The notes under the pieces were generated by a model. That model had not been told where the DNA came from, made no database searches, and saw nothing but the letters and a program-made list of their open reading frames with translations. Both the position numbers and the translations under genes were made by a program. Of a DNA stretch of 64,000 nucleotides, positions 1 through 64,000 are shown one piece after another; position 1 is the first letter of the stretch, and each line of letters starts with the position of its first letter. This DNA comes from Acidimicrobiia bacterium (GTDB taxonomy: Bacteria; Actinomycetota; Acidimicrobiia; Spongiisociales; ZC4RG35), in assembly GCA_041747375.1 (NCBI GenBank), contig JBGTFH010000078.1:37558-101557 (forward strand). Reading direction: 5' to 3'.

Positions 1-866
1 AGGTCGAGAAGCTCGAAGCCGAATACCGAATGCTCGGTGCGGAAGTGTTGGGGACTACCGACCTCACAGAGATCTACTCCCGCCTCCGCGACGATCCCGA
101 CCTCCACTTCGACTCCGGCCCCGAAATCGTCGAAAGCTCAGAGATCGCCATGGCGAGAGCGAAGGCAGAAATGGACGACTGGTTCGGGCGCCTCCCCAAG
201 GCAGATTGCGTAGTGGCGGAGACCCCGTCGGGCCCCACCGCTTTCTACTTCCCTCCGGCCGTCGACGGCTCGCTGCCCGGGACTTTCTACGTAAATACAG
301 CCGACCCGACCCGGTGGGGGCATTTTGAGATCGAAGCCATGGCTTATCACGAAGGGATACCGGGGCATCATCTACAGCTCGCCATCGCCCAAGAGCTCGA
401 ATACATCCCCGAGTTCCGCAAGCACGCTCTGATCACCGTGTATGCCGAAGGTTGGGGCCTGTACACCGAACGCCTCGCCGATGAGATGGGGATCTATAGC
501 GGTCCGATGGAAAGAATCGGGATGTTGTCAGCCGACTCGATGCGGGCCGGGCGACTCGTGGTCGATACCGGGATCCACGCCAAGGGGTGGAGCCGCCAAC
601 AGGCTATCGACTATTTCCTCAACAACTCGCCGATGTCTTTGGGGACAATCGAGGACGAGGTCGATCGCTACATCGGGATGCCCGGCCAGGCGCTTGCATA
701 CATGATCGGACGCCTCGAAATCATGCGCATGCGGGCCGAAGCCGAGGCTGCGCTCGGCGAGAGGTTCGACATCAAGGGTTTCCATGACACAGTCTTGAGT
801 AATGGCCTGGTCCCGATGCCCACGCTCGACCGCATGGTCAAAGACTGGGTCGCAGGCGTTGCCTAG
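1..866 (+). CDS. DUF885 family protein, C-terminal part (5' end lies outside the window)
   Basis: The reading frame of ORF 30..866 stays open back to the window edge (codons from nt 3 have no stop). It has the motif AYHEGIPGHHLQ and a DUF885-like C-terminal half. Full-length members of this family are about twice this size. Confidence 0.75.
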   Translation, partial: VEKLEAEYRMLGAEVLGTTDLTEIYSRLRDDPDLHFDSGPEIVESSEIAMARAKAEMDDWFGRLPKADCVVAETPSGPTAFYFPPAVDGSLPGTFYVNTADPTRWGHFEIEAMAYHEGIPGHHLQLAIAQELEYIPEFRKHALITVYAEGWGLYTERLADEMGIYSGPMERIGMLSADSMRAGRLVVDTGIHAKGWSRQQAIDYFLNNSPMSLGTIEDEVDRYIGMPGQALAYMIGRLEIMRMRAEAEAALGERFDIKGFHDTVLSNGLVPMPTLDRMVKDWVAGVA

Positions 867-876
867 GAGACCTCGC

Positions 877-1323
877 TCAGCGAGCCTTGCCCTCGCTGAG
901 CAATGCGACAGACCTGGCGACCCGCCTAGCGCGAGTGTCCTCAGTTTTCGCTCCTTCGATTTGCTCCGCGTGCCATCTCTGATTGCTGTAGGACATGGAT
1001 TCCCAGAAGGCTTTTGCATTTGGGTTCTGAGTTAACGCTTCGGCCAGGTCGGGCGGGACCTCGATAGTTCGGGGGGCTGTGTCGAGTTCGATATCGACTT
1101 CGAGCACATCTCCACCGGCGATGCCGCCCGCCTCGCGCCTTTCTTTGCTCACGCCGAGCAGGAACTGGCCATCCATCCGGGCGATCGATGATCGGTAGGT
1201 GAATCCATTGACCGTGACAGTGACCTTGGGCTTCTTTCCGCCACCCAGCTCTTCGACAAACGCCTCGGGAATCTCAAATCCGGTGTTGTTCCCGAACACC
1301 AGCAATTCGGTCGTTAGTTTCAT
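877..1323 (-). CDS. DUF1905 / YdeI-OmpD-associated family protein
   Basis: 148 aa. The N-terminal part (FEIPEAFVEELGGGKKPKVTVTVNGFTYRSSI) matches the DUF1905 pattern. The C-terminal part (FWESMSYSNQRWHAEQIEGAKTEDTRARRV) matches the YdeI-like tail. Convergent with the DUF885 gene. Confidence 0.7.
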   Translation of the reverse strand: MKLTTELLVFGNNTGFEIPEAFVEELGGGKKPKVTVTVNGFTYRSSIARMDGQFLLGVSKERREAGGIAGGDVLEVDIELDTAPRTIEVPPDLAEALTQNPNAKAFWESMSYSNQRWHAEQIEGAKTEDTRARRVARSVALLSEGKAR

Positions 1324-1428
1324 GGTTCAATCCTATGCCATGCGTCGCCATCGCAGGCAACGAGTAGATACTCTCATCGGCAATATGCGCAGTGAGATTC
1401 AACCTGCCCGCCAACCAGGACGCCGTTC

Positions 1429-2640
1429 TTGACAGATTTCGGCCGATTCGACGTATGCGTCGTCGGGGCCGGTCTGATCGGTCTCGCCGTAGCCAAATCA
1501 CTCGTTGACTCCCACGATGGAATCTCGATAGCAATCCTCGAAAAAGAAGACCGGGTTGCCGCCCACCAGAGTGGCCATAACAGTGGCGTCGTCCACTCGG
1601 GCCTCTATTACAAACCTGCATCCCTCAAGGCCAGGCTCTGTATCGAGGGAAGAGATGCCGTCCACGCCATGTGCGACGAGGCGGGTATTGCCCATGCTCG
1701 AGTCGGCAAGCTCGTCATTGCCACGGAATCCTCCGAGATTCCCGCACTCGATGAATTGGAGCGCCGCGGGGAGGCCAACGGCCTCGTCGGGATGTCCCGG
1801 ATAGGCAAGGCGGAGATTTCTGAGATCGAGCCCGCCGCCATAGGGATCGCCGCGCTTCATGTCCCCGAGGCGGGCATCGCAGACTTTTCCGGTCTGGCGA
1901 ACCACCTCGCGTCGCTGTTGAAGAAGAGTGGGGTCTCAATCGTGAAGGGTGCCGAGGTAACCGCCATCCGCCAGGACGAGCATGTGACGGCGACCACCAC
2001 AAAAGGTGACTTGGAGGCGCACATTCTGGTGAACTGTGCCGGGCTTTTCTCCGACTCGGTGGCTCGCCTCGCCGGCGTCACCCCCGGGGTTCGAATCGTG
2101 CCGTTTCGAGGGGAGTACTACAAGTTGACCGAGAGCGCCAAACACCTTGTTCGAACCCTCATATACCCCGTGCCCGACGCACGTTTTCCGTTCCTGGGTG
2201 TCCACTTCACTCGCACCGCCGGAGGGGACGTGGAGGTCGGCCCGAATGCCGTCCTGGCCCTTGGCCGGGAGCACTATCGGAACACTCCTGCCGATTGGAA
2301 AGAGCTCAGGTCGATCGTTTCGTACCCCGGTTTCCGGAAACTGGCCGCCAGGCACTTGTTCTCAGGCGGCAGGGAGTTGCTGAACTCCCGGTCCAGGCAT
2401 CTCTATGCAAAACAAGCACGAAAACTAGTGCCCGCCCTGAAGTCTGGCGACCTCATCAAGAGTGGCGCCGGGGTGCGCGCCCAAGCGGTAGACGCCTACG
2501 GAAATCTCGTCGATGACTTCGTCATTGAGACGGCGGGACGGACAATCCACGTTCTCAATGCTCCCTCCCCCGGCGCAACGGCCAGCCTGGCAATCGGAAA
2601 CCATATCGCCGGGAAGGTCGCATCCATTTTGTCGGGGTAG
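1429..2640 (+). CDS. lhgO: L-2-hydroxyglutarate oxidase-like FAD-dependent oxidoreductase
   Basis: 403 aa. N-terminal Rossmann motif FDVCVVGAGLIGLAVA, then HQSGHNSGVVHSGLYY, typical of the LhgO/DAO family. TTG start at 1429. Confidence 0.7.
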   Translation: MTDFGRFDVCVVGAGLIGLAVAKSLVDSHDGISIAILEKEDRVAAHQSGHNSGVVHSGLYYKPASLKARLCIEGRDAVHAMCDEAGIAHARVGKLVIATESSEIPALDELERRGEANGLVGMSRIGKAEISEIEPAAIGIAALHVPEAGIADFSGLANHLASLLKKSGVSIVKGAEVTAIRQDEHVTATTTKGDLEAHILVNCAGLFSDSVARLAGVTPGVRIVPFRGEYYKLTESAKHLVRTLIYPVPDARFPFLGVHFTRTAGGDVEVGPNAVLALGREHYRNTPADWKELRSIVSYPGFRKLAARHLFSGGRELLNSRSRHLYAKQARKLVPALKSGDLIKSGAGVRAQAVDAYGNLVDDFVIETAGRTIHVLNAPSPGATASLAIGNHIAGKVASILSG

Positions 2641-2754
2641 AGCCCAAGGTTGGTAGATCCCGTCGTACAGATGGGCCATGGTGCAAGCAGTCTCCCCACC
2701 ACAGGACGGCAACATCCTGGCGGTCGGGCCCGACCTCGTGGATACCGTCAGATC

Positions 2755-3342
2755 ATGAGTGAGCAGACCCTGGCCCCGAGACGTCGTTTGACATGGTGGC
2801 AACTGGTGTTTCCGGTTTTGGTGCTCATCGTCTTGTTCGGGGTGGTCCTTCCCATGTACATCGACTACGAAGACGTCTGGCAGGAGATCACCGCGTTGGA
2901 CGGCGCCAGCCTTCTTCTGCCGACCCTTCTGGGGATCATCTCGTCGTGGTCCGAAGCCGCTATATACACTTCGTTGATACCCGGGCTGAGTTACCGGATT
3001 GGTTGGAAAGCATTTCTCGGGGGCAACACCGTGGCATTCGCTATTCCTCTTGACAATGCATTCAATCCGATATCTCGGGATGCTGTATCTGTTCAGAGAG
3101 GTCGGTATCACCACCCGTGTCGTCTCGCCAGCGAGTTGTTCGCTGTCTACGCCATCGAAATCATGATGTCGCTGATGCCCGTAGTTCCCGCCGGATTGGG
3201 CGAGGTCGAACTGACCTACGTTTGGCTCCTTGCCCCAGACGACCCGCAGTTGGCCGACCAGATAGCTGCCGCCACATTCACCCACCGAATCTTCTTCTGG
3301 CTGCTTCCGATCGTCATCGGGATCTTTCCTCTGGTCGACTAG
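2755..3342 (+). CDS. flippase-like / lysylphosphatidylglycerol-synthase TM-region (UPF0104-like) membrane protein, short and possibly degraded
   Basis: Hydrophobic ORF with the UPF0104-like elements GGNTVAFAIPL and PAGLGEVELTYVWLL. I take ATG 2755 as the start rather than 2650. At about 195 aa it is shorter than usual for the family. Confidence 0.4.
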   Translation: MSEQTLAPRRRLTWWQLVFPVLVLIVLFGVVLPMYIDYEDVWQEITALDGASLLLPTLLGIISSWSEAAIYTSLIPGLSYRIGWKAFLGGNTVAFAIPLDNAFNPISRDAVSVQRGRYHHPCRLASELFAVYAIEIMMSLMPVVPAGLGEVELTYVWLLAPDDPQLADQIAAATFTHRIFFWLLPIVIGIFPLVD

Positions 3343-3410
3343 ATGAGGCGGGGCGGCGGATCAATGGTCAATGTCGCACAAGCTCCGGACCTAAACCTCA
3401 CATGAAGTGT

Positions 3411-4133
3411 TCATCCGGGTGCCAGCACCAGCCAGGTGAGAACCACTCCATCGAACCAGAAACGACCAATCGGCATCGGGCTATCCACGGGGTACGGCGC
3501 ATCGAACGAATCGGAGAAGTAGCCCAGGAGATGATCTGAGCCAAGTTCGACTCGTGCCATATCGAATCCAAAGAACCGGCCGATTCGAGGATAGTGCGCC
3601 TTGTAGATCGTCTCCTTGGCCGAGAAGATCTCGATGGTCGCCTCCTCACGGGCGCGGCCTTCGAGCCGGGTCAACGCAGCGAGTTCGTTCCCCGACGCGA
3701 TCTCGGTTTCCAGCCCGGGAAAATACCTCCCGATGAGTTCGAGATCGATGCCAATCCCGGCGGCGTCAGAATCCCACGCGACCGCGGCCATTACATGGTT
3801 TCCATCATGGGTGATAGAACCGACAACACCGGGTGGCCAGATGGGCTCGCGGTTCAGGCCCCGGAGGACAGGCCCGGGCTCACATCCGATCTCATCCAAC
3901 GCCAGGTGAGCAGCGTGGCGGCCCAGCCTGAATTCGACCCACCTTTCGGGCGAAGTCTTCACCGGAAGGAGGTGCGCTTCTTCGGGGAATATCTCAAAAT
4001 CCGCGTCGAACGAGCGATCGAGGGCGACCAATGAGACGTTTCCCGGAAGCGATTGCCTGACCTTGGAGAGGTCCAAAATGTGTGGTCTCCTGACTCGGAT
4101 GCCCCTGGTTCCAGAGATCGCCTCATGACGCAA
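3411..4133 (-). CDS. 4'-phosphopantetheinyl transferase (Sfp/EntD type)
   Basis: 240 aa with the PPTase motifs GSITHDG, GIGIDLE and FSAKETIYKA. Divergent from the NRPS gene that starts 46 bp away. Confidence 0.85.
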   Translation of the reverse strand: MRHEAISGTRGIRVRRPHILDLSKVRQSLPGNVSLVALDRSFDADFEIFPEEAHLLPVKTSPERWVEFRLGRHAAHLALDEIGCEPGPVLRGLNREPIWPPGVVGSITHDGNHVMAAVAWDSDAAGIGIDLELIGRYFPGLETEIASGNELAALTRLEGRAREEATIEIFSAKETIYKAHYPRIGRFFGFDMARVELGSDHLLGYFSDSFDAPYPVDSPMPIGRFWFDGVVLTWLVLAPG

Positions 4134-4179
4134 CCGCTACACTAAGAGATGACGGGGGAAACGGGTACCACTGGCGAAA

Positions 4180-7100
4180 TTGGCGGGCTTGGTTGTGACC
4201 GATGAGACGACAACACATCTGATCGAGGGGACAGAAACGCCTCTGTCGGCCTCACAGCGTCGGCTCTGGTTCCTCAGCCAGTACGACGGTGAAGACGCAT
4301 ACGTGATTGCCCGGGCCACCCGATTCAATGGCCCCCTCGACATCGCAGCACTTCGCATGGCGCACCAACTCGTGGCCGACCGCCACGAGATTCTTCGCAC
4401 CTCGTTCGTCAATCGCGATGGCGTCGTTACATCCGTAGTGGAACCTCCCGGTCGTCCCATCGAATTCACCGTCGAAGACATCGTCGATGCGGGACGCGGA
4501 ACCGACTCTGATCGCTCGATCGAAGATTTCCTGCGCGATGCCGTGCGAACTCCGTTCGATCTGACGAAAGGGCCGATATGGAGGATCCGGGTCGGCAGAT
4601 TGGCCGCGGACCACCACGTCGTGGTCACCGCCGTCCACCACGTCGCCGCCGACGGCTGGTCGTTCCCGATACTCCGTGATGAGGTTTCCACCGCCTACCG
4701 TGCAATTGTTGCCCGGACCGAACCAGACCTGGCATCCCTACCGACGCAATATCGTGACCATGCCTTCGGTCAGCCGGCTCCGGCGGAGTCGGTGGAGTAC
4801 TGGGAGCGACGCTTCGGCGACGACCCCGACCCGATTCCGAACCTGGGAGACCGTGCCCGCCCCCATCGCCGATCCCAGAACGGCGGCTGGGCAGAAGTTG
4901 GCCCCCTCCAGGCGACGGGCTCACGCCTTCGTGACGTCGCCACCCGCTGCGGAGGGTCATCGTTCATGGTGGGGCTTGCCATCTTCTCCTCCTTTCTGGC
5001 CCGGATCACGAGGACCGACGAAGTGATCATCGGGATACCCCATGCCGACCGCAGTGACGTTGCCGCCCATGGACTCATCGGCCCATTTGTCAACACACTT
5101 CCTCTGCGGATCGAGACCCCGGCCGGTGGGTCGCTGATCGAGCAGGTCGGAATCGTCCGCACCGAGATGCTGACGGCTCTCGATCACGCCACCGTCCCTT
5201 TCGAAGACATCGTCAGGGCGGCCAAACCACGCCGTGACCCCAGCCACACTCCACTGTTCCAGGTCATGTACCAGTATCACGATGGCGCATTTCGGAGCGG
5301 CTACGACCTTCCCGGGCTCACCGAGAGCAACGTCCCGGTCGACGGGGCTACCAGCAAATTCGACCTCCTGTTGGAACTGAGCGGTATCGACGGAGCGATC
5401 AGCGGCTCCCTCAATTACAGCGCCGACGTCTTCAACGAAGAATCTGCGATGAGCCTCGGGCGAGCCCTCGCCGTGATGTCCGATGCCGCACTCGCTGCCC
5501 CGGACCGGCCGCTGGACCAACTACCAATGCTGGGGCCGTGGGAACAGGGTTGGATCATCCACGAGCTCAACGCAACCCGCCGTGCGTATCCGGGTTCGGC
5601 CCGCCTGTGGGATCTCTTCGACGCAAGTGCTCGGGATCGACAAGACGACGTTGCCGTCGAGGACGGCGAGCGTGCGATCTCCTATGGGGAATTGCGAAAC
5701 ACAGCCCTCGGAATCGCTGGCCGTTTGAGCGAAGCCGGGGTCGGTCCGGGCGAGGCCGTTGGCCTCGAAATGGAACGTTCAGCGACGCTGGTTGCCGCGA
5801 TGCTCGCGGTGGTCCAGGTTGGGGCAGCATATGTCCCGCTCGACCCCTCGTATCCCGAAGTGCGACGGGCACAGATGATCGAACAAGCCGGGCTCAGATA
5901 TGTCATCCGTTCCGGTAGCGGGGAACAAGACCACGTGAATCTGGTATCCACCGGCCGCGGCGGGACGGCCGGCATCGATCCAGATGCGGCCTACATCATG
6001 TTCACCTCCGGCTCGACCGGGAATCCAAAAGCCACGGTGATCCCTCACCGGGCTGTTGCCCGTCTCGTCTGCAACCCGGACTATGTGACTCTCGGCCCCG
6101 GGGATATGATCGCCCACCTCTCCAACACGTCCTTCGACGCCGCCACTTTCGAGGTATGGGGTGCCCTCCTGAATGGAGCGACCCTCAGGGTGATCGACCC
6201 TGCCACCGTCATCGATCCCGGGCGTTTGTTCGCTGCGCTCGGCGGGTTCGGGATCACCACCGTCTTCTTGACCACTGCCCTCTTCAACCTGGTCGCCAGA
6301 CACCAACCCGCAGCCTTTGCCGGTGTCCGCGACGTCCTGTTCGGCGGTGAGCGTTGCAACGTCGATGCCGTCGCCGCCATCCTCGAGGCCGGGCCACCGG
6401 AACGTCTGGTCCATGTTTACGGCCCGACCGAATCAACCACCTTCTCGTCCTGGCACCTGGTCACCGGGGAAGACGCCATCGCCGAGACCATCCCCATAGG
6501 TGCGCCCGTAGCAAATACCACGTTGTATGTGGTCGATCGTGCCGGCGAACCGGTCCCAACCGGTGTCGTCGGCGAGTTGTGGATCGGTGGCGACGGGCTC
6601 GCTCTCGAGTATCTCGACGAGCCCACTCTCACTGCCGAGCGGTTCACGCCCGATCGTTTCGGTGACGATCCGTGGGGCCGGCTCTACCGGACGGGAGACC
6701 TGGTCCGTCGGCGCGGCGATGGCGCGATCGAGTTTGTCGGGCGTAATGACCGTCAGATCAAACTACGGGGGTTCCGCGTCGAGCCGGAGGAGGTCGAACG
6801 TGCCCTCCGCTCGCATCCGGACGTCGCCGATGCGTTGGTGGCTGTCGTTCGGCCCGGCGATGATGCAAGGCTCGCTGCGTGGGTCGTATCCGCCTTTGGA
6901 GCGACGCCCGAGCCCACCGAGCTTATCGATCATCTCAGGGAGATTCTTCCCGCCTACACGGTTCCCGCCTCAGTCGTTGTTATTCCCGAGATACCAATAG
7001 CGCCGAGCGGCAAGGTCGATCTGTCGCTGCTCCCATCGCCGGTTGAGCTGGCATCCAAGTACGACGGCCCGATCGCCGGGTCCACCGCCACCATGATCGA

Positions 7101-8172
7101 GGTATTCGAGAAGGTCCTCGGTGTAGACAAGGTCGGCCCCGCAGACAGCTTCTTCGACCTCGGTGGCCATTCTCTGCTCGCTGTGGAACTGGTTGCCCTT
7201 GCCGAGAACCGAACTGGTCACCGCCTTCCACTTGCGTCGCTATTCGAGGATGCCACCCCGGAGCGGCTAGCACGGCTGATTGAGAACCCGAGGGCCGATG
7301 ACGCCGATGGGCTGGTCACTTTCGTCCATGGTGATGGCGTTCCGGTCTTCCTCTTTCATCATCCCAGCGGGACCGTCCTCGCCTACGAGCCTCTGGCCCG
7401 CCGGATTGGAGGTGGCCGCCCCGTCTATGGCATCCAGGCACGTGGGATCGATGGCAGCGGTCGGCCAGTCGAATCGATCGAGGCTATGGCAGAGGAATAC
7501 GCCAACCGGATAGAAAAGGCCAATCCGGTGGGTAGTTGCGTGCTCGCAGGCCACTCGCTCGGAGGGTTGCTCGCCTGGGAAACGGCCCGCGTCCTCCGCG
7601 GACGTGGCCGACACATCGCGCTGTTGGCGCTATTCGATTCTCGGGTCCCGCATCGGGGATGGGTAGACGTCGACGGTGAGACTCGACAGCTGACTGCACT
7701 CGGGATGATGCAGCGCCGACTGAGGCGATTGGGCGGCGACGCATATTACGGAACGCGTTACACAGCTTTTGCAATTCGTCGCGCCGCCGTCCCACCGGAG
7801 CTCGCCAGGATCCGACAGATCCGCTCATCCTCCCGAGCTTTCGAGGCTTATCGACCGACTCCTCTGGAGGAGCACGTCGTCTTCTTTGCTGCCCGCGGGT
7901 CGGGACGGGGTCGTCCACCGGTGCCCGATGGCAGGCCGAGCGAGCAGGACTGGCAGGAGCTGGCGGAGACGATAGAAGTGGTAAGGGTCCCTGGCACCCA
8001 CACCGGTGACGACTCACTCCTCGCTGAGCCCAATGTCGAAGTGCTGGCAAGAGAGCTGCGAACCCGCATCGAAGACTCGCTGTCGATTTCCGGCAAGTCG
8101 GCGAGGCCCACCGAGACCTCGATCGACGCGCAAGCAGAATTTTCTTCGGAAACGGCACACGAGAACGTGTAG
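4180..8172 (+). CDS. non-ribosomal peptide synthetase, terminating module C-A-T-TE
   Basis: C domain: SASQRRLWFL and HHVAADGWS. A domain: YIMFTSGSTGNPKA, FDAATFE, YGPTEST, YRTGDL, KLRGFRVE. Carrier: FFDLGGHSLLAV. Thioesterase: GHSLGG. The TTG start at 4180 is uncertain by a few codons. Confidence 0.93.
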   Translation: MAGLVVTDETTTHLIEGTETPLSASQRRLWFLSQYDGEDAYVIARATRFNGPLDIAALRMAHQLVADRHEILRTSFVNRDGVVTSVVEPPGRPIEFTVEDIVDAGRGTDSDRSIEDFLRDAVRTPFDLTKGPIWRIRVGRLAADHHVVVTAVHHVAADGWSFPILRDEVSTAYRAIVARTEPDLASLPTQYRDHAFGQPAPAESVEYWERRFGDDPDPIPNLGDRARPHRRSQNGGWAEVGPLQATGSRLRDVATRCGGSSFMVGLAIFSSFLARITRTDEVIIGIPHADRSDVAAHGLIGPFVNTLPLRIETPAGGSLIEQVGIVRTEMLTALDHATVPFEDIVRAAKPRRDPSHTPLFQVMYQYHDGAFRSGYDLPGLTESNVPVDGATSKFDLLLELSGIDGAISGSLNYSADVFNEESAMSLGRALAVMSDAALAAPDRPLDQLPMLGPWEQGWIIHELNATRRAYPGSARLWDLFDASARDRQDDVAVEDGERAISYGELRNTALGIAGRLSEAGVGPGEAVGLEMERSATLVAAMLAVVQVGAAYVPLDPSYPEVRRAQMIEQAGLRYVIRSGSGEQDHVNLVSTGRGGTAGIDPDAAYIMFTSGSTGNPKATVIPHRAVARLVCNPDYVTLGPGDMIAHLSNTSFDAATFEVWGALLNGATLRVIDPATVIDPGRLFAALGGFGITTVFLTTALFNLVARHQPAAFAGVRDVLFGGERCNVDAVAAILEAGPPERLVHVYGPTESTTFSSWHLVTGEDAIAETIPIGAPVANTTLYVVDRAGEPVPTGVVGELWIGGDGLALEYLDEPTLTAERFTPDRFGDDPWGRLYRTGDLVRRRGDGAIEFVGRNDRQIKLRGFRVEPEEVERALRSHPDVADALVAVVRPGDDARLAAWVVSAFGATPEPTELIDHLREILPAYTVPASVVVIPEIPIAPSGKVDLSLLPSPVELASKYDGPIAGSTATMIEVFEKVLGVDKVGPADSFFDLGGHSLLAVELVALAENRTGHRLPLASLFEDATPERLARLIENPRADDADGLVTFVHGDGVPVFLFHHPSGTVLAYEPLARRIGGGRPVYGIQARGIDGSGRPVESIEAMAEEYANRIEKANPVGSCVLAGHSLGGLLAWETARVLRGRGRHIALLALFDSRVPHRGWVDVDGETRQLTALGMMQRRLRRLGGDAYYGTRYTAFAIRRAAVPPELARIRQIRSSSRAFEAYRPTPLEEHVVFFAARGSGRGRPPVPDGRPSEQDWQELAETIEVVRVPGTHTGDDSLLAEPNVEVLARELRTRIEDSLSISGKSARPTETSIDAQAEFSSETAHENV

Positions 8173-8323
8173 AATTCCGTCGGCGGTCTCACAGCTATCT
8201 GGTGTCACCGTCAGAGAGCGGGAAGACCCTGGTCAACCCGTCGAAAACAGGCATAAGCAGGCACGTAAATGTGCCGTGTTTTGGGGCAGGGCGACTCGAT
8301 CGCCCGAATGAGGAGGAACAATA

Positions 8324-9409
8324 ATGAGAGGCAAGATCTTCACCGCTGTGGTAGTTGCCCTGTGTCTCGTCACCGGGGCATGCGGGGCAGGCAACAGCGA
8401 GGAACCCGGGTCGACGACTACCGCGGCGAACGAAACCACAACGACGACACCCGCGACGACCACCACCACCACCACCCCGGCTGAGATGGACCATTTGAAG
8501 GTAATCATCCTGCCCTATATCACCTACGCCCCGTACTACATCGGGATCGAGGAGGGATACTTCGCAGAACAAGGCATCGAGGTCGAAGTGGTCAACATGA
8601 CCGTGACCGAAGAAGTCATGCCGGCCCTCTCCAGTGGTCAGGTCGATGTCGCCTCCGGTCTTGTCAGTGCGGGAATGCTCAACGCAATCGCACGCGGCGC
8701 AGACGTGGAAATTGTGGCCGACAAGGGCTACATCGATCCCGAAGGTTGCGTCAATTTCGCCATCATCGGACGATCGGGACTGGTCGAAGCGGGCGAATTG
8801 GAGACTGCAGACCAACTGGCCGGCAAGACGGTCGGCGTCGTCCCAGCGACATGGCTCGAGTACTACCTGCAGCGGGTACTCGACACCGGTGGCATCGGTC
8901 TCGACGACATCAACGCAGTCAACATCGGGTCACCATCGATGGTCGAGGGCCTGGCTTCCGAACAACTCGACGCGGTAGTCAACTCCGAGCCCTGGATCAC
9001 CATTTTCAAGTCGAAGGGCCACAGCGAGGTGCTGGGAACTGCCCAGGAGCTGACTCCCGACGAGAGCGTCGCGGTGCAGATCTACGGTCCGAATCTCCTC
9101 AACGACAACCGCGACCTCGGTGTTCGCTTCATGGCTGCGTATCTGAAAGCCGTTGAGCAGTACTCCGAGGGCGCCACCGAGCGCAACCTCGACATCGTCG
9201 AAGGTTTCACCGAACTCGAGCGGGGACTTCTCGAGAACATGTGCTGGCCCGGCATCAACCCAACCGGCGAAGTACTCGTCGACGGGGTGCTCGCTTTCCA
9301 GGAGTTCGCAGTGGACCGGGGCTATCTCGATGAGATAGTGCCCGCCGAAGACTTCTACGACAGCTCATTCCTAGAAGAGGCACGCACTTTGATGGCAGGA
9401 TCGGGGTGA
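8324..9409 (+). CDS. ABC transporter substrate-binding lipoprotein, NMT1/THI5 (ThiY / NitT-TauT) type
   Basis: RBS GAGGAGG lies upstream of ATG 8324. Lipobox LVTGAC. A Thr/Pro-rich linker is followed by an NMT1-like fold sequence (ILPYITYAPYYIGIEEGYF...). It is followed by the cognate ATPase and permease. Confidence 0.8.
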   Translation: MRGKIFTAVVVALCLVTGACGAGNSEEPGSTTTAANETTTTTPATTTTTTTPAEMDHLKVIILPYITYAPYYIGIEEGYFAEQGIEVEVVNMTVTEEVMPALSSGQVDVASGLVSAGMLNAIARGADVEIVADKGYIDPEGCVNFAIIGRSGLVEAGELETADQLAGKTVGVVPATWLEYYLQRVLDTGGIGLDDINAVNIGSPSMVEGLASEQLDAVVNSEPWITIFKSKGHSEVLGTAQELTPDESVAVQIYGPNLLNDNRDLGVRFMAAYLKAVEQYSEGATERNLDIVEGFTELERGLLENMCWPGINPTGEVLVDGVLAFQEFAVDRGYLDEIVPAEDFYDSSFLEEARTLMAGSG

Positions 9410-10203
9410 CCACGACAGCCCCTCCGGTGCTTGCCGTCCCGATCTCCGTTGCCGGGGTGACCAAGACGTTTGCCAGCAAACGGGGGCCGGTTGAGGCGCT
9501 GGAACGAATCGACTTGGCCATTTCCCCCGGCGAGTTTGTCTGTCTCGTCGGCCCCAGCGGCTGTGGCAAGTCGACTCTGCTCAAGATCATCGCCGGCCTG
9601 GTGGCGCCCTCCTCAGGCGAGGTGACGTTCGGATCCGGGCCAGATCCACGCACCGCCATGGTGTTTCAGGACCACGGGTTGTTCCCGTGGATGACGCTCC
9701 TGGACAATGTGGCATTCGGGCTGGAGGCTGCCGGGGTCGATAAGGAGGATCGTCGAGCGTCCGCCGGGTCCCTGCTCGACCAGCTCGGCCTCGCCGAGTT
9801 CGGGATGCGATTTCCCCACGAGCTGTCCGGTGGCATGCGCCAACGCGGTGCTATCGCTCGCGCTTTGCTCACCCGGCCACAGGTGCTGCTGATGGATGAG
9901 CCTTTCAGTGCACTCGATGCCCAATCGAAGCTCGTCCTTCAGGACGAGCTTCAACGCCTGTGGGGTGAGCACGGCCAGACAGTCGTGTACGTGACCCACG
10001 ACGTCGAAGAAGCGGTGATCCTCGGAGATCGGGTGGTAGTGCTTAGTGGCCGCCCCGGGCGAATCGTCAAAGACATTGCCGTCGACCGTCCCCGGCCAAG
10101 GGACCTTCGCGATAGAAGCAGCGAGGAGGTGAAGACGACGACGTGGACTATCTGGAAAGAGATCGAAGGCCAGGTGCGACGGAATCTGCACGTGCCGGGC
10201 TGA
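9406..10203 (+). CDS. ABC transporter ATP-binding protein (NitT/TauT family)
   Basis: Walker A GPSGCGKST, signature LSGGMRQR, Walker B LLMDEPFSALD. The start overlaps the stop of the SBP gene by 4 nt. Confidence 0.9.
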   Translation: MTTTAPPVLAVPISVAGVTKTFASKRGPVEALERIDLAISPGEFVCLVGPSGCGKSTLLKIIAGLVAPSSGEVTFGSGPDPRTAMVFQDHGLFPWMTLLDNVAFGLEAAGVDKEDRRASAGSLLDQLGLAEFGMRFPHELSGGMRQRGAIARALLTRPQVLLMDEPFSALDAQSKLVLQDELQRLWGEHGQTVVYVTHDVEEAVILGDRVVVLSGRPGRIVKDIAVDRPRPRDLRDRSSEEVKTTTWTIWKEIEGQVRRNLHVPG

Positions 10204-10991
10204 TCCCGGGTCAACCCGACGAGCCGAAGCGGGCGCTGCCCGCTTTTACGGCCCCTCTAGCCATCTTTGTCGCGATCCTCATCGCATGGCAGATCGCTGC
10301 CACGCGCGGTCTGATCGACTCCCTCCATTTCCCGGCGCCGACAACTATTGCTCAGGCGACCTGGAAAACACTGATGGACGGGACGTTGCTGTCCGATCTG
10401 GTGGCTACCGGCGGCCGTATCCTGTGGGCGGTTGCAATAGGCGGCGGCCTCGGGATGATTCTCGGTGTTGCCATGGGCATGTCCGCCCGATTGCGGGCGA
10501 TTCTCGATCCTTTTGTCGGGGCCCTGCATCCGCTCCCCAAGATCGCGATTCTCCCTCTGATGATGGTTGTCTTCGGAATCGGCGATCTGTCTCTGATTCT
10601 TATCATCGCCGCGGCTGCCTTCTTCCCGATGCTGATCAACACGATGGCCGGGGTCTCCCAGATCGACCCGATTCATATCGACGTGGCCCGTCTCCACCGT
10701 GCCCGGCGTCGGTTGGTATGGCGAAGAGTGCTGGTTCCTGCCGCGGCACCCTCAGTACTAGCCGGTCTCCGCCTCTCGCTGAACACGGCGCTGCTCGTCG
10801 CTATCGCCGTTGAGATGATTGCGGCCGACTCCGGTTTGGGAAACATGATCTGGATGTCGTGGACGACTTTCAGAATCGAGAACATCTACGTCGCGGTCTT
10901 TGCCACGATTGGCTTCGGCCTCGGCGTCAATCTCTTGATCACCGCCATTACCCGCGTTTGGGTGCCCTGGCAAAGGGAGCGAGCACAATGA
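10143..10991 (+). CDS. ABC transporter permease (NitT/TauT family)
   Basis: Multi-TM ORF of BPD-transport type. The only in-frame start candidate is GTG 10143, which overlaps the ATPase gene by 61 nt. The start is therefore uncertain. Confidence 0.75.
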   Translation: MDYLERDRRPGATESARAGLIPGQPDEPKRALPAFTAPLAIFVAILIAWQIAATRGLIDSLHFPAPTTIAQATWKTLMDGTLLSDLVATGGRILWAVAIGGGLGMILGVAMGMSARLRAILDPFVGALHPLPKIAILPLMMVVFGIGDLSLILIIAAAAFFPMLINTMAGVSQIDPIHIDVARLHRARRRLVWRRVLVPAAAPSVLAGLRLSLNTALLVAIAVEMIAADSGLGNMIWMSWTTFRIENIYVAVFATIGFGLGVNLLITAITRVWVPWQRERAQ

Positions 10992-11001
10992 AGAACAACA
11001 C

Positions 11002-12909
11002 ATGGTGACATCCCAGATTCGACTCGCTACGGAAAGCAATCTGCCGCCCGAACTGCAATGGACCGACGCCGACCTGGATGGGACAGTGACGGATCGGCTG
11101 TTCAAGGTGGCCGCCGCCACACCTGATGCACCCGCTTTGGGGGGTCTCGACGGGACTCGGATGACGTTCGCGGACCTACGATTCGCGGCCATCACCATGG
11201 CTGAGGAGATCGTCGAGCGGATCGGGCCCGGGCCTGGCCGGGTTGCGACTTATGTCGACCCAAATCCTGGCGCAATCGTGGCCATATTCGGAATCCTCGC
11301 CGCCGGCAAGACGTATGTTCCCGTCGATCCCGGTGATCCATCGGCGCGCGCCAGGGCAAAACTGGAGCACTCGGGCTCAGAGCTCCTCATCGCACCTCGG
11401 GCGCTGAGTTCTCCGGCGCTCGAACTCATCGACCGCAGCCGGATCGTGCAACGGGAAACCCGTGTCACCACGAATTCGCTCACCGCTCCCGAGTTGGTGG
11501 AGCCTGACGGACTTTTCAATCTGGTTTACACATCGGGTTCGACCGGAATGCCGAAGGGGGTGCTGCAAAGCCACCGCAACGTTCTCTTTGAGACCCGCAC
11601 CGGAGCCCTCGACATGGGCACACGTCCCACCGAGAGATTCGGTCTTGTGATGCCGCTGACATTCGGCGCCTCCGTGTCCGATTTCCTCGGCTCACTGCTC
11701 AACGGAGCCTCACTCCATATGTTCGACCTGCGTCGCCGGGGCTCAGCCGCGTTGGCTGAATGGATGGATGACGAAAGTATCAATGCATCACATATGGTCC
11801 CCACCGTGTTCCGACGCTGGATGGCCGAACTCGAACCAGGGCGGCGTTATCCCGAGATGCGAGCGATAAAGCTCGGGGGCGAGCCGGTGTTCCACACCGA
11901 CGTCGCCGCATTCCAGAGACACTTCGGACCCGAATGTGTCCTCCGCAACGGTCTCGGGACCACAGAGACGTATCTCATCACCGCACTGATGATTGGTACC
12001 GACGACAACGTTGCCGATGGGATCGTTCCTGTCGGGTATGCCGTTGACGGCAAGTCGGTGAAGATATTCGACGACGCCGGCGAGCCAGTTCCCGATGGCA
12101 ATATCGGAAACATCACCGTGATCGGTGACTATCTCTCACCGGGTTACTGGCAGGACGAGGAGACCACCGCCCGCAAATATGGAGTCGATGCGGCATCCGG
12201 GACCCGCACCTACCAACCGGGAGATGTCGGAAGGATCCGCCCTGACGGCATGCTGGAACATCTCGGGCGTAGCGACGACGTGGTGAAGATCAACGGCAGC
12301 CGTGTCGAAGTGGGAGAAGTAGAGGCCGCCCTCCTCGAGCAACCGACGATTGCCGAAGCGGCGGTTGTGGCCCAACCCACACCGGACGGTTCGCTACGAC
12401 TCGTCGGCTACATCGTCGGTTCCGGAGAGACGGTGAACCATGCCACCCTGCGAGCCAATCTCGCTGATCAGATGCCACCACACATGGTCCCGTCAGTGTT
12501 CGTCGAGATGGATGCTCTTCCGGTGCTCTCATTCGGCAAGATCGATCGGAGGGCGCTGCCACTGCCTGACGGTCGGCGCCCCGAACTCGGGATCCCTTAC
12601 AAGGCCCCGTCAAACGACGCCGAACAGGTCATCGCAGCTCACGCCGCCGCGATCCTCCGCATCGAGCAGGTCGGTGTCGATGACGACCTCTTTTCACTCG
12701 GCATGGACTCCCTACTCGCAACCCGTCTCGTTGCCCTTACCGGCCAGTCGCTCGGACTCAACCTGACCGTGGATGTCATCCTCGACAACCCCAGCGTGGG
12801 CGGTCTTGCGGTTCAGGCCGCCGCAGCTGAACCCGACGACGTAGAAACCGACCTTGCCGCGATGGTGGCCGAACTCGAATCCTCCGAGCAGTCCGTACCC
12901 CAGTCTTAA
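11002..12909 (+). CDS. stand-alone adenylation-carrier protein (A-T) didomain, putative NRPS loading module
   Basis: A motifs LVYTSGSTGMPKGV, GLGTTET, YQPGDVGR and KINGSRVE. Carrier motif LFSLGMDSLLATRL. There is no C domain. Confidence 0.9.
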   Translation: MVTSQIRLATESNLPPELQWTDADLDGTVTDRLFKVAAATPDAPALGGLDGTRMTFADLRFAAITMAEEIVERIGPGPGRVATYVDPNPGAIVAIFGILAAGKTYVPVDPGDPSARARAKLEHSGSELLIAPRALSSPALELIDRSRIVQRETRVTTNSLTAPELVEPDGLFNLVYTSGSTGMPKGVLQSHRNVLFETRTGALDMGTRPTERFGLVMPLTFGASVSDFLGSLLNGASLHMFDLRRRGSAALAEWMDDESINASHMVPTVFRRWMAELEPGRRYPEMRAIKLGGEPVFHTDVAAFQRHFGPECVLRNGLGTTETYLITALMIGTDDNVADGIVPVGYAVDGKSVKIFDDAGEPVPDGNIGNITVIGDYLSPGYWQDEETTARKYGVDAASGTRTYQPGDVGRIRPDGMLEHLGRSDDVVKINGSRVEVGEVEAALLEQPTIAEAAVVAQPTPDGSLRLVGYIVGSGETVNHATLRANLADQMPPHMVPSVFVEMDALPVLSFGKIDRRALPLPDGRRPELGIPYKAPSNDAEQVIAAHAAAILRIEQVGVDDDLFSLGMDSLLATRLVALTGQSLGLNLTVDVILDNPSVGGLAVQAAAAEPDDVETDLAAMVAELESSEQSVPQS

Positions 12910-12919
12910 GGGGCCGACC

Positions 12920-15900
12920 ATGACGCCTGACGCCTCTCTCGTCGACAGGATCACCCGTCTTTCCCCGGAGAAGCGGCTTCTCCTTGAGCAACGCCTGACA
13001 TCGGTGATCACTCCGGTGGAAGGTCCGGTCGCCCATGGCGATGTCGATATCGCACCAACGTCATACGCCCAACGCAGTCAATGGTTCGTCAATCAACTCG
13101 ATCTCGACAATCCGTTTTTCAACAAAACCGACGCGGTGCGTATCAGTGGTCCTCTGGATGTCGATGCTCTTCGCCGGGCGGTCTCGGCGCTGGTCGCCCG
13201 TCATGCCTCCCTGCGAACCGGGTTTCGACTGACCGAAGACGGCCCGGTGCAGGTGGTACATCCGGCCGCACCGATCGATGTGCCCATCCTCGACCTTCCC
13301 TCCGGTCTGCACCAGGTCGCCGAACTGCAACGTCATCTGGCCGCCGAGCAGCGTCAGCCGTTCGACCTCGAGAACGGTCCGATGTACCGGGCGCATCTGA
13401 TCCGTCTCAGTGCCGACGACTATGTGCTGGCACGGACCAATCACCACATCGCGTTCGATCGTTGGTCATCGGCCATCGCCAACGCAGAGTTGTCGGAGCT
13501 CTACTCGCTCTACTCGTCGGGTGAAGGGCGGGATCTGGAGCCGCTCCCCTACCAGTACACCGACTACGCCCTGTGGCAGCGGAGTCACCTGGACGAAGAG
13601 GCACTTTCCAAACATCTCGAGTTCGCTGCAGCGCACCTCGCCGGGGTGCCTCAGATCCTCGACCTTCCCATCGACCATCCCCGGCCAACAACCCAGAGTC
13701 ATCGCGGGGCGTCATATCACGTGTCGCTCGACCGGAACCTGGTCCAAAAGGTTCGTGAGACCGCCAGGGCAGTTGGAGCCACACCATTCATGGTCTGTCT
13801 TGCAGGCTTCGGAGTGCTTGTCGGACGGTACGCGCGCACCGATCAATTCTTGTTAGGTGTCCCCGCGGCCGGCAGGAACGCCGAGGCGTCGGATAGGTTG
13901 ATCGGGCTGTTCATAAACTCGATGGTCATCCGGCTCGACTTGCGGGGCGACCCGACCTTCGCCGAGCTGGTGGCAAGGGTGCGAACCGCTGCTCTGGGGG
14001 CCATGAGCCACCAGGAACTCCCCTTCGAGATCCTTGTGGAGAATCTGGCGAGGGAAAGGGTCCCCGGGCGGACACCGGTGTTCCAGGTGATGCTCGACTA
14101 CGTCAATACGCCAGCGGCGGCTCTCAAATTGGGTTCGCTCGATCTCGAGCCCGTCCCCATCGCCGACGAGGCATCCGTCTACGACATCAATCTCTACTTG
14201 TACGACGACGCGACAGACATCAGGGCCAAGTGGGAATACCGGAGCGACCTATTCGACCGTCCCAGCATCGTACGGATGTCGGAGGCACTTTCCGCGATCC
14301 TCGGGGCCGCAGTGACGGACACAACCCAACCCCTGAGCAGGCTGCCGCTGGTTTCTCCGTCAGACGCAAACCGGATCAACGCCCTCGGTGTGGGCCCAGC
14401 TACCGGAACACCTGTCATCGGGTCGTTTCTGGCGAGGATCGAGGACAATGCCCGGGAACGGCCGGATGCCATCGCGGTGGTGTCCGGGGACACCGTGATC
14501 TCGTATCGCCAAATCTGGGACCAGACGATCAGGGTTAGCCGACGCATCGAATCGGCCTGCGCTCCCGATGCCCGCGTGGCGCTGGTCACGGGAAGGTCCG
14601 CCCAACTAGTCCCGGCGTTGCTCGGGACTCTCCACTCGGGTCGTACCGTGGTCATGGTCGACACCGTCCAGCCTGAACACCGACTGGCCGCTATGTTCGA
14701 CCAGGTCAAAATCGGCGCAATCATTTCGGGCGGAGACTCCACAATGGCCGATTCGATGCCCGGTGTACCCGACATCGAGCAGATGCCTGATGGGGAGGGG
14801 CCACCCGAAGCGATGCGCGCGCACGACACACAAGCCGCCGCATACGTCGTGTTCACTTCGGGTTCGACCGGGGCCCCCCGGGCGGTTGCCATTGGCCGCG
14901 GTGCACTGGAAAACTTCGTCGATGACTCGTGGCAAAGATATCGGCCCGCGCCTGGCGACAGGGTGCTCCAGTTTGCGTCTCCAGGATTCGATACGCTCAT
15001 CGAAGAGGTTCTTCCAACCCTCGTGGGTGGCGCCACTCTGGTTATGCGCCCGTCGGAACTTTTCTCCACCTTTGCCGGGTTCACCAAGTTTGTGGCTGAA
15101 AATGCCATCACCATCCTCGATCTTCCAACGGCCTGGTGGCACGCATGGGTCGACGACATGATCCGAACAGGTGCCGCTTCGGTCCCCGAGTGTGTGCGTC
15201 TGGTGATCATCGGCGGTGAGGCGGCGAGCAGCGATCGCTGGCGGGCGTGGCAACGCATCGCCGGGCGGATTCGTCTGGTGAACACTTACGGCCCCTCGGA
15301 GTCGACTGTGGTAGTCGCTACATTCGAGCCTCCCCGTGACTGGTCGCCGACCACACCCCTGATTCCGATCGGGAGGCCGATCCAAAACACCCGGCTGCTC
15401 GTTGTCGCTGAAAACGGGAGCGAGGTGCCGCCGGGTGTCCCCGGAGAGCTGGTCGTCGCCGGGGCCCCCGTCGGGGATGGCTACCTCGAAGACGACGGGC
15501 GGAATTCGAGTTTCGAGCAGACGGACAGCGGAAAGCGCTACCACACCGGCGACCTGGCCAGGATGTCGGTCGACGGTTCGTTTGAGTTCTTGGGACGAAT
15601 CGATGATCAGTTCAAGGTCAATGGCGTTCGAATCGAGCCGGGCGAGATCGAAGCGGCGCTGGCGGGTCACCAGTCGGTCGACGAGGCTGTGGTTCTCGAG
15701 GTCGACGCCGACGGTCAGCGGGAAATCGTCGGCCATCTGGTCGCTTCGTCCCCGATAGACGATGCCGCGCTCAGGGATTATCTACGCCACCGGTTGCCCG
15801 CGGCGATGGTGCCGGGCCGTTTTCAATTCCACACCACAATCCCGACGACACCTTCCGGCAAGGTCGACAGGGCAGGCATGCGCTCGATGTCCATCGAAAC

Positions 15901-16201
15901 AGGTGCCGGAGTGCCGGAGAAAAAGACAGATCGCCCTCCCACCCCGACCGAGCGTCGCATCAGCAGGATCTGGAACTCAGTGTTGCCCCGGTCGGTGATC
16001 GACCTCGACGCCGACTTCTTTGCCGTCGGTGGGCACTCACTCCTCGGGGTCCGGCTGATCTCGCATGCCGCTGACGAGTTCGCCGTTGCCCTCCCCCTCC
16101 GGATGATCTATGAGGCTCCCACCATCGCCGCCATGGCAGCCTGGATCGATCGTGAGCTCGAAGCGACGGTCTCCGGAGTCGAGACGGTCCATGCCCGATA
16201 G
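12920..16201 (+). CDS. non-ribosomal peptide synthetase, elongation module C-A-T
   Basis: ATG 12920 is preceded by AAGGGG; I prefer it over the 12854 extension, which overlaps the upstream gene. C domain: HHIAFDRWS. A domain: YVVFTSGSTGAPRA, FDTLIEE, YGPSEST, YHTGDL, KVNGVRIE. Carrier: FFAVGGHSLLGV. Confidence 0.92.
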   Translation: MTPDASLVDRITRLSPEKRLLLEQRLTSVITPVEGPVAHGDVDIAPTSYAQRSQWFVNQLDLDNPFFNKTDAVRISGPLDVDALRRAVSALVARHASLRTGFRLTEDGPVQVVHPAAPIDVPILDLPSGLHQVAELQRHLAAEQRQPFDLENGPMYRAHLIRLSADDYVLARTNHHIAFDRWSSAIANAELSELYSLYSSGEGRDLEPLPYQYTDYALWQRSHLDEEALSKHLEFAAAHLAGVPQILDLPIDHPRPTTQSHRGASYHVSLDRNLVQKVRETARAVGATPFMVCLAGFGVLVGRYARTDQFLLGVPAAGRNAEASDRLIGLFINSMVIRLDLRGDPTFAELVARVRTAALGAMSHQELPFEILVENLARERVPGRTPVFQVMLDYVNTPAAALKLGSLDLEPVPIADEASVYDINLYLYDDATDIRAKWEYRSDLFDRPSIVRMSEALSAILGAAVTDTTQPLSRLPLVSPSDANRINALGVGPATGTPVIGSFLARIEDNARERPDAIAVVSGDTVISYRQIWDQTIRVSRRIESACAPDARVALVTGRSAQLVPALLGTLHSGRTVVMVDTVQPEHRLAAMFDQVKIGAIISGGDSTMADSMPGVPDIEQMPDGEGPPEAMRAHDTQAAAYVVFTSGSTGAPRAVAIGRGALENFVDDSWQRYRPAPGDRVLQFASPGFDTLIEEVLPTLVGGATLVMRPSELFSTFAGFTKFVAENAITILDLPTAWWHAWVDDMIRTGAASVPECVRLVIIGGEAASSDRWRAWQRIAGRIRLVNTYGPSESTVVVATFEPPRDWSPTTPLIPIGRPIQNTRLLVVAENGSEVPPGVPGELVVAGAPVGDGYLEDDGRNSSFEQTDSGKRYHTGDLARMSVDGSFEFLGRIDDQFKVNGVRIEPGEIEAALAGHQSVDEAVVLEVDADGQREIVGHLVASSPIDDAALRDYLRHRLPAAMVPGRFQFHTTIPTTPSGKVDRAGMRSMSIETGAGVPEKKTDRPPTPTERRISRIWNSVLPRSVIDLDADFFAVGGHSLLGVRLISHAADEFAVALPLRMIYEAPTIAAMAAWIDRELEATVSGVETVHAR

Positions 16202-18056
16202 CCGACCGAAGAGTCTGCGCACCAAGGCCGTCCTGGCAGATCTCGAAGTCCTTGTCGAACCAGGGGAACGATGGCGATGGGTGGTCCTCGTCGTCCTTGC
16301 TGTGGTCGGGGCCGGTATCGAGGCCGTCGGAGCACTGCTGATCTTCTACGTGACCAGCTGGCTCGTTGGTGCCGACTCCGCTGACGTCCTGGGCGGGATC
16401 CTTCCCCAACCCGGCGCCGAGGGAATACCAGCCGAAGTCATCGCCCTGATCGCGATCTTCTTCATGGTGCGGGGTGGCTTTCTCCTGCTCCTCACCTGGT
16501 TCCAGTCCCGGGCGGTGTATCTCACCGCAGCCGGGATATCCGATCGACTGTTCCGGCGCTACCTGACCGCCCCATACCAGGTCTATCTGACCAGGAATTC
16601 CACCGAGTTGATGCGCAACGCCCTCAGCTCTGTGGAGGGTGTCGCCACCCGGTTCCTGACACCTCTGGTCTCCGTGGTCACCGAGGCGATTGTGGTCGTG
16701 GTACTCATGGTGGTGCTCGCAATCACCGCTCCGTTGGCGACTTTGCTCGTTGCGGCGGTCCTGGGTATTGCATCGATTGTCGTGATGCGGCTGGTTCGCA
16801 CCAGGCTGAGGCGGTACGGAAAACAGGCGGAACGGGCGACGCAGACGAGCCTCGCCACCATCCAGCAGAGCTTCAACGAATCCCGGTCGATCCGCATCCT
16901 GGGAAGAGAGCGATACTTTGCCGACGCCTTCAGCGTCGACCGGCTCGAATTCGCCGAGTCGCGGCTTTCGCTGGCAGTGTTCTCCAAGATCCCCCGTGTC
17001 GCGATCGAGACACTGGTGTTCCTGTTACTGGTCGGTTTCCTCAGTTTCATCTCCACCGCCGATCCGGTGGGGTCAATCGGGGTCTTCGGCCTCTTCGGAT
17101 ACGCAGCACTGCGGATCATGCCCGGGTTGAACGCCGTCGTCAGCGGTCTCAACCTCATCCGATACGGTCAGGCGTCCCTCGACAACGTCATGGGCGATCT
17201 AGCCGACGCAGGCCAGAGTCCACCTGAACTCGACACGTCGGCCGCACCCACGGCAAGACTTCAATGGTCGGAGTTGGTCTTCGACGATGTGTCGTTCACT
17301 TACGGGGAAAAGGCGCCACCGGCATTGGTCAACGCCGACCTGGTCATCAGACGCAATGAGATCCTCGGATTGGTCGGTCATACAGGCTCCGGAAAATCGA
17401 CGTTGATCGACCTGATGTTGGGCCTGCTCGAACCATCCCATGGTCATATCCAGATCGACGGTCGGCAGCTTTCCGACGTCAAGAGAGCCTGGCAGTCGAA
17501 TCTCGGCCTGGTTCCCCAGGACATATTCCTGCTCGACGACTCGATACTGAAAAACGTCGCCTTCGGCATCCCCGAAAATGAGATCGACCGGGAACGTGTC
17601 GAGGAGTGTCTCCGAATTGCACAGCTGGCGGAGTTCGTCGCCAACAGCACACAGGGCGTCGAGACGCGGATCGGGGAGCGCGGCACTTCGATCTCCGGTG
17701 GGGAACGGCAACGGATCGCCATCGCCAGGGCACTCTATGCATCGCCCACGCTTCTGATACTGGACGAAGGAACCTCGGCGATCGACACAATGACCGAGCT
17801 CAACCTGGTCAACGAGCTGAAGAGCTCTGCAGTCATCGATACGGTCATCGTGGTCTCGCATCGTCTGTCCAGCCTTCGAATCTGCGACTCGATTGCCATC
17901 ATGGACCACGGCAGGATCGTAGAGACCGGCCGGTATGAGACACTCATGGAAACCAGTGAAATCCTGTCCGACCTGAGCCGGGCTTCCCATGCGGGGTTGA
18001 TCGGGGAAGGTGATGCACCGGAGGCAGATTCACGGCGTCTACCGTCGGACCGGTGA
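16191..18056 (+). CDS. ABC exporter, fused permease/ATPase
   Basis: N-terminal six-TM-like region followed by an NBD (GHTGSGKST, ISGGERQR, LILDEGTSAID). I chose ATG 16191, which overlaps the NRPS stop codon by 11 nt; the ORF extends back to 16110. Confidence 0.88.
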   Translation: MPDSRPKSLRTKAVLADLEVLVEPGERWRWVVLVVLAVVGAGIEAVGALLIFYVTSWLVGADSADVLGGILPQPGAEGIPAEVIALIAIFFMVRGGFLLLLTWFQSRAVYLTAAGISDRLFRRYLTAPYQVYLTRNSTELMRNALSSVEGVATRFLTPLVSVVTEAIVVVVLMVVLAITAPLATLLVAAVLGIASIVVMRLVRTRLRRYGKQAERATQTSLATIQQSFNESRSIRILGRERYFADAFSVDRLEFAESRLSLAVFSKIPRVAIETLVFLLLVGFLSFISTADPVGSIGVFGLFGYAALRIMPGLNAVVSGLNLIRYGQASLDNVMGDLADAGQSPPELDTSAAPTARLQWSELVFDDVSFTYGEKAPPALVNADLVIRRNEILGLVGHTGSGKSTLIDLMLGLLEPSHGHIQIDGRQLSDVKRAWQSNLGLVPQDIFLLDDSILKNVAFGIPENEIDRERVEECLRIAQLAEFVANSTQGVETRIGERGTSISGGERQRIAIARALYASPTLLILDEGTSAIDTMTELNLVNELKSSAVIDTVIVVSHRLSSLRICDSIAIMDHGRIVETGRYETLMETSEILSDLSRASHAGLIGEGDAPEADSRRLPSDR

Positions 18057-19489
18057 GCACCGACCCCTCGATACCGGCATACGTTGTCGACAAGAGGCAA
18101 AAGTGGCTGGTGCTCGTCACTGTTGCGACCAGTGTCCTTCTCCCGACCATCGACGGGTCGATCGTGAATGTCGCGTTTCCGACCCTCGTCGAGGAACTCG
18201 ATACCACGTTTAACGTGATCCAATGGGTCGCCCTCGGCTATCTCCTCACCATCGCCACGTTCACACTGGGCATGGGGCGACTGGGTGATGTCGTCGGCAA
18301 GAAGAAGATCTATGTCTACGGTTTCGGTGTCTTCACCGGCGCTTCCCTGCTCTGCGGTCTCGCCCCGCAGGTCGAATGGCTGATCACGTTCCGGGTAGTT
18401 CAGGGAATCGGCGCTGTGATGGTGCTCGCCCTCGGATCGGCGATCCTGGTCGAAGCATTTCCCGACCACGAGCGGGGCAAGGCCCTTGGCTGGATCGTCA
18501 CCGCCGTAAGTGTTGGCATCATCACAGGCCCGGTGCTGGGCGGAATCCTCATCTCGGCCTGGAACTGGCGGGCCATCTTCCTCGTCAATCTTCCTGTCGG
18601 AATCGTGGGTACCTGGATGGCAATTCGATTCGTTCCTAACACGAGACCTATCCCCGGGCAGAGATTCGACTTCCTCGGGGCGTTACTGATGGCTCTATCG
18701 CTTTTCAGCCTTTCCCTCGCACTGACTCTCGGACAGGAGTCGGGATTCTCATCAGCCATAGTGCTATCGGGTTTTGCGATCGCGATAGGCACCGCCATCG
18801 CCTTTGTCCTCGTTGAACTCCGTGCTGATTCGCCCATGCTCCAGTTGCGTCTTTTCAAGAACCCCGGACTCACGGTCGGGGTGGTCACCGGGATCATGAC
18901 TTTTATCTGCCTGACGGCGACGTTCCTCCTACTGCCCTTCTACCTGTCAGAAGTGCTCGGTATGGAAGTCCTGGCCATGGGTTTCCTACTCGGGGTCACG
19001 CCACTGATGATGGGAATCGTCTCGCCAATTTCCGGAACACTTTCAGACAGGACCGGTGTCCGTGCTCCCGCAGTTGCCGGCCTCCTTATCCTCGCCGCGG
19101 TCTACTTCGCGTTCCTCAGCCTCGGCGTGGAGACGACCTGGTGGCATTTCGCAGCCCTATCTGTGCCCTATGGAATCGGGATCGGGCTGTTCCAGTCGCC
19201 CACCAACAGTGCGATCATGGGGAGCGTTCCCGCCGAGTACATGGGTGTGGCAGGTGGGTTGCTCCACCTGACCAGGCTGATGGGTCAAGTGGTGGGCATA
19301 GCCGTCCTCGGGTCGATTTGGGCGGCGCGAGTCGCTGTCGCCAACGGTGGAACGCTGCCGGCCGGTGGAGCGACGGCTGCTCCTGGCATTGCCCAGGTCG
19401 CCGGATTGCACACAGTCTTTGTGATCGCCGGCATGATCATGGTCGTTGCCGCAGCCATCGCCGGATGGGGCCTGAGATCCGAGCGCTAA
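18053..19489 (+). CDS. MFS transporter, DHA2/EmrB-like (14-TM type)
   Basis: 478 aa, highly hydrophobic. It has the MFS motif GRLGDVVGKKK. GTG start with a GTGA overlap onto the ABC exporter stop. Confidence 0.85.
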   Translation: MSTDPSIPAYVVDKRQKWLVLVTVATSVLLPTIDGSIVNVAFPTLVEELDTTFNVIQWVALGYLLTIATFTLGMGRLGDVVGKKKIYVYGFGVFTGASLLCGLAPQVEWLITFRVVQGIGAVMVLALGSAILVEAFPDHERGKALGWIVTAVSVGIITGPVLGGILISAWNWRAIFLVNLPVGIVGTWMAIRFVPNTRPIPGQRFDFLGALLMALSLFSLSLALTLGQESGFSSAIVLSGFAIAIGTAIAFVLVELRADSPMLQLRLFKNPGLTVGVVTGIMTFICLTATFLLLPFYLSEVLGMEVLAMGFLLGVTPLMMGIVSPISGTLSDRTGVRAPAVAGLLILAAVYFAFLSLGVETTWWHFAALSVPYGIGIGLFQSPTNSAIMGSVPAEYMGVAGGLLHLTRLMGQVVGIAVLGSIWAARVAVANGGTLPAGGATAAPGIAQVAGLHTVFVIAGMIMVVAAAIAGWGLRSER

Positions 19490-19523
19490 ACCGTCTCATT
19501 GCTCGGCAATTGCAAGTTTTAGG

Positions 19524-20192
19524 TCAAGACCCTGGAAATTCGGCTAGCCACCAAAGGGAGAGGTTGCCGATCGGCCCGTTCAACTGGCGCCATCCGTCGG
19601 TCCCAGGGAGCGCCCTGCCATGGGGTGCGACAAGCAGATGGATCATGGAGCCCGTCGTGTCCTCGAGCGGCGCACCGGTGATCGGCTCCTGGCCGAGACG
19701 GACCCGGCCCTCGAATACCAACTCCTCCCCATCGGCGATTCGCCCGTCGCCCTGATAGACCCCGCCCCTCGCCGAAGTGTCGAGCCCGATGTCATCGATA
19801 TTGCAGAGGCTATCCGTACACCGATCCGGGACGTTGAAGACGATGAACCAGAGCGTGTAGGTTTCCGGCTCTCCCGGTCCGCCTACCGACACCTCGGGAT
19901 GAGCCGAGCCGAACGGCGGCATCATGTCCGCCGTGGGATAGATATAACTACCTGCCGGTGGGGTCGGCATCACCATGCGGAACGCAATCCCGTCTTGGGC
20001 CCGATCCAGGGTGGCTCCGTCGACGGCGACAGGCTCACCGTCGCCTCCTTGGGCGCCGACGTCGGCAGTCTCGGATGAGGCAGACGAATCCGAGCAGCCA
20101 ATGGCGGCGAACGCGATCACCACGAGCAAAGCCGGCCAGACGGTGCCCTTGATGGTTCGCTTCAATTTGTTCGCTGCTAGATGGATCATCAC
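19524..20192 (-). CDS. secreted lipoprotein of unknown family (paralog A of 24033..24671)
   Basis: Signal peptide and lipobox (LLVVIAFAAIGC). Start GTG 20192 or ATG 20189 overlaps the stop of the upstream regulator gene (TGATG). Shares motifs with 24033..24671: YT[LV]W..V.N.P..C....C, GDG, LED, IHL.V..HG. Confidence 0.7.
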   Translation of the reverse strand: MMIHLAANKLKRTIKGTVWPALLVVIAFAAIGCSDSSASSETADVGAQGGDGEPVAVDGATLDRAQDGIAFRMVMPTPPAGSYIYPTADMMPPFGSAHPEVSVGGPGEPETYTLWFIVFNVPDRCTDSLCNIDDIGLDTSARGGVYQGDGRIADGEELVFEGRVRLGQEPITGAPLEDTTGSMIHLLVAPHGRALPGTDGWRQLNGPIGNLSLWWLAEFPGS

Positions 20193-23100
20193 GTTCCTCC
20201 TGGGGTCACTATCACTGCTGCAAAGTCAAGCGGAAGCTCGGTAGGCGGCTCACCCCCGAAGGGAACCAGGAATATGCAACTGACCGCTATAGACCCCCTC
20301 GGCATCAACGCCGTCAGAGTTGTCACCCCGGTGGGCTCGATGACGGACTGCGCCAGCACCTCGCCATAGGAGATCGGGCGGACGTGGGCCAGCGCTTCTC
20401 CGGCGAGAGCCTCGAGTGTCATTCCGTCAGGCACCATGTACATCCCGACGCCAGCGGGCTGGTCGGCTCGGTTCGCGAGCTCGAAGGCGATCACGCGTCC
20501 GGGGGCCAGTCGCAGCTTGCCGCCCTCGATCTCTCCTCCTTCAACAACCTCAGGGGTGCACGATCTGTCTCCCACGGCGATGCGGACCGTCACGTCCGGC
20601 TCCATCTGCCAGACAGGGCTGCGCAGAGCGAAGTCCTGGACGGTCAAGTGACCAAGGCCTATGTCGCCCGCAAGGTTGTCAAGTTGGCCGTCGACGTCAT
20701 CCAGATACCCACCCTCTCGAGACAATCCGACCGCCTGTTCGGCGAATCCCACCACCTGCTCGCCGCTTTCCAGGGTGCCGTCGAGGAAGGCCGCCACAGC
20801 TTGTTCGACGGCCTTGTCGAACCGCTTTACAGTTGAAGTCAGGATGTACTCCCGTTCGATGGGTGATGCGGAAGTGAGATAGGCGTCGACGTTGCTGCCG
20901 ATGACCCAAGGGTGGCCGGCCTCAGACTCACTAGCTGCGGCCACCACTCCCCGCCCCGACTCGCCGGCGTCGTAGAAGATGACATCGGCTCCTTCCGAGA
21001 AGAGCAGCGCCGCTAGTTCTTTGGCCAGGTCGGGACGCCGGATGGCGGTGACACCCGGGTTCTCGACCGGGCCCAGGTACCTCGACAACACCTTGATGTC
21101 CGGGTTTTGGAAGGCGGCGCCTTGCTCGAAGCCGGAGCGGGACTGCTCGACACTGAAGGTTGGGTTTCCTCCGATGAAGCCGATGATCCCCGTGGTCGAC
21201 TTCATCGCCGCGGCGACTCCGGCCATGAACGCAACGTCCTCTACGGCAAAATGGACCTCGGTCACGTTCGGGTGCTCCTCCTTGATCCAGGAAGGGTCGA
21301 TGGCGACGAAGTGGGTACCCGGGTAGTCGTCGGCAACTCGGTCGATCACAGTGTCGAAGTCGCTGCTCACAATGATCAGGTCGGAGCCGGTCTCGGCTAT
21401 CTGCCTCAGGTCAGCTTCGGCGTCGATCAACGGCTCGACGAGTTCAATGGCGAGGTCGTGTTCGCGTTCCGACGCCGCCGCTCCCGCCAACATCAGGTCG
21501 TTCACTGCACCGTCGTTGGTGACACCATGGACCATCGCGATGCGGGGGCCGCCCCCCAGGGCGAAGACCAGACCACCGCCAAGCACAATGAATAGCAATA
21601 GTGTCGCCACGCCCAAACCGACCAGACGCCGTTTCGCCTGCCGGTCCAGTTTGGACTCTCGAGCTGCCCGAATTGCCTCGGCTTCCTTGCCTCGCTCGCG
21701 AAAAGCAACGGAGGTTTCGAGAAATTCGGCCTCGCCTCTGCTCAGAGTCAGGGTGCTGTGCTCGGCCCACCTCTCGTAGCCTGCCAGACGCTCCCCGACA
21801 AGCAGATAACCCTCGGCCCGGTCGGACTCGGCCCACTCGGCGATGGCCGCGGTAAGGAGGGCGTGACGAACAACGTCGTCCCGGCCCTCCTCGATCCACC
21901 CGGCCAGCCGGGGCCAGACGCGGAGCAGTGCCTCATGGGCCACCTCGACGATGCTGGACCCGGTTGCGGGGTCGCGATCGAAGGTGAGTAACCGATACCG
22001 ACCGAACCCGTTGAGGACAGTCTGGAGATCGACCGTGTCTACTGCCAGGTTGATGATCTCCGAGGCGGCGACCCGGCGCCTGCTCCAGGCACCGATGTCG
22101 TTTATGGTCACCAAACGCAGGAATAGCTGCTTGGCCGCAGCCTTTTCCCCCGGGTCGAAGGTCTGGTAGAGCTCCTCGGCTCGGCGGGTGATGGCTCCGC
22201 TCACGCCTCCCATTCCGTCATAGGCCCCGAGAGTCAGGGTGGCGTCCCTTCTGCGGTCGAACAGTTCGGTGAGGGTGAATTGGAAGAGAGGAAGTGCCCC
22301 CGTCTGGCCGGCGACATCGGTCAGGAGGCGAGCGAGAAGCGTCTGTTCGAGGTGAGCGCCGGCTGCGGCGGCAGGCCGTTCGGCAGCGGCTTCGAGCTCG
22401 TCGGGCAAGAGCGGAACCGCGTTGACGACTCCCGCGCCGAGCATCTCACCGAATTCGGGGAAGTCGAGCAGGCGCTCGTAGAAGTCGGCCCGTAGAGCGA
22501 TGATGACCACCACCCGGTGGTGGGGATCCTCGAGGGCGACCTCGAGGTTGCGTATGAATTGGCGCCGTGCCTCGTCGGACGTGACCAAAGTGAACAGTTC
22601 CTCGAACTGGTCGATGATCAGTAGCAGCCGTCCCGACCCCTGTGGGATGATGCGAAGCGCCGCTCTCAGCAGTCCATCCTCGTCATCAAAGTACCTCATC
22701 ACGTCTTCGGGCGGGTCCAGCGCCGATCGAGCCAGAGCGGCTTCTAGTTCGGCGGATGGTCTGGCGCCGGGAACCATGACTGCGATTCGCCAATTCTCCG
22801 TGTCTCCCAACGCGCCCTTGCGGAGAGCAGGGATAAGACCGGCTCGAAGCACGCTCGACTTCCCCGAGCCGCTCGACCCAATGAGCGAAATCAAGGGGAT
22901 CCCCTGGGACAGGCGACGGACGATGTCAGCGACCAGGCGGTCGCGACCGAAGAAGACGCCGGAGTCTTCCTCGCCGAACGCCTGTAGCCCTTTGAAAGGA
23001 TTCGTGCCCACCGCGTCGCGAGGAAAGTTGTCCGCCGGGTCGAGCCGTTCGTCATGGAGCAGGACCTGCTCCTCGATGCTGCTCAGCTCGGCGGACGGTT

Positions 23101-23794
23101 CGACTCCGAGCTCCTCTCCCAAGACGCGGCGGTAGCTCTGGAAAGCACGCAGGGCGTCGGCCTGGCGCCCAGATCGATACAGGGCCAGCATAAGGAGTCC
23201 TATGGGCCGCTCCCTGAGCGGGTAGTTCCGTACCAGCTTCTCCAGATCTCCCACGATCTCGCGATGCTGACCGGCCCGGAGCTTGGCATCGAAAAGGTCC
23301 TCGGTAGCCAATAGCCGGGCCTCTTCGAGACGCGCCATCTCGTCCCTGGCGAATTCGTCGTACTCGAAGTCTTGATAGGCACTGCCCCGCCATAGGGCGA
23401 GGGCACTCCCCAGCAGGTCCGCTGCCGTGTCGGGTTCGTCTCGCACCAGGGCGCGACCACGAGCCGCCTCCGCTTCGAACCGGCAGGAGTCGACGCGGTC
23501 GGGATCGACGACCAATTGGTAACCGTGATCTCTCGTGACGAGGACAGAACTCCTCGCATTGGCCTCCCGGTCGGGCTCGAGAGCCGATCTCAGTCGAGAA
23601 ATGTAGACCCAGAGGGTCTTCTCCTTTCCCAGCGGGTCCTTGGGCCAGAGGTCCTCGAGGATCCGTTCCGTCGAGACCACCCGGTTCATGTTGGCGAGAA
23701 GCAAGGCGAGAAGGGCGCGTTGCTGTCGGGGGCCGATGTCCACCGGCTCGTCATCATCCAGTACTTCAAGTGGACCCAAGATCAAGTAGTCCAT
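20189..23794 (-). CDS. membrane-spanning SARP-family regulator fused to a STAND P-loop NTPase and an extracytoplasmic BMP/PnrA-type binding domain
   Basis: N terminus: LGPLEV...GPRQQRALLALLL (wHTH) plus a BTAD-like helical region. P-loop GSSGSGKSSVLRAGL and Walker B-like LLLIIDQFEELF. One TM helix LVGLGVATLLLFIVLGGGLVFAL, encoded at about 21.55-21.63 kb. Then a BMP-family region (IGFIGGNP..., GADVIFYDAGESGRGV, VIGSNVDAY, TSTVKRFDKAV). About 150 aa of unassigned C terminus follow. I take ATG 23794 (MDYLILGPLEV) as the start rather than 23851. Confidence 0.85.
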   Translation of the reverse strand: MDYLILGPLEVLDDDEPVDIGPRQQRALLALLLANMNRVVSTERILEDLWPKDPLGKEKTLWVYISRLRSALEPDREANARSSVLVTRDHGYQLVVDPDRVDSCRFEAEAARGRALVRDEPDTAADLLGSALALWRGSAYQDFEYDEFARDEMARLEEARLLATEDLFDAKLRAGQHREIVGDLEKLVRNYPLRERPIGLLMLALYRSGRQADALRAFQSYRRVLGEELGVEPSAELSSIEEQVLLHDERLDPADNFPRDAVGTNPFKGLQAFGEEDSGVFFGRDRLVADIVRRLSQGIPLISLIGSSGSGKSSVLRAGLIPALRKGALGDTENWRIAVMVPGARPSAELEAALARSALDPPEDVMRYFDDEDGLLRAALRIIPQGSGRLLLIIDQFEELFTLVTSDEARRQFIRNLEVALEDPHHRVVVIIALRADFYERLLDFPEFGEMLGAGVVNAVPLLPDELEAAAERPAAAAGAHLEQTLLARLLTDVAGQTGALPLFQFTLTELFDRRRDATLTLGAYDGMGGVSGAITRRAEELYQTFDPGEKAAAKQLFLRLVTINDIGAWSRRRVAASEIINLAVDTVDLQTVLNGFGRYRLLTFDRDPATGSSIVEVAHEALLRVWPRLAGWIEEGRDDVVRHALLTAAIAEWAESDRAEGYLLVGERLAGYERWAEHSTLTLSRGEAEFLETSVAFRERGKEAEAIRAARESKLDRQAKRRLVGLGVATLLLFIVLGGGLVFALGGGPRIAMVHGVTNDGAVNDLMLAGAAASEREHDLAIELVEPLIDAEADLRQIAETGSDLIIVSSDFDTVIDRVADDYPGTHFVAIDPSWIKEEHPNVTEVHFAVEDVAFMAGVAAAMKSTTGIIGFIGGNPTFSVEQSRSGFEQGAAFQNPDIKVLSRYLGPVENPGVTAIRRPDLAKELAALLFSEGADVIFYDAGESGRGVVAAASESEAGHPWVIGSNVDAYLTSASPIEREYILTSTVKRFDKAVEQAVAAFLDGTLESGEQVVGFAEQAVGLSREGGYLDDVDGQLDNLAGDIGLGHLTVQDFALRSPVWQMEPDVTVRIAVGDRSCTPEVVEGGEIEGGKLRLAPGRVIAFELANRADQPAGVGMYMVPDGMTLEALAGEALAHVRPISYGEVLAQSVIEPTGVTTLTALMPRGSIAVSCIFLVPFGGEPPTELPLDFAAVIVTPGGT

Positions 23795-23860
23795 CCAGCT
23801 CTCCAAGATTGAACGCTGAGCGCCACCAGTCTCATATTGAAGCACACACACCTTGTCGCC

Positions 23861-23916
23861 GGCTTAATGCCCTGATCCCGCCCCCTGAACAAGGTTTTGG
23901 TAAGCCCGGTTAAGCC
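23861..23916. promoter_or_regulatory. candidate operator repeats GGT(T)AAGCC in the divergent intergenic region
   Basis: GGTAAGCC (23899-23906) and GGTTAAGCC (23908-23916) are tandem direct repeats. An inverted partial copy GGCTTAA lies at 23861-23867. They sit 117-170 nt upstream of ATG 24033. Confidence 0.3.
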
Positions 23917-24032
23917 GCCGACAAGCGAGGGCGGGTTGAGTGGCGGCATCTGGATGGTGGGGCGGGCAAGGAAAGAAAGCGGCCGTTCGGTGGAATCAGC
24001 CGAATGACCAACAAGAGAAGGGAAAGAATCGA

Positions 24033-24671
24033 ATGAGACGACAACTCGGTTTGACTTTGGTGGTGATCGCAATGGTGTTTTCCATGGTGGCCACAGCCGG
24101 AGCAACGGGGTCGGTGAAGCAAACCGCCACCGTCAGCTGGCACGCCCAGCAGGCCCCATTAGGCAAAACCGGAATCGTTGGAGGCACCGGATCAGTCGTG
24201 CGAAGTAACCAGGGGATCAACTTCAATCTGTCCACCTCGGAACTCGTGGAGGGCAACGCCTACACAGTCTGGCTTGTGGTAATCAACAATCCATCGTTCT
24301 GTGCAGCGACGCCGTGCACGGCGCCGGAGATCTTCAACCCCGAAAGCAGATCACAGGTCCGCTTCGGCGATGGTCTGGTTGCCGGCTCATCCGGGCGAGG
24401 CATCTTCTCCGGCAGCGTCAGTGAAGGACCACTGAGCGGATGGCTTCCGGACGGAGCACTCGAAGACGCCCGAACGGCAGAAATCCACCTGGTGGTAAAC
24501 GACCACGGGCCGGCGATAGACGAGTTCATGCCAGGCATGGTCCGCACATATCGTGGCGGTTGCTCGGATGCGAGCCCGTTCCCGGCCATATTCCCGGCGA
24601 CAGCTCTTGCTGACGGCGAGGTTGGGCCGAACATCTGCCGCCTGTACCAGGCATCAGTGTTGGCGCCCTGA
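24033..24671 (+). CDS. secreted protein of unknown family (paralog B of 19524..20192)
   Basis: ATG 24033 is preceded by GAGAAGGGAAAG. Signal peptide LTLVVIAMVFSMVATAGA. Shares conserved motifs with paralog A. Confidence 0.7.
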   Translation: MRRQLGLTLVVIAMVFSMVATAGATGSVKQTATVSWHAQQAPLGKTGIVGGTGSVVRSNQGINFNLSTSELVEGNAYTVWLVVINNPSFCAATPCTAPEIFNPESRSQVRFGDGLVAGSSGRGIFSGSVSEGPLSGWLPDGALEDARTAEIHLVVNDHGPAIDEFMPGMVRTYRGGCSDASPFPAIFPATALADGEVGPNICRLYQASVLAP

Positions 24672-24740
24672 AACTGAGTCGCCGATGAGGTATCCGGTTG
24701 CGGGTACCTCATCGGCCCTAACCAACCTGGGAGCACGGAA

Positions 24741-26102
24741 ATGACGTCTGAAAGATCGACTACACATCCCGCCGGGACCACCCGAAGGGAATTCTTGAGA
24801 AACAGCTCGATGGCTGCATTCGCACTGATGGTCCCGACAACCTTGTCCGCAGCAAGTCGCCCGATCTCAGGGCCGGCAAGGGTGCACGATGCCGGAGTCG
24901 CCCTGAATTGGTTCGACCTCGCCCTTGACCTGGTCCGGACCACACCGGGGTTCTCCCCTCCAGTCGCGTCTCGGGCCTTCGCCTATCTCGGTATCAGCCT
25001 CTACGAGTCCGTGGTCCCGGGGATGCCTGGATATCGGAGCCTCGACCGCCTTCATCCCGCCCTCGATCTTCCTCCCCGAACTGGGCAACAGAGCCGCTTC
25101 TACTGGCCGGCAGCGGCCAATGCTGCCCTCGCCGCCGCCGCTCGTGGGCTATTCCCGACAACCTCGGCCACCAATCTCGCCGCCATCGACGACCTCGAGA
25201 ACGCTCTCAGCGCTTCTCCCGCCTCGCCAGGTGTGCTCGTGGCCGAATCGGTCGAGTGGGGGAAAGACGTGGCCGCCGCCGTTCTCGAATGGTCACAGTC
25301 GGATGGTGGGCACGAAGGCTATCTCCGCAACTTTCCAACTAGCTATGTCCCGCCGATCGGGGCCGGTCTCTGGGTGCCGACAGCACCCGCATTCCAGAGC
25401 GCCCTCCAGCCTTACTGGGGTGAGAATCGCACTTTCGCTGTCCCCTCGGGAGCCGACTGCGCCTCCGGGGACCATCCGCCATTTTCGGTGGAGGTCGATT
25501 CGGACTTCTATCGGGACGCGGTCGAGGTCTACGACGCGGTGAACGAAATCACCCCGGAGCAGGCTGAAATAGCCTATTTCTGGTCGGACGACCCGGGAAT
25601 CACCGCCACCCCGCCGGGACACTCCATCTCGATCTTGAATCAGGTGGTCAGGGCCGAAGCCGTCGACCTTGCCCGCGCCGCAGACTGCTACCTCAGGGTG
25701 GGAATCGCTGTCTCTGATGCCTTTGTGACCTGCTGGAACACCAAATTCCGGTACAACCTGCTTCGACCGATCACCTACATCAGAGACCTCATCGACGACC
25801 AGTGGACCCCCATTCTCAACACTCCCCCATTCCCGGAATACACGTCCGGTCACTCCGTGCAGAGCGGAGCGGCCTTCGGGGTGATGGCCGACCTCTTCGG
25901 GGATCAACATCGGTTTGTCGACCATACCCACGACGATCGAGGCCTGACCCCGCGGAAATTCACCTCCTTCACCGGGTGCGCTGAGGAGGCCGCAGTGTCC
26001 CGCCTCTACGGAGGTATCCACTTCCGACCAGCCATTGACCTCGGCGTCGCCCAAGGACGTTGCGTCGCCGACGCCGTCGCTCGGCTCCCAATCAAAGGAT
26101 GA
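24741..26102 (+). CDS. Tat-exported vanadium-dependent haloperoxidase / PAP2 (acid phosphatase)-superfamily protein
   Basis: Twin-arginine-like N terminus TRREFLRNSSMAAFALMV. PAP2/VHPO motifs LLRPITY, YTSGHS and SRLYGGIHFRPAID. Confidence 0.75.
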   Translation: MTSERSTTHPAGTTRREFLRNSSMAAFALMVPTTLSAASRPISGPARVHDAGVALNWFDLALDLVRTTPGFSPPVASRAFAYLGISLYESVVPGMPGYRSLDRLHPALDLPPRTGQQSRFYWPAAANAALAAAARGLFPTTSATNLAAIDDLENALSASPASPGVLVAESVEWGKDVAAAVLEWSQSDGGHEGYLRNFPTSYVPPIGAGLWVPTAPAFQSALQPYWGENRTFAVPSGADCASGDHPPFSVEVDSDFYRDAVEVYDAVNEITPEQAEIAYFWSDDPGITATPPGHSISILNQVVRAEAVDLARAADCYLRVGIAVSDAFVTCWNTKFRYNLLRPITYIRDLIDDQWTPILNTPPFPEYTSGHSVQSGAAFGVMADLFGDQHRFVDHTHDDRGLTPRKFTSFTGCAEEAAVSRLYGGIHFRPAIDLGVAQGRCVADAVARLPIKG

Positions 26103-26273
26103 AATCCAGGTACCTGGCTGCCATCGTTGGGAAGTGACCTGTCTTCGTCCGCGAGATGCTCAGGAATCCCACATATGAGACTTTCGAGGTATTCCTCACG
26201 CCCTGAACGACGGATTCAGAGGGTTGTGCTTGCCGGGCCACGGGTCTTATAAGGGCCGCGTAGGCTGTCTGGC

Positions 26274-27845
26274 GTGAATCAAACAAACGGCGCAGCGGCG
26301 GTGCGCGCGGCCGAGGTGATCGGCTCAGCGTGCCTCGCCACCGACCTCGCGATGGGATTTCCCTTCGAGCATGGGATCGAGTCGACCGTAGTCGCCTCCC
26401 GGCTGGCACGACTCCTAGATGTCGCCATTGAGACCGAAGCGGAGGTCTTCTACGTCAGCCTCCTCATGTATCTGGGATGCAACACCGATTCAGAAGAGAA
26501 TCTCCACCTCTTCGGGGGGTCAATGTTGGAGAATCTCACCCCACATCAGTTCGGGGGGAATCTCGAGATGTTCAAAGGAGTACTTCGGACTCTCCCCGAC
26601 CCTGACGCTGGCGCCATGGCCAGGTCCTATCAGGTGGTTTCCCGTCTACCCCAGGCGCGTAGCTTCCAGGGCGACCACTTCGCTTCGATGTGCGAGGTAG
26701 CGGTTGTTTTGTCGGAGAGGCTTGGTGCCCCTGGTGAAGTGAGTCGGATGTTCAACGTGCTCACCGAGCGTTGGGACGGCAAAGGGGTACTCGGGCGGGC
26801 GTCGAGAGAAGACGTGCCGATTGCACTGCGAATCGCACAGGTGGCCCGCGACGGTGCGTTCCAGAACCTGATCGGCGGGGTTAGCCACGCCGCTGCCGTG
26901 GTGAGGGAAAGGGCAGGCCGTGCTTTCGACCCGACCATCGCCGTGACCTTCGCCGACAATGCCGCCGACCTGCTCGCTGTCGATACGGAAGGATCAGCCT
27001 GGTCCGACTTTCTCGCCCTCGAGCCCAAACCTCACCGAATGCTCGACGCCGAGGAGTTCGATCGGGCCGTCGCTGCCTTGGGGGACTTCGCCGACATGGT
27101 CTCGCCTCGGATGGGCGGTCATTCATCCGGGGTTGCCGACCTGGCCGAGGCGGCCGCCCTCGTCACGGGACTCGACGAGGCGGACAGACGCCGCGTCCGA
27201 CACGCCGCCCTGGTCCATGACGTCGGTCGGCTCGCAGTCCACCCCCGGGTCTGGCAGAAGCCGGGTCCGCTCACCGCGGACGAGTGGGAACAGGTTCGGC
27301 TCCATCCCTATCACACCGGCCGCGTCCTGGCGCCCGCGCTCGCGCTCCAGGGCCTTGCCGACGTGGCGTGTTGTCACCATGAAAGGGTCGACGGGTCGGG
27401 TTATCACCGTGGGGTTCCCGCCGCCGCCCTCGCTCCAGGTGCCCGGCTCCTAGGCGCGGCCGACGCCTTTCACGCCATGGGCGAGCTCCGCCACCACCGA
27501 GATCCGCTGGGCAGCCAGAAAGCCGCAGAGGCACTGGCAGATCAGGCGAAAAAGGGGTATCTGGACCCGGATGCGGTAGCAGCCGTCATCGAGGCGGCGG
27601 GGCTGGATCCATTGGAGGTTTCCGACCCGGGCGACCTCACATCCCGAGAGGCCGAGGTGATCGGTCTACTGGCCCGTGGGTTGCAAACAAAGCAGATAGC
27701 CTCCCGCCTGGGCATCTCTCCGAAGACCGCTGACCACCACATCCAAAACGCTTACCGCAAGATGGATGTTTCCACCAGGGCCGCAGCCGCTCTTTACGCC
27801 AGTGAACACGGACTGGTGCCGTGGGGAGAACTCCCCATTAAATAG
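26274..27845 (+). CDS. HD-GYP-like phosphohydrolase domain fused to a LuxR-type HTH
   Basis: HSSGVADL...LVHDVGRLAV...HHERVDGSGYHRG (an HD-GYP-like motif with GYH in place of GYP). The C-terminal LTSREAEVIGLLARGLQTKQIASRLGISPKTADHHIQNAYRKM is a GerE/LuxR HTH. GTG start. Confidence 0.8.
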   Translation: MNQTNGAAAVRAAEVIGSACLATDLAMGFPFEHGIESTVVASRLARLLDVAIETEAEVFYVSLLMYLGCNTDSEENLHLFGGSMLENLTPHQFGGNLEMFKGVLRTLPDPDAGAMARSYQVVSRLPQARSFQGDHFASMCEVAVVLSERLGAPGEVSRMFNVLTERWDGKGVLGRASREDVPIALRIAQVARDGAFQNLIGGVSHAAAVVRERAGRAFDPTIAVTFADNAADLLAVDTEGSAWSDFLALEPKPHRMLDAEEFDRAVAALGDFADMVSPRMGGHSSGVADLAEAAALVTGLDEADRRRVRHAALVHDVGRLAVHPRVWQKPGPLTADEWEQVRLHPYHTGRVLAPALALQGLADVACCHHERVDGSGYHRGVPAAALAPGARLLGAADAFHAMGELRHHRDPLGSQKAAEALADQAKKGYLDPDAVAAVIEAAGLDPLEVSDPGDLTSREAEVIGLLARGLQTKQIASRLGISPKTADHHIQNAYRKMDVSTRAAAALYASEHGLVPWGELPIK

Positions 27846-27873
27846 AGATCTCCTACCCCGTACTTTCGTGGGT

Positions 27874-28236
27874 ATGAGAAGCAGCCACGACACCAGGACA
27901 TCGCCCCAGCATCTGGGTGTTGCGATTCTGGGCAGCTTCGTACTGGTGGCCGCAATCGTGGTGACCTCGATTCAGGATGGATCAGCCTTTGGGACGCCTG
28001 GATACTGGGCATGGATCCTGACCGGGTTCCAGGTTGTCGCACTCCGTGCAGCGGCGACCGGCCGAAGTTCGGGTTGGCTGTTGGGAGCGTCTGTTCAACT
28101 TCCCTGGATTGCGTACGCACTGGTCACCTCGCAGTTCGGTTTTATCCCCGGTTGCCTCATCTCCGCAGTTGTCCAGGCCAACGGTTACCTGCGTCGATCG
28201 CCAACAAGCCACCTCAAGAAGCCCACCTACGCATAA
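27874..28236 (+). CDS. small integral membrane protein, unknown function
   Basis: 120 aa with 3-4 hydrophobic segments. I chose ATG 27874 because the upstream extension overlaps the previous gene. Confidence 0.45.
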   Translation: MRSSHDTRTSPQHLGVAILGSFVLVAAIVVTSIQDGSAFGTPGYWAWILTGFQVVALRAAATGRSSGWLLGASVQLPWIAYALVTSQFGFIPGCLISAVVQANGYLRRSPTSHLKKPTYA

Positions 28237-28246
28237 GGAGAAGACC

Positions 28247-29395
28247 ATGACTGCCCAACCAGCACAGAAATCTCAAGAGGCCCTGTCGATGACCGACCGG
28301 GTCCTGGACACGCTCGTAATCGGGGGCGGGCAGACCGGGCTCACCGTGGGGTACGAGTTGTCCCAAACCGGCCGGTCGTTCGTCATACTCGACGCCAGCC
28401 AGAGGGTCGGCGACGCATGGCGCAATCGCTGGGACTCATTGGTCATGTTCACCCCCTCCGGATTCTTCGAACTCCCCGGGATGGACTTCCCCGCACCTGC
28501 TGAGCATTTTGTATCCAAAGATGAGGCTGCCGACTTCATGGAGGTCTATGCCAGGGAAATGGCACTTCCCCTGATCTCCGGCGCCCGCGTTGACCGGCTC
28601 AGCAAAGACGATTCGCTCTTCGTGGCCGAGACGACAGAGGGCACCTTTCGCTCTCACAATGTCGTCGTGGCGATGGCCAACTACCAGGTCCCGAAGATAC
28701 CGGCCTTCGCCGGATCTCTGGCCAACGGAATAGTGCAGATTCACTCCAGCGAGTACCGGAATCCCAAATCGCTTGGCCGCGGCCCTTCGCTCGTGGTGGG
28801 GATGGGCAACTCCGGTGCCGAGATCGGCCTTGAGCTGGCCAGGGACCGGGATACCTACGTCGCAGGCGAACCCAGCGCGGTCATCCCGTTCCGAATCGAC
28901 AGCTGGCTCGGACGCAAGATAGGCATCAAGCTGGTCCGATTCATGGCGACCAAGGTGTTGACCACGTCGACCCCGATTGGCCGAAAGGTCCGGCCAAAAC
29001 TTCTACATCAGTCAGCCCCGGTTGTTCGGGTCAAAATGCGCGATCTCAAAGCAGAAGGAGCAAAGCGGGTTCCCAGGGTCATCGGCGTAAAGGATGGACT
29101 TCCCCAATTGGAAGATGGAAGAGTCCTCGATGTCGGGAGTGTCGTCTGGTGCACGGGATACCAACCGGGGTTCGACTGGATCGATCTGGATGTCTTCGGC
29201 GAAGACGGCAAACCGGTCTATGAGCGGGGTGTTGTCCACGAGGTTCCTGGCCTCTACTTCTGCGGGCAATTCTTCCAACATTCCCTCTGGTCAGAGACCG
29301 TCGCCGCGATGCCCTATGACGCCCGCTACATCGTCAACCACATGGAGTCGAGCAAGGCCAGCGCGGGTCTCACCCACGCCGCAGGCCCGGAGTAG
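28247..29395 (+). CDS. flavin-containing monooxygenase-like NAD(P)/FAD-dependent oxidoreductase
   Basis: RBS AAGGAG lies 6 nt upstream of ATG 28247. Two dinucleotide-binding motifs are present: LVIGGGQTGLTVG and VVGMGNSGAEIG. Confidence 0.8.
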   Translation: MTAQPAQKSQEALSMTDRVLDTLVIGGGQTGLTVGYELSQTGRSFVILDASQRVGDAWRNRWDSLVMFTPSGFFELPGMDFPAPAEHFVSKDEAADFMEVYAREMALPLISGARVDRLSKDDSLFVAETTEGTFRSHNVVVAMANYQVPKIPAFAGSLANGIVQIHSSEYRNPKSLGRGPSLVVGMGNSGAEIGLELARDRDTYVAGEPSAVIPFRIDSWLGRKIGIKLVRFMATKVLTTSTPIGRKVRPKLLHQSAPVVRVKMRDLKAEGAKRVPRVIGVKDGLPQLEDGRVLDVGSVVWCTGYQPGFDWIDLDVFGEDGKPVYERGVVHEVPGLYFCGQFFQHSLWSETVAAMPYDARYIVNHMESSKASAGLTHAAGPE

Positions 29396-29425
29396 GTTCA
29401 AAATTCCTGTTGCCGTCTGGCTGGG

Positions 29426-29447
29426 GACGGGGGACCCGTCTAGTTTT
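29426..29447 (+). terminator. possible intrinsic terminator after the monooxygenase gene
   Basis: Hairpin GACGGG-gga-CCCGTC followed by TAGTTTT, 30 nt after the stop codon. The stem is short. Confidence 0.35.
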
Positions 29448-29487
29448 GCTTGATGCAAAAACCAGTCCGACCAGCCAGGAATGACCC

Positions 29488-30171
29488 TTGACCACCCGCA
29501 GCCGGATTCTATGGCGGGTTTCGCCACCGATCATCAGAGGCGCCGGAAGGCTGTTCTTCTCCCTCGAAGTGTCCCGACAAGGTGATTTCCCTCGAGGGGC
29601 TTTTGTCATCGCGGCCAACCACTACTCACATTTCGATCCGCCAGTGATCGGCGCGGCGGTTCGAAAACCCATGAGGTTTCTCGCCCTCGATGACCTCTTC
29701 GGGGTCAGCCCGTTGCTCGATTGGCTGGTCGAGGGATACGGCGCCATTCCCACACCACGGGATAGACGACCGATCGCCGCCGTGAGGACTGCTCTACGCG
29801 CACTCCATTCGGGGGAGGTCGTCGCAGTTTTCCCCGAGGCAACCAGGGTGTCGCATTGGGGGACCCTCCCGCCAAAGCGGGGGGCCGCATGGTTGGCGAC
29901 CCGGGCACAGGTTCCGCTCGTCCCGGTGGCGGTGATCGGGACAGGGCGCGCCATGGACTTGGAGAATCGGATACGCCGATCTCCGGTCACTGTCGTCATC
30001 GGTGAGCCGCTAGAGCCCGACGGGGATTCCAACGCTCTCACCGGGCGCTGGGCGGATTGGATTACCGCCCAAGTCCAAGCTTTTCCCGACAGCGAAGTCG
30101 ATGGGCCACCACGTGCCTACTTCAGCGGCGACGAGGACGGAGCAGCACCGGGGCATTCCTCCGCAGAATAG
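29488..30171 (+). CDS. 1-acyl-sn-glycerol-3-phosphate acyltransferase-like (PlsC family)
   Basis: Acyltransferase HX4D motif NHYSHFDPPV and the FPEATR motif. The TTG start is uncertain. Confidence 0.75.
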   Translation: MTTRSRILWRVSPPIIRGAGRLFFSLEVSRQGDFPRGAFVIAANHYSHFDPPVIGAAVRKPMRFLALDDLFGVSPLLDWLVEGYGAIPTPRDRRPIAAVRTALRALHSGEVVAVFPEATRVSHWGTLPPKRGAAWLATRAQVPLVPVAVIGTGRAMDLENRIRRSPVTVVIGEPLEPDGDSNALTGRWADWITAQVQAFPDSEVDGPPRAYFSGDEDGAAPGHSSAE

Positions 30172-30183
30172 AATTGGAGAGGC

Positions 30184-31119
30184 ATGGAAAGTCGTTCGCC
30201 TCCTTCCGAGAGTCCCGGCGGACTCACTGTCACCCTGTTTGTCGCCGCTGTCTTGATCGGCGGTACGAACTTCATCGCCGTCCGATTCAGCAACAGGGAA
30301 CTCGACCCCTTCTGGGGAGCCGGATTGAGGTTTGGCCTCGCCGCGAGCCTGTTCATAGTCATCGCCTTGATCCTGCGGCTTCGTCCTCCTCGCGGCCGCG
30401 ACCTGTGGATGACCGTCCTCTACGGGCAGTTGAGCTTCGCCATCTCCTATGCGTTGATGTATTGGGCGCTGGTACGGATAAACGCTGGACTTGCCGCAGT
30501 GGTGCTCGCGGTGGTCCCGCTGGTGACGGTGCTCCTTGCTGCTGTACACGGCATGGAGCGACTGACCGCTCGATCCATGTTGGGCTCAGTGCTGGCCATC
30601 GCCGGGATCCTCTGGATGACACTGGGGCCCGAGGAAGTCGTGCTCCCATTTACTGCTCTTGTAGCGATGCTGTTGGCTGTTGCTTCCATCTCGGAGAGCG
30701 TGATCGTTTCAAAGAAGGTATCTGCCAACCACCCGGTGATGACCAATGCGGTTGGAATGACGACGGGTGCTCTGGTCCTCCTGGCGATCTCCGCGACGGC
30801 CGGCGAGACGTGGATTCGACCGACGGAGCCCGAGGCGGTCTGGGCTGTGGCCTATCTGGCAACCGTGGGCTCGGTAGGGCTCTTCGTGCTCTTCTTGCTC
30901 GTTGTTCGAAAGTGGACGGCCAGCGCCACTTCGTACGCCTTCGTCCTCTTTCCGGTGGTGACGATGCTCCTCGGCGCGTTGATCGCCGATGAGGCGCTTT
31001 CGGTCCAGGGGATCATCGGTGCGGTCCTCGTAATGTCGGGGGTCTGGTTCGGAGCGCTCTCACCGGCAGCACGGGGAGCGACCCGTCCCAAGCTGCAGAG
31101 TGCCACCGGCAATGCCTAG
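30184..31119 (+). CDS. DMT/EamA family transporter
   Basis: 311 aa with about 10 hydrophobic segments arranged as two EamA-like halves. Confidence 0.75.
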   Translation: MESRSPPSESPGGLTVTLFVAAVLIGGTNFIAVRFSNRELDPFWGAGLRFGLAASLFIVIALILRLRPPRGRDLWMTVLYGQLSFAISYALMYWALVRINAGLAAVVLAVVPLVTVLLAAVHGMERLTARSMLGSVLAIAGILWMTLGPEEVVLPFTALVAMLLAVASISESVIVSKKVSANHPVMTNAVGMTTGALVLLAISATAGETWIRPTEPEAVWAVAYLATVGSVGLFVLFLLVVRKWTASATSYAFVLFPVVTMLLGALIADEALSVQGIIGAVLVMSGVWFGALSPAARGATRPKLQSATGNA

Positions 31120-31145
31120 GCCGCCCGAGCAGGTCGGACAACTCG

Positions 31146-32120
31146 TCACTCCACATGAATAACGATATGGCCACGCTTCTGGCCGGTCTCCGCATATTCA
31201 TGGGCGTCCGCAGTCTCTTCCAGGGGATAGCGACGATCAATCGCCACCTCGAGTTCACCATTGGCCACCATGCCTAGCAAGGTGGTGAGGGCCTGGCGAC
31301 TCTCCCCTTCGGAAACAAATCGGGAACGACGTTGCCCGCGATGCCGCGAGAATTTGCTCTGAATGAGCCGGAACAGAGACAAATTGGAGTGGAGGTACAG
31401 CCCACCCGGCTTCAACGACGGAGCGGCACGATGAAAGTTGCTCTTATCGACGACGTCGAGAATCAGGTCATATGCATCGAGATTCCTGGTGAAGTCGTTA
31501 TGGGTGTAGTCGATGACATGGGCGGCGCCGAGTGATGACATGAACTCCAACTTGTCGGTCCGGTCGACTGCTGTCACCTCCGCGCCTGCTCTCCTTGCGA
31601 GTTGGATGGCAAAGCTGCCGATACTGCCTCCCCCACCATTGATCAAGACGGACTGACCCCGTCCCGGCGCGGCACGGGTGACGAAGTAGTTGCCGTAAAG
31701 ACCCGCGGTCGGAAGTGTTGCGGCGTCTTCGAAGGAAACGCCTTCTTGAATAGAAGCAACGATCCCATTTTCGCTGACGGTTGCGTACTCGGCATAACCG
31801 CCAAAACCGAAGCCGGCATGTGCGCATACTCTGTCACCGACTTCGAATCGGGAAACTGCATCGCCGACGGCAACCACATCTCCGGCGAACTCCTGGCCCG
31901 GAATCCGCTCGCCCCGGGGACGGAAAATCCCAAAGTAGAGGCGGAGCGGCACGGTGAGGATGTTCCAGAATCGGAACCGACGCATTTCGACCTCACCGGC
32001 GGTCACTGTTGTCGCCCTCACGGCAACGAGCAGTTCGTGGTCCCGGGGCACCGGTCGGGCCACATCGCGTAGCTGAAGTACATCCGGCGGGCCATATGCG
32101 GTCCAGACAACAGCTTTCAT
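31146..32120 (-). CDS. NAD(P)-dependent zinc-type alcohol dehydrogenase / quinone oxidoreductase (MDR superfamily)
   Basis: N terminus MKAVVWTAYGPPDVLQL and nucleotide-binding motif VLINGGGGSIGSFAIQLA. Confidence 0.8.
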   Translation of the reverse strand: MKAVVWTAYGPPDVLQLRDVARPVPRDHELLVAVRATTVTAGEVEMRRFRFWNILTVPLRLYFGIFRPRGERIPGQEFAGDVVAVGDAVSRFEVGDRVCAHAGFGFGGYAEYATVSENGIVASIQEGVSFEDAATLPTAGLYGNYFVTRAAPGRGQSVLINGGGGSIGSFAIQLARRAGAEVTAVDRTDKLEFMSSLGAAHVIDYTHNDFTRNLDAYDLILDVVDKSNFHRAAPSLKPGGLYLHSNLSLFRLIQSKFSRHRGQRRSRFVSEGESRQALTTLLGMVANGELEVAIDRRYPLEETADAHEYAETGQKRGHIVIHVE

Positions 32121-32163
32121 GAATCGTCCAGGTTAAGAGCAGAGCGCGCCGGCCGAAAGCTCT

Positions 32164-33216
32164 CTACGAGTTCTCCCAGTCGACAACGATATCTCTGTCG
32201 TCGGCGTCGGGGATGGGCATCGACCTTGCTTCGTTCTCGATATTGTCCTGTGCCGCCCTGGCGAGTCGGCGCCAGGGATGGATCAGCACCCTGGTCTTGG
32301 ATCGACGCCAGGTCCCGACGATTTCGCCATCGACCAGCACTGCTCCCGGCCAGACCCGGGAAGTCCACAACAAATTTCGGTTGTCGGGGTCGGGCACGAG
32401 TAGCTCACGATCAGGCCCCTGGAGGAGGTAGTAGGCGTCGCCGCTGGGCAGTAGTCGGGCAGTAGCGGGCCTCCCTGCGTCGGAGCGAAGGTCGGCCTCG
32501 TCTTCAGGGAGAATGAGGGCATCGCCGATCGGGGTCGCTACGGGAACAAGTGATGAAGCAAGGGCGTCGAACGCGGCCCGGGCTTCATTTGTCCGGATCC
32601 CTGCCCAAAGACCGAACGCTTCCGGGGTGGAAGGTCCGAAGATGTGTAGGTAGCGGCGCGCCAGTTCGAGTCTGGCATCGGTCGGATCGACCTCGGGGGC
32701 TGGAACTATCCAGATCTCCGGCTGGCGGGCGCCGTCCCATCGGATCAATACCCTCCCGGTGGGAGCGGCATAACGGAGACTGTTGAGATGCATCTCACCA
32801 AGACCCCGCGCGGCCGCAGCGAGGCCCCGGGCGGCCTCCCCGAAGGGCATCCGGGCTCCACCCAGAAAGGCCTCGAGCCGGTCGGCGAGGTCCTCGCCGA
32901 TGCGACGACGCTTGGGGTCGTCAGGAAGTCTCCCCAATGTGAAAATGGCGCGGTCGTCAGCGGCGACAACGAAGACACTGAACCGGGGACCCCACAGTTG
33001 TACGAGAGTCGGGTCTTCCCAACTGTTGGAACTGGTTCCCTCCATGCGAGCATGGATCGACAGGACGGCGGCCCGCGGCATGCTGTCTTGCAGCCCGACA
33101 TATGCCACCCGGCCCAGAGTTCGCTTTCCCCGGGGGAGGCGCTGATCGAGCGCCCCGACCCTCCGTCGGTACGCGAGTATCTGTTGTCGGGTCAGGTCAA
33201 GCCGGGTCGATGCCAC
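32164..33216 (-). CDS. winged-helix DNA-binding domain protein (DUF1006 / YcaQ-like)
   Basis: 350 aa. The N-terminal LTRQQILAYRRRVGALDQRL...GLQDSMPRAAVLSIHAR pattern is typical of this family. The assignment is from recollection only. Confidence 0.55.
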   Translation of the reverse strand: MASTRLDLTRQQILAYRRRVGALDQRLPRGKRTLGRVAYVGLQDSMPRAAVLSIHARMEGTSSNSWEDPTLVQLWGPRFSVFVVAADDRAIFTLGRLPDDPKRRRIGEDLADRLEAFLGGARMPFGEAARGLAAAARGLGEMHLNSLRYAAPTGRVLIRWDGARQPEIWIVPAPEVDPTDARLELARRYLHIFGPSTPEAFGLWAGIRTNEARAAFDALASSLVPVATPIGDALILPEDEADLRSDAGRPATARLLPSGDAYYLLQGPDRELLVPDPDNRNLLWTSRVWPGAVLVDGEIVGTWRRSKTRVLIHPWRRLARAAQDNIENEARSMPIPDADDRDIVVDWENS

Positions 33217-33310
33217 ACGTAATTCCCATTTTCTCGAAAGTGTATTTTGCCCTCACGAGCCCCGGTTGTCTCTCTCAAGGCCCGTGATCGGGTCCGAAAC
33301 CGTAAAGTCC

Positions 33311-34135
33311 ATGCGTATGACTTCTCAGAGCGACCGTACCGCCCGGTTCCACGAACTTCACGAGACGGGATGCTTCGTAATGCCTAATCCCTGGGACGCC
33401 GGGAGCGCCCGAGCCTTGGCCGATATGGCCTTTCCGGCTTTGGCGACAACCAGCGCCGGGGCAGCCTGGACATTGGGCCTCGCCGACAACCAAATCACCC
33501 TGGAACAGTCCCTGGAGCACCTGCGCACTATTGCGTCATCCGTCGATGTGCCAGTGAATGCCGACTTCGAGGGTGGCTTCGCTCGCGACCCCGACGGCCT
33601 TGCCGCTAACGTCAAGCGGGCCACGGAAACCGGGATCGCGGGGCTCTCCATCGAAGACTCCACGGGCGACGAGACCGAGCCTTTGTACCAGTTCGATCTC
33701 GCAGTCGAGCGGGTCCGGGCCGCGCGAAATGCGATCGATGAGACGGGGACCGGGGTCGTCCTCACGGGCAGGTCCGAGGGCTTCGTGGCGGGACGTCCCG
33801 ACATCGAAGAGACCGTGCGGAGACTCGCCGCCTACGCCGAGGCAGGCGCCGACTGTCTCTACGCACCACGGCTCGGCACCGTCGCGCAGATCGAAGCGGT
33901 GGTGAAGGCCGTGTCACCCAGGCCGGTGAACCTCCTTATCAATGCCCCTTTCATAACCGTCGCCGAAGCGGCCTCGATGGGGGTGCGGCGCATCAGCGTC
34001 GGCGGAACATTGGCCCGGACCGCATGGGGTGGATTCCTCCGGTCGGCGCAGGAGATCCGGGACGAGGGCACCTTCTCGCACTTTCAAGACTTGCCCAACG
34101 TCGACGCCCTGTTCCAGAACCAGGAGTCCGGCTGA
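33311..34135 (+). CDS. isocitrate lyase / PEP mutase family protein (2-methylisocitrate lyase-like)
   Basis: FHELHETGCFVMPNPWDAGSA and GIAGLSIEDS motifs. I chose ATG 33311. Confidence 0.8.
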   Translation: MRMTSQSDRTARFHELHETGCFVMPNPWDAGSARALADMAFPALATTSAGAAWTLGLADNQITLEQSLEHLRTIASSVDVPVNADFEGGFARDPDGLAANVKRATETGIAGLSIEDSTGDETEPLYQFDLAVERVRAARNAIDETGTGVVLTGRSEGFVAGRPDIEETVRRLAAYAEAGADCLYAPRLGTVAQIEAVVKAVSPRPVNLLINAPFITVAEAASMGVRRISVGGTLARTAWGGFLRSAQEIRDEGTFSHFQDLPNVDALFQNQESG

Positions 34136-34142
34136 CGGTGCT

Positions 34143-35873
34143 CTAGTTGGTGATCCGTTCGATGGTCTGACGGACCGCGCTCTTGACACCATCCATGGCC
34201 TCACTCCCTGAGGCGAACTCCCGAACCTTGGCTTTGGTGTACCCGAGGGCAAACTTGAGTTCGATGGTCGGCGGCATCGTCACCTCATCCGGGTTGACGA
34301 CAACGTCGACCACAGAGGGACGGTTCGACGCCAGGGCTGCAGCTATGGCGCCGTCGAGGTCGGCCGGATCCTCGACCCTCCAGCCTTCGGCGCCCATCGC
34401 CCGGGCGACTTCGGCAAAATTTGGGTTTTGGAGCTCGATCCCAAATGCGGGGAGACCTTCGGCTTCTTGCTCCACCCCGATCAACCCCAGCTTCGAGTTG
34501 TTAAAGACGACGACGGTGATGGGAAGTTCGAGGTCGACTGCGGTGATCAGATCGCCGATCAACATCGAGAAACCCCCGTCACCGGCAAGCGCCACCACCG
34601 GCGACTCGGGGTAGGCAAGTTGGGCCCCGATCGCCCCCGGAAGGGCTATCGCCATCGATGCCAGGTTGGCGGAGAGGGTGAATCGGTCGCCATGCTTGAT
34701 GTCGAGGTGGCGAGCGGCCCACACGGTGACGGTGCCGGTGTCACAGACAAAAATCGTTCCGGGCTTGGTATGACGACTCAAGGTGGCAGCTAAGCGTTGC
34801 GGCCGTATCGGGGCAGAGTCGTCAGACTCGGCGGCAGCCATCTCGGCCCTCCATTCAGCAGCCCCGTCAGTCGCCTTGGCCAGGTGCTTTCCCCCATCGG
34901 AGGGGGCGACCATCCCTTTGAGCTGTCGCAACGCGGCACCGGCGTCGCCGACCAGGCCGACGTCCACACCGGTCCGGTTGCCGATCTGGGCGGGGTCGAT
35001 GTCGATCTGGATGGTCTTCGCCTTCTCCGGGTAGAACTCCTTGTATGGGAAATCGGTGCCGACCATCAACAGGACGTCGGTGCGGTCCATCGCTTCGACC
35101 GATGCCGTTGTTCCGAGCAGACCGAGACCGCCGGTGGAGAGGGGGTGGGAGTCCGGAATCAGGTCCTTGGCCCGCAGGGTTCTGATCACCGGTGCACCGA
35201 TATGTTCCGCCAGCGCAAGGACCTCGGGGATGGCTGCACGGGCGCCTATCCCGACGAGGATGGTGACGGCATTCCCCTCGTCGATGAGTCGGGCTGCGGC
35301 TTCGACGTCGCCTGGTTCCGGATTGGGAAACCCGATCGCCGGTGCGCTTCCGGCGTGGCCTGAGGTGTCAACCGGGGCGAGGGCCAGATCGGACGGGAGG
35401 ACGAGATGTGCCACCCCGCGACCCCGCAACGCCTCCCGTATCGCCTTATCGACGAGTTCAGGCATCTGCTCCGGATTTATGATCGTCTCGCTGAACACTG
35501 CGACGTCCTCGAAGAGGCGGGCGATGTCGATTTCCTGATGAGCCTCAGAGCCGATTTGCGAGGTCTCCACCTGGCCGGTGATGGCGAGGATCGGGGCGTG
35601 GTCCAATTTGGCGTCGTAGAGGCCATTGAGAAGATGGATTGCGCCAGGCCCGGCAGTGCCGGCGACGACTCCGAGACCGCCCGTGAGCTTGGCCTGCACA
35701 CCAGCGGCAAACGCGCCTGCCTCTTCGTGACGCACGGTGACGAAATCGACTCCGTTGTGACGACGGGCGGCGTCGAGAAGACCGTTGATGGCGTCACCGG
35801 GGATTCCGAAAATGTGACGGGCTCCGGCAGCGTGTACAGCGTCGAGGATGACAGTGGCAAGGTCGGTGGACAT
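34143..35873 (-). CDS. thiamine-diphosphate-dependent enzyme, pyruvate oxidase/dehydrogenase (PoxB)-like
   Basis: N-terminal IFGIPGDAINGLLDA...RHEEAGAFAA and the ThDP-binding motif GDGGFSMLIGDL...NNS. Confidence 0.85.
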   Translation of the reverse strand: MSTDLATVILDAVHAAGARHIFGIPGDAINGLLDAARRHNGVDFVTVRHEEAGAFAAGVQAKLTGGLGVVAGTAGPGAIHLLNGLYDAKLDHAPILAITGQVETSQIGSEAHQEIDIARLFEDVAVFSETIINPEQMPELVDKAIREALRGRGVAHLVLPSDLALAPVDTSGHAGSAPAIGFPNPEPGDVEAAARLIDEGNAVTILVGIGARAAIPEVLALAEHIGAPVIRTLRAKDLIPDSHPLSTGGLGLLGTTASVEAMDRTDVLLMVGTDFPYKEFYPEKAKTIQIDIDPAQIGNRTGVDVGLVGDAGAALRQLKGMVAPSDGGKHLAKATDGAAEWRAEMAAAESDDSAPIRPQRLAATLSRHTKPGTIFVCDTGTVTVWAARHLDIKHGDRFTLSANLASMAIALPGAIGAQLAYPESPVVALAGDGGFSMLIGDLITAVDLELPITVVVFNNSKLGLIGVEQEAEGLPAFGIELQNPNFAEVARAMGAEGWRVEDPADLDGAIAAALASNRPSVVDVVVNPDEVTMPPTIELKFALGYTKAKVREFASGSEAMDGVKSAVRQTIERITN

Positions 35874-35963
35874 GGGCAGAAACTACCCGACCCGGGTCGC
35901 AACTAAACCCCGTGCGTAGTCGAACTCACGTTCAGGTGGACATCTTCTGCCTGCCTCAACCGC

Positions 35964-36842
35964 CTACCGTTTCGCGTGCCACTCGGAGATCCGCGCCGCC
36001 AGACCGGTGGGGTCGTCGGTCATCGGAAAGTGATTTGCGCCAGGGATGACAATGTCCTGGATGTCGTGGAAGTAGTCACGGAACCTCTCCTGGAAACCGA
36101 ACGGGTCGTTCTTCGCTCCGAACACGGTGAGTACCGGCTTGTCGGAGAGTGTCGTAGCAAGCTGGGTCTCGACCCATGCGAGATAGTCGGTCTCCGTTCG
36201 TGCCGCCGCCATGAGATCGTGGAATCGGGCTCGGGCCGTTCTCCGTTCGAAGCCTCCGAGAAATGCACTGCGCCCGGAAGAGTCGAGATTGCGGCCGACC
36301 CCGAAACGGGTCGAGGTCATGCGCGGTACCAGATTGGTTGCGACGTTCAAAGACTTCACCGCCCTGTTGCCCATCACCCCGAACATGACCCGGAGCGAGG
36401 TCTTGTCGGCCGGCCAGGCAAACGTGTTCACCAGGACAAGGCCGCTTACCACGTCCGGTCTTCTCCCTGCCATCCCGAGCCCGACGCATCCACCCAGGTC
36501 GTGGAGCACCAGCGTTACGTCGGCGAGCTCTAGGTGAGCGACGAACGCCTCGAGGACTCGCGAGTCGGCTTCGAGACTTGCCGGCCCATCTGATTGACCG
36601 GAGAGCCCCGACCCGGGGAAGTCGAGGGTCACCACCCGGAATTCGGGTTGCAACTCGGCGATCAGCTGGCCCCATACGTAGGACCACATGCCATCGTGGA
36701 CCAGGACCAGCACCGGTCCCGTTCCCTCGTCGGTGTACGCGATGGTGTTGCCGTCGACCCGGGTCGTCCGGATCTGGAACGGCCAGACGTCCTGTGGGAG
36801 CCAGTCGGGCCGGTCAATCTTGTTTTGTGTTATTTCTGCCAC
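35964..36842 (-). CDS. alpha/beta hydrolase (haloalkane dehalogenase-like fold)
   Basis: VLVLVHDG oxyanion region and a nucleophile-elbow-like VLHDLGG, 292 aa. Confidence 0.75.
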   Translation of the reverse strand: MAEITQNKIDRPDWLPQDVWPFQIRTTRVDGNTIAYTDEGTGPVLVLVHDGMWSYVWGQLIAELQPEFRVVTLDFPGSGLSGQSDGPASLEADSRVLEAFVAHLELADVTLVLHDLGGCVGLGMAGRRPDVVSGLVLVNTFAWPADKTSLRVMFGVMGNRAVKSLNVATNLVPRMTSTRFGVGRNLDSSGRSAFLGGFERRTARARFHDLMAAARTETDYLAWVETQLATTLSDKPVLTVFGAKNDPFGFQERFRDYFHDIQDIVIPGANHFPMTDDPTGLAARISEWHAKR

Positions 36843-36886
36843 AACAATGTCCTTTGCTCATGGCGGTGATCCACCGCCGGTGCACT

Positions 36887-36932
36887 GGCCTTCCGTCGGA
36901 TTTAGTCGTCTTGGCGGAAGGCCCCTTTTTTT
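36887..36932 (+). terminator. intrinsic-terminator-like hairpin plus T7 run, on the strand opposite to all neighbouring genes
   Basis: GGCCTTCCG (36887-36895) pairs with CGGAAGGCC (36915-36923). The loop is 19 nt. The hairpin is followed by CC and TTTTTTT (36926-36932). A second hairpin GGCGGTG-atc-CACCGCC lies at 36862-36878. Confidence 0.45.
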
Positions 36933-36945
36933 CTCGTCCTGGTTC

Positions 36946-37581
36946 TCAGTGCCGCGATACAGCCACCTCCACTGCCGGCGACAACATCATGGGGACCGTC
37001 ACCCCGAGCAGCCTTTCCAGGTCGGCATCAACGTCGCCGCCCAGCATCGAGGGCAAGCCAGGGGTCTCCACCGAGGCGAACATATAGACGACTATCCCGA
37101 CAACACAGCGGAGGCGCCAGGCAATCTCGTCTGCGCTCAAAGAGGGGATTGCGTGTCCGAATGCCGCGTAGAAGCGCACCTGAGTTTCAGCGAACTGTCG
37201 GCCCATCGTTCGTTCCATGAGCTCGGAGGCCTCCGAATACATCCGGGACACGAAACGGGGCAACGACGGATCCCGGGTTCGAAGCTCCTGAATCAGGCGA
37301 AGGTCTGGAAGCAAGAACGCGGTAAGCAGGTCGACCGTGTCTGGAGTACCCGCCTCTTCCAGCTCATCGAGAAGCATTATTCGCTCCTCATTGAGGGGGG
37401 CGATGATCCGGTCGAGAATTTCGACGAGCAGACCCTCCTTCGAGCCGAAGTGGTAGTTCACGGCGGCGATGTTGACTCCGGCCGCATCGGTCACCTGACG
37501 CAGTGAGGTGTTACTGAACCCCTCACGGGCGAAGAGAACCTCGGCGGTCCGCGCTATCTGCTCTCTGGTGTCCTCGACCAT
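36946..37581 (-). CDS. TetR/AcrR family transcriptional regulator
   Basis: N-terminal HTH region ARTAEVLFAREGFSNTSLRQVTDAAGVNIAAVNYHFGSKEGL. Confidence 0.88.
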   Translation of the reverse strand: MVEDTREQIARTAEVLFAREGFSNTSLRQVTDAAGVNIAAVNYHFGSKEGLLVEILDRIIAPLNEERIMLLDELEEAGTPDTVDLLTAFLLPDLRLIQELRTRDPSLPRFVSRMYSEASELMERTMGRQFAETQVRFYAAFGHAIPSLSADEIAWRLRCVVGIVVYMFASVETPGLPSMLGGDVDADLERLLGVTVPMMLSPAVEVAVSRH

Positions 37582-37617
37582 CTTTCAAACGCTCGTTTCA
37601 AATGTTTGTTTGAAAGA
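37581..37617. promoter_or_regulatory. inverted repeat, candidate TetR operator
   Basis: TCTTTCAAAC (37581-37590) and GTTTGAAAGA (37608-37617) are perfect reverse complements. An inner extra TTTCAAA copy is present. The repeat abuts the TetR start codon, in the divergent region shared with the cyclase gene. Confidence 0.55.
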
Positions 37618-37694
37618 TACGGGATGGTTCGAGAAAAGTCAAACCAGGGTCGTTGACCTCGGGCGGCGAGTTTCCAGACTGTTATCGTCCGAAG

Positions 37695-40505
37695 ATGTCC
37701 GGGCTACCCAAGGGAGTGGTCACTTTCCTATTCACCGATATAGAGGGCAGTACCCGATTGTGGGACGAAAACCCCGAGGCGATGACATCGGCCCTGAACG
37801 AGCACGATCGGATCATCTCGGAGTGCGCCAACAGGAATTCGGGGAAGGTGGTCCGTCCCCGCGGTGAGGGGGACAGTCGATTTGTCGTTTTCGAATCGGC
37901 CGTGGATGGCATAGCTGCTGCGGCCGCCATCCAAGAAGAGCTTCGCAACGCCAGTTGGCCCACGTCGGGGCCGCTAAAGATCCGGATCGCAGTCCATACC
38001 GGGCCTGCGGAGATCATTTCCGAGGACTACTACGGTTCGGCCGTAAATCGAGCCGCGCGACTTCGTTCCATCGGACATGGGGGCCAAACCCTGATATCGG
38101 GAGCGGCATGGGCATTGGCACGACAGGCTCCCCCATCCGGGATCACGGTCACCGATTTGGGGCTCCATCGCCTCAAGGACCTGACCGAGCCAGAGCATGT
38201 CTATCAATTGGATCCCGGCGGCGAGCCGGAGACCTTCCCGGCTCTCACCTCGCTGGACTCGCATCGCAATAATCTTCCGGTGCAGCTCACTGCCTTTGTC
38301 GGCCGTGATCACGACCTCGCCCAGTTGGTCGATCTGATCACCACACACAGGCTGGTCACAGTTTTAGCTACAGGCGGAATGGGGAAGACCAGGCTCGCAC
38401 TCCAGGCGGCGGCCGACTCAGTGGACCACTTTCCCGACGGGGCCTTCTGCGTCGAACTTGCTGCCGTGGATTCAACAGATCAGATCGTCCAATCGATTGC
38501 GCAATCGATTGGGGTACCACTGACGGGCGAACAGTCTGCATTGGATCAATTGCTGGCGTACCTGGGGGTAAAGAAGCTTCTGTTGCTCATGGACAATTTC
38601 GAACATCTCGTCGAAGGGGCTGACATAGTCGATCAGATGCTGCGTCGGGCGCCTGGCATTACATTCCTGACAACCTCGCGCACTCGCCTCAATCTGAGTG
38701 GCGAGTACCTATTCGCCCTAAAGGGATTACAGGTTGGAGATCCTGCCTTGCCAGAGATCAGGGACTCCGACGGTGCTCGTTTGTTCATCGCAACTGCCCG
38801 CCGGGGTCTCCCAGACTTCGTGCTCAGCGATGCCGACGAAGTCCACTTGGAGTCGATTCTCCAATCGGTCCAGGGGACACCTCTGGGAATCCTCCTTGCC
38901 GCGTCCTGGACGAATTTGCTTCCGCTCAGTGAGATAGCAGCAGAGATCAACAAGAGTCTCGACTTTCTCGAAACCGACATGGGCGATCTGGCGGACCGCC
39001 ATCGCAGCATCCGCGCCGTATTCGACTATTCGTGGGCGATGCTCGAGGAGACTGATCGACATGTGTTTGCCGCGTTGTCGGTGTTCAGAGGAGGCTTCAC
39101 CCGCGACGCTGCCACCGCCGTGGCGGGCGCCTCCCTCCGTGACCTGGCCAATCTCGCTAGCAAATCGTTCGTCTCGAGTGACCCGCGTACCGGCAGGTTC
39201 GCTGTGCACGAATTGCTGCGACAGTTCGGCGCTCTCGAACTGATGAAGGATCCTGAGAATTTTCGGGCCAGATCAGACGCTCACGCTCTGTTCTTTTCAC
39301 AGTTCATGGCGGCGGCGTACGACATCATCGGCGAGTCAGATCAGCCGAGAGCGGTTCATATGATGGAAACAGACATCGAAAACCTCCGCTCGGCATGGAG
39401 ATACTTGTTGTCGTCCGGCCAGCCAGACCGGGCGAGGCATTTTGTATTCCCCTTCTGGTTTCTTTACGAGGTTCGAGGCTGGTATCCGGCAGCACTTGAC
39501 TTCTTTGAGACTCCGGTGGTCGAATTGTCCGAACGCGACGACGCATCCTCGAAGCTGGTCGTTGCTGTCAGCATGGCCACCAAGGGATGGTTTGTCTCAC
39601 TTCTCGGGCGGCCCACCGAAGGTGTTGCTCTGGCCAAACCCGCCGCGGAGTTGATCCGATTCGCCGATGACAAACCTGCGCTATCCCAGACCTTCAATGC
39701 GCTCAACCTCGCTGCCATGTACGCCGGTGACCTGGAGTTGTTCCGGATCACTGCCGACGATGGCGTCGAGGTGGCAGAAGCGATCGGCGACCCGTGGATC
39801 ATCAACTCTATGAAAACCTGGCACACCTTCATCGATTTATTGCAAGGGAGAGTCGAGGAGGCGACGAAGGACGCCCGAGGAGCCGACGCCTACTTCGCAG
39901 CATGCGGAGAGATTTGGGGGCGGTCGTTTGCTCTTGCTGCGCTCGCTTCTATCGCGTCCGCCGAGGGCGACTACGCCGAGTCGCTGCGATGCTTCCAAAC
40001 GAGCGCCGATTTGTGTGCGCGATTGGAATACCGGCGTGGTCTGCAATGGGCCCAGGATGGCCTGGGCGACACCGCCCTGGCAATGGGTAACTCGAATCTG
40101 GCAATGGATTACTACCTCGAAAGCCTTGCCATGTCTTTCGACTTGGGACAGACACGGGAGATGCTGGGCGCCCTGGCGCGAATAGCCAACACAAAGCTGG
40201 CGATGGGTACTCCCGCCGATGCCGCGGCGATCCTGACCACGATCATTTCCGACCCGATGAGTTCGCTCCTACTTCCTCTTCATGCGGAGTCCATCCGCCA
40301 GGAGGCTGAGCAGGTCCTAGCCGGACTGGATAAAGAGGTGCGTAGCGTTGGAGAGTCGGCGAACGGCGGAGCTTCTGAACCGACGGCGGAATTGGTAAAA
40401 CGGCTACTCGACGGCAGCCAGGGGAACCATTCTTTTCCCGAATTCGAGCCAGGCCCCGTGGGGTTTGATACACCTTTGCAAGAGCAGGCGCCCATACCGA
40501 TCTAG
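37695..40505 (+). CDS. class III adenylate/guanylate cyclase domain fused to a STAND (NB-ARC-like) ATPase and TPR repeats
   Basis: VVTFLFTDIEGSTRLW, GEGDSRFVVF and YYGSAVNRAARL mark the cyclase domain. P-loop TGGMGKTRLAL. The C-terminal half is a long helical, TPR-like region. I chose ATG 37695. Confidence 0.85.
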   Translation: MSGLPKGVVTFLFTDIEGSTRLWDENPEAMTSALNEHDRIISECANRNSGKVVRPRGEGDSRFVVFESAVDGIAAAAAIQEELRNASWPTSGPLKIRIAVHTGPAEIISEDYYGSAVNRAARLRSIGHGGQTLISGAAWALARQAPPSGITVTDLGLHRLKDLTEPEHVYQLDPGGEPETFPALTSLDSHRNNLPVQLTAFVGRDHDLAQLVDLITTHRLVTVLATGGMGKTRLALQAAADSVDHFPDGAFCVELAAVDSTDQIVQSIAQSIGVPLTGEQSALDQLLAYLGVKKLLLLMDNFEHLVEGADIVDQMLRRAPGITFLTTSRTRLNLSGEYLFALKGLQVGDPALPEIRDSDGARLFIATARRGLPDFVLSDADEVHLESILQSVQGTPLGILLAASWTNLLPLSEIAAEINKSLDFLETDMGDLADRHRSIRAVFDYSWAMLEETDRHVFAALSVFRGGFTRDAATAVAGASLRDLANLASKSFVSSDPRTGRFAVHELLRQFGALELMKDPENFRARSDAHALFFSQFMAAAYDIIGESDQPRAVHMMETDIENLRSAWRYLLSSGQPDRARHFVFPFWFLYEVRGWYPAALDFFETPVVELSERDDASSKLVVAVSMATKGWFVSLLGRPTEGVALAKPAAELIRFADDKPALSQTFNALNLAAMYAGDLELFRITADDGVEVAEAIGDPWIINSMKTWHTFIDLLQGRVEEATKDARGADAYFAACGEIWGRSFALAALASIASAEGDYAESLRCFQTSADLCARLEYRRGLQWAQDGLGDTALAMGNSNLAMDYYLESLAMSFDLGQTREMLGALARIANTKLAMGTPADAAAILTTIISDPMSSLLLPLHAESIRQEAEQVLAGLDKEVRSVGESANGGASEPTAELVKRLLDGSQGNHSFPEFEPGPVGFDTPLQEQAPIPI

Positions 40506-40545
40506 GTAGGGTGTGGACCATGTCTTGCCAGTGTCAGAGCAGCAC

Positions 40546-41517
40546 ATGAATCGAAGACCCCTCGGCGCCCGGAGTGGCATCGACGTGTCCGAGGTCGGCA
40601 TCGGGCTATGGGCGGTTTCCGCCAGCGAATGGGGTCCGGCCGACGACGAAGACAGTCTCGATGCGATCGAGGCGGCTTTGGGGTTGGGCGTCAACTTCTT
40701 CGACACCGCCGACGTCTATGGAGCCGGGCACTCGGAGGAGCTACTGGGCAAGGCTATGAAGGGGCGGCGCGACTCGTTCGTGGTCGCTACCAAGATCGGT
40801 TGGATCGACTTTGACCGCGAGGCCGACCGGTCCCAGTACGACACCGTCGACAGCCTGGTGGCCGGTGTGGAGCAGTCGCTGCGCCGACTCGCCACCGACT
40901 ACGTCGACGTCATCCAGTGTCACATCAACCATACGGAGCAAAATTCGTCGGTATTCATCGAGGGATTCCGGAGTCTGAAAGAGGCGGGAAAGGTGAAGGC
41001 ATGGGGGGTCAGCACCAGCGATCCGGACCATCTACGCCAGTTCAACGCCGGGGGTGACTGCGATGTCCTCCAGACCGACTACTCGATACTCAATCGCACC
41101 GCCGAGAAGGAGTTGCTCCCCTACTGCGCCGACAACGGGATCGGGGTGATCGTGCGGGGGCCACTCGCAATGGGATTGCTGACCGGCAAGTACTCGGCCG
41201 ACGACACGTTCCCGGAGGGAGATTTTCGTCGAGCCTGGATCGACGATCCAATCCAACACGAGCAATACCTCAGCGACCTGGCAGTGGTGGACGACTTGAG
41301 GGAGGTAGTACCTGACGGGGAGACAATGGCCCAGTTCGCTTTGCGTTTTGTCCTCAGCAATCCAGCGGTGAGCACGGTGATTCCCGGTGCTCGCAATCGC
41401 CACCAAGCAGAGGCGAACTCGACGGCCGGACTCAAACCACCACTGTCCGATCACGAGAGAGAATCTGTTGATCGTCTCGTCCCCCCGGGCGGAGGCCGGA
41501 AGATCTGGCCCGCCTGA
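40546..41517 (+). CDS. aldo/keto reductase
   Basis: FFDTADVYGAGHSEELLG and the overall AKR pattern. I chose ATG 40546. Confidence 0.85.
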   Translation: MNRRPLGARSGIDVSEVGIGLWAVSASEWGPADDEDSLDAIEAALGLGVNFFDTADVYGAGHSEELLGKAMKGRRDSFVVATKIGWIDFDREADRSQYDTVDSLVAGVEQSLRRLATDYVDVIQCHINHTEQNSSVFIEGFRSLKEAGKVKAWGVSTSDPDHLRQFNAGGDCDVLQTDYSILNRTAEKELLPYCADNGIGVIVRGPLAMGLLTGKYSADDTFPEGDFRRAWIDDPIQHEQYLSDLAVVDDLREVVPDGETMAQFALRFVLSNPAVSTVIPGARNRHQAEANSTAGLKPPLSDHERESVDRLVPPGGGRKIWPA

Positions 41518-41784
41518 AACCGGTTCGGGCATCACAACCACGGCCCGCCTGAGCGGCCTGAATGGCGACTCTCTAGTTCGGCCGAACTGGGAAGGCGGCC
41601 TGCCTCTACCGATTCGGGTCGACATCGTCGTCGTCAGCGATCAGGGACTTCCGGTTCGCCGTTGGGAGACCCAAAGTTGTCTTCCACTTTTTGGTGTCCG
41701 GTTACCAAACGTGCCCGACGCTGTCATCTAGGCGACCTACGTTCATGGTGTTTCAGAATCAATTCAGTGAAAGGTGAGACATAG

Positions 41785-44193
41785 ATGCGTCTCCGGAACA
41801 GTATCGGGTTGTTGTCAGTCGTTGCCATGACATCCGCGGTGGTTGCAGCCCCAGTCCAGGCCTCGGCACAACAACATGGAAATCCACCTAGTTTCAACCA
41901 CGTAGCCACCTTCGACGTCCGTGAGAATGCGGGAAGCCAGGTTTCCGAGATCGTCGCGGCAACCAGCAACGGAAAAATCCTTGCCTACACCGACTCGGCT
42001 TCCGAACTGATTGGCCTGGTTGACATCGCCGATCCATCGGCTCCGAGCGCTCTGGGTACCGTCGCTATGGGAGGCGAGCCCACCAGTGTCTCCATCAAGG
42101 GAACCTATGCCCTGGTTGGTGTTAACACCTCGACGGTCAGTGAGGTCGCTTGCCTGGATGACGGCGACGCTTCTGAGGTTTCCTATATTTCGGAATGGTC
42201 CGGAGAGCTAGCGATCGTCGATGTCGAAGCTCAGACGGTGATCCGGACTCTGGCACTTCCCGGACAGCCCGACTCAGTGGCGATTTCCCCCGATGGTCGG
42301 TTCGCCGCAATTGCAATCGAGAACGAGCGCAACGAAGAAGTTAGCGATGGCTTGATACCCCAGGGCGGCGACACTGACGGCGCCGACGTTCCTCCGGATA
42401 CCGATTGCGGCGACGTCGAGTTGACTGCCACCGGCGTTCCCGTACCCGGGTCGTTGGTGATAGTTGACCTGAGGCAAGGGCCGAATTCATGGTCGACGCG
42501 GGTGGTTGATCTGACCGGAGTAGCCGATTTCGCTCCGAGCGATCCGGAGCCCGAGTTCGTCGACATCAACGCGCAAAACCAGGCCGTCCTCACGCTGCAG
42601 GAAAACAACCATATCGCTGTGGTGAATCTGAAAAACGGTCAAATCGTCAGGGACTTCTCGGCCGGTTCGACAACTCTCACCAACCTCGACATCACCGAGG
42701 ACGGGTTGGGTCCTCAGGAGACCGGGTTGATCAATTTCACGGAAGGCCCAACGGTCAGAAGGCGTGAGCCCGACTCGGTGACGTGGCTTCCGGGAAACCT
42801 GATCGGTACCGCCAACGAGGGTGACTACGAAGATGCGTCCGGAATCGAAGGGGGCAGCCGAGGCTTCACCGTTTTCACTCTGGGTGGAACCGTGAGATTC
42901 GATTCGGGCATGTCCTTCGAATACGCATCGGCGAGCGCCGGTCATTACAACGAGGCGCGGTCGGAAAACAAGGGTGGTGAGCCGGAATCGATCGAGTACG
43001 GAGAATTCAACGGATCACAGCTCCTTTTCGTCGGGGCGGAACGGGCAAATGTGGTAGGTGTTTACCATGTCGGCCCCGGCAGCGGCCGACCTGAGCTTCT
43101 CCAGACGTTGCCAACAGGTATCGGTCCGGAGGGTTTACTCGCTATCCCGAGCCGCAACCTGTTGGTTGCCGCCAACGAGACCTCTGAGGGCGACATCCCG
43201 GCAATGATTACCATCTACCAGGGGGATCATCGGGTTGCGGCATCGTATCCGGGGCTCTACAGCTCGAACAGCGCCGATGGCACCCCAATACCCTGGGTGG
43301 CGATGTCTGGCTTAGCGGGCGATCCGTCGGATGCCGACACGATCTTCGGTGTGAGTGATTCTTACCTTGCCAATGGGTTTGTCTATCCAATTGGAATCTC
43401 AGGGGCGAAAGGCGTCATCACAGATCGAATCGAAGTCACCGACCCGAACGGCGTGACCAACTGGGTGAAGGGGTTCTTCCCCGATTTCGAAGGCATCGCC
43501 GTCGCACCGGAAGGAGGCTTCTGGATGGCCTCCGAAGGCCGGGTCGGCGATCGACCTGACGCCATCATTCGCACCGATCCCTCAGGTGTCGTCTTGGAGT
43601 CGATCGAACTGCCTGCTGACCTCGTGGCCGGCGCCACGAGCAGCGGCTTCGAGGGCGTCGCCGTGACTGGAAGCGGCGGATCAACAGAGTTCGTCTACGC
43701 AGTGGTCCAAAGAGAATGGGGCGCTGGTACAGGTGGTGTGCTTGCCGATCCAGCGAACACGGTCAAAATCGCCCGATGGGACGGATCTGAGTGGGCATTT
43801 GTTTCGTACCCGAAGAGCGCACCCGTAGCAGCGGGGTGGGTCGGGCTCTCAGAGATCACTCTTCTCCCCGACGGGCAGTTCGCGATCATCGAGCGGGACA
43901 ATCAGCTCGGGAACGATGCGATCTACAAGCAGGTGTACACGGTCGATCTTGCTGGTGCCTCGTTCACAACCGACTTGACGACGCCATTGCCCGTCGTCGC
44001 GAAGACCCTGTTGGTCGATGTACTCGATCAACTCGCCAACAACAGTGTCTTGGTCCCCGACAAGTTGGAGGGCTTCTCGGTCAGTGGGCCAGAAGCCACC
44101 GTTCACATCGTCACCGACAACGACGGTCTCGACGAGGCGCTAGGCCAAACAGTCTTCCTCCGGCTGGGCCTACTCGCCGAACTCGACGACTGA
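41785..44193 (+). CDS. large secreted beta-propeller-type protein (choice-of-anchor-I-like N-terminal half, phytase-like esterase C-terminal half)
   Basis: RBS GAAAGGTGAG and signal peptide ...AAPVQASA. The N-terminal half resembles LVIVD / choice-of-anchor-I propellers. The C-terminal half (FEGIAV..., LEGFSV) resembles the 'esterase-like activity of phytase' family. Family assignments are from recollection. Confidence 0.6.
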   Translation: MRLRNSIGLLSVVAMTSAVVAAPVQASAQQHGNPPSFNHVATFDVRENAGSQVSEIVAATSNGKILAYTDSASELIGLVDIADPSAPSALGTVAMGGEPTSVSIKGTYALVGVNTSTVSEVACLDDGDASEVSYISEWSGELAIVDVEAQTVIRTLALPGQPDSVAISPDGRFAAIAIENERNEEVSDGLIPQGGDTDGADVPPDTDCGDVELTATGVPVPGSLVIVDLRQGPNSWSTRVVDLTGVADFAPSDPEPEFVDINAQNQAVLTLQENNHIAVVNLKNGQIVRDFSAGSTTLTNLDITEDGLGPQETGLINFTEGPTVRRREPDSVTWLPGNLIGTANEGDYEDASGIEGGSRGFTVFTLGGTVRFDSGMSFEYASASAGHYNEARSENKGGEPESIEYGEFNGSQLLFVGAERANVVGVYHVGPGSGRPELLQTLPTGIGPEGLLAIPSRNLLVAANETSEGDIPAMITIYQGDHRVAASYPGLYSSNSADGTPIPWVAMSGLAGDPSDADTIFGVSDSYLANGFVYPIGISGAKGVITDRIEVTDPNGVTNWVKGFFPDFEGIAVAPEGGFWMASEGRVGDRPDAIIRTDPSGVVLESIELPADLVAGATSSGFEGVAVTGSGGSTEFVYAVVQREWGAGTGGVLADPANTVKIARWDGSEWAFVSYPKSAPVAAGWVGLSEITLLPDGQFAIIERDNQLGNDAIYKQVYTVDLAGASFTTDLTTPLPVVAKTLLVDVLDQLANNSVLVPDKLEGFSVSGPEATVHIVTDNDGLDEALGQTVFLRLGLLAELDD

Positions 44194-44204
44194 TCCAAAG
44201 GACT

Positions 44205-44234
44205 CCGGCCCGGCGTCGACGAACGCCGGGCCGG
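44205..44234 (+). terminator. GC-rich terminator-like hairpin
   Basis: CCGGCCCGGCG (44205-44215), loop tcgacgaa, CGCCGGGCCGG (44224-44234). It begins 12 nt after the stop at 44193. There is no U-tract, as is common in high-GC actinobacteria. Confidence 0.5.
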
Positions 44235-44476
44235 GCAAGTGTTCTGCGCAAGCCAGCCTCAACCCATACTCTCTGACTACGAGAGAGCGATTGCGTGGAT
44301 CGTTCCGTTGTTCCAAGCGGGGTCGAAGGATTCGCCGGCCTGAGAAAGCCGACCAGTTCATGACTTGTGGCAGAACGATCTGGTGTTGGCTCTAGGATCA
44401 GCGACCGAATAACCGGAGAAGGATCCAGTGCAGGTACGAGAAATCAGTCCGATTCCGGGCGCGTCTAGGTCACTCG

Positions 44477-45247
44477 ATGCGTCTTCGAGATAAATCGGTC
44501 CTGGTGACCGGTGCCACGGGTATTGCGGCGGCCGCGGCGCATCGATTCGTCGAAGAGGGCGCTCATGTCTTTGTGGTGTCGCTCAACGAAAGTGATTGCG
44601 TTGCCCTCGCCGCTTCGACGCGGCTCGAAGGGTGGGCGAGGGCCGATCTCACCGACGAAGCTGGCGCGGTGGCAGCAGTTCTATCGGCGTCTGAGGCACT
44701 TGGCCAGATCGATGGACTTTTCGCCGTGGCCGGAGGAAGCGGGCGCTCCGCGGGAGACGGACCCCTTCACGAGGTGCCGTTATCGGGGTGGGAGGAGACG
44801 ATTTCGCGCAACCTGACTACGACCTTCCTCGCTGCCAGGGAGACAGTCAGAGCAATGCTGCTAACTGGCGAAGGCGGCTCGCTCGTCTTCGTGACCAGTG
44901 TTCTCGCTTCGAGACCGTCCCCGCTATTCGCCACACACGCCTACGCCGCGGCAAAAGGTGCCCAGGTCTCCCTGATGACGGCGATGGCAGCCCACTACGC
45001 GCCGGAGCGGATCCGGGTCAACGCGGTGGCCCCTGCCCTGGTCAGGACTCCGATGTCGGAGCGGGCCTACAACGACGAGGGCAGTCGCAATTACGCAGAG
45101 ATTAAACAGCCCCTGGTTTCCGGGTTCCTCGAGCCTGAGGACGTGGTGGACGCGGCCACATTTCTCCTCGCAGACGAGTCGCGGGGCGTGACCGGACAGG
45201 TTCTCGGCGTCGACGGGGGTTGGGCAGTGTCGGAACCTCCCGGATGA
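44477..45247 (+). CDS. SDR family oxidoreductase
   Basis: VLVTGATGIAAAAA cofactor motif and the catalytic YAAAK motif. Confidence 0.85.
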   Translation: MRLRDKSVLVTGATGIAAAAAHRFVEEGAHVFVVSLNESDCVALAASTRLEGWARADLTDEAGAVAAVLSASEALGQIDGLFAVAGGSGRSAGDGPLHEVPLSGWEETISRNLTTTFLAARETVRAMLLTGEGGSLVFVTSVLASRPSPLFATHAYAAAKGAQVSLMTAMAAHYAPERIRVNAVAPALVRTPMSERAYNDEGSRNYAEIKQPLVSGFLEPEDVVDAATFLLADESRGVTGQVLGVDGGWAVSEPPG

Positions 45248-45840
45248 AGCTCCCTGATTCGATTCGCACAGAGAAGCTGATACCGATCGCGCGTGGCGTT
45301 TTCCCCGATCGAGCACTCCTGCTGGCCACGGCGCTGCTCGAGGGGGGCTCGTCTGTTCTCGAGATAACACTCGAATCGGGTGATGGCATCGCCTCGATCT
45401 CCGCACTCTCAGGTTCTGGGATGACCGTCGGAGCAGGCACCGTCACCACCATCGAGGAAGCGGAGACGGCGATGGAAGCCGGGGCCCACTTCCTCGTCTC
45501 GCCCCACCTCGATCCCTACCTGGTGGAATGGGCAATCGAAAACGACGTCCCCTACCTGCCGGGCGTTTTCTCTCCGACTGAGGTAGCGGCGGTACTCAGC
45601 CTGGGCCTCGAAACCATGAAGATCTTCCCGGCGAATGTCGGTGGGCCCGACCTCATCCGGTCGCTGCGTGGCCCATTTCCCCAACTCGAGGCCATAGCGA
45701 CGGGTGGCGTCGGAGTGGACAATGCCAGTGAATACCTGGCCGCGGGAGCGGTGGCGGTAGGTGTCGGGACCTGGCTGACCGGCTCCGAAGATTTCGTGCT
45801 AATCACCGAGCGGACAAAGGCACTTTTCCAAGTTGTCTAG
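45244..45840 (+). CDS. eda: 2-dehydro-3-deoxy-phosphogluconate / 4-hydroxy-2-oxoglutarate aldolase (KDPG aldolase family)
   Basis: ATGA start/stop overlap with the SDR gene. LIPIARG, EITL, GAGTV, KIFPA and PTGGV-like (ATGGV) motifs. Confidence 0.8.
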   Translation: MKLPDSIRTEKLIPIARGVFPDRALLLATALLEGGSSVLEITLESGDGIASISALSGSGMTVGAGTVTTIEEAETAMEAGAHFLVSPHLDPYLVEWAIENDVPYLPGVFSPTEVAAVLSLGLETMKIFPANVGGPDLIRSLRGPFPQLEAIATGGVGVDNASEYLAAGAVAVGVGTWLTGSEDFVLITERTKALFQVV

Positions 45841-45872
45841 ACAACTTGGACAGAGCCTGTCACACTGGGGAC

Positions 45873-46577
45873 ATGCATCCAGAAAACCTCACCGCAAGCG
45901 ACGTCACTTATGAAGAAGTCGCCGGAACGATTGACCATTCCCTACTCAAGCCCGAACTGAGCATCGACCAGATCCTCGAGGGGTGCGATCTTGCCGATCA
46001 ATACAAAGTGGTCTCCGTCTGTGTGCGCCCGGCCGACGTGCCGGTCGCAGCTGAAAGACTCTCCGATTCTCCCGTTGCGGTTGGCACGGTGGTCGGGTTC
46101 CCGCACGGTTCCTCAACCACCGTGGTGAAGGTCAAGGAAGCCGAGCAGGCTATGGCAGATGGGGCAGTGGAACTGGACATGGTGCTCAACATCGGGTGGC
46201 TGATCTCGGGCCGATACGAACAGGTAGAAAAAGACATCCAGGCTGTCGTTCAAGCTGCAGGAGACGATGCCCTGGTGAAGGTGATCCTGGAAAACGCCTA
46301 TCTCACCGACGACCAGAAGGTCAAAGGGTGTCAGCTATCCGAATCCGCCGGGGCCCACTATGTGAAGACGTCCACAGGCTACGCACCGACCGGAGCGACG
46401 ATCGCCGACTTGCGTCTCATGCGCGCCACCGTCGGCCCGAACGTGAAGGTCAAGGCGGCGGCGGGTGTTCGCACCCTCGACAGCTTGCTCGCCGTGATGG
46501 AAGCAGGAGCGACCAGGTGCGGGGCGACGCAGACTGCTGCCATGCTCGACGATTACCTGGCCCGTACGTCCGGCTGA
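45873..46577 (+). CDS. deoC: deoxyribose-phosphate aldolase family protein
   Basis: IDHSLLKPE, VCV, DMVLNIG and KVILE...YVKTSTG (Schiff-base Lys context). I chose ATG 45873. Confidence 0.8.
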   Translation: MHPENLTASDVTYEEVAGTIDHSLLKPELSIDQILEGCDLADQYKVVSVCVRPADVPVAAERLSDSPVAVGTVVGFPHGSSTTVVKVKEAEQAMADGAVELDMVLNIGWLISGRYEQVEKDIQAVVQAAGDDALVKVILENAYLTDDQKVKGCQLSESAGAHYVKTSTGYAPTGATIADLRLMRATVGPNVKVKAAAGVRTLDSLLAVMEAGATRCGATQTAAMLDDYLARTSG

Positions 46578-47464
46578 TCGCGCCCGGCCAGGGCCGCGCC
46601 GATCGCCCCGGCCAGCGAACCCAGACTGGCAGGCACCACGGAGAGGCGGTCAACCGGGACCAGGGTCACCCGGCGCCGTATCGCCTCCCGAAGAGGCACA
46701 AAGAGCAGGTCGCCGGCGGCCGCGATCCCACCACCGACCACGACTACGTCGGGACCGATGACGGTCACTGTGTTGGCGAGGGCAATGCCGAGGTACTCGG
46801 CAACCCGGGCAATTGCGTCGAGGGACCTTTCGTCGCCGCGGGAAGCGTTCTCAAACACCTCCTCGGCCGAATCCATCCCTGCCAGTTCCGCCAGAGCATC
46901 AGCCTTGGTCAGTGCTTCGACACACCCCCGGTTTCCGCACCCGCACATCGGACCGTCGGGCAGAACGGTCTGATGTCCGATTTCGCCGGCCGTTCCGAAC
47001 GCTCCGAGATGCAGCCGGCCATCGACGGTGATGCCGCCGCCCACTCCGGTCCCCAGAACCATCGCCACCACGATTCGCGCCCCGCGGCCCGCTCCCATGG
47101 TGCTTTCGGCAATGGTGAAGGCGCGGGCGTCGTTGATCATGACCACATCCGAGGCGAGACCCCGGCTCACCTCATCTCTGAGCGGAAAACCTCGCCACGG
47201 CCCCGGAAGGTTAGGAAACAGGCTCACCTCGCCGGTTTCTGGGTCGAAGAGGCCGGGAACCCCCAAACCAACGGTCTCGACCGGGGCGTATTCTCTGAAA
47301 GCGTCGTCTCGAGCCTGGACCAACCGGCTGGCGACTACTTCCGGCCCCTCACCCCCGTGCGTGGGCAAGGTCCCCCGGCCGACAACTTCGGGAACACCGT
47401 CGCCTTCGAGGACAACCCACTTGATATTGGTCCCACCGAGGTCGAGTCCGAGATGTCGGCTCAT
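46553..47464 (-). CDS. ROK family sugar kinase
   Basis: LGLDLGGTNIK ATP-binding motif and the ROK zinc motif GEIGHQTVLPDGPMCGCGNRGCVE. The start overlaps the GntR stop (TAATG). Confidence 0.88.
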   Translation of the reverse strand: MSRHLGLDLGGTNIKWVVLEGDGVPEVVGRGTLPTHGGEGPEVVASRLVQARDDAFREYAPVETVGLGVPGLFDPETGEVSLFPNLPGPWRGFPLRDEVSRGLASDVVMINDARAFTIAESTMGAGRGARIVVAMVLGTGVGGGITVDGRLHLGAFGTAGEIGHQTVLPDGPMCGCGNRGCVEALTKADALAELAGMDSAEEVFENASRGDERSLDAIARVAEYLGIALANTVTVIGPDVVVVGGGIAAAGDLLFVPLREAIRRRVTLVPVDRLSVVPASLGSLAGAIGAALAGRDQPDVRAR

Positions 47465-48183
47465 TACCGGGTTTCCTCGCCCCGATACAGCATCGCTTCA
47501 AATGAATACCGGTCCGCCTTGTAACAGGTGACGGTGTGCTCGATTGCGAGGTCGTCCTGATCCCAGATGACCCGGTCCTCACAGAGGAGCACGCCCTCAC
47601 CGGGGACAAGACCCAACAGCTCCCGCTCCCGGTTCGAGGCCTTGCGCGCCGTAACTTCCGCCAGGGCACGGGTTGGAATGTGGCCGGCCTCCTCGAAAGC
47701 GAGATGAAGCGACCCTTCTTGGCTGTCGGGATGAAACGAGTCGACCAGAGCTACCGGTATCACGGCGCGCTCGATCGCCATCGGGATCCCGTCGGCGAGG
47801 CGGATCCTCTCCAGGATGCAGACCAGTTCGCCCGGCGCCAGTTCGAGAATTCTCCTCTCGTCTCGTGATGCTTCGGTCACCGCCCTCTCCAACAGCTTGG
47901 ATGACGCCTCGAGCCCGCGACGTCGCATCGACTCGGTGAAGGACAGGGGAGAACCGAGTTGGCGTGGGACCTTGGTCGCCGAGACGAAAGTTCCGGCGCC
48001 CCGCTTCCGGATGACCAGGTCTTCGGCGACGAGCACCTGCACGGCCTGGCGCGCCGTCATCCGGGAGACGCCGAACTGTTCGCACAGCTCCGCATCCGAG
48101 GGGAGACGATCACCGATCGAGGACCTGGCAACGACTCCCCGGAGATACTCGGCAATCAGCGCATACCGGGGGGATGGGCTCAA
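47464..48183 (-). CDS. GntR family transcriptional regulator, HutC subfamily (UTRA effector domain)
   Basis: LPSDAELCEQFGVSRMTARQAVQVL is the wHTH region, followed by a UTRA-like C terminus (SFTESMRRRG...). I prefer the TTG 48183 start, which has AAGGA 9 nt upstream. The ORF-track ATG at 48261 lies 4 nt from the divergent gene and inside the palindrome. The start is uncertain. Confidence 0.8.
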   Translation of the reverse strand: MSPSPRYALIAEYLRGVVARSSIGDRLPSDAELCEQFGVSRMTARQAVQVLVAEDLVIRKRGAGTFVSATKVPRQLGSPLSFTESMRRRGLEASSKLLERAVTEASRDERRILELAPGELVCILERIRLADGIPMAIERAVIPVALVDSFHPDSQEGSLHLAFEEAGHIPTRALAEVTARKASNRERELLGLVPGEGVLLCEDRVIWDQDDLAIEHTVTCYKADRYSFEAMLYRGEETR

Positions 48184-48246
48184 GTTCCCTGATCCTTGGT
48201 TGCCGTGTTGGTTTTCATATGAATCGGACAGTGCCGCATGTAAGTC

Positions 48247-48264
48247 TAAATGTATATACATTTA
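48247..48264. promoter_or_regulatory. perfect 18-bp palindrome, candidate HutC/GntR operator
   Basis: TAAATGTATATACATTTA is its own reverse complement. The core GTATATAC fits the HutC-subfamily operator pattern GT-N-TA-N-AC. It ends 1 nt before ATG 48266. Confidence 0.65.
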
Positions 48265-48265
48265 C

Positions 48266-49069
48266 ATGATGAGCCGATTTGAAGACACTCCAGCTAACCG
48301 TTGGATCAGCGAGGCGAAAGACCTCCTCGACCAAATAGCAACGACCCAGATGTCGTCCATCCTTCAAGTGGCAGAGTGGTGTGCCGCAGCGATCGCCTCG
48401 GGTGGCCTTGTCCACCTGTTCGGTTCCGGGCACTCGCGGATCCCACTCGAAGAGATGTTCCCCCGCTACGGGTCGTTCTCAGGTTTTCACCCCATTGCCG
48501 AGCTCTCGATGACTTTCCACACCGAGGTGGTTGGCACCAACGGGCAACGTCAGGCGATGTATATCGAGAGAGTCCCGGGGTTGGCCGAGGTCCTCCTGTC
48601 CAACTACCGCTTTGGGCCTGAGGACGTGATGATCGTGTTCAGCTCATCAGGGCGGTCGGCAGTCCCGATCGAGATGGCCACCGGAGCGAAGGATCGGGGA
48701 ATGCGGGTGGTCGCCGTAACCTCGGTCGCCGAGTCGATGGCGACTCCCCCATCACATCCCGCAGGCCGGCTTCTCGACAACGCCGACATCGTGATCGATA
48801 TCGGGACGCCACCCGGCGACGCCCTCGTCAGTTTGGATGGTTTGGACACTCCCGTCGGCCCGGGATCGACGATTTCGAACGTTGCGGTCGTCAATGCGAT
48901 CAAGGTCGAGGTAGCCAGCCTGCTCATCGCCCGTGGTGTCAAGCCAGCCGTCCTCACCAGCGCCTCGCTGGTTGGTGCCGACCGGTCATCCCAGCTCTTC
49001 GACGACGCGTATGCCGACTATTCGCACCGACTTGCCGCCGCCATCGACATGTCTCCCCGGGAGCCCTGA
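48266..49069 (+). CDS. SIS (sugar isomerase) domain protein, UPF0309-like
   Basis: GGLVHLFGSGHSRIPLEEMF and VFSSSGRSAVPIE motifs. I chose ATG 48266. No RBS is visible, so the transcript may be leaderless. Confidence 0.75.
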   Translation: MMSRFEDTPANRWISEAKDLLDQIATTQMSSILQVAEWCAAAIASGGLVHLFGSGHSRIPLEEMFPRYGSFSGFHPIAELSMTFHTEVVGTNGQRQAMYIERVPGLAEVLLSNYRFGPEDVMIVFSSSGRSAVPIEMATGAKDRGMRVVAVTSVAESMATPPSHPAGRLLDNADIVIDIGTPPGDALVSLDGLDTPVGPGSTISNVAVVNAIKVEVASLLIARGVKPAVLTSASLVGADRSSQLFDDAYADYSHRLAAAIDMSPREP

Positions 49070-49102
49070 GTCGGGCTTTCGCAGCTGAGATGTCCGTCGA
49101 TC

Positions 49103-50101
49103 TCAGGCGTCGGACGTGATCCGTGTGTAGGCGGCGGCCACGAACACGATGATTGCGCCGAAAAGGATCTGACGTACTGCTTCGGGGTAACCCAGTGACG
49201 AGAGCATCGAAGAAATTACAGTCAGGATCAGCGCCCCGACGATCGTGCCTGCATAGCCACCCCGGCCACCCATGATCGAGGTGCCACCGATGACCGCGGC
49301 GGCCACCGATGGGAGAAGAGCCGAGTCGGCCAGAGTGACGCTTGCGACGTTGGTGAGACCGGAGAACAGGAATCCGGCGATACCAGCCAGGAGCGCCGAG
49401 AAAACGTAGAGAACGATCAAAACCTGCCAGGAGCGAGCACCGGAGAGACGTGAGGCAATCGGGTTGTCCCCGATCGCATAGAGAAGACGCCCGAATCCGG
49501 TTCGATTGAGCACGAGGAAGATAACGGCTGCCAGCGGCAGAAAGACAATCAGGCTCAGCGGAATAATGTCGAGGAACATCTCACCGCCGATGCGTCGGAA
49601 CTGATCGGGAACGCCGGAGCCGGTCTGCACCATCTGCAATTGCCAGACATTGGTGAAGCCCAAGACGACGAGGCTCATGCCCAGAGTCATGATCAAGGGG
49701 TGCACCCGGAATACGCCAACACCGATTCCGGTGACCAGCCCGACTAACGCGGCGACTGCCAGAGCGATCAGAATCCCCACTCCCAGACCGGGACCGCCGA
49801 CAAGAGTTGCAACGACGAATCCGGTCATCGAGGCCACCGCTCCCACCGACAGGTCGATGCCTCCAGTGAGCATCGTCATCGTCTGGCAGCCAGCGAGAAT
49901 CGCGAGCGGGATGGCGGCACGCATCATGACCCCGGCCCAGTTGAGGCTGACAATGCCAGGTCGGATGATTTCGCTGAGGACCACAAGGATTGCGAGCATC
50001 ACCAGGAGGGGAATGATGGGCCGTTCCCGGAAGAGCGACCGTATCCGGGCAGGCGACCACCAATTCTGACGCGACTCCGTCGGGGTCGTCACATCGGTCA
50101 C
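49103..50101 (-). CDS. sugar ABC transporter permease (CUT2, ribose/xylose type)
   Basis: 332 aa polytopic membrane protein. 4-nt overlap with the upstream permease gene. Confidence 0.85.
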   Translation of the reverse strand: MTDVTTPTESRQNWWSPARIRSLFRERPIIPLLVMLAILVVLSEIIRPGIVSLNWAGVMMRAAIPLAILAGCQTMTMLTGGIDLSVGAVASMTGFVVATLVGGPGLGVGILIALAVAALVGLVTGIGVGVFRVHPLIMTLGMSLVVLGFTNVWQLQMVQTGSGVPDQFRRIGGEMFLDIIPLSLIVFLPLAAVIFLVLNRTGFGRLLYAIGDNPIASRLSGARSWQVLIVLYVFSALLAGIAGFLFSGLTNVASVTLADSALLPSVAAAVIGGTSIMGGRGGYAGTIVGALILTVISSMLSSLGYPEAVRQILFGAIIVFVAAAYTRITSDA

Positions 50102-51102
50102 AATTCGCTCCGCCTGAGCTGGATCAAGCTACCCACCATGACGACTCCGACCAGGATCAAACCCTGGGCGACCGTGGCGAGGTTGGTGTTCAGGTTGAGG
50201 AAGGTCATGTCGGTGCGGATCAAAGAGAGGATGATCACGGCGATGATGGGACCGAAGACGCCACCGCGACCACCGACCAAGCTCACACCACCCAGGACTA
50301 CTGCAGCCACACTCAACAGGGTGTACGGCCCGGGGACCGGCGTTCCTATCCCGGTGGTTGCCGTCAGGCTCAAACCACCTAGTGCCGAGAATAGGCCCGC
50401 CAGCATGTATGCGAAGATCTTGGTCCTGGCGACTGACACTCCGCTGCGGTAGGCAGCGAGCGGGTCACTGCCGATCGCGTAGAGGGAAAGCCCGAGCCGC
50501 GATCTCCTGATCGGGATCCAGATCACGCTGACGACGACCAGGAGGACCAGGGCGGCCCTCGGGATCCACTCACTAACTACAGAACCCCTGGCGAGGTTGG
50601 TCAACCACTCCGCAGACCCGCCTCCCGGGGTCTTGAGGACGAGTAATGCGCAACCGGCCCAAACAAACAACATCGCCAACGTCACCACGATGTCGGGAAC
50701 CCTTGTGAGCACGATCAGCCCGCCATTGACGGCTCCGAGAATCATGCCGAAGACCATCACCCCGATGACCACGCCGATTGCGGCACCTTCGCCACGCTCG
50801 TCCATGAGCGTTGCGGACACGACGCTGGTCAGCGCCATCATCGACCCCACAGAGAGATCGATGCCTCGGGCGATGACCGCACATGCCTGGGCAACGGCCG
50901 CCAGGGCCAGGGGAAACACGGAGATACCCAGACCCTGAATACCCGCCGGGCCGTAGGTGGGTTGGATGATCTTGGTGAAGACCAGCAGGACCACGAGGAT
51001 CCCGAGGAGGGCGAGTATCCACACGTTGCGTCGCACCGCAGCGGCCATAGACTCGAAAATCGCCGGTCGTTCGTGTTCCACCGGAGGCGCACTGGTGCTC
51101 AT
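50098..51102 (-). CDS. sugar ABC transporter permease (CUT2 type)
   Basis: 334 aa polytopic membrane protein. 1-nt overlap with the ATPase gene. Confidence 0.85.
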   Translation of the reverse strand: MSTSAPPVEHERPAIFESMAAAVRRNVWILALLGILVVLLVFTKIIQPTYGPAGIQGLGISVFPLALAAVAQACAVIARGIDLSVGSMMALTSVVSATLMDERGEGAAIGVVIGVMVFGMILGAVNGGLIVLTRVPDIVVTLAMLFVWAGCALLVLKTPGGGSAEWLTNLARGSVVSEWIPRAALVLLVVVSVIWIPIRRSRLGLSLYAIGSDPLAAYRSGVSVARTKIFAYMLAGLFSALGGLSLTATTGIGTPVPGPYTLLSVAAVVLGGVSLVGGRGGVFGPIIAVIILSLIRTDMTFLNLNTNLATVAQGLILVGVVMVGSLIQLRRSEL

Positions 51103-52667
51103 TACTCGGTCGGCTCCCCGGACTCTTCTGTCGATTGCGCATCGCCGTCGTGTGCCGCACCAAAAGCCTCCTCGGGGAGAAGGGCGTCGGAGGGGAGGTT
51201 GTGCGCCGCACGGAGAAGCGTGGCCTCATCTGCGGTCGCGGCGTCGATCTCGGCGACGACTTCGCCTCCGAAGATCACGATTGCCCGGTCGCAGACGAGA
51301 TTGATCTCACTCAGCTCGGAGGTATACAGAAGAATCGAAGCTCCGGCGTCGGCTAGCTCCCTAATCAACAGGTAGATCTGATGCTTGGTCCTGATGTCGA
51401 TACCGCGAGTCGGGTCGAAACAGAGCATCGTCTCGACCCCTCCGGCCACCCATCGGGCGATTGTCACCTTCTGCTGATTGCCTCCAGATAGGAGACGAAC
51501 TTCTTTCTGTGCCCGGGTGTCGATCTGGAGGGTGGCGATGGCACCGTCTACTTTGGGTCGTTCCTCTCGCCGGCGGATCAGTCCCCAGTTGCGCATACGG
51601 ACGCTGAACGGCAACGCAATGTTTTCCCGGACGGACTGCTCGGCCAGGAGCGCCTCGGCACGATCTGCAGGAACGAAGACCATTCCTGCCCTGATCGCGT
51701 CAGCAGGGTGGTGGAAAGTGACTTCTACGCCGTCCAAGACCACCTGCCCGGCGGCGGGCCGGGCCGATCCGGCGAGGATGTCAAAGAGCTCGTCCTGGCC
51801 CTGACCTTCCAGTCCCACCACTCCGAGAACCTCTCCCTTTCGGAGGGTGAATGAAACATCCTTGAGGCGAGAGCTGGCACCGAGGCTCTTGACCTCGAGC
51901 CGGGGCGGGCCCGATGCGGTGTGCTCTTCCTTGCGTTCGCGCCGTGCCGGCATCTGGCCGACGATCTCGCCGAGCATCAGCTCGACGATCCGGTCGGCCG
52001 AGTCGGCATTGACATCGACCACCCCAACGGTCTCCCCTTCCCTCAAGACCGTCGCCCGGTCGCAAACCGAGGCAATCTCAGTCATTCGGTGGGAAATGAA
52101 AATGATGCAACCGTTGCTGCCCCGTCGGTCGTTGACCGTCTCCAGGACTCGTTCGGTGAGGTTGGCGGGCAGGGCAGCCGTCATCTCGTCGAGCATGAGG
52201 ACGTCGGGCTCGATGGCCAGCGCCCTCGCGAGGTCAATGATCCGGAGCGAAGCGAGGGGAACATTTCTCGCCATCACCCCCAGGTCGAGCTTGTCGAGTC
52301 CCAATTGGCCAAGCCAGTGTCGAAAGGAGTCGACTGGTGTCCGGGTCAGCCGGAGGTTTGACCTGATGTCGAGGTCAGGGATGAGGGAAGGTTCCTGGTA
52401 AACTGAGACAAGGCCCCCGCGCCGCGCTTCGGCGGGCGAGTGGGCCATTCTCGTCTTCCCGCGGACAACAATCGATCCCCCGTCAGGCCGTATCGCACCG
52501 GTGAGTACCTTGACCAGCGTGCTTTTCCCGGCACCGTTCGCCCCCATCAATGCATGAATCTCGCCGGATCGAACGCGCAGTGATGCCGACTTGAGAGCGA
52601 TAACCGCCCCGTATCTCTTCGAGATGTCAGTGGCCTCGAGCAAGTATTCGTCGTGGTTCAGGGTCAT
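51102..52667 (-). CDS. sugar ABC transporter ATP-binding protein with duplicated NBD (RbsA/MglA type)
   Basis: First NBD: GANGAGKST and LMLDEMT. Second NBD: LSGGNQQKV. 521 aa. Confidence 0.9.
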   Translation of the reverse strand: MTLNHDEYLLEATDISKRYGAVIALKSASLRVRSGEIHALMGANGAGKSTLVKVLTGAIRPDGGSIVVRGKTRMAHSPAEARRGGLVSVYQEPSLIPDLDIRSNLRLTRTPVDSFRHWLGQLGLDKLDLGVMARNVPLASLRIIDLARALAIEPDVLMLDEMTAALPANLTERVLETVNDRRGSNGCIIFISHRMTEIASVCDRATVLREGETVGVVDVNADSADRIVELMLGEIVGQMPARRERKEEHTASGPPRLEVKSLGASSRLKDVSFTLRKGEVLGVVGLEGQGQDELFDILAGSARPAAGQVVLDGVEVTFHHPADAIRAGMVFVPADRAEALLAEQSVRENIALPFSVRMRNWGLIRRREERPKVDGAIATLQIDTRAQKEVRLLSGGNQQKVTIARWVAGGVETMLCFDPTRGIDIRTKHQIYLLIRELADAGASILLYTSELSEINLVCDRAIVIFGGEVVAEIDAATADEATLLRAAHNLPSDALLPEEAFGAAHDGDAQSTEESGEPTE

Positions 52668-52695
52668 ATCACCGGATGTGGCCGCAGATAAAGCA

Positions 52696-52727
52696 ATGCG
52701 CCGGCGATCTTAGATCCGCCGGCGCAT
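52696..52727 (-). other. intra-operon stem-loop between the SBP and ATPase genes
   Basis: ATGCGCCGGCG (52696-52706), loop atcttagatc, CGCCGGCGCAT (52717-52727). The 11-bp stem is perfect. Confidence 0.5.
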
Positions 52728-52752
52728 CACTACTAGCTAACTGTCGGCGCTT

Positions 52753-53907
52753 CTACTCGCCCGGGCCTAGACACGCAACAGCCTGCTCAGGCGTGTACGT
52801 GGTGAAACCGGGGATCTCCAGACCGAGCGGCCACAACGGGTCGAGCCCGTCCACCTGCCACGATTCCAGGAGAGCGATGCCCTCCGGGGACGTGTTGTCG
52901 GCGAGCAACGGAACAAGGAGAACCGTGTTCGGCTGACTGGCTTCGGGTGCGGTCTCCACCTCTTCGTTGGCAAGCAAACGCAGCGCCAGGTTGATTCCGG
53001 CACCACCCACGGCGGCCGTGTTGGTTACCGCAGCACCGTCGAGGCCTGCGAAACCCTCGGTGTCGAGGAGCTGAGCAACAAAGGCACCGAGGTCCGCACC
53101 CACGATCGGAACGTAGTCGAGGCCGGCCTGGCTGATGGCGTCAACCACCTGTGAGTCCATACCGGAGGTCCAGATACCGTCGATTTCTTCGTACTGGCCG
53201 CTGGCGATGAAGTCGTTGATGAGGCCGGTCGTGGTGGCCGGGTCCCATCCGGTGTGAACACCTTCGGGGCCGGGAACCACTTCGATACCGGGGTTCTCTT
53301 CGAGAGCCATCTGGAATCCGGTGTCCCGGTCGGTGTCGGCCGGGTGTCCGGCGATACCGCGCATGTAGTAGACGGTGCCTTCACCACCAAGCTGCTCGAA
53401 CAACCATGAGGCGCCCAGGTAGGCGTATTGAACCTGGTTGTTGTACAGGTTGTAGGTGTTGGCGTCGGTCACGAATGCGTCCACCGAAACCGTGACGATG
53501 CCGGCAGCGTTCGCCTCTTCGAGGGCGGGGTTGAGCGCTTCGGCGTCATTCGGGTTGAAAACGATCGCGTCGACATCCGCCGCAATCAGGTCACGTATGT
53601 CAGAGAGCTGGCCGGCAGCGTCGGTATTCCGGTGGATTACCACCAGTTCCGTCACCTGGCCGGATGCAAGTGCCTCCGCCTTGGCCGTACAGACCTGCTC
53701 TTCCCGGAACCCGTTGCCGACGCCTCCGCCGTTCGAGTATCCGATCTTGTAGGTCATGTCGCCGTCGACGGTGCCCTCAGTTGTGGTCGTGTCTCCTGAC
53801 GCCGCAGTCGTTTCGGTGCTGTCGCCGTCGCCGTCGCCACAGGCTACGGCCACCAACGACAACGCCATGAGCGCCACGAAGGTTCTGAACCATCGCATTT
53901 TGATCAT
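52753..53907 (-). CDS. sugar ABC transporter substrate-binding lipoprotein (periplasmic binding protein family 1)
   Basis: RBS AGGAG lies 7 nt upstream of the ATG. Lipobox LVAVAC. A Thr-rich linker is followed by an RbsB-like fold. Confidence 0.85.
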   Translation of the reverse strand: MIKMRWFRTFVALMALSLVAVACGDGDGDSTETTAASGDTTTTEGTVDGDMTYKIGYSNGGGVGNGFREEQVCTAKAEALASGQVTELVVIHRNTDAAGQLSDIRDLIAADVDAIVFNPNDAEALNPALEEANAAGIVTVSVDAFVTDANTYNLYNNQVQYAYLGASWLFEQLGGEGTVYYMRGIAGHPADTDRDTGFQMALEENPGIEVVPGPEGVHTGWDPATTTGLINDFIASGQYEEIDGIWTSGMDSQVVDAISQAGLDYVPIVGADLGAFVAQLLDTEGFAGLDGAAVTNTAAVGGAGINLALRLLANEEVETAPEASQPNTVLLVPLLADNTSPEGIALLESWQVDGLDPLWPLGLEIPGFTTYTPEQAVACLGPGE

Positions 53908-54143
53908 TGATTATCTCCTATTTTTAGGCACCCCAATTGGTCTTCGTGGGTGCCCGAACGCGGAGTCTCGCACGCGATTTGGGGGATGTCCACTTATACG
54001 GAAAAGCCAGCTATACGTTTGCCAATGTTGTCTATAAGTCCTGTTGTCAGATAACTCACGCCGTGAGAACATCGGGTGGGAGACCTTTTGTAATGTCCGG
54101 GTCTCATGTCATCCGGCAGCTGGATTTCGAGGATTGGAGACGG

Positions 54144-55298
54144 ATGAACTTTGGAGAAATACGGGCTGGAGTCGTGGGCGTAGGATTCATCGGCCTTGCC
54201 CACATCGAGGCCCTCCGGCGGCTAGGCGTCAACGTAGTAGGAGTGGTTGGATCGTCGCCCGAAAGGGGGCGGGACAAGGCGGAGTCGACTGGTGTCGGCC
54301 GGGCCTTTGAGAGCGTGGCGGAGATGGCTGCCGACCCGAACATCGACGTAATCCACCTCGCCAGCCCCAACTACGCCCACGCCGAGCAGGCTCGTCTCGT
54401 CCTCGACGCCGGCAAGCACATTGTTTGTGAAAAGCCGCTGGCACTCAATTCCGAAGACACGGCCGACCTAGTCGCCCGGGCCGACACATCCGGGCTGGTC
54501 AACGCGGTCTGTTTCAACATCCGGTTCTATCCGGCCAACCACCAGGCCATGGCCATGGTCGCCGCAGGCGAGATCGGAGAGCCGCGATTCATCACCGGTT
54601 CGTATCACCAGGATTGGCTGCTCCTGGAAACCGACTGGAACTGGCGTCTCCAGCCGGAGGAGGCGGGCCAGCTACGCGCCGTCGCCGATATCGGTTCCCA
54701 CTGGCTCGACCTGACCAGGTTCATCTCGGGCCGGGGGGTGATCGAGGTCATGGCCGACCTCCACACTCTTGTGGCAGTGAGGAAACACCCGGCCGGACCG
54801 ATCGAGACCTTCGCAACCGTCGCTAAAGGCCAAGAGCTGATCGAAGAGACGATGACCAGTGACGACGCCGCCGGAATTCTGTTGCGATTCGAGGACGGGG
54901 CCCGGGGAGTGGTCACCATCTCGCAGGTATCCGCTGGCCAGAAGAACGCGGTCCGCTATGAGATTGCCGGGAGCGAGTCAGCGCTCCGTTGGGACTCGAC
55001 CGTCCCCGACGACCTCTTCATCGGGCACCGGGGACGCCCCAACGAGGTGTTGAGTCGCGACGCCGGGCTCTATGCCCCCGATGCAGCAGACCTCGTGGGC
55101 TATCCAGGCGGTCATGTCGAGGGCTTCCCCGACACGTTTCGCGCCCTTTTCTCGAAGGTCTACGAGGATGTGTTGGCCGGGACTCCATCCGCTGCACCGA
55201 GATACCCCACGTTCGCCGACGGACACGACGCCGTGCTCGTCACCGACGCCATCGCCAGGAGTCATCAGAGCCAGAGTTGGACACAGGTCGCAAGATAA
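54144..55298 (+). CDS. Gfo/Idh/MocA family oxidoreductase
   Basis: MNFGEIRAGVVGVGFIGLAH N terminus and EKPLAL motif. The start is ATG 54144 or ATG 54093; the ORF extends back to 53937. Confidence 0.85.
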   Translation: MNFGEIRAGVVGVGFIGLAHIEALRRLGVNVVGVVGSSPERGRDKAESTGVGRAFESVAEMAADPNIDVIHLASPNYAHAEQARLVLDAGKHIVCEKPLALNSEDTADLVARADTSGLVNAVCFNIRFYPANHQAMAMVAAGEIGEPRFITGSYHQDWLLLETDWNWRLQPEEAGQLRAVADIGSHWLDLTRFISGRGVIEVMADLHTLVAVRKHPAGPIETFATVAKGQELIEETMTSDDAAGILLRFEDGARGVVTISQVSAGQKNAVRYEIAGSESALRWDSTVPDDLFIGHRGRPNEVLSRDAGLYAPDAADLVGYPGGHVEGFPDTFRALFSKVYEDVLAGTPSAAPRYPTFADGHDAVLVTDAIARSHQSQSWTQVAR

Positions 55299-55307
55299 GG
55301 AGAAGAG

Positions 55308-56222
55308 ATGAAACTAGGACTACTCACTGCCCCGTTCCCCGAGACACCCCTCGACGAAGTCGCCGACTGGACAGCGGCCAATGGGTTCACCGCCGTCGAG
55401 ATCGCGTGCTGGCCGGCTTCGAGTGGTGACACCCGACGCTACGCCGGCACCAGCCACATCGATGTGGCCGACCTCTCCGAGACCAGGGCTTCGGAGATCA
55501 CGGGTGGAATGACCGAGCGAGGCCTGGAGATCTCCGGTCTGGGTTACTACCCCAATCCACTCCACCCCGATGCCGAGCATCAGCGAATGGTGATCGATCA
55601 CCTCAAGAAAGTCATCGCCGCGGCCGGAAAGATGGACGTTCCGATCGTCAACACGTTTATCGGCGCCGATCGGTCGAAGACCCAGGACGAGAACTTCGAG
55701 GGGGCGAAAAAGGTCTGGCCGGAGATCATCTCGGCAGCAGACGACGCCGGGGTGAGAATCGCCATCGAGAACTGCCCCATGATTTTCTCAAAAGACGAGT
55801 GGCCTTCGGGACACAACCTGGCCTACAACCCGAGGATCTGGCGTCGGATGTTCGAAGAGTTCGGCGAGACTATCGGCCTCAACTTCGATCCGTCGCACCT
55901 GGTCTGGCTGATGATCGATATCGAGAGCGCCATCATGGAGTTCGGCAGTCGCTTCTACTTTTTTCAGGCGAAAGACGTGATGATCGACTACGAGGGCCTC
56001 TACGAAAACGGAACCCTCTCGTCTGGTATCGGCTGGCAGATTCCACGTTTGCCCGGTCTCGGCCACGTCGACTGGGGTGTGGTGTTTTCTGCCCTCTATC
56101 GGTCTGGATACGACGGTCCGATCATCATCGAACACGAGGACCGCGATTTCGAAAAGACCGACGAACTCGTGAAGAGGGGTTTTCTCATCGCCCGGGACGT
56201 TCTCCAGCCCTACATCCACTAG
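55308..56222 (+). CDS. sugar phosphate isomerase/epimerase (xylose isomerase-like TIM barrel)
   Basis: RBS AAGGAGAAGAG upstream. IAIENCP and IIEHED motifs are typical of the AP_endonuc_2 / xylose-isomerase-like fold. Confidence 0.8.
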   Translation: MKLGLLTAPFPETPLDEVADWTAANGFTAVEIACWPASSGDTRRYAGTSHIDVADLSETRASEITGGMTERGLEISGLGYYPNPLHPDAEHQRMVIDHLKKVIAAAGKMDVPIVNTFIGADRSKTQDENFEGAKKVWPEIISAADDAGVRIAIENCPMIFSKDEWPSGHNLAYNPRIWRRMFEEFGETIGLNFDPSHLVWLMIDIESAIMEFGSRFYFFQAKDVMIDYEGLYENGTLSSGIGWQIPRLPGLGHVDWGVVFSALYRSGYDGPIIIEHEDRDFEKTDELVKRGFLIARDVLQPYIH

Positions 56223-56267
56223 TGCGCGGTGCGGGCCGGTCAAATGCCGCCGGGCATAGCTACATAG

Positions 56268-57572
56268 ATGCCTGATTACGACGTCGTCGTCGTCGGGTCC
56301 GGCTCAGCCGGATCTCCTGCCGCGATCGCAGCTGCGAGGGGCGGGGCAAGGACCCTGCTCATCGAGAAGCTCCCCTTCCTAGGGGGCAACTCGACGGCGG
56401 TTCTGGACACCTTCTACGGTTTCTACACGCCGGGCGAACATGCTCACAAGGTGGTCGGTGGAATCGGCGACGAAGTCGTCTCGGCGCTGCGGAAACTGGG
56501 GCCGGTCCTGGAACGACCCAACACCTATGGGGCGGGAACCGGAGTCACCTACTTCGCCGAACACCTCAAAGTGGTCTGGGAGCGTCTGGTCGAAGACGCC
56601 GGGGTTGACATTCTGCTCCACGCATTTGTTCAGGACGCGTCTCTGAATGACGGTCGGGTCTCTTCGCTGAAGGTGGCAACCAAGGCGGGGATGAGGGAGG
56701 TCTCATCGAGCGTGGTGGTGGATTGCTCCGGCGACGCCGACGTCTGTTTTCACGCCGGCATCGGATACGAGCTCGCCGGCGAGTTGGATTCTGCCCAAAC
56801 CCTGACCACCACATTCCGCATGGTGAACGTCGACCACGTGGCGAGAAAGACAATCACAAAAGAGCAGATGCACCAGTTGATGTCGGAGGCGGCCGGGTCG
56901 GGTTACGACCTGCCCAGACGGGAGGGAAGCGACCACATCACTCCGATCGACGGAATGACGGCAACTGTGATGACCCGTGTCGATCAGGTCAACCGCTGGG
57001 ACGACGGCACCGTCCGCAACGCCACCGACCCGGAGATCCTCACCACCGCCGAGATCGAAGGACGACGTCAGGCGCTCGAGTATGCCCGCTTTCTGATCGA
57101 CAAGGTGCCCGGGTATGAGAACGCTTCGCTGGTGGCGCTGTCCTCTCAGATCGGGTTGCGGGAAACCCGCCGTGTCTACGGCGACTATCGAATCACCCGT
57201 GAAGACGTGTTGCAGGCAGCGCAGTTCGACGACCAGATCGGGCTTTGTGGAGCGCCGATCGAGGATCATCACGGCGGCGAAGGGGACGGCACCACCTGGG
57301 AATATCTCCCCGAGGGCCAGGCTGTCGGCATCCCTTATCGGACTCTCGTCGCCCGCGACGCAACGAACGTGCTCATGGCGGGCCGATGCTTTTCCGCGAC
57401 CCACGATGCCCAGGCCTCGATTCGTTCGATGGCGCAATGCATGGCGATGGGCCAGGCTGTCGGGACCGCCGCCGCCATCGCCGCTTCGGGCTCGGGCAGC
57501 GTCAGAGATATAGCGGCAAGCGTATTGCGTGACCGGCTCCGGTCCGACGGGGCGATCCTCGAACTCTCATGA
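56268..57572 (+). CDS. FAD-dependent oxidoreductase (FAD_oxidored / GidA-like N terminus)
   Basis: YDVVVVGSGSAGSPAAIAAARGGARTLLIEK. Confidence 0.75.
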   Translation: MPDYDVVVVGSGSAGSPAAIAAARGGARTLLIEKLPFLGGNSTAVLDTFYGFYTPGEHAHKVVGGIGDEVVSALRKLGPVLERPNTYGAGTGVTYFAEHLKVVWERLVEDAGVDILLHAFVQDASLNDGRVSSLKVATKAGMREVSSSVVVDCSGDADVCFHAGIGYELAGELDSAQTLTTTFRMVNVDHVARKTITKEQMHQLMSEAAGSGYDLPRREGSDHITPIDGMTATVMTRVDQVNRWDDGTVRNATDPEILTTAEIEGRRQALEYARFLIDKVPGYENASLVALSSQIGLRETRRVYGDYRITREDVLQAAQFDDQIGLCGAPIEDHHGGEGDGTTWEYLPEGQAVGIPYRTLVARDATNVLMAGRCFSATHDAQASIRSMAQCMAMGQAVGTAAAIAASGSGSVRDIAASVLRDRLRSDGAILELS

Positions 57573-58510
57573 TTGTGCGGACGGTGCTCGGTGACATTGA
57601 GCCCGCGTCGATGGGGGTCACTTTCGCTCATGAGCACCTCATAATCGACAGCGAGGTGGTTGCCGAGAAAATGCCCCACATCTCCCTCCCACACGTTGAA
57701 GAGGCTGTTGCCGAGGTGTCGGAGTGTGCCGTGGCTGGTGTCGGGACGATGTTGGATGCGATGCCGACCGGGTCGGGTCGGAACCTCGAGAAACTGGCTG
57801 AGGTCTCGCTCCGGACCGGGGTCAACGTTATCGCCGCGACCGGGATGCACACTCGGAAGTATTACGAAGGTGTCGATTGGGTGGACGACTCGGCCGACGA
57901 CCTGGCCACCCATTTCACAGCTGAGATACTCGATGGAGTCGACGGAATCCGAACCGGTGTGATGAAAGTGGCGTCATCGACTGAGCGGATCACCCCACAA
58001 GAGCGGGAGCTGTTCCTCGCCGCAGGGTTGGTGCACCATGCAACCGGTGTCCCCATTCTCACCCACTGCGAAGATGGCAAGGGGGCAATCGAGCAGGTCA
58101 GCGCACTGGTCGGTGCCGGGATCGAGCCTGGACAGATACTCCTCTCCCATACCGACAGGGTCACAGATCGGGGCTACCACCGGGAGATACTGTCCATTGG
58201 CGTCAACGTGGAATATGACCAATCGTTGCGCCAGCATTTGGTGGGCTCCGACGACACCGCCCGGTTGATTGCCGACATGTGGCACGACGGTTTCGGCCAC
58301 CAGATCTTGTTGGGGACCGACGGCGCCCGACGTTCCCTGTGGACGACTTTTGGCGGTGCCCCCGGCCTGGCCTGGCTCTACACCGGTCTCCCGGGTGTGC
58401 TGACAGGACTCAGTCTGGGCCACTCAGAGATCAAAACGATGTTCATGACCAACCCGGCCCGGGTGCTGTCATTCAACCCACCACCCGACGCACCGATGGA
58501 TGACGAGTAA
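57569..58510 (+). CDS. phosphotriesterase-homology protein (amidohydrolase superfamily; likely a sugar-lactonase-type member)
   Basis: The N terminus G.TFAHEHLIID provides the HxH metal ligands. 313 aa. 4-nt overlap with the upstream gene. Confidence 0.8.
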   Translation: MIVRTVLGDIEPASMGVTFAHEHLIIDSEVVAEKMPHISLPHVEEAVAEVSECAVAGVGTMLDAMPTGSGRNLEKLAEVSLRTGVNVIAATGMHTRKYYEGVDWVDDSADDLATHFTAEILDGVDGIRTGVMKVASSTERITPQERELFLAAGLVHHATGVPILTHCEDGKGAIEQVSALVGAGIEPGQILLSHTDRVTDRGYHREILSIGVNVEYDQSLRQHLVGSDDTARLIADMWHDGFGHQILLGTDGARRSLWTTFGGAPGLAWLYTGLPGVLTGLSLGHSEIKTMFMTNPARVLSFNPPPDAPMDDE

Positions 58511-58954
58511 AACGCGCGATTTCCACCGTCCACCCCCGGCCGTTGCACCAGACGACGGAGTTTGCGGAGCAAACTCCCAAGGAATCCGCAGGATTCCCGG
58601 CCACCCCCTCCATCGCTCCCGCGTTCTTCTCTCCCTCCAATTTGGAGGGAGTGGCATCGTCCCGAACAGGGACGATGACGAGGGTGGGCCTAAAGACACC
58701 AACACTGCCGAACGCGTGGTCTCCACCACCCACCCCTCCATTCGACTCCTTTAATGGAGGTGGAACAAAAGGCGATGTCCGCGTCCTACTCTCCCTCAAA
58801 TTTGGAGGGAGTGGCATCGTCCCGAACAGGGACGATGACGAGGGTGGGCCTAAAGACACCAACACTGGCCGAACGCGTGGTCTCCACCACCCACCCCCGG
58901 CCGTTGCTTCCCGCAACAGCCACCCCCTCCATTCGACTCCGTCTCTGGAGGGGG
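58511..58954. repeat. composite tandem repeat (about 160-nt period, 2 full units plus 1 partial) densely packed with perfect hairpins
   Basis: The 77-nt cores at 58631-58707 and 58791-58867 are 76/77 identical. The flanking module GAACGCGTGGTCTCCACCACCCACCCC occurs at 58710-58736 and 58871-58897, with a diverged copy at 58511-58536. At least nine hairpins with 5-9-bp stems are present (listed in findings). Confidence 0.8.
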
Positions 58955-58998
58955 AGTTGGAGCCTCAGCGGTAGCAAACGCGACTGTCCCCCACCGGT

Positions 58999-59700
58999 CT
59001 ACAACAGCGCGGCGGCTGATTCGTCCGCCCACACCACGACATTTGCGGCCTCACGAAGGTAGGTCGCCGGTAGGTCCGGTCCCAAGTTGTCGTTCAGAGT
59101 TCCTGCCAGGACTTCCGCCTTGTGCCGCCCGGTGACCAGGAGCCAGATTTCCCGGGAAGCGAGGAGTCGGGCCATTCCCACGGTCATCCCCCAATCGGTT
59201 TCAGCGGCGGCCCCGTACTCATCGATCCCATTTGCGGTCGATTCGCTCAGTTCAACGACGCGGGTGGGGCTGTGGGCGTCGGAGCCCGGTTCGTTGAGAC
59301 CGAGATGTCCGTTCCCTCCGAGCCCGAGCATGGTCAGGTCGAGGCCTCCATGGGCGAGCAGCATCTCATAACGGCCACACTCCTGATCGAGATCTTTCGC
59401 CTGGGGGTTCAACCATTCGACCATGGCGGGTGGAGTGGGAAGCAGAGCCAACAAATCACGTCGCAACATCTCATCGCATCGGCCTGGGTCTCCCGGGGGC
59501 AGCCCGAACTCGTCTAGGAGGAACACTGTCGAGCGGGAGAAGTCGCCGCGATTGGCGGCCAACGAGTAAACCGAACGTGGGGTGGCTCCTGTGGGAAGGC
59601 ACATTCGCAGCGTTGGATTCGCCGCCAATCGAGCGGTCCATTCCGATGCGACAGCTTCAGCCCAGTCGGGATCGGCTACGACCTCGAGACGGAGGGTCAA
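58999..59700 (-). CDS. glucosamine-6-phosphate deaminase / 6-phosphogluconolactonase (NagB/Pgl) family protein
   Basis: [18 protein letters not shown] and [16 protein letters not shown] motifs. I chose TTG 59700, which forms a TTGA overlap with the stop of the upstream gene. The longer ORF to 59853 would overlap that gene by about 150 nt. Confidence 0.8.
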
Positions 59701-60893
59701 CCGCCGGTCACGATGTCGAAGATGGAGCCGGTGTCTTTGTCGGCGAGGATCAGCTTGGAACGCCCGTCGGGCAAAACCTCCTCTTTGACAATGGCGTGCC
59801 CCTCGTGGAGCGCCGTTTTCTTCTCGATCCTCGGGGTGCTGCCACCCCTCCATTCGACATCGACTGGTTCCCAGAGCTTTGAATCAGCTGACTTGTAGGC
59901 GGCGTCCATGATCGCGTTGACGACGTATCCGTCGTAGAAGGTTTCCTGGGGCTCGCGGCCCTCCTCCATTGCCTCGAACATGTCGGTGAACATGTCGACA
60001 TACCCGAGTTCGGCGACCTCGTCACCGACGGGGAATAGCCAACCCTCACTCGATTCGGATTTCTCGGCGACGTAACCGCCACCGCCACCTGATGTGTACA
60101 TCTCAAACCCGGTGCGGAGAAAGTGGTCCAACCAGATGGTTCCCTCGGTCCCTGCTACCTCGTCACGAAGGTCCATCCCGCCGCGGAACGTCCACGAGAC
60201 TTCGAACTGGCCGAGTGCGCCCGACTCGAATCTCACCAGTGCGACCGCGTTGTCCTCGGCCTTGATCGGGTGGACCAGGGTGTCTGCCCAGCACATCACC
60301 TCGATCGGTCGGTTGCCTTTACCAACGAAATTGCGGATTATCTCGATGCAGTGGCATCCGAGATCGACGATGGCACCACCTCCCGCCTGGTCTTTGTCCC
60401 AGAACCAGGCGCTGTGCGGACCGGGATGGGTCTCACGCGAGCGCACCCAGGTCACGTCGCCGATGGCGCCACTGCGCACCGATGCGACCGCTTTGAGAGA
60501 TTTGGGTGTGTAACAAAGGTCCTCGAGGTATCCGGCGAAGACACCAGCCGACTCGACCTTGTCGAGGATCCGCTTGGCCTCGGCGCCGTTCCTGGCCAGA
60601 GGCTTGGTGCAGAGAACTGCCTTGCCGGCGTCGGCGACTTTGCCGATGACTTCCTCATGGAGATGGTTAGGCAGGGCAACGACGACCACATCGGTGTCGG
60701 AATGGTTTATCGCCTCGTCGATGTCGGTGGTGTGATGGGCGACGTCCCATCTCCCTGCGAAGGCACTCCCCCGTTCCTCGGATCTCGAGTAGACCACTTC
60801 CACCCGATCCCGGGAACGTTGGGCATGAAGCGTCGCCGTGTAGAAATCACCGATCAGGCCCGTTCCGAGCATGGTGACTTGGTGTGACTTCAT
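59697..60893 (-). CDS. Gfo/Idh/MocA family oxidoreductase
   Basis: [14 protein letters not shown] terminus and CTKPLA motif, 398 aa. Confidence 0.85.
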
Positions 60894-61011
60894 TGGGGGT
60901 GACCTCCGGTTTTAGTGGTGTTGTCTATACAACCTAATCGGCAGAGATCCACGTCGCCTCCGAGTCCGATCAGGAATTGGCGAAGCAAAGACTGGTTCAA
61001 CGCTTACATTG

Positions 61012-61053
61012 ACTTTCACGATACGTGAATATATATTTATGATTCGTGAAAGT
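61012..61053. promoter_or_regulatory. inverted repeat flanking an AT-rich spacer, candidate autoregulatory operator of the wHTH-MNT gene
   Basis: ACTTTCACGA (61012-61021) and TCGTGAAAGT (61044-61053) are perfect reverse complements. A third CGTGAA half-site lies at 61024-61029. The spacer is TGAATATATATTTATGA. The right arm covers GTG start 61046. Confidence 0.5.
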
Positions 61054-61600
61054 AAGTACCCGGTTGCCGATCTTCAGATCGGCTGAGCAGGAGAGGCTGT
61101 TAGGCGAACTCTTCGTCTTCGCCGACCATCCGATCTCGCTGACCGAGTTGGCCGCACGTACCGGAACTTCGCTGGGTGGCGCCCACAAAGAGGCGGAGCG
61201 ACTCGAGTCGGCGGGGCTGATCAGGTCCACGACGATTGGACGGAATCGCTTGATCGAGGCCGACCCGTCCTCCCCGGTATACGTCGAATTGTCCGGACTG
61301 TTGCGGAAGACACTAGGCCCCGAGCCGCTGCTTCGCGCCGGCCTCGCCGACGTGGACGGGATACTTGATGCCTTCATCTACGGCTCCTGGGCCGACCCGA
61401 CGAACAAAGCTCCAGCAGACATAGATGTGCTCGTCGTCGGCGATCCCGACGTGGGAGCCGTCTACGACGTCGCCAGCGCAGTGGAGGTCGAGATCGGGCG
61501 GCCCGTCAATGTCACGGTCCGCTCCCCGGCTGAATGGGAAGAATCCAACGGCGGGTTCGAAAAAGCAGTCAAGTCCGGTCAGCGGATCGATCTGCGATGA
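61046..61600 (+). CDS. winged-helix (ArsR-like) domain fused to a minimal nucleotidyltransferase (MNT) domain
   Basis: ISLTELAARTGTSLGGAHKEAERLESAGLI is the wHTH region. IYGSWAD...DIDVLVVG is the NTase GS...DxD motif. The GTG start is uncertain. Confidence 0.7.
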   Translation: MKVSTRLPIFRSAEQERLLGELFVFADHPISLTELAARTGTSLGGAHKEAERLESAGLIRSTTIGRNRLIEADPSSPVYVELSGLLRKTLGPEPLLRAGLADVDGILDAFIYGSWADPTNKAPADIDVLVVGDPDVGAVYDVASAVEVEIGRPVNVTVRSPAEWEESNGGFEKAVKSGQRIDLR

Positions 61601-62019
61601 GCACACTCGATGATTTGCGAGACAAGGGGCTCATCGAGCCGGTCGAAACTGATGAGGGCACCGCCACCCGATGGTTGGACGACGCCGCTCGTCACCTCGA
61701 AGCCGCCGCCAGGATCGCCGACCTCGACCCTTCGGGGGCTTATGTTCTCGCATACGACGCAGCTAGAAAGTCGATCGCAGGTGCCCTCCTGACAGCTGGT
61801 TACAGGGTTCTGAGCCGCCCGGGGTCGCATCAGGCTCTGGCTCAGTACGCGGACTCTCTGGCCGCCGAGACTGGTGAGCAGGCGCTAAAGCGGTTTGACC
61901 GACTGAGACGAAACCGAAACGGATCCGAGTACGGGTCGCGAACCTTCGGAAAAGCTGAGGTTCAAGAAGCCATCGAAACGGCCCATGCCATCCGTGCCGC
62001 CAGCGCGAATCGGACCTGA
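61597..62019 (+). CDS. HEPN domain protein (cognate partner of the MNT protein)
   Basis: ATGA start/stop overlap with the MNT gene. 140-aa helical protein with the HEPN-like elements HLEAAARI...AYDAARKSIAGALL...RLRRNRNGSEYG. Confidence 0.6.
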   Translation: MSTLDDLRDKGLIEPVETDEGTATRWLDDAARHLEAAARIADLDPSGAYVLAYDAARKSIAGALLTAGYRVLSRPGSHQALAQYADSLAAETGEQALKRFDRLRRNRNGSEYGSRTFGKAEVQEAIETAHAIRAASANRT

Positions 62020-62111
62020 TATCGACACAAACGTGGTCATGGTCCAAATCAGCGTCACCAACGACAGAAGTCCGATGGACGGCCAGCCACCACCGGGCAA
62101 CACGAGATGCG

Positions 62112-63284
62112 ATGATGGATCCTGTGACTGAACTTCTCCAGCCATTCGTCGGGTACATTCCTGCGTCCGATTTTGGACGGCGCGTGGTCGGGCCGCCGAG
62201 TGCAACCCTCACCGACGAGCAGAAGGAAGCTGCCATTGGGGATGCACTGAGTTTCAGACAGTCGGCGGGCCGAAAAGCCGGGTGTTCCAGCGCCGAGGCC
62301 GAGAACTGGCTCGACGGCCTGCTCAGTGACGGCGCACTTCTCGAGACAGGTCCTGGTGTGGTTGTCTACCGACAGGAGGCGGGCGACTTCGTTGCCGAGG
62401 GCATCATTGCTGACGTTTCGCTCGACGCATACAAAGCGGGACGGGTGAAACGGCACGAGAAAACGATTGCCAAGACCCAAGGGAAGATGGCCGAGTACAT
62501 GCGGACCACTCGCTTGTTCGGTAACCCGACGGTGACGGCATTTCCCCCCAAATCCGAAGTCGAAGAAGCAATCAAAAGTCATACCGTGCGAGAGCCCACA
62601 TCCACCTTCACGACGGTGGACGCGATCAAACACCACCTCTGGCACGTCGGCGGCGACGCGGCCTACAGGCTTTGTCGACTCATCGACACCGACCTCTACA
62701 TCACCGATGGCCACCACCGGCTGGCGGCCGCTGCATTGGTCGCCTCTGATGAGGGCCGCCCCGATGCCCGGATACCGGTAGGCGTGTTCTCAGCCGGCGA
62801 GTTCCGGTTACGCTCTTTCGCCAGGTGCATCACCGACACCGACTTCGACGCCACCGCCGTCATCACCGCGCTGCGGACAGCCTTCGAGCTGGAAGAGGTC
62901 GCCATGGAGGAGGCGTTCCCCCGCTCCCGGTACGAGTTCGGTGCAAAGATCCGCGATCGCTATTTCCGTCTCCGCATCCCTCACGATCGAATCCCGGCGG
63001 ACCACTACGGATCGCTCAACACCAACCTGATCCAGGATCTTGTCCTCGGGCCGGTTTTTGGTGTCACCCACCCACGATTGGACAAGCGGCTCAAGTTCGT
63101 TGCCAACCTCGGCGACATCGGCGAGTCATGCGTCGTATCTGATGCTTGGTTTCTGCCTTTTCCATTGGAAGTGAGTGACGTGATGGCGGTCGCCAACTCG
63201 GACCGAACGATGCCGGCCAAGTCGACCTGGTTCGCACCCAAGCTGCCGAGCGGACTGGTAATCCGACCGCTCGACCAGTCTTGA
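62112..63284 (+). CDS. DUF1015 family protein
   Basis: 390 aa with an ITDGHHRLAAA motif and the overall DUF1015 pattern (N-terminal ...LQPFVGYIP...). Confidence 0.7.
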   Translation: MMDPVTELLQPFVGYIPASDFGRRVVGPPSATLTDEQKEAAIGDALSFRQSAGRKAGCSSAEAENWLDGLLSDGALLETGPGVVVYRQEAGDFVAEGIIADVSLDAYKAGRVKRHEKTIAKTQGKMAEYMRTTRLFGNPTVTAFPPKSEVEEAIKSHTVREPTSTFTTVDAIKHHLWHVGGDAAYRLCRLIDTDLYITDGHHRLAAAALVASDEGRPDARIPVGVFSAGEFRLRSFARCITDTDFDATAVITALRTAFELEEVAMEEAFPRSRYEFGAKIRDRYFRLRIPHDRIPADHYGSLNTNLIQDLVLGPVFGVTHPRLDKRLKFVANLGDIGESCVVSDAWFLPFPLEVSDVMAVANSDRTMPAKSTWFAPKLPSGLVIRPLDQS

Positions 63285-63322
63285 ACGCCGGCGGGCACCA
63301 CGTTCTTTCGAGGGGTCGCCCT

Positions 63323-63598
63323 CTATTCCGTCAGGAACGGCCAGTCGTAGTGGGCACCTGATGGCGCGTTAGGTTGGCCGGGTTCTTGGTCGGCGAGCTC
63401 GGCGGTCTCCAGACGCCGGGGCGCTTCGGAAACGCGAGCGAAGTTCTCTCGCCTGGCATCACCCGAGATTGAGAACTCGTATTTGACTGTGACGTTGCCG
63501 CACGCCTCACACACGCGACGCTCAAGCCCGCTTGTCGTAACTGCGATGGTTGAGGGGTGACGGCACGGCCGAATCTTCTGGAACATTTGTCCCTTCAT
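63323..63598 (-). CDS. small hypothetical protein with a possible zinc-ribbon (C-x-H ... C-x-x-C)
   Basis: MKGQMFQKIRPCRHP...RRVCEACGNVTVKYEF. I chose ATG 63598. No family recognised, so coding status is uncertain. Confidence 0.35.
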   Translation of the reverse strand: MKGQMFQKIRPCRHPSTIAVTTSGLERRVCEACGNVTVKYEFSISGDARRENFARVSEAPRRLETAELADQEPGQPNAPSGAHYDWPFLTE

Positions 63599-64000
63599 CT
63601 TCTGCCTACTTTGGTTTCGACTTGTTAATTCCGTTCCAGGGTTGCAGGGCGTCGTCACGGCGCAATGGTCAAGCCGGATAACCACCAGCCGGACTAGTCA
63701 CCTTGCGATCGCTCATCGGGTGGACGGCGTCCTCTCATCGGGGCAGATTGCACGTGGATACATGTGTCTATTGCTACGAAAAGCGTCAGCTGTGTCATTA
63801 GGTTTGATCAACCGTCAAAGAAGGCGCGTTACGTCCATGACGCTGACCGCAACACGACAAGTTGCTAGTAAACGCCCGACGCTCTGACCATGCGCTCTGC
63901 AGGGCGCGTCAAACACGCGAAAGCGAATTACGTGGTGTGGATAAATCGGGCTTCGATCACGGAACCGGCGCTATGAGGATGACGAGAATCTTGATCAGTT

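Follow-up and report, generated by a model that had tools for sequence, protein, structure and literature searches.

A gene on the minus strand of the 64,000-nucleotide stretch of DNA analysed here (the window) encodes a protein in which an activator that binds DNA and a switch driven by ATP would lie inside the cell and a solute-binding-type sensor outside, with a single helix between them, a membrane-crossing wiring that is conserved in its relatives. Taken as a whole, this protein is probably explained best as a single-pass membrane-anchored one-component transcription activator and, by analogy with characterised regulators, the best reading is that of a transmembrane activator that resembles ToxR, is gated by a NOD and controls a small regulon of its own. 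A membrane-tethered, NTPase-gated factor of this kind had been proposed in a preliminary description of the window, and is now supported in silico by the domains, the topology indicators and the repeats found upstream of the gene. In addition, the follow-up brings to light a coupled secreted β-sandwich partner, a divergent paralogue of it, and xAAG repeats facing each gene.

The regulator gene (20189..23794, minus strand), whose product has the order SARP-nSTAND1-TM-BMP-cupredoxin-like, comprises 1201 codons plus the stop (1,201 residues). The open reading frame at the locus (20189..23851, minus strand) has a GTG start and would give 1220 aa; the ATG at 23794, the start adopted in the preliminary description, is preceded 5 nt on its 5′ side by a GGAGAG Shine-Dalgarno sequence and gives 1201 aa. 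The N-terminus carries an OmpR-type winged-helix DNA-binding domain (residues 23-94; 23513..23728, minus strand; Pfam Trans_reg_C, 1.8e-14), with PhoB, EmbR and AfsR as PDB matches, followed by a bacterial transcriptional activation domain (BTAD; residues 101-245; 23060..23494, minus strand; Pfam, 2.3e-44), the two together constituting a SARP module. Compared with solved structures, this N-terminus matches EmbR and AfsR at 1e-28 to 4e-30 (EmbR 4e-30, AfsR 3e-29). Next comes an nSTAND1 NTPase (residues 266-661; 21812..22999, minus strand), recognised by Pfam PF20703 at 1.1e-109 over profile positions 1-378 of 379. Judged from its sequence this NTPase is complete, with intact Walker A (G306-S313) and Walker B (D395-E399): GxSGSGKS (306-313) and DQFEE (395-399) are unchanged throughout 121 homologues, and K312, D395, E398 and E399 are invariant in the alignment of the 121 sequences. 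The one-polypeptide architecture previously read at 20189-23794 is confirmed by Pfam, structural relatives and recurrence in homologues; the wHTH/BTAD motifs at the N terminus, the GSSGSGKSS P-loop and IDQFEELF were all found again, and the BTAD and BMP assignments both passed searches against Pfam and solved-structure relatives.

The single hydrophobic helix formerly placed at about 21.55-21.63 kb is borne out at residues 724-747 (21554..21625, minus strand), where the Kyte-Doolittle mean reaches 2.46 over 19 residues, every other segment remaining at or below 1.6. A dominant helix occurs at the matching place in 121/121 homologues, and 114 of the 121 have no further hydrophobic segment. In the target, 10 K/R residues lie near the helix on its N side versus 2 on its C side; the corresponding means over the 121 homologues are 7.5 and 1.2, and in the wider clade 68 of 69 proteins have more K/R before the helix than after it. 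Moreover, the number of ectodomain cysteines is even in 115/121 homologues, with C1079 retained in 107 and C1173 in 119 of them, and the lone cytoplasmic cysteine is not conserved. The charge bias and the conserved ectodomain cysteine pair favour a predicted N-in/C-out topology in which the membrane separates the cytoplasmic half from the outer one, as had been assumed. The BMP relatives are extracytoplasmic lipoproteins (PMC7093131), and an extracytoplasmic location holds for all characterised BMP proteins (PMC7093131, PMC13325309).

Beyond the helix, a Venus-flytrap ligand-binding domain of the BMP/PnrA type (PBP1; residues 754-1026, with an extension up to about 1045; 20717..21535, minus strand) matches Pfam Bmp (PF02608) at 3.2e-44, in agreement with the earlier assignment, and the C-terminal half of the protein matches the solved structures of BmpA (1.4e-23), PnrA/TmpC (2e-21), BmpD (4e-20) and Med (1e-9). 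When pocket positions are compared using the residue list in PMC13325309, the ribose-binding triad is kept, as D833 (109/121), D/E/N968 and K990 (115/121), the target carrying Asn rather than Asp at one of these positions. A standard nucleoside is nonetheless an unlikely ligand, because the aromatic cradle for the nucleobase is lost (F27 to V/I, F151 to S, F176 to V, BmpA numbering). In other words, of the nucleoside-binding residues the ribose triad is conserved and the base-stacking phenylalanines are not, and a nucleoside sensor should not be assumed.

The tail that closes the protein (residues 1046-1201; 20192..20659, minus strand) had been left as about 150 unassignable residues, and indeed the last ~150 aa have no match in Pfam or NCBIfam; its fold can now be assigned. 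The AF2 model (pLDDT 85.3, pTM 0.82) matches, by Foldseek, auracyanin (2e-6), two-domain laccases and FtrB, and on this model the tail is a cupredoxin-like β-sandwich. Its folded core covers approximately residues 1068-1198 (20201-20593) and holds the C1079/C1173 pair, and the tail has residues that are invariant among homologues.

The partner gene (19524..20189, minus strand) encodes a secreted or lipoprotein-like β-sandwich protein of 221 aa. The stop of the regulator and the start of the partner overlap as TGATG, an AGGAGGA Shine-Dalgarno sequence serves the partner, and its orthologue lies directly 3′ of the regulator in family loci L001-L005 and L011; on these features the partner is predicted to be translationally coupled downstream of the regulator. 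Its family has a Pfam domain in 0/79 clusters, and its AF2 model (pLDDT 88) has no significant match in the PDB. Invariant His, Asp, Glu and Cys residues in the family are suggestive of a binding site. On the opposite side of the regulator, a divergent paralogue of 212 aa with a signal peptide (24033..24671, plus strand; likely start at M32 of the listed reading frame 23940..24671) is similar by blastp to the partner at 4e-10 and to L003_212 at 4e-64, and has an HMM match at 1.5e-63. The whole set, that is, a downstream partner with overlapping stop and start plus a divergent paralogue, is found in the window and seven further loci. The partner family is found strictly together with the regulator subfamily that has the cupredoxin-like tail (8/8 loci) and is of similar abundance, with 79 partner clusters versus about 64 regulator clusters with such a tail length among the 120 listed; BMP-type members further off retain the BMP domain without the partner family.

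The 238-bp intergenic region between the divergent genes holds xAAG direct repeats that represent a candidate SARP-box signature conserved across loci. In particular, TAAGCCGGCGACAAG (23852..23866, minus strand) faces the regulator with two half-sites in an 11-bp period, starting 72 nt before the ATG, and an array of CAAG/TAAG/TAAG/CAAG spaced by 11, 10 and 11 bp (23890..23925, plus strand), which includes TAAGCCGCCGACAAG at 23911-23925, faces the paralogue. The pattern TAAG-N8-AAG has two matches in the 64 kb, both in this region and one facing each gene. Over 19 loci, 16 of its 18 matches precede the regulator, and 11 of these lie on the regulator strand at -68 to -92; an equivalent of TAAGCCGGCGACAAG in the same position and orientation is present in 11/19 family loci, eight loci lack an exact match, and five have opposite-strand boxes at -125 to -157. 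Similarly, YAAG-N7-YAAG in 8 loci has 16 of 18 matches in the 260 bp that precede the regulator. The Poisson values of 5e-40 and 9e-25 overstate significance, as the pattern was defined after inspecting the same sequences. A sigma-70-type -10/-35 pair was sought near the boxes but not found. The classical SARP site consists of heptamer repeats with an 11-bp period (PMC10972967), and the ToxR-like reading gains support because 11-bp-phased direct repeats are confined to the region upstream of the regulator itself.

The architecture, described earlier as unusual, is no one-off: each of the 120 best homologue clusters has it in full (44-88% identity), so that at least 120 clusters share it, mostly from Acidimicrobiia MAGs, and databases already name the family by its domains. 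By sequence comparison, the regulator belongs to a conserved Acidimicrobiia family that forms the BMP-sensor branch of a wider nSTAND1-TM clade. Members of this clade are laid out as [kinase/SARP/LuxR/TIR/cyclase]-nSTAND1-TM-[mostly WD40], with kinase (48) and SARP (39) outputs prevailing among 69 proteins, next to LuxR, XRE and cyclase outputs, and a TIR N-terminus in one member. The window itself derives from an uncultured Acidimicrobiia MAG out of hot-spring metagenomes.

AfsR and MalT serve as models for the switch, ToxR and CadC for the membrane tether. On these analogies, a signal from outside would lift the autoinhibition of the NOD, the signal being a small ligand that resembles a diol or ribose and is not a stacked nucleobase, or else the secreted partner encoded alongside. 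The NOD would then bind ATP and the protein would shift conformation or oligomerise in the plane of the membrane, bringing at least two SARP modules next to each other on the 11-bp-phased xAAG repeats and activating both promoters, that of the regulator-partner operon and that of the divergent paralogue. We know of no precedent for the passage of a signal from a single transmembrane helix to a NOD, a step that is purely inferred here. Since the box sets face its own operon and the divergent paralogue, the regulon is probably small and local, consisting of positive autoregulation and the secreted β-sandwich proteins.

A possible, though rather unlikely, variant is that the BMP/cupredoxin ectodomain detects no small molecule of its own but the secreted partner, free or loaded with ligand or metal, which would make the partner both input and output, as in sensor systems relying on a separate binding protein. 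The strict co-occurrence at similar rarity, a translational coupling that implies stoichiometric co-production, the putative binding site of the partner and the missing aromatic cradle all speak for it; however, the ribose triad is still under selection, pointing to a small-molecule site, and distant members keep the BMP domain in loci that lack the partner family. The topology raises a different doubt. Bacterial WD40 propellers are usually cytoplasmic, and they follow the same helix in most clade members, so that the helix may not always span the membrane; the segment could be a peripheral anchor at most, with BMP domain and tail as cytoplasmic sensors of a soluble STAND regulator. This is very improbable given a hydrophobicity well beyond the usual transmembrane threshold, a strong and universal positive-inside bias, the conserved even cysteine count, the location of characterised BMP proteins and the signal peptides of the co-encoded partner proteins.

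Two further readings concern the output, and both are given little credence. The neighbouring genes (4180-19489) form an NRPS cluster that includes ABC and MFS exporters, and SARPs are typically cluster-situated activators (PMC10972967), so that the regulator might be the pathway-specific activator of this cluster. However, it is convergent with the cluster end, an 88%-identical orthologue and two others lie in unrelated neighbourhoods with no NRPS genes, and the box pattern is absent across the NRPS region. The cluster is thus probably not part of the regulon and, rather than the secondary metabolism suggested by the SARP background, the likely targets are the flanking secreted-protein genes. 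Nor is a conflict or defence system at all likely, with the NTPase as invader sensor and the SARP module as an effector that triggers protection or suicide. Predicted conflict systems are where nSTAND1 was defined, and DGR-diversified putative antigen sensors contain it as well (PMC10907252); the single TIR-bearing clade member fits with this; against it, PADLOC gave no meaningful match for the regulator or either partner, clade outputs are overwhelmingly signalling modules, the sensor is an extracellular solute-binding fold, the flanking genes encode small secreted proteins and no nucleases, proteases or toxins, and family loci have no common neighbourhood beyond the partner genes.

Among known systems, the membrane-bound one-component activators ToxR, CadC and TcpP consist of an OmpR-type wHTH at the cytoplasmic N-terminus, one transmembrane helix and a periplasmic sensor, and bind DNA at the membrane. 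The regulator has this plan in common with them, homology beyond the wHTH not being expected, but they possess neither BTAD nor NTPase switch, their periplasmic folds are unrelated, and the regulator has about 460 extra cytoplasmic residues. With AfsR and other "large" SARPs of Streptomyces (SARP-NOD-TPR) it shares the N-terminal OmpR-type wHTH plus BTAD, an NTPase of the STAND class behind them and a sensor at the C-terminus, matching AfsR at 2e-28 to 3e-29. AfsR is activated by ATP and binds 11-nt direct repeats (PMC10936776), the same phase as the candidate boxes. In contrast to these proteins, the NTPase is nSTAND1 instead of NB-ARC, a transmembrane helix follows it, an extracytoplasmic BMP plus cupredoxin-like sensor takes the place of the cytoplasmic TPR, and no conserved biosynthetic cluster is linked to the gene; the word "transmembrane" is absent from a 2024 review of SARP classes. 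In MalT of E. coli, as is proposed for the regulator, control over a DNA-binding domain lies with a STAND NTPase that responds to a small ligand together with ATP (PMC10936776), but MalT is soluble, with a C-terminal LuxR-type DNA-binding domain and a cytoplasmic sensor.

The ectodomain shares fold and sequence family with PnrA/TmpC, BmpA, BmpD and Med, including the ribose-contacting Asp/Asp/Lys positions, and Med, whose PDB entry is titled "transcriptional activator of comK gene", is a precedent for a BMP protein in regulation. Unlike these, the BMP domain of the regulator is no lipoprotein, has no conserved ABC permease nearby and is covalently tethered to a transcription factor, with V, S and V in place of the F27, F151 and F176 cradle of BmpA. 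Finally, the NTPase family (Pfam, 1e-109) is shared with nSTAND1 proteins from predicted conflict systems, DGR-diversified antigen sensors among them; these combine effector-associated, protease or TIR domains with lectin/FGE sensors, the nSTAND1-bearing examples being predicted to be cytoplasmic (PMC10907252), whereas the clade of the regulator has signalling outputs, a transmembrane helix and WD40 or BMP sensors.

The regulator is encoded on the reverse strand by an open reading frame spanning 20189..23851 of the window and, from the ATG at 23794 adopted in the preliminary description, which is preceded five bases upstream by GGAGAG, it comprises 1201 residues. In the Pfam annotation, an OmpR-type winged helix-turn-helix (Trans_reg_C, residues 23-94, 1.8e-14) is immediately followed by a BTAD domain (residues 101-245, 2.3e-44), by nSTAND1 (PF20703, residues 266-661, 1.1e-109), aligned over profile positions 1-378 of 379, and by Bmp (residues 754-1026, 3.2e-44). 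NCBIfam agrees at the level of domains, with no equivalog cut-off passed. Among solved structures, residues 1-265 match EmbR and AfsR (4e-30 to 3e-28), and the C-terminal half matches BmpA, PnrA/TmpC and BmpD (1e-23 to 4e-20) and, more weakly, Med. The NTPase is a full NOD module with both a GxxxxGK[ST] Walker A and an acidic Walker B, whose key residues (G306..K312-S313 and D395-Q-F-E-E) are invariant in 121 homologues, and it is flanked by the N-terminal SARP output and by the C-terminal sensor formed by BMP and the tail. No second copy of the regulator was found within the window. The preliminary description had recognized wHTH/BTAD motifs at the N terminus, a P-loop followed by IDQFEELF, a single hydrophobic helix encoded at about 21.55-21.63 kb, a BMP-family region and about 150 final residues without an assignable family. 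As each of these elements was found, including the helix at residues 724-747 (window 21554-21625) and a tail giving no family match, that observation is confirmed.

The arrangement of the protein with respect to the membrane is indicated by several properties. Mean Kyte-Doolittle hydropathy is 2.46 at residues 724-747 and does not exceed 1.6 in any other segment; the helix lies at the same place in all 121 homologues, being the sole hydrophobic segment in 114. Lysines and arginines are unevenly distributed around it, with 10 in the 30 residues before the helix and 2 in the 30 after it (on average 7.5 versus 1.2 across the 121 homologues), and the N-side flank is more basic than the C-side one in 68 of 69 proteins of the wider clade discussed below. 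Moreover, the number of cysteines after the helix is even in 115/121 homologues, with C1079 kept in 107 and C1173 in 119 of them, and conservation does not extend to the sole cytoplasmic cysteine of the target. BMP proteins that have been characterised reside outside the cytoplasm (PMC7093131), and the partner proteins co-encoded with the regulator carry signal sequences. Charge bias, cysteine parity, BMP biology and partner signals point to an N-in/C-out topology, and the proposal that the two halves reside on opposite sides of the membrane agrees with the sequence indicators, namely helix hydrophobicity, charge bias and cysteine parity. The opposite reading, in which the helix does not span the membrane, retains a small doubt in its favour owing to the WD40-bearing relatives; it conflicts with the hydrophobicity of the helix, with the charge bias, with the even cysteine counts and with BMP biology.

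In BmpA, the binding pocket is composed of an aromatic sandwich (F27/F176, plus F151) and of ribose contacts (D98, D225 and K242) (PMC13325309), and these positions were mapped onto the regulator by combining this residue list with a HMMER alignment. The ribose positions are largely maintained: D833 is Asp in 109/121 proteins, position 968 is Asp in 86, Glu in 23 and Asn in 9, the target having Asn, and K990 is Lys in 115/121. The aromatic positions F27, F151 and F176 are replaced, respectively, by V764 (Ile or Val in the family), S885 (Ser, Phe or Arg) and V910 (Val, Tyr and others), with residues differing from subfamily to subfamily, and the nucleobase sandwich is missing from the target pocket. 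Conservation of the nucleoside-binding residues, raised in the preliminary description, is partial: the ribose triad is kept, with Asn968 in the target, and the aromatic cradle is lost. In other words, the BMP pocket is under selection without being a canonical nucleoside site, and the inference can go no further than a ligand of diol or ribose type lacking a stacked base, or ligands that differ between subfamilies. Whereas BMP/PnrA proteins are secreted lipoproteins serving a nearby ABC importer, the BMP domain of the regulator is tethered by an internal transmembrane helix; no ABC permease or ATPase is conserved near the regulator in L001-L003, three loci of its relatives.

The tail was modelled from an alignment of 27 tails (A1). 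The AlphaFold2 model (pLDDT 85.3, pTM 0.82) contains nine strands and one helix, with the first approximately 20 residues disordered, and Foldseek comparison with the PDB retrieves auracyanin (E 2e-6), many two-domain laccases and FtrB, at modest TM-scores of 0.44-0.54. The predicted fold is a cupredoxin-like, Greek-key beta-sandwich. Residues H1049, C1079, N1108, P1140 and C1173 are invariant, and C1079 and C1173 are most simply viewed as a predicted disulfide pair. Type-1 copper ligands (His ... Cys-Xn-His-Xn-Met) were looked for in the target and in the consensus, and neither has a His or Met after C1173; with the Cys-His-Met pattern missing, a copper site in the tail is rejected. The tail varies as a module among homologues: its length in the 64 closest homologue clusters is like that of the target, and it measures 80-330 residues in more distant ones, where some tails contain SnoaL-like or DUF4440 domains.

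Directly downstream of the regulator, on the same strand, lies the partner gene (19524-20189), encoding a protein of 221 residues with a lipoprotein-like signal. Its ATG shares the A with the TGA stop codon of the regulator and is preceded, 6 nt upstream, by a perfect AGGAGGA; orthologues with 50-77% identity occupy the same position in L001-L003. A paralogue of the partner (24033-24671, forward strand) is transcribed divergently from the regulator, and one or two such divergent paralogues occur in L002 and L003. A partner-family HMM detects members beside the regulator in the window, in L001-L006 and in L011; the loci with members are exactly those in which the regulator ends in the cupredoxin-like tail. 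The family consists of 79 clusters, which are all annotated as 'hypothetical' and lack Pfam domains; many of them lie on contigs as long as those bearing the regulator. Its members are secreted beta-sandwich proteins of about 200-240 residues, whose invariant residues include CTDxxC with its two cysteines, H97, H184, H190, D132, D133 and a WW pair. The AlphaFold2 model of the partner is an all-beta sandwich (pLDDT 88, about 92-98 in the mature part), and Foldseek gave no significant match to it in the PDB (best E 0.03). The analysis flags a new secreted family, which folds confidently and has no counterpart in Pfam or, at a significant level, among structures that have been solved. For the partner model, Cu/Zn superoxide dismutases and FetP come up repeatedly at TM-scores of about 0.2-0.3, which is a lead only.

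Other neighbouring genes vary among loci. In L001, upstream of an 88%-identical orthologue of the regulator, the segment 6541-9787 encodes a secreted cupin-like protein, CopC/CopD and a DUF1775 (YcnI-like) protein; this CopC/CopD-type neighbourhood is not conserved in L002 or L003. A link to copper or other metals, which these neighbours suggest together with the cupredoxin-like fold of the tail and the weak resemblance of the partner to SOD, is speculative. In the more distant BMP-type loci L084-L086, a small divergent gene is also present and belongs to other unannotated families, and one of the downstream genes encodes a hemopexin-repeat protein. In the window, the divergent partner gene is followed by a gene for a PAP2-superfamily protein (24741-26102, forward strand), whose N-terminus, TTRREFLRNSSMAAFA, resembles a twin-arginine export signal. 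A 523-residue protein encoded at 26274-27845 (forward strand) joins an HD_5 (HD-GYP-like) phosphohydrolase domain to a LuxR/GerE HTH at its C-terminus. A second STAND/LAL-like signalling protein of 950 residues, combining an adenylate/guanylate cyclase, an AAA_22 P-loop and TPR, is encoded at 37653-40505 on the forward strand.

The region between the two divergent genes contains candidate binding sites for the SARP module. A classical SARP operator is made of heptamer repeats with an 11-bp period (PMC10972967), and AfsR binds as a side-by-side dimer on two 11-nt repeats (PMC10936776). Side-by-side reading of the upstream regions revealed xAAG half-sites at an 11-bp period, and in the whole 64 kb of the window the motif TAAG-N8-AAG has just two matches. 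One, at 23852-23866, is on the reverse strand, that of the regulator, and starts 72 nt before its ATG; the other, at 23911-23925, is on the forward strand and faces the divergent gene. A single base distinguishes the two 15-mers, and the forward-strand box sits in an array CAAG/TAAG/TAAG/CAAG with spacings of 11, 10 and 11 bp. A survey of both strands of 19 BMP-type loci, 621 kb in total, gave 18 matches to TAAG-N8-AAG: 11 lie between -68 and -92 on the strand of the regulator, 5 lie between -125 and -157 on the other strand, and the remaining 2 are elsewhere; an exact match is missing in 8 of the 19 loci. The related pattern YAAG-N7-YAAG, in 8 loci, has 16/18 matches at most 260 bp upstream of the regulator. 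As the box pattern was picked after inspecting these same sequences, Poisson figures for its enrichment are inflated; the consistency in position and orientation of these candidate boxes, which extends down to 45% protein identity, is strong. In L084-L086, a TAAGG-N6-AAAGG box is kept at about -80 to -90. A sigma-70 promoter scan of 19300-24200 returned no site, and no hexamer pair was seen near the boxes.

The four Pfam domains of the regulator recur, at 44-88% identity, in every one of the best 120 homologue clusters. Searching one genome per species, full-length matches derive solely from Acidimicrobiia, Acidimicrobiales and Actinomycetota MAGs. The window is almost completely contained in hot-spring metagenomes, and the listed sequencing runs containing the locus are all DNA metagenomes, none being an RNA run. 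An exhaustive ectodomain search of 1.84 billion 50%-identity representatives gave 148 matches at E<=1e-30; fused members were identified by Pfam scans of samples, and most of the sampled non-tandem matches either have this fused architecture or are pieces of it truncated at the N-terminus. Two single proteins depart from this scheme, as BMP stands behind SARP, a Ser/Thr kinase and nSTAND1 in P0257 (1342 residues) and behind an adenylate/guanylate cyclase in P0297 (569 residues), so that receptors of several types employ the BMP fold as their sensor.

Relatives matching only the N-terminal part of the regulator extend this picture, since a strongly hydrophobic helix is found about 418 residues after Walker A in 72/76 of them. 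In 45-48 of 69 such proteins the helix is followed by WD40 propellers, the remainder having mostly BMP; the NTPase is preceded by a Ser/Thr kinase in 48/69 and by SARP in 39/69, some proteins having both, and elsewhere by LuxR, XRE, TIR or cyclase domains. The corresponding loci (L015-L083) belong to Acidimicrobiia, Chloroflexota and other Actinomycetota. Given this modular pattern of output, nSTAND1, transmembrane helix and sensor, the regulator represents the BMP-sensor, SARP-output branch of the clade. A possibility, to which we tentatively assign slightly less than an even chance, is that the regulator and the whole clade are transmembrane NLR-like receptors, in which an outside BMP or WD40 domain signals through one transmembrane helix and the NOD to swappable outputs (SARP, Ser/Thr kinase, LuxR, cyclase or TIR). 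If true, bacterial transmembrane signalling in Actinomycetota and Chloroflexota would include a further class, distinct and widespread, next to two-component systems, ToxR-like regulators and receptor kinases. The SARP-BMP member would be the most tractable entry to the clade, given that both its cis-element and its local regulon are predictable.

In silico, the analysis established the domain order, the intact NTPase motifs, the N-in indicators, a non-canonical BMP pocket under selection, a coupled partner gene and SARP-type boxes directed at both of the divergent transcription units. In AfsR and MalT, the sensor autoinhibits and ATP activates (PMC10936776). By analogy with AfsR, MalT and ToxR/CadC, an extracytoplasmic signal, which might be a small molecule, the partner protein or both, would relieve autoinhibition of the NOD; ATP binding, with conformational change or oligomerisation, would then align the SARP modules on the direct repeats, and both the regulator-partner operon and the divergent paralogue would be activated.

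Two other functions could be envisaged for the regulator. The gene adjoins an NRPS cluster on the forward strand (4180-19489), which comprises a C-A-T-TE gene (4180-8172), an ABC importer accompanied by a binding protein of the NMT1-like type (8324-10991), A-T (11002-12909) and C-A-T (12854-16201) genes and, at its end, an exporter of the ABC type (16110-18056) and a transporter of the MFS type (18053-19489). A hydroxamate siderophore is hinted at by a flavoprotein resembling Lys/Orn N-monooxygenases, which is encoded at 28034-29395. A role as activator of this cluster was rejected, as the adjacency is seen in the window only and is missing in L001-L003, and the NRPS region contains no box. 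A role in defence finds no support in PADLOC, where the regulator has a match at P-loop level only (E 0.007) and the partners have none. That reading is contradicted also by the outputs of the nSTAND1-TM clade, which are signalling domains, and by the genes neighbouring the regulator, which include no effectors. The signal-to-SARP scheme is retained as the preferred reading.

The prevailing view of STAND/NLR-type switches is that they act as sensors in the cytosol, and SARPs are viewed as soluble proteins that activate antibiotic clusters. The existence of a conserved family with a NOD placed between a tethered DNA-binding module and an extracellular solute-binding fold would indicate that NOD switches can be coupled to outside signals, and the role of SARPs would widen past secondary metabolism. 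In addition, the system is unusually testable, as it offers a predicted operator (the 11-bp-phased xAAG repeats), two flanking genes as predicted targets and a separable ectodomain.

The databases already display this domain combination, under names that list the domains ('BTAD domain-containing putative transcriptional regulator', 'BMP family ABC transporter substrate-binding protein', 'nSTAND1 domain-containing NTPase' and, at JGI, 'basic membrane lipoprotein Med/DNA-binding SARP'), and the architecture itself is therefore no discovery. A 2024 review of SARP classes distinguishes small, medium, large and SARP-LAL forms and does not use the word 'transmembrane', and literature searches on nSTAND1/SARP, BTAD/Bmp/STAND and membrane-bound SARP found no description of the architecture. 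What is uncharacterised is the signalling route, the operator, the partner family and the wider nSTAND1-TM clade.

By sequence, the regulator belongs to the SARP, nSTAND1 and BMP families, but it lacks the functional hallmarks of each, that is, the control of a secondary-metabolite cluster for SARPs, the cytosolic NTPase of conflict systems for nSTAND1, and the lipoprotein of an ABC importer with its nucleobase cradle for BMP. With ToxR and CadC it shares, on the inferred topology, a cytoplasmic N-terminal wHTH, a single transmembrane helix and an extracytoplasmic C-terminal sensor; it differs from them in the approximately 460 residues of BTAD and nSTAND1 lying between wHTH and helix. The preliminary view of a ToxR-like tethered factor holds for this inferred layout and not for family membership. 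By analogy, the regulator would work at once like a ToxR-type tethered activator and like an AfsR-type NOD-gated SARP.
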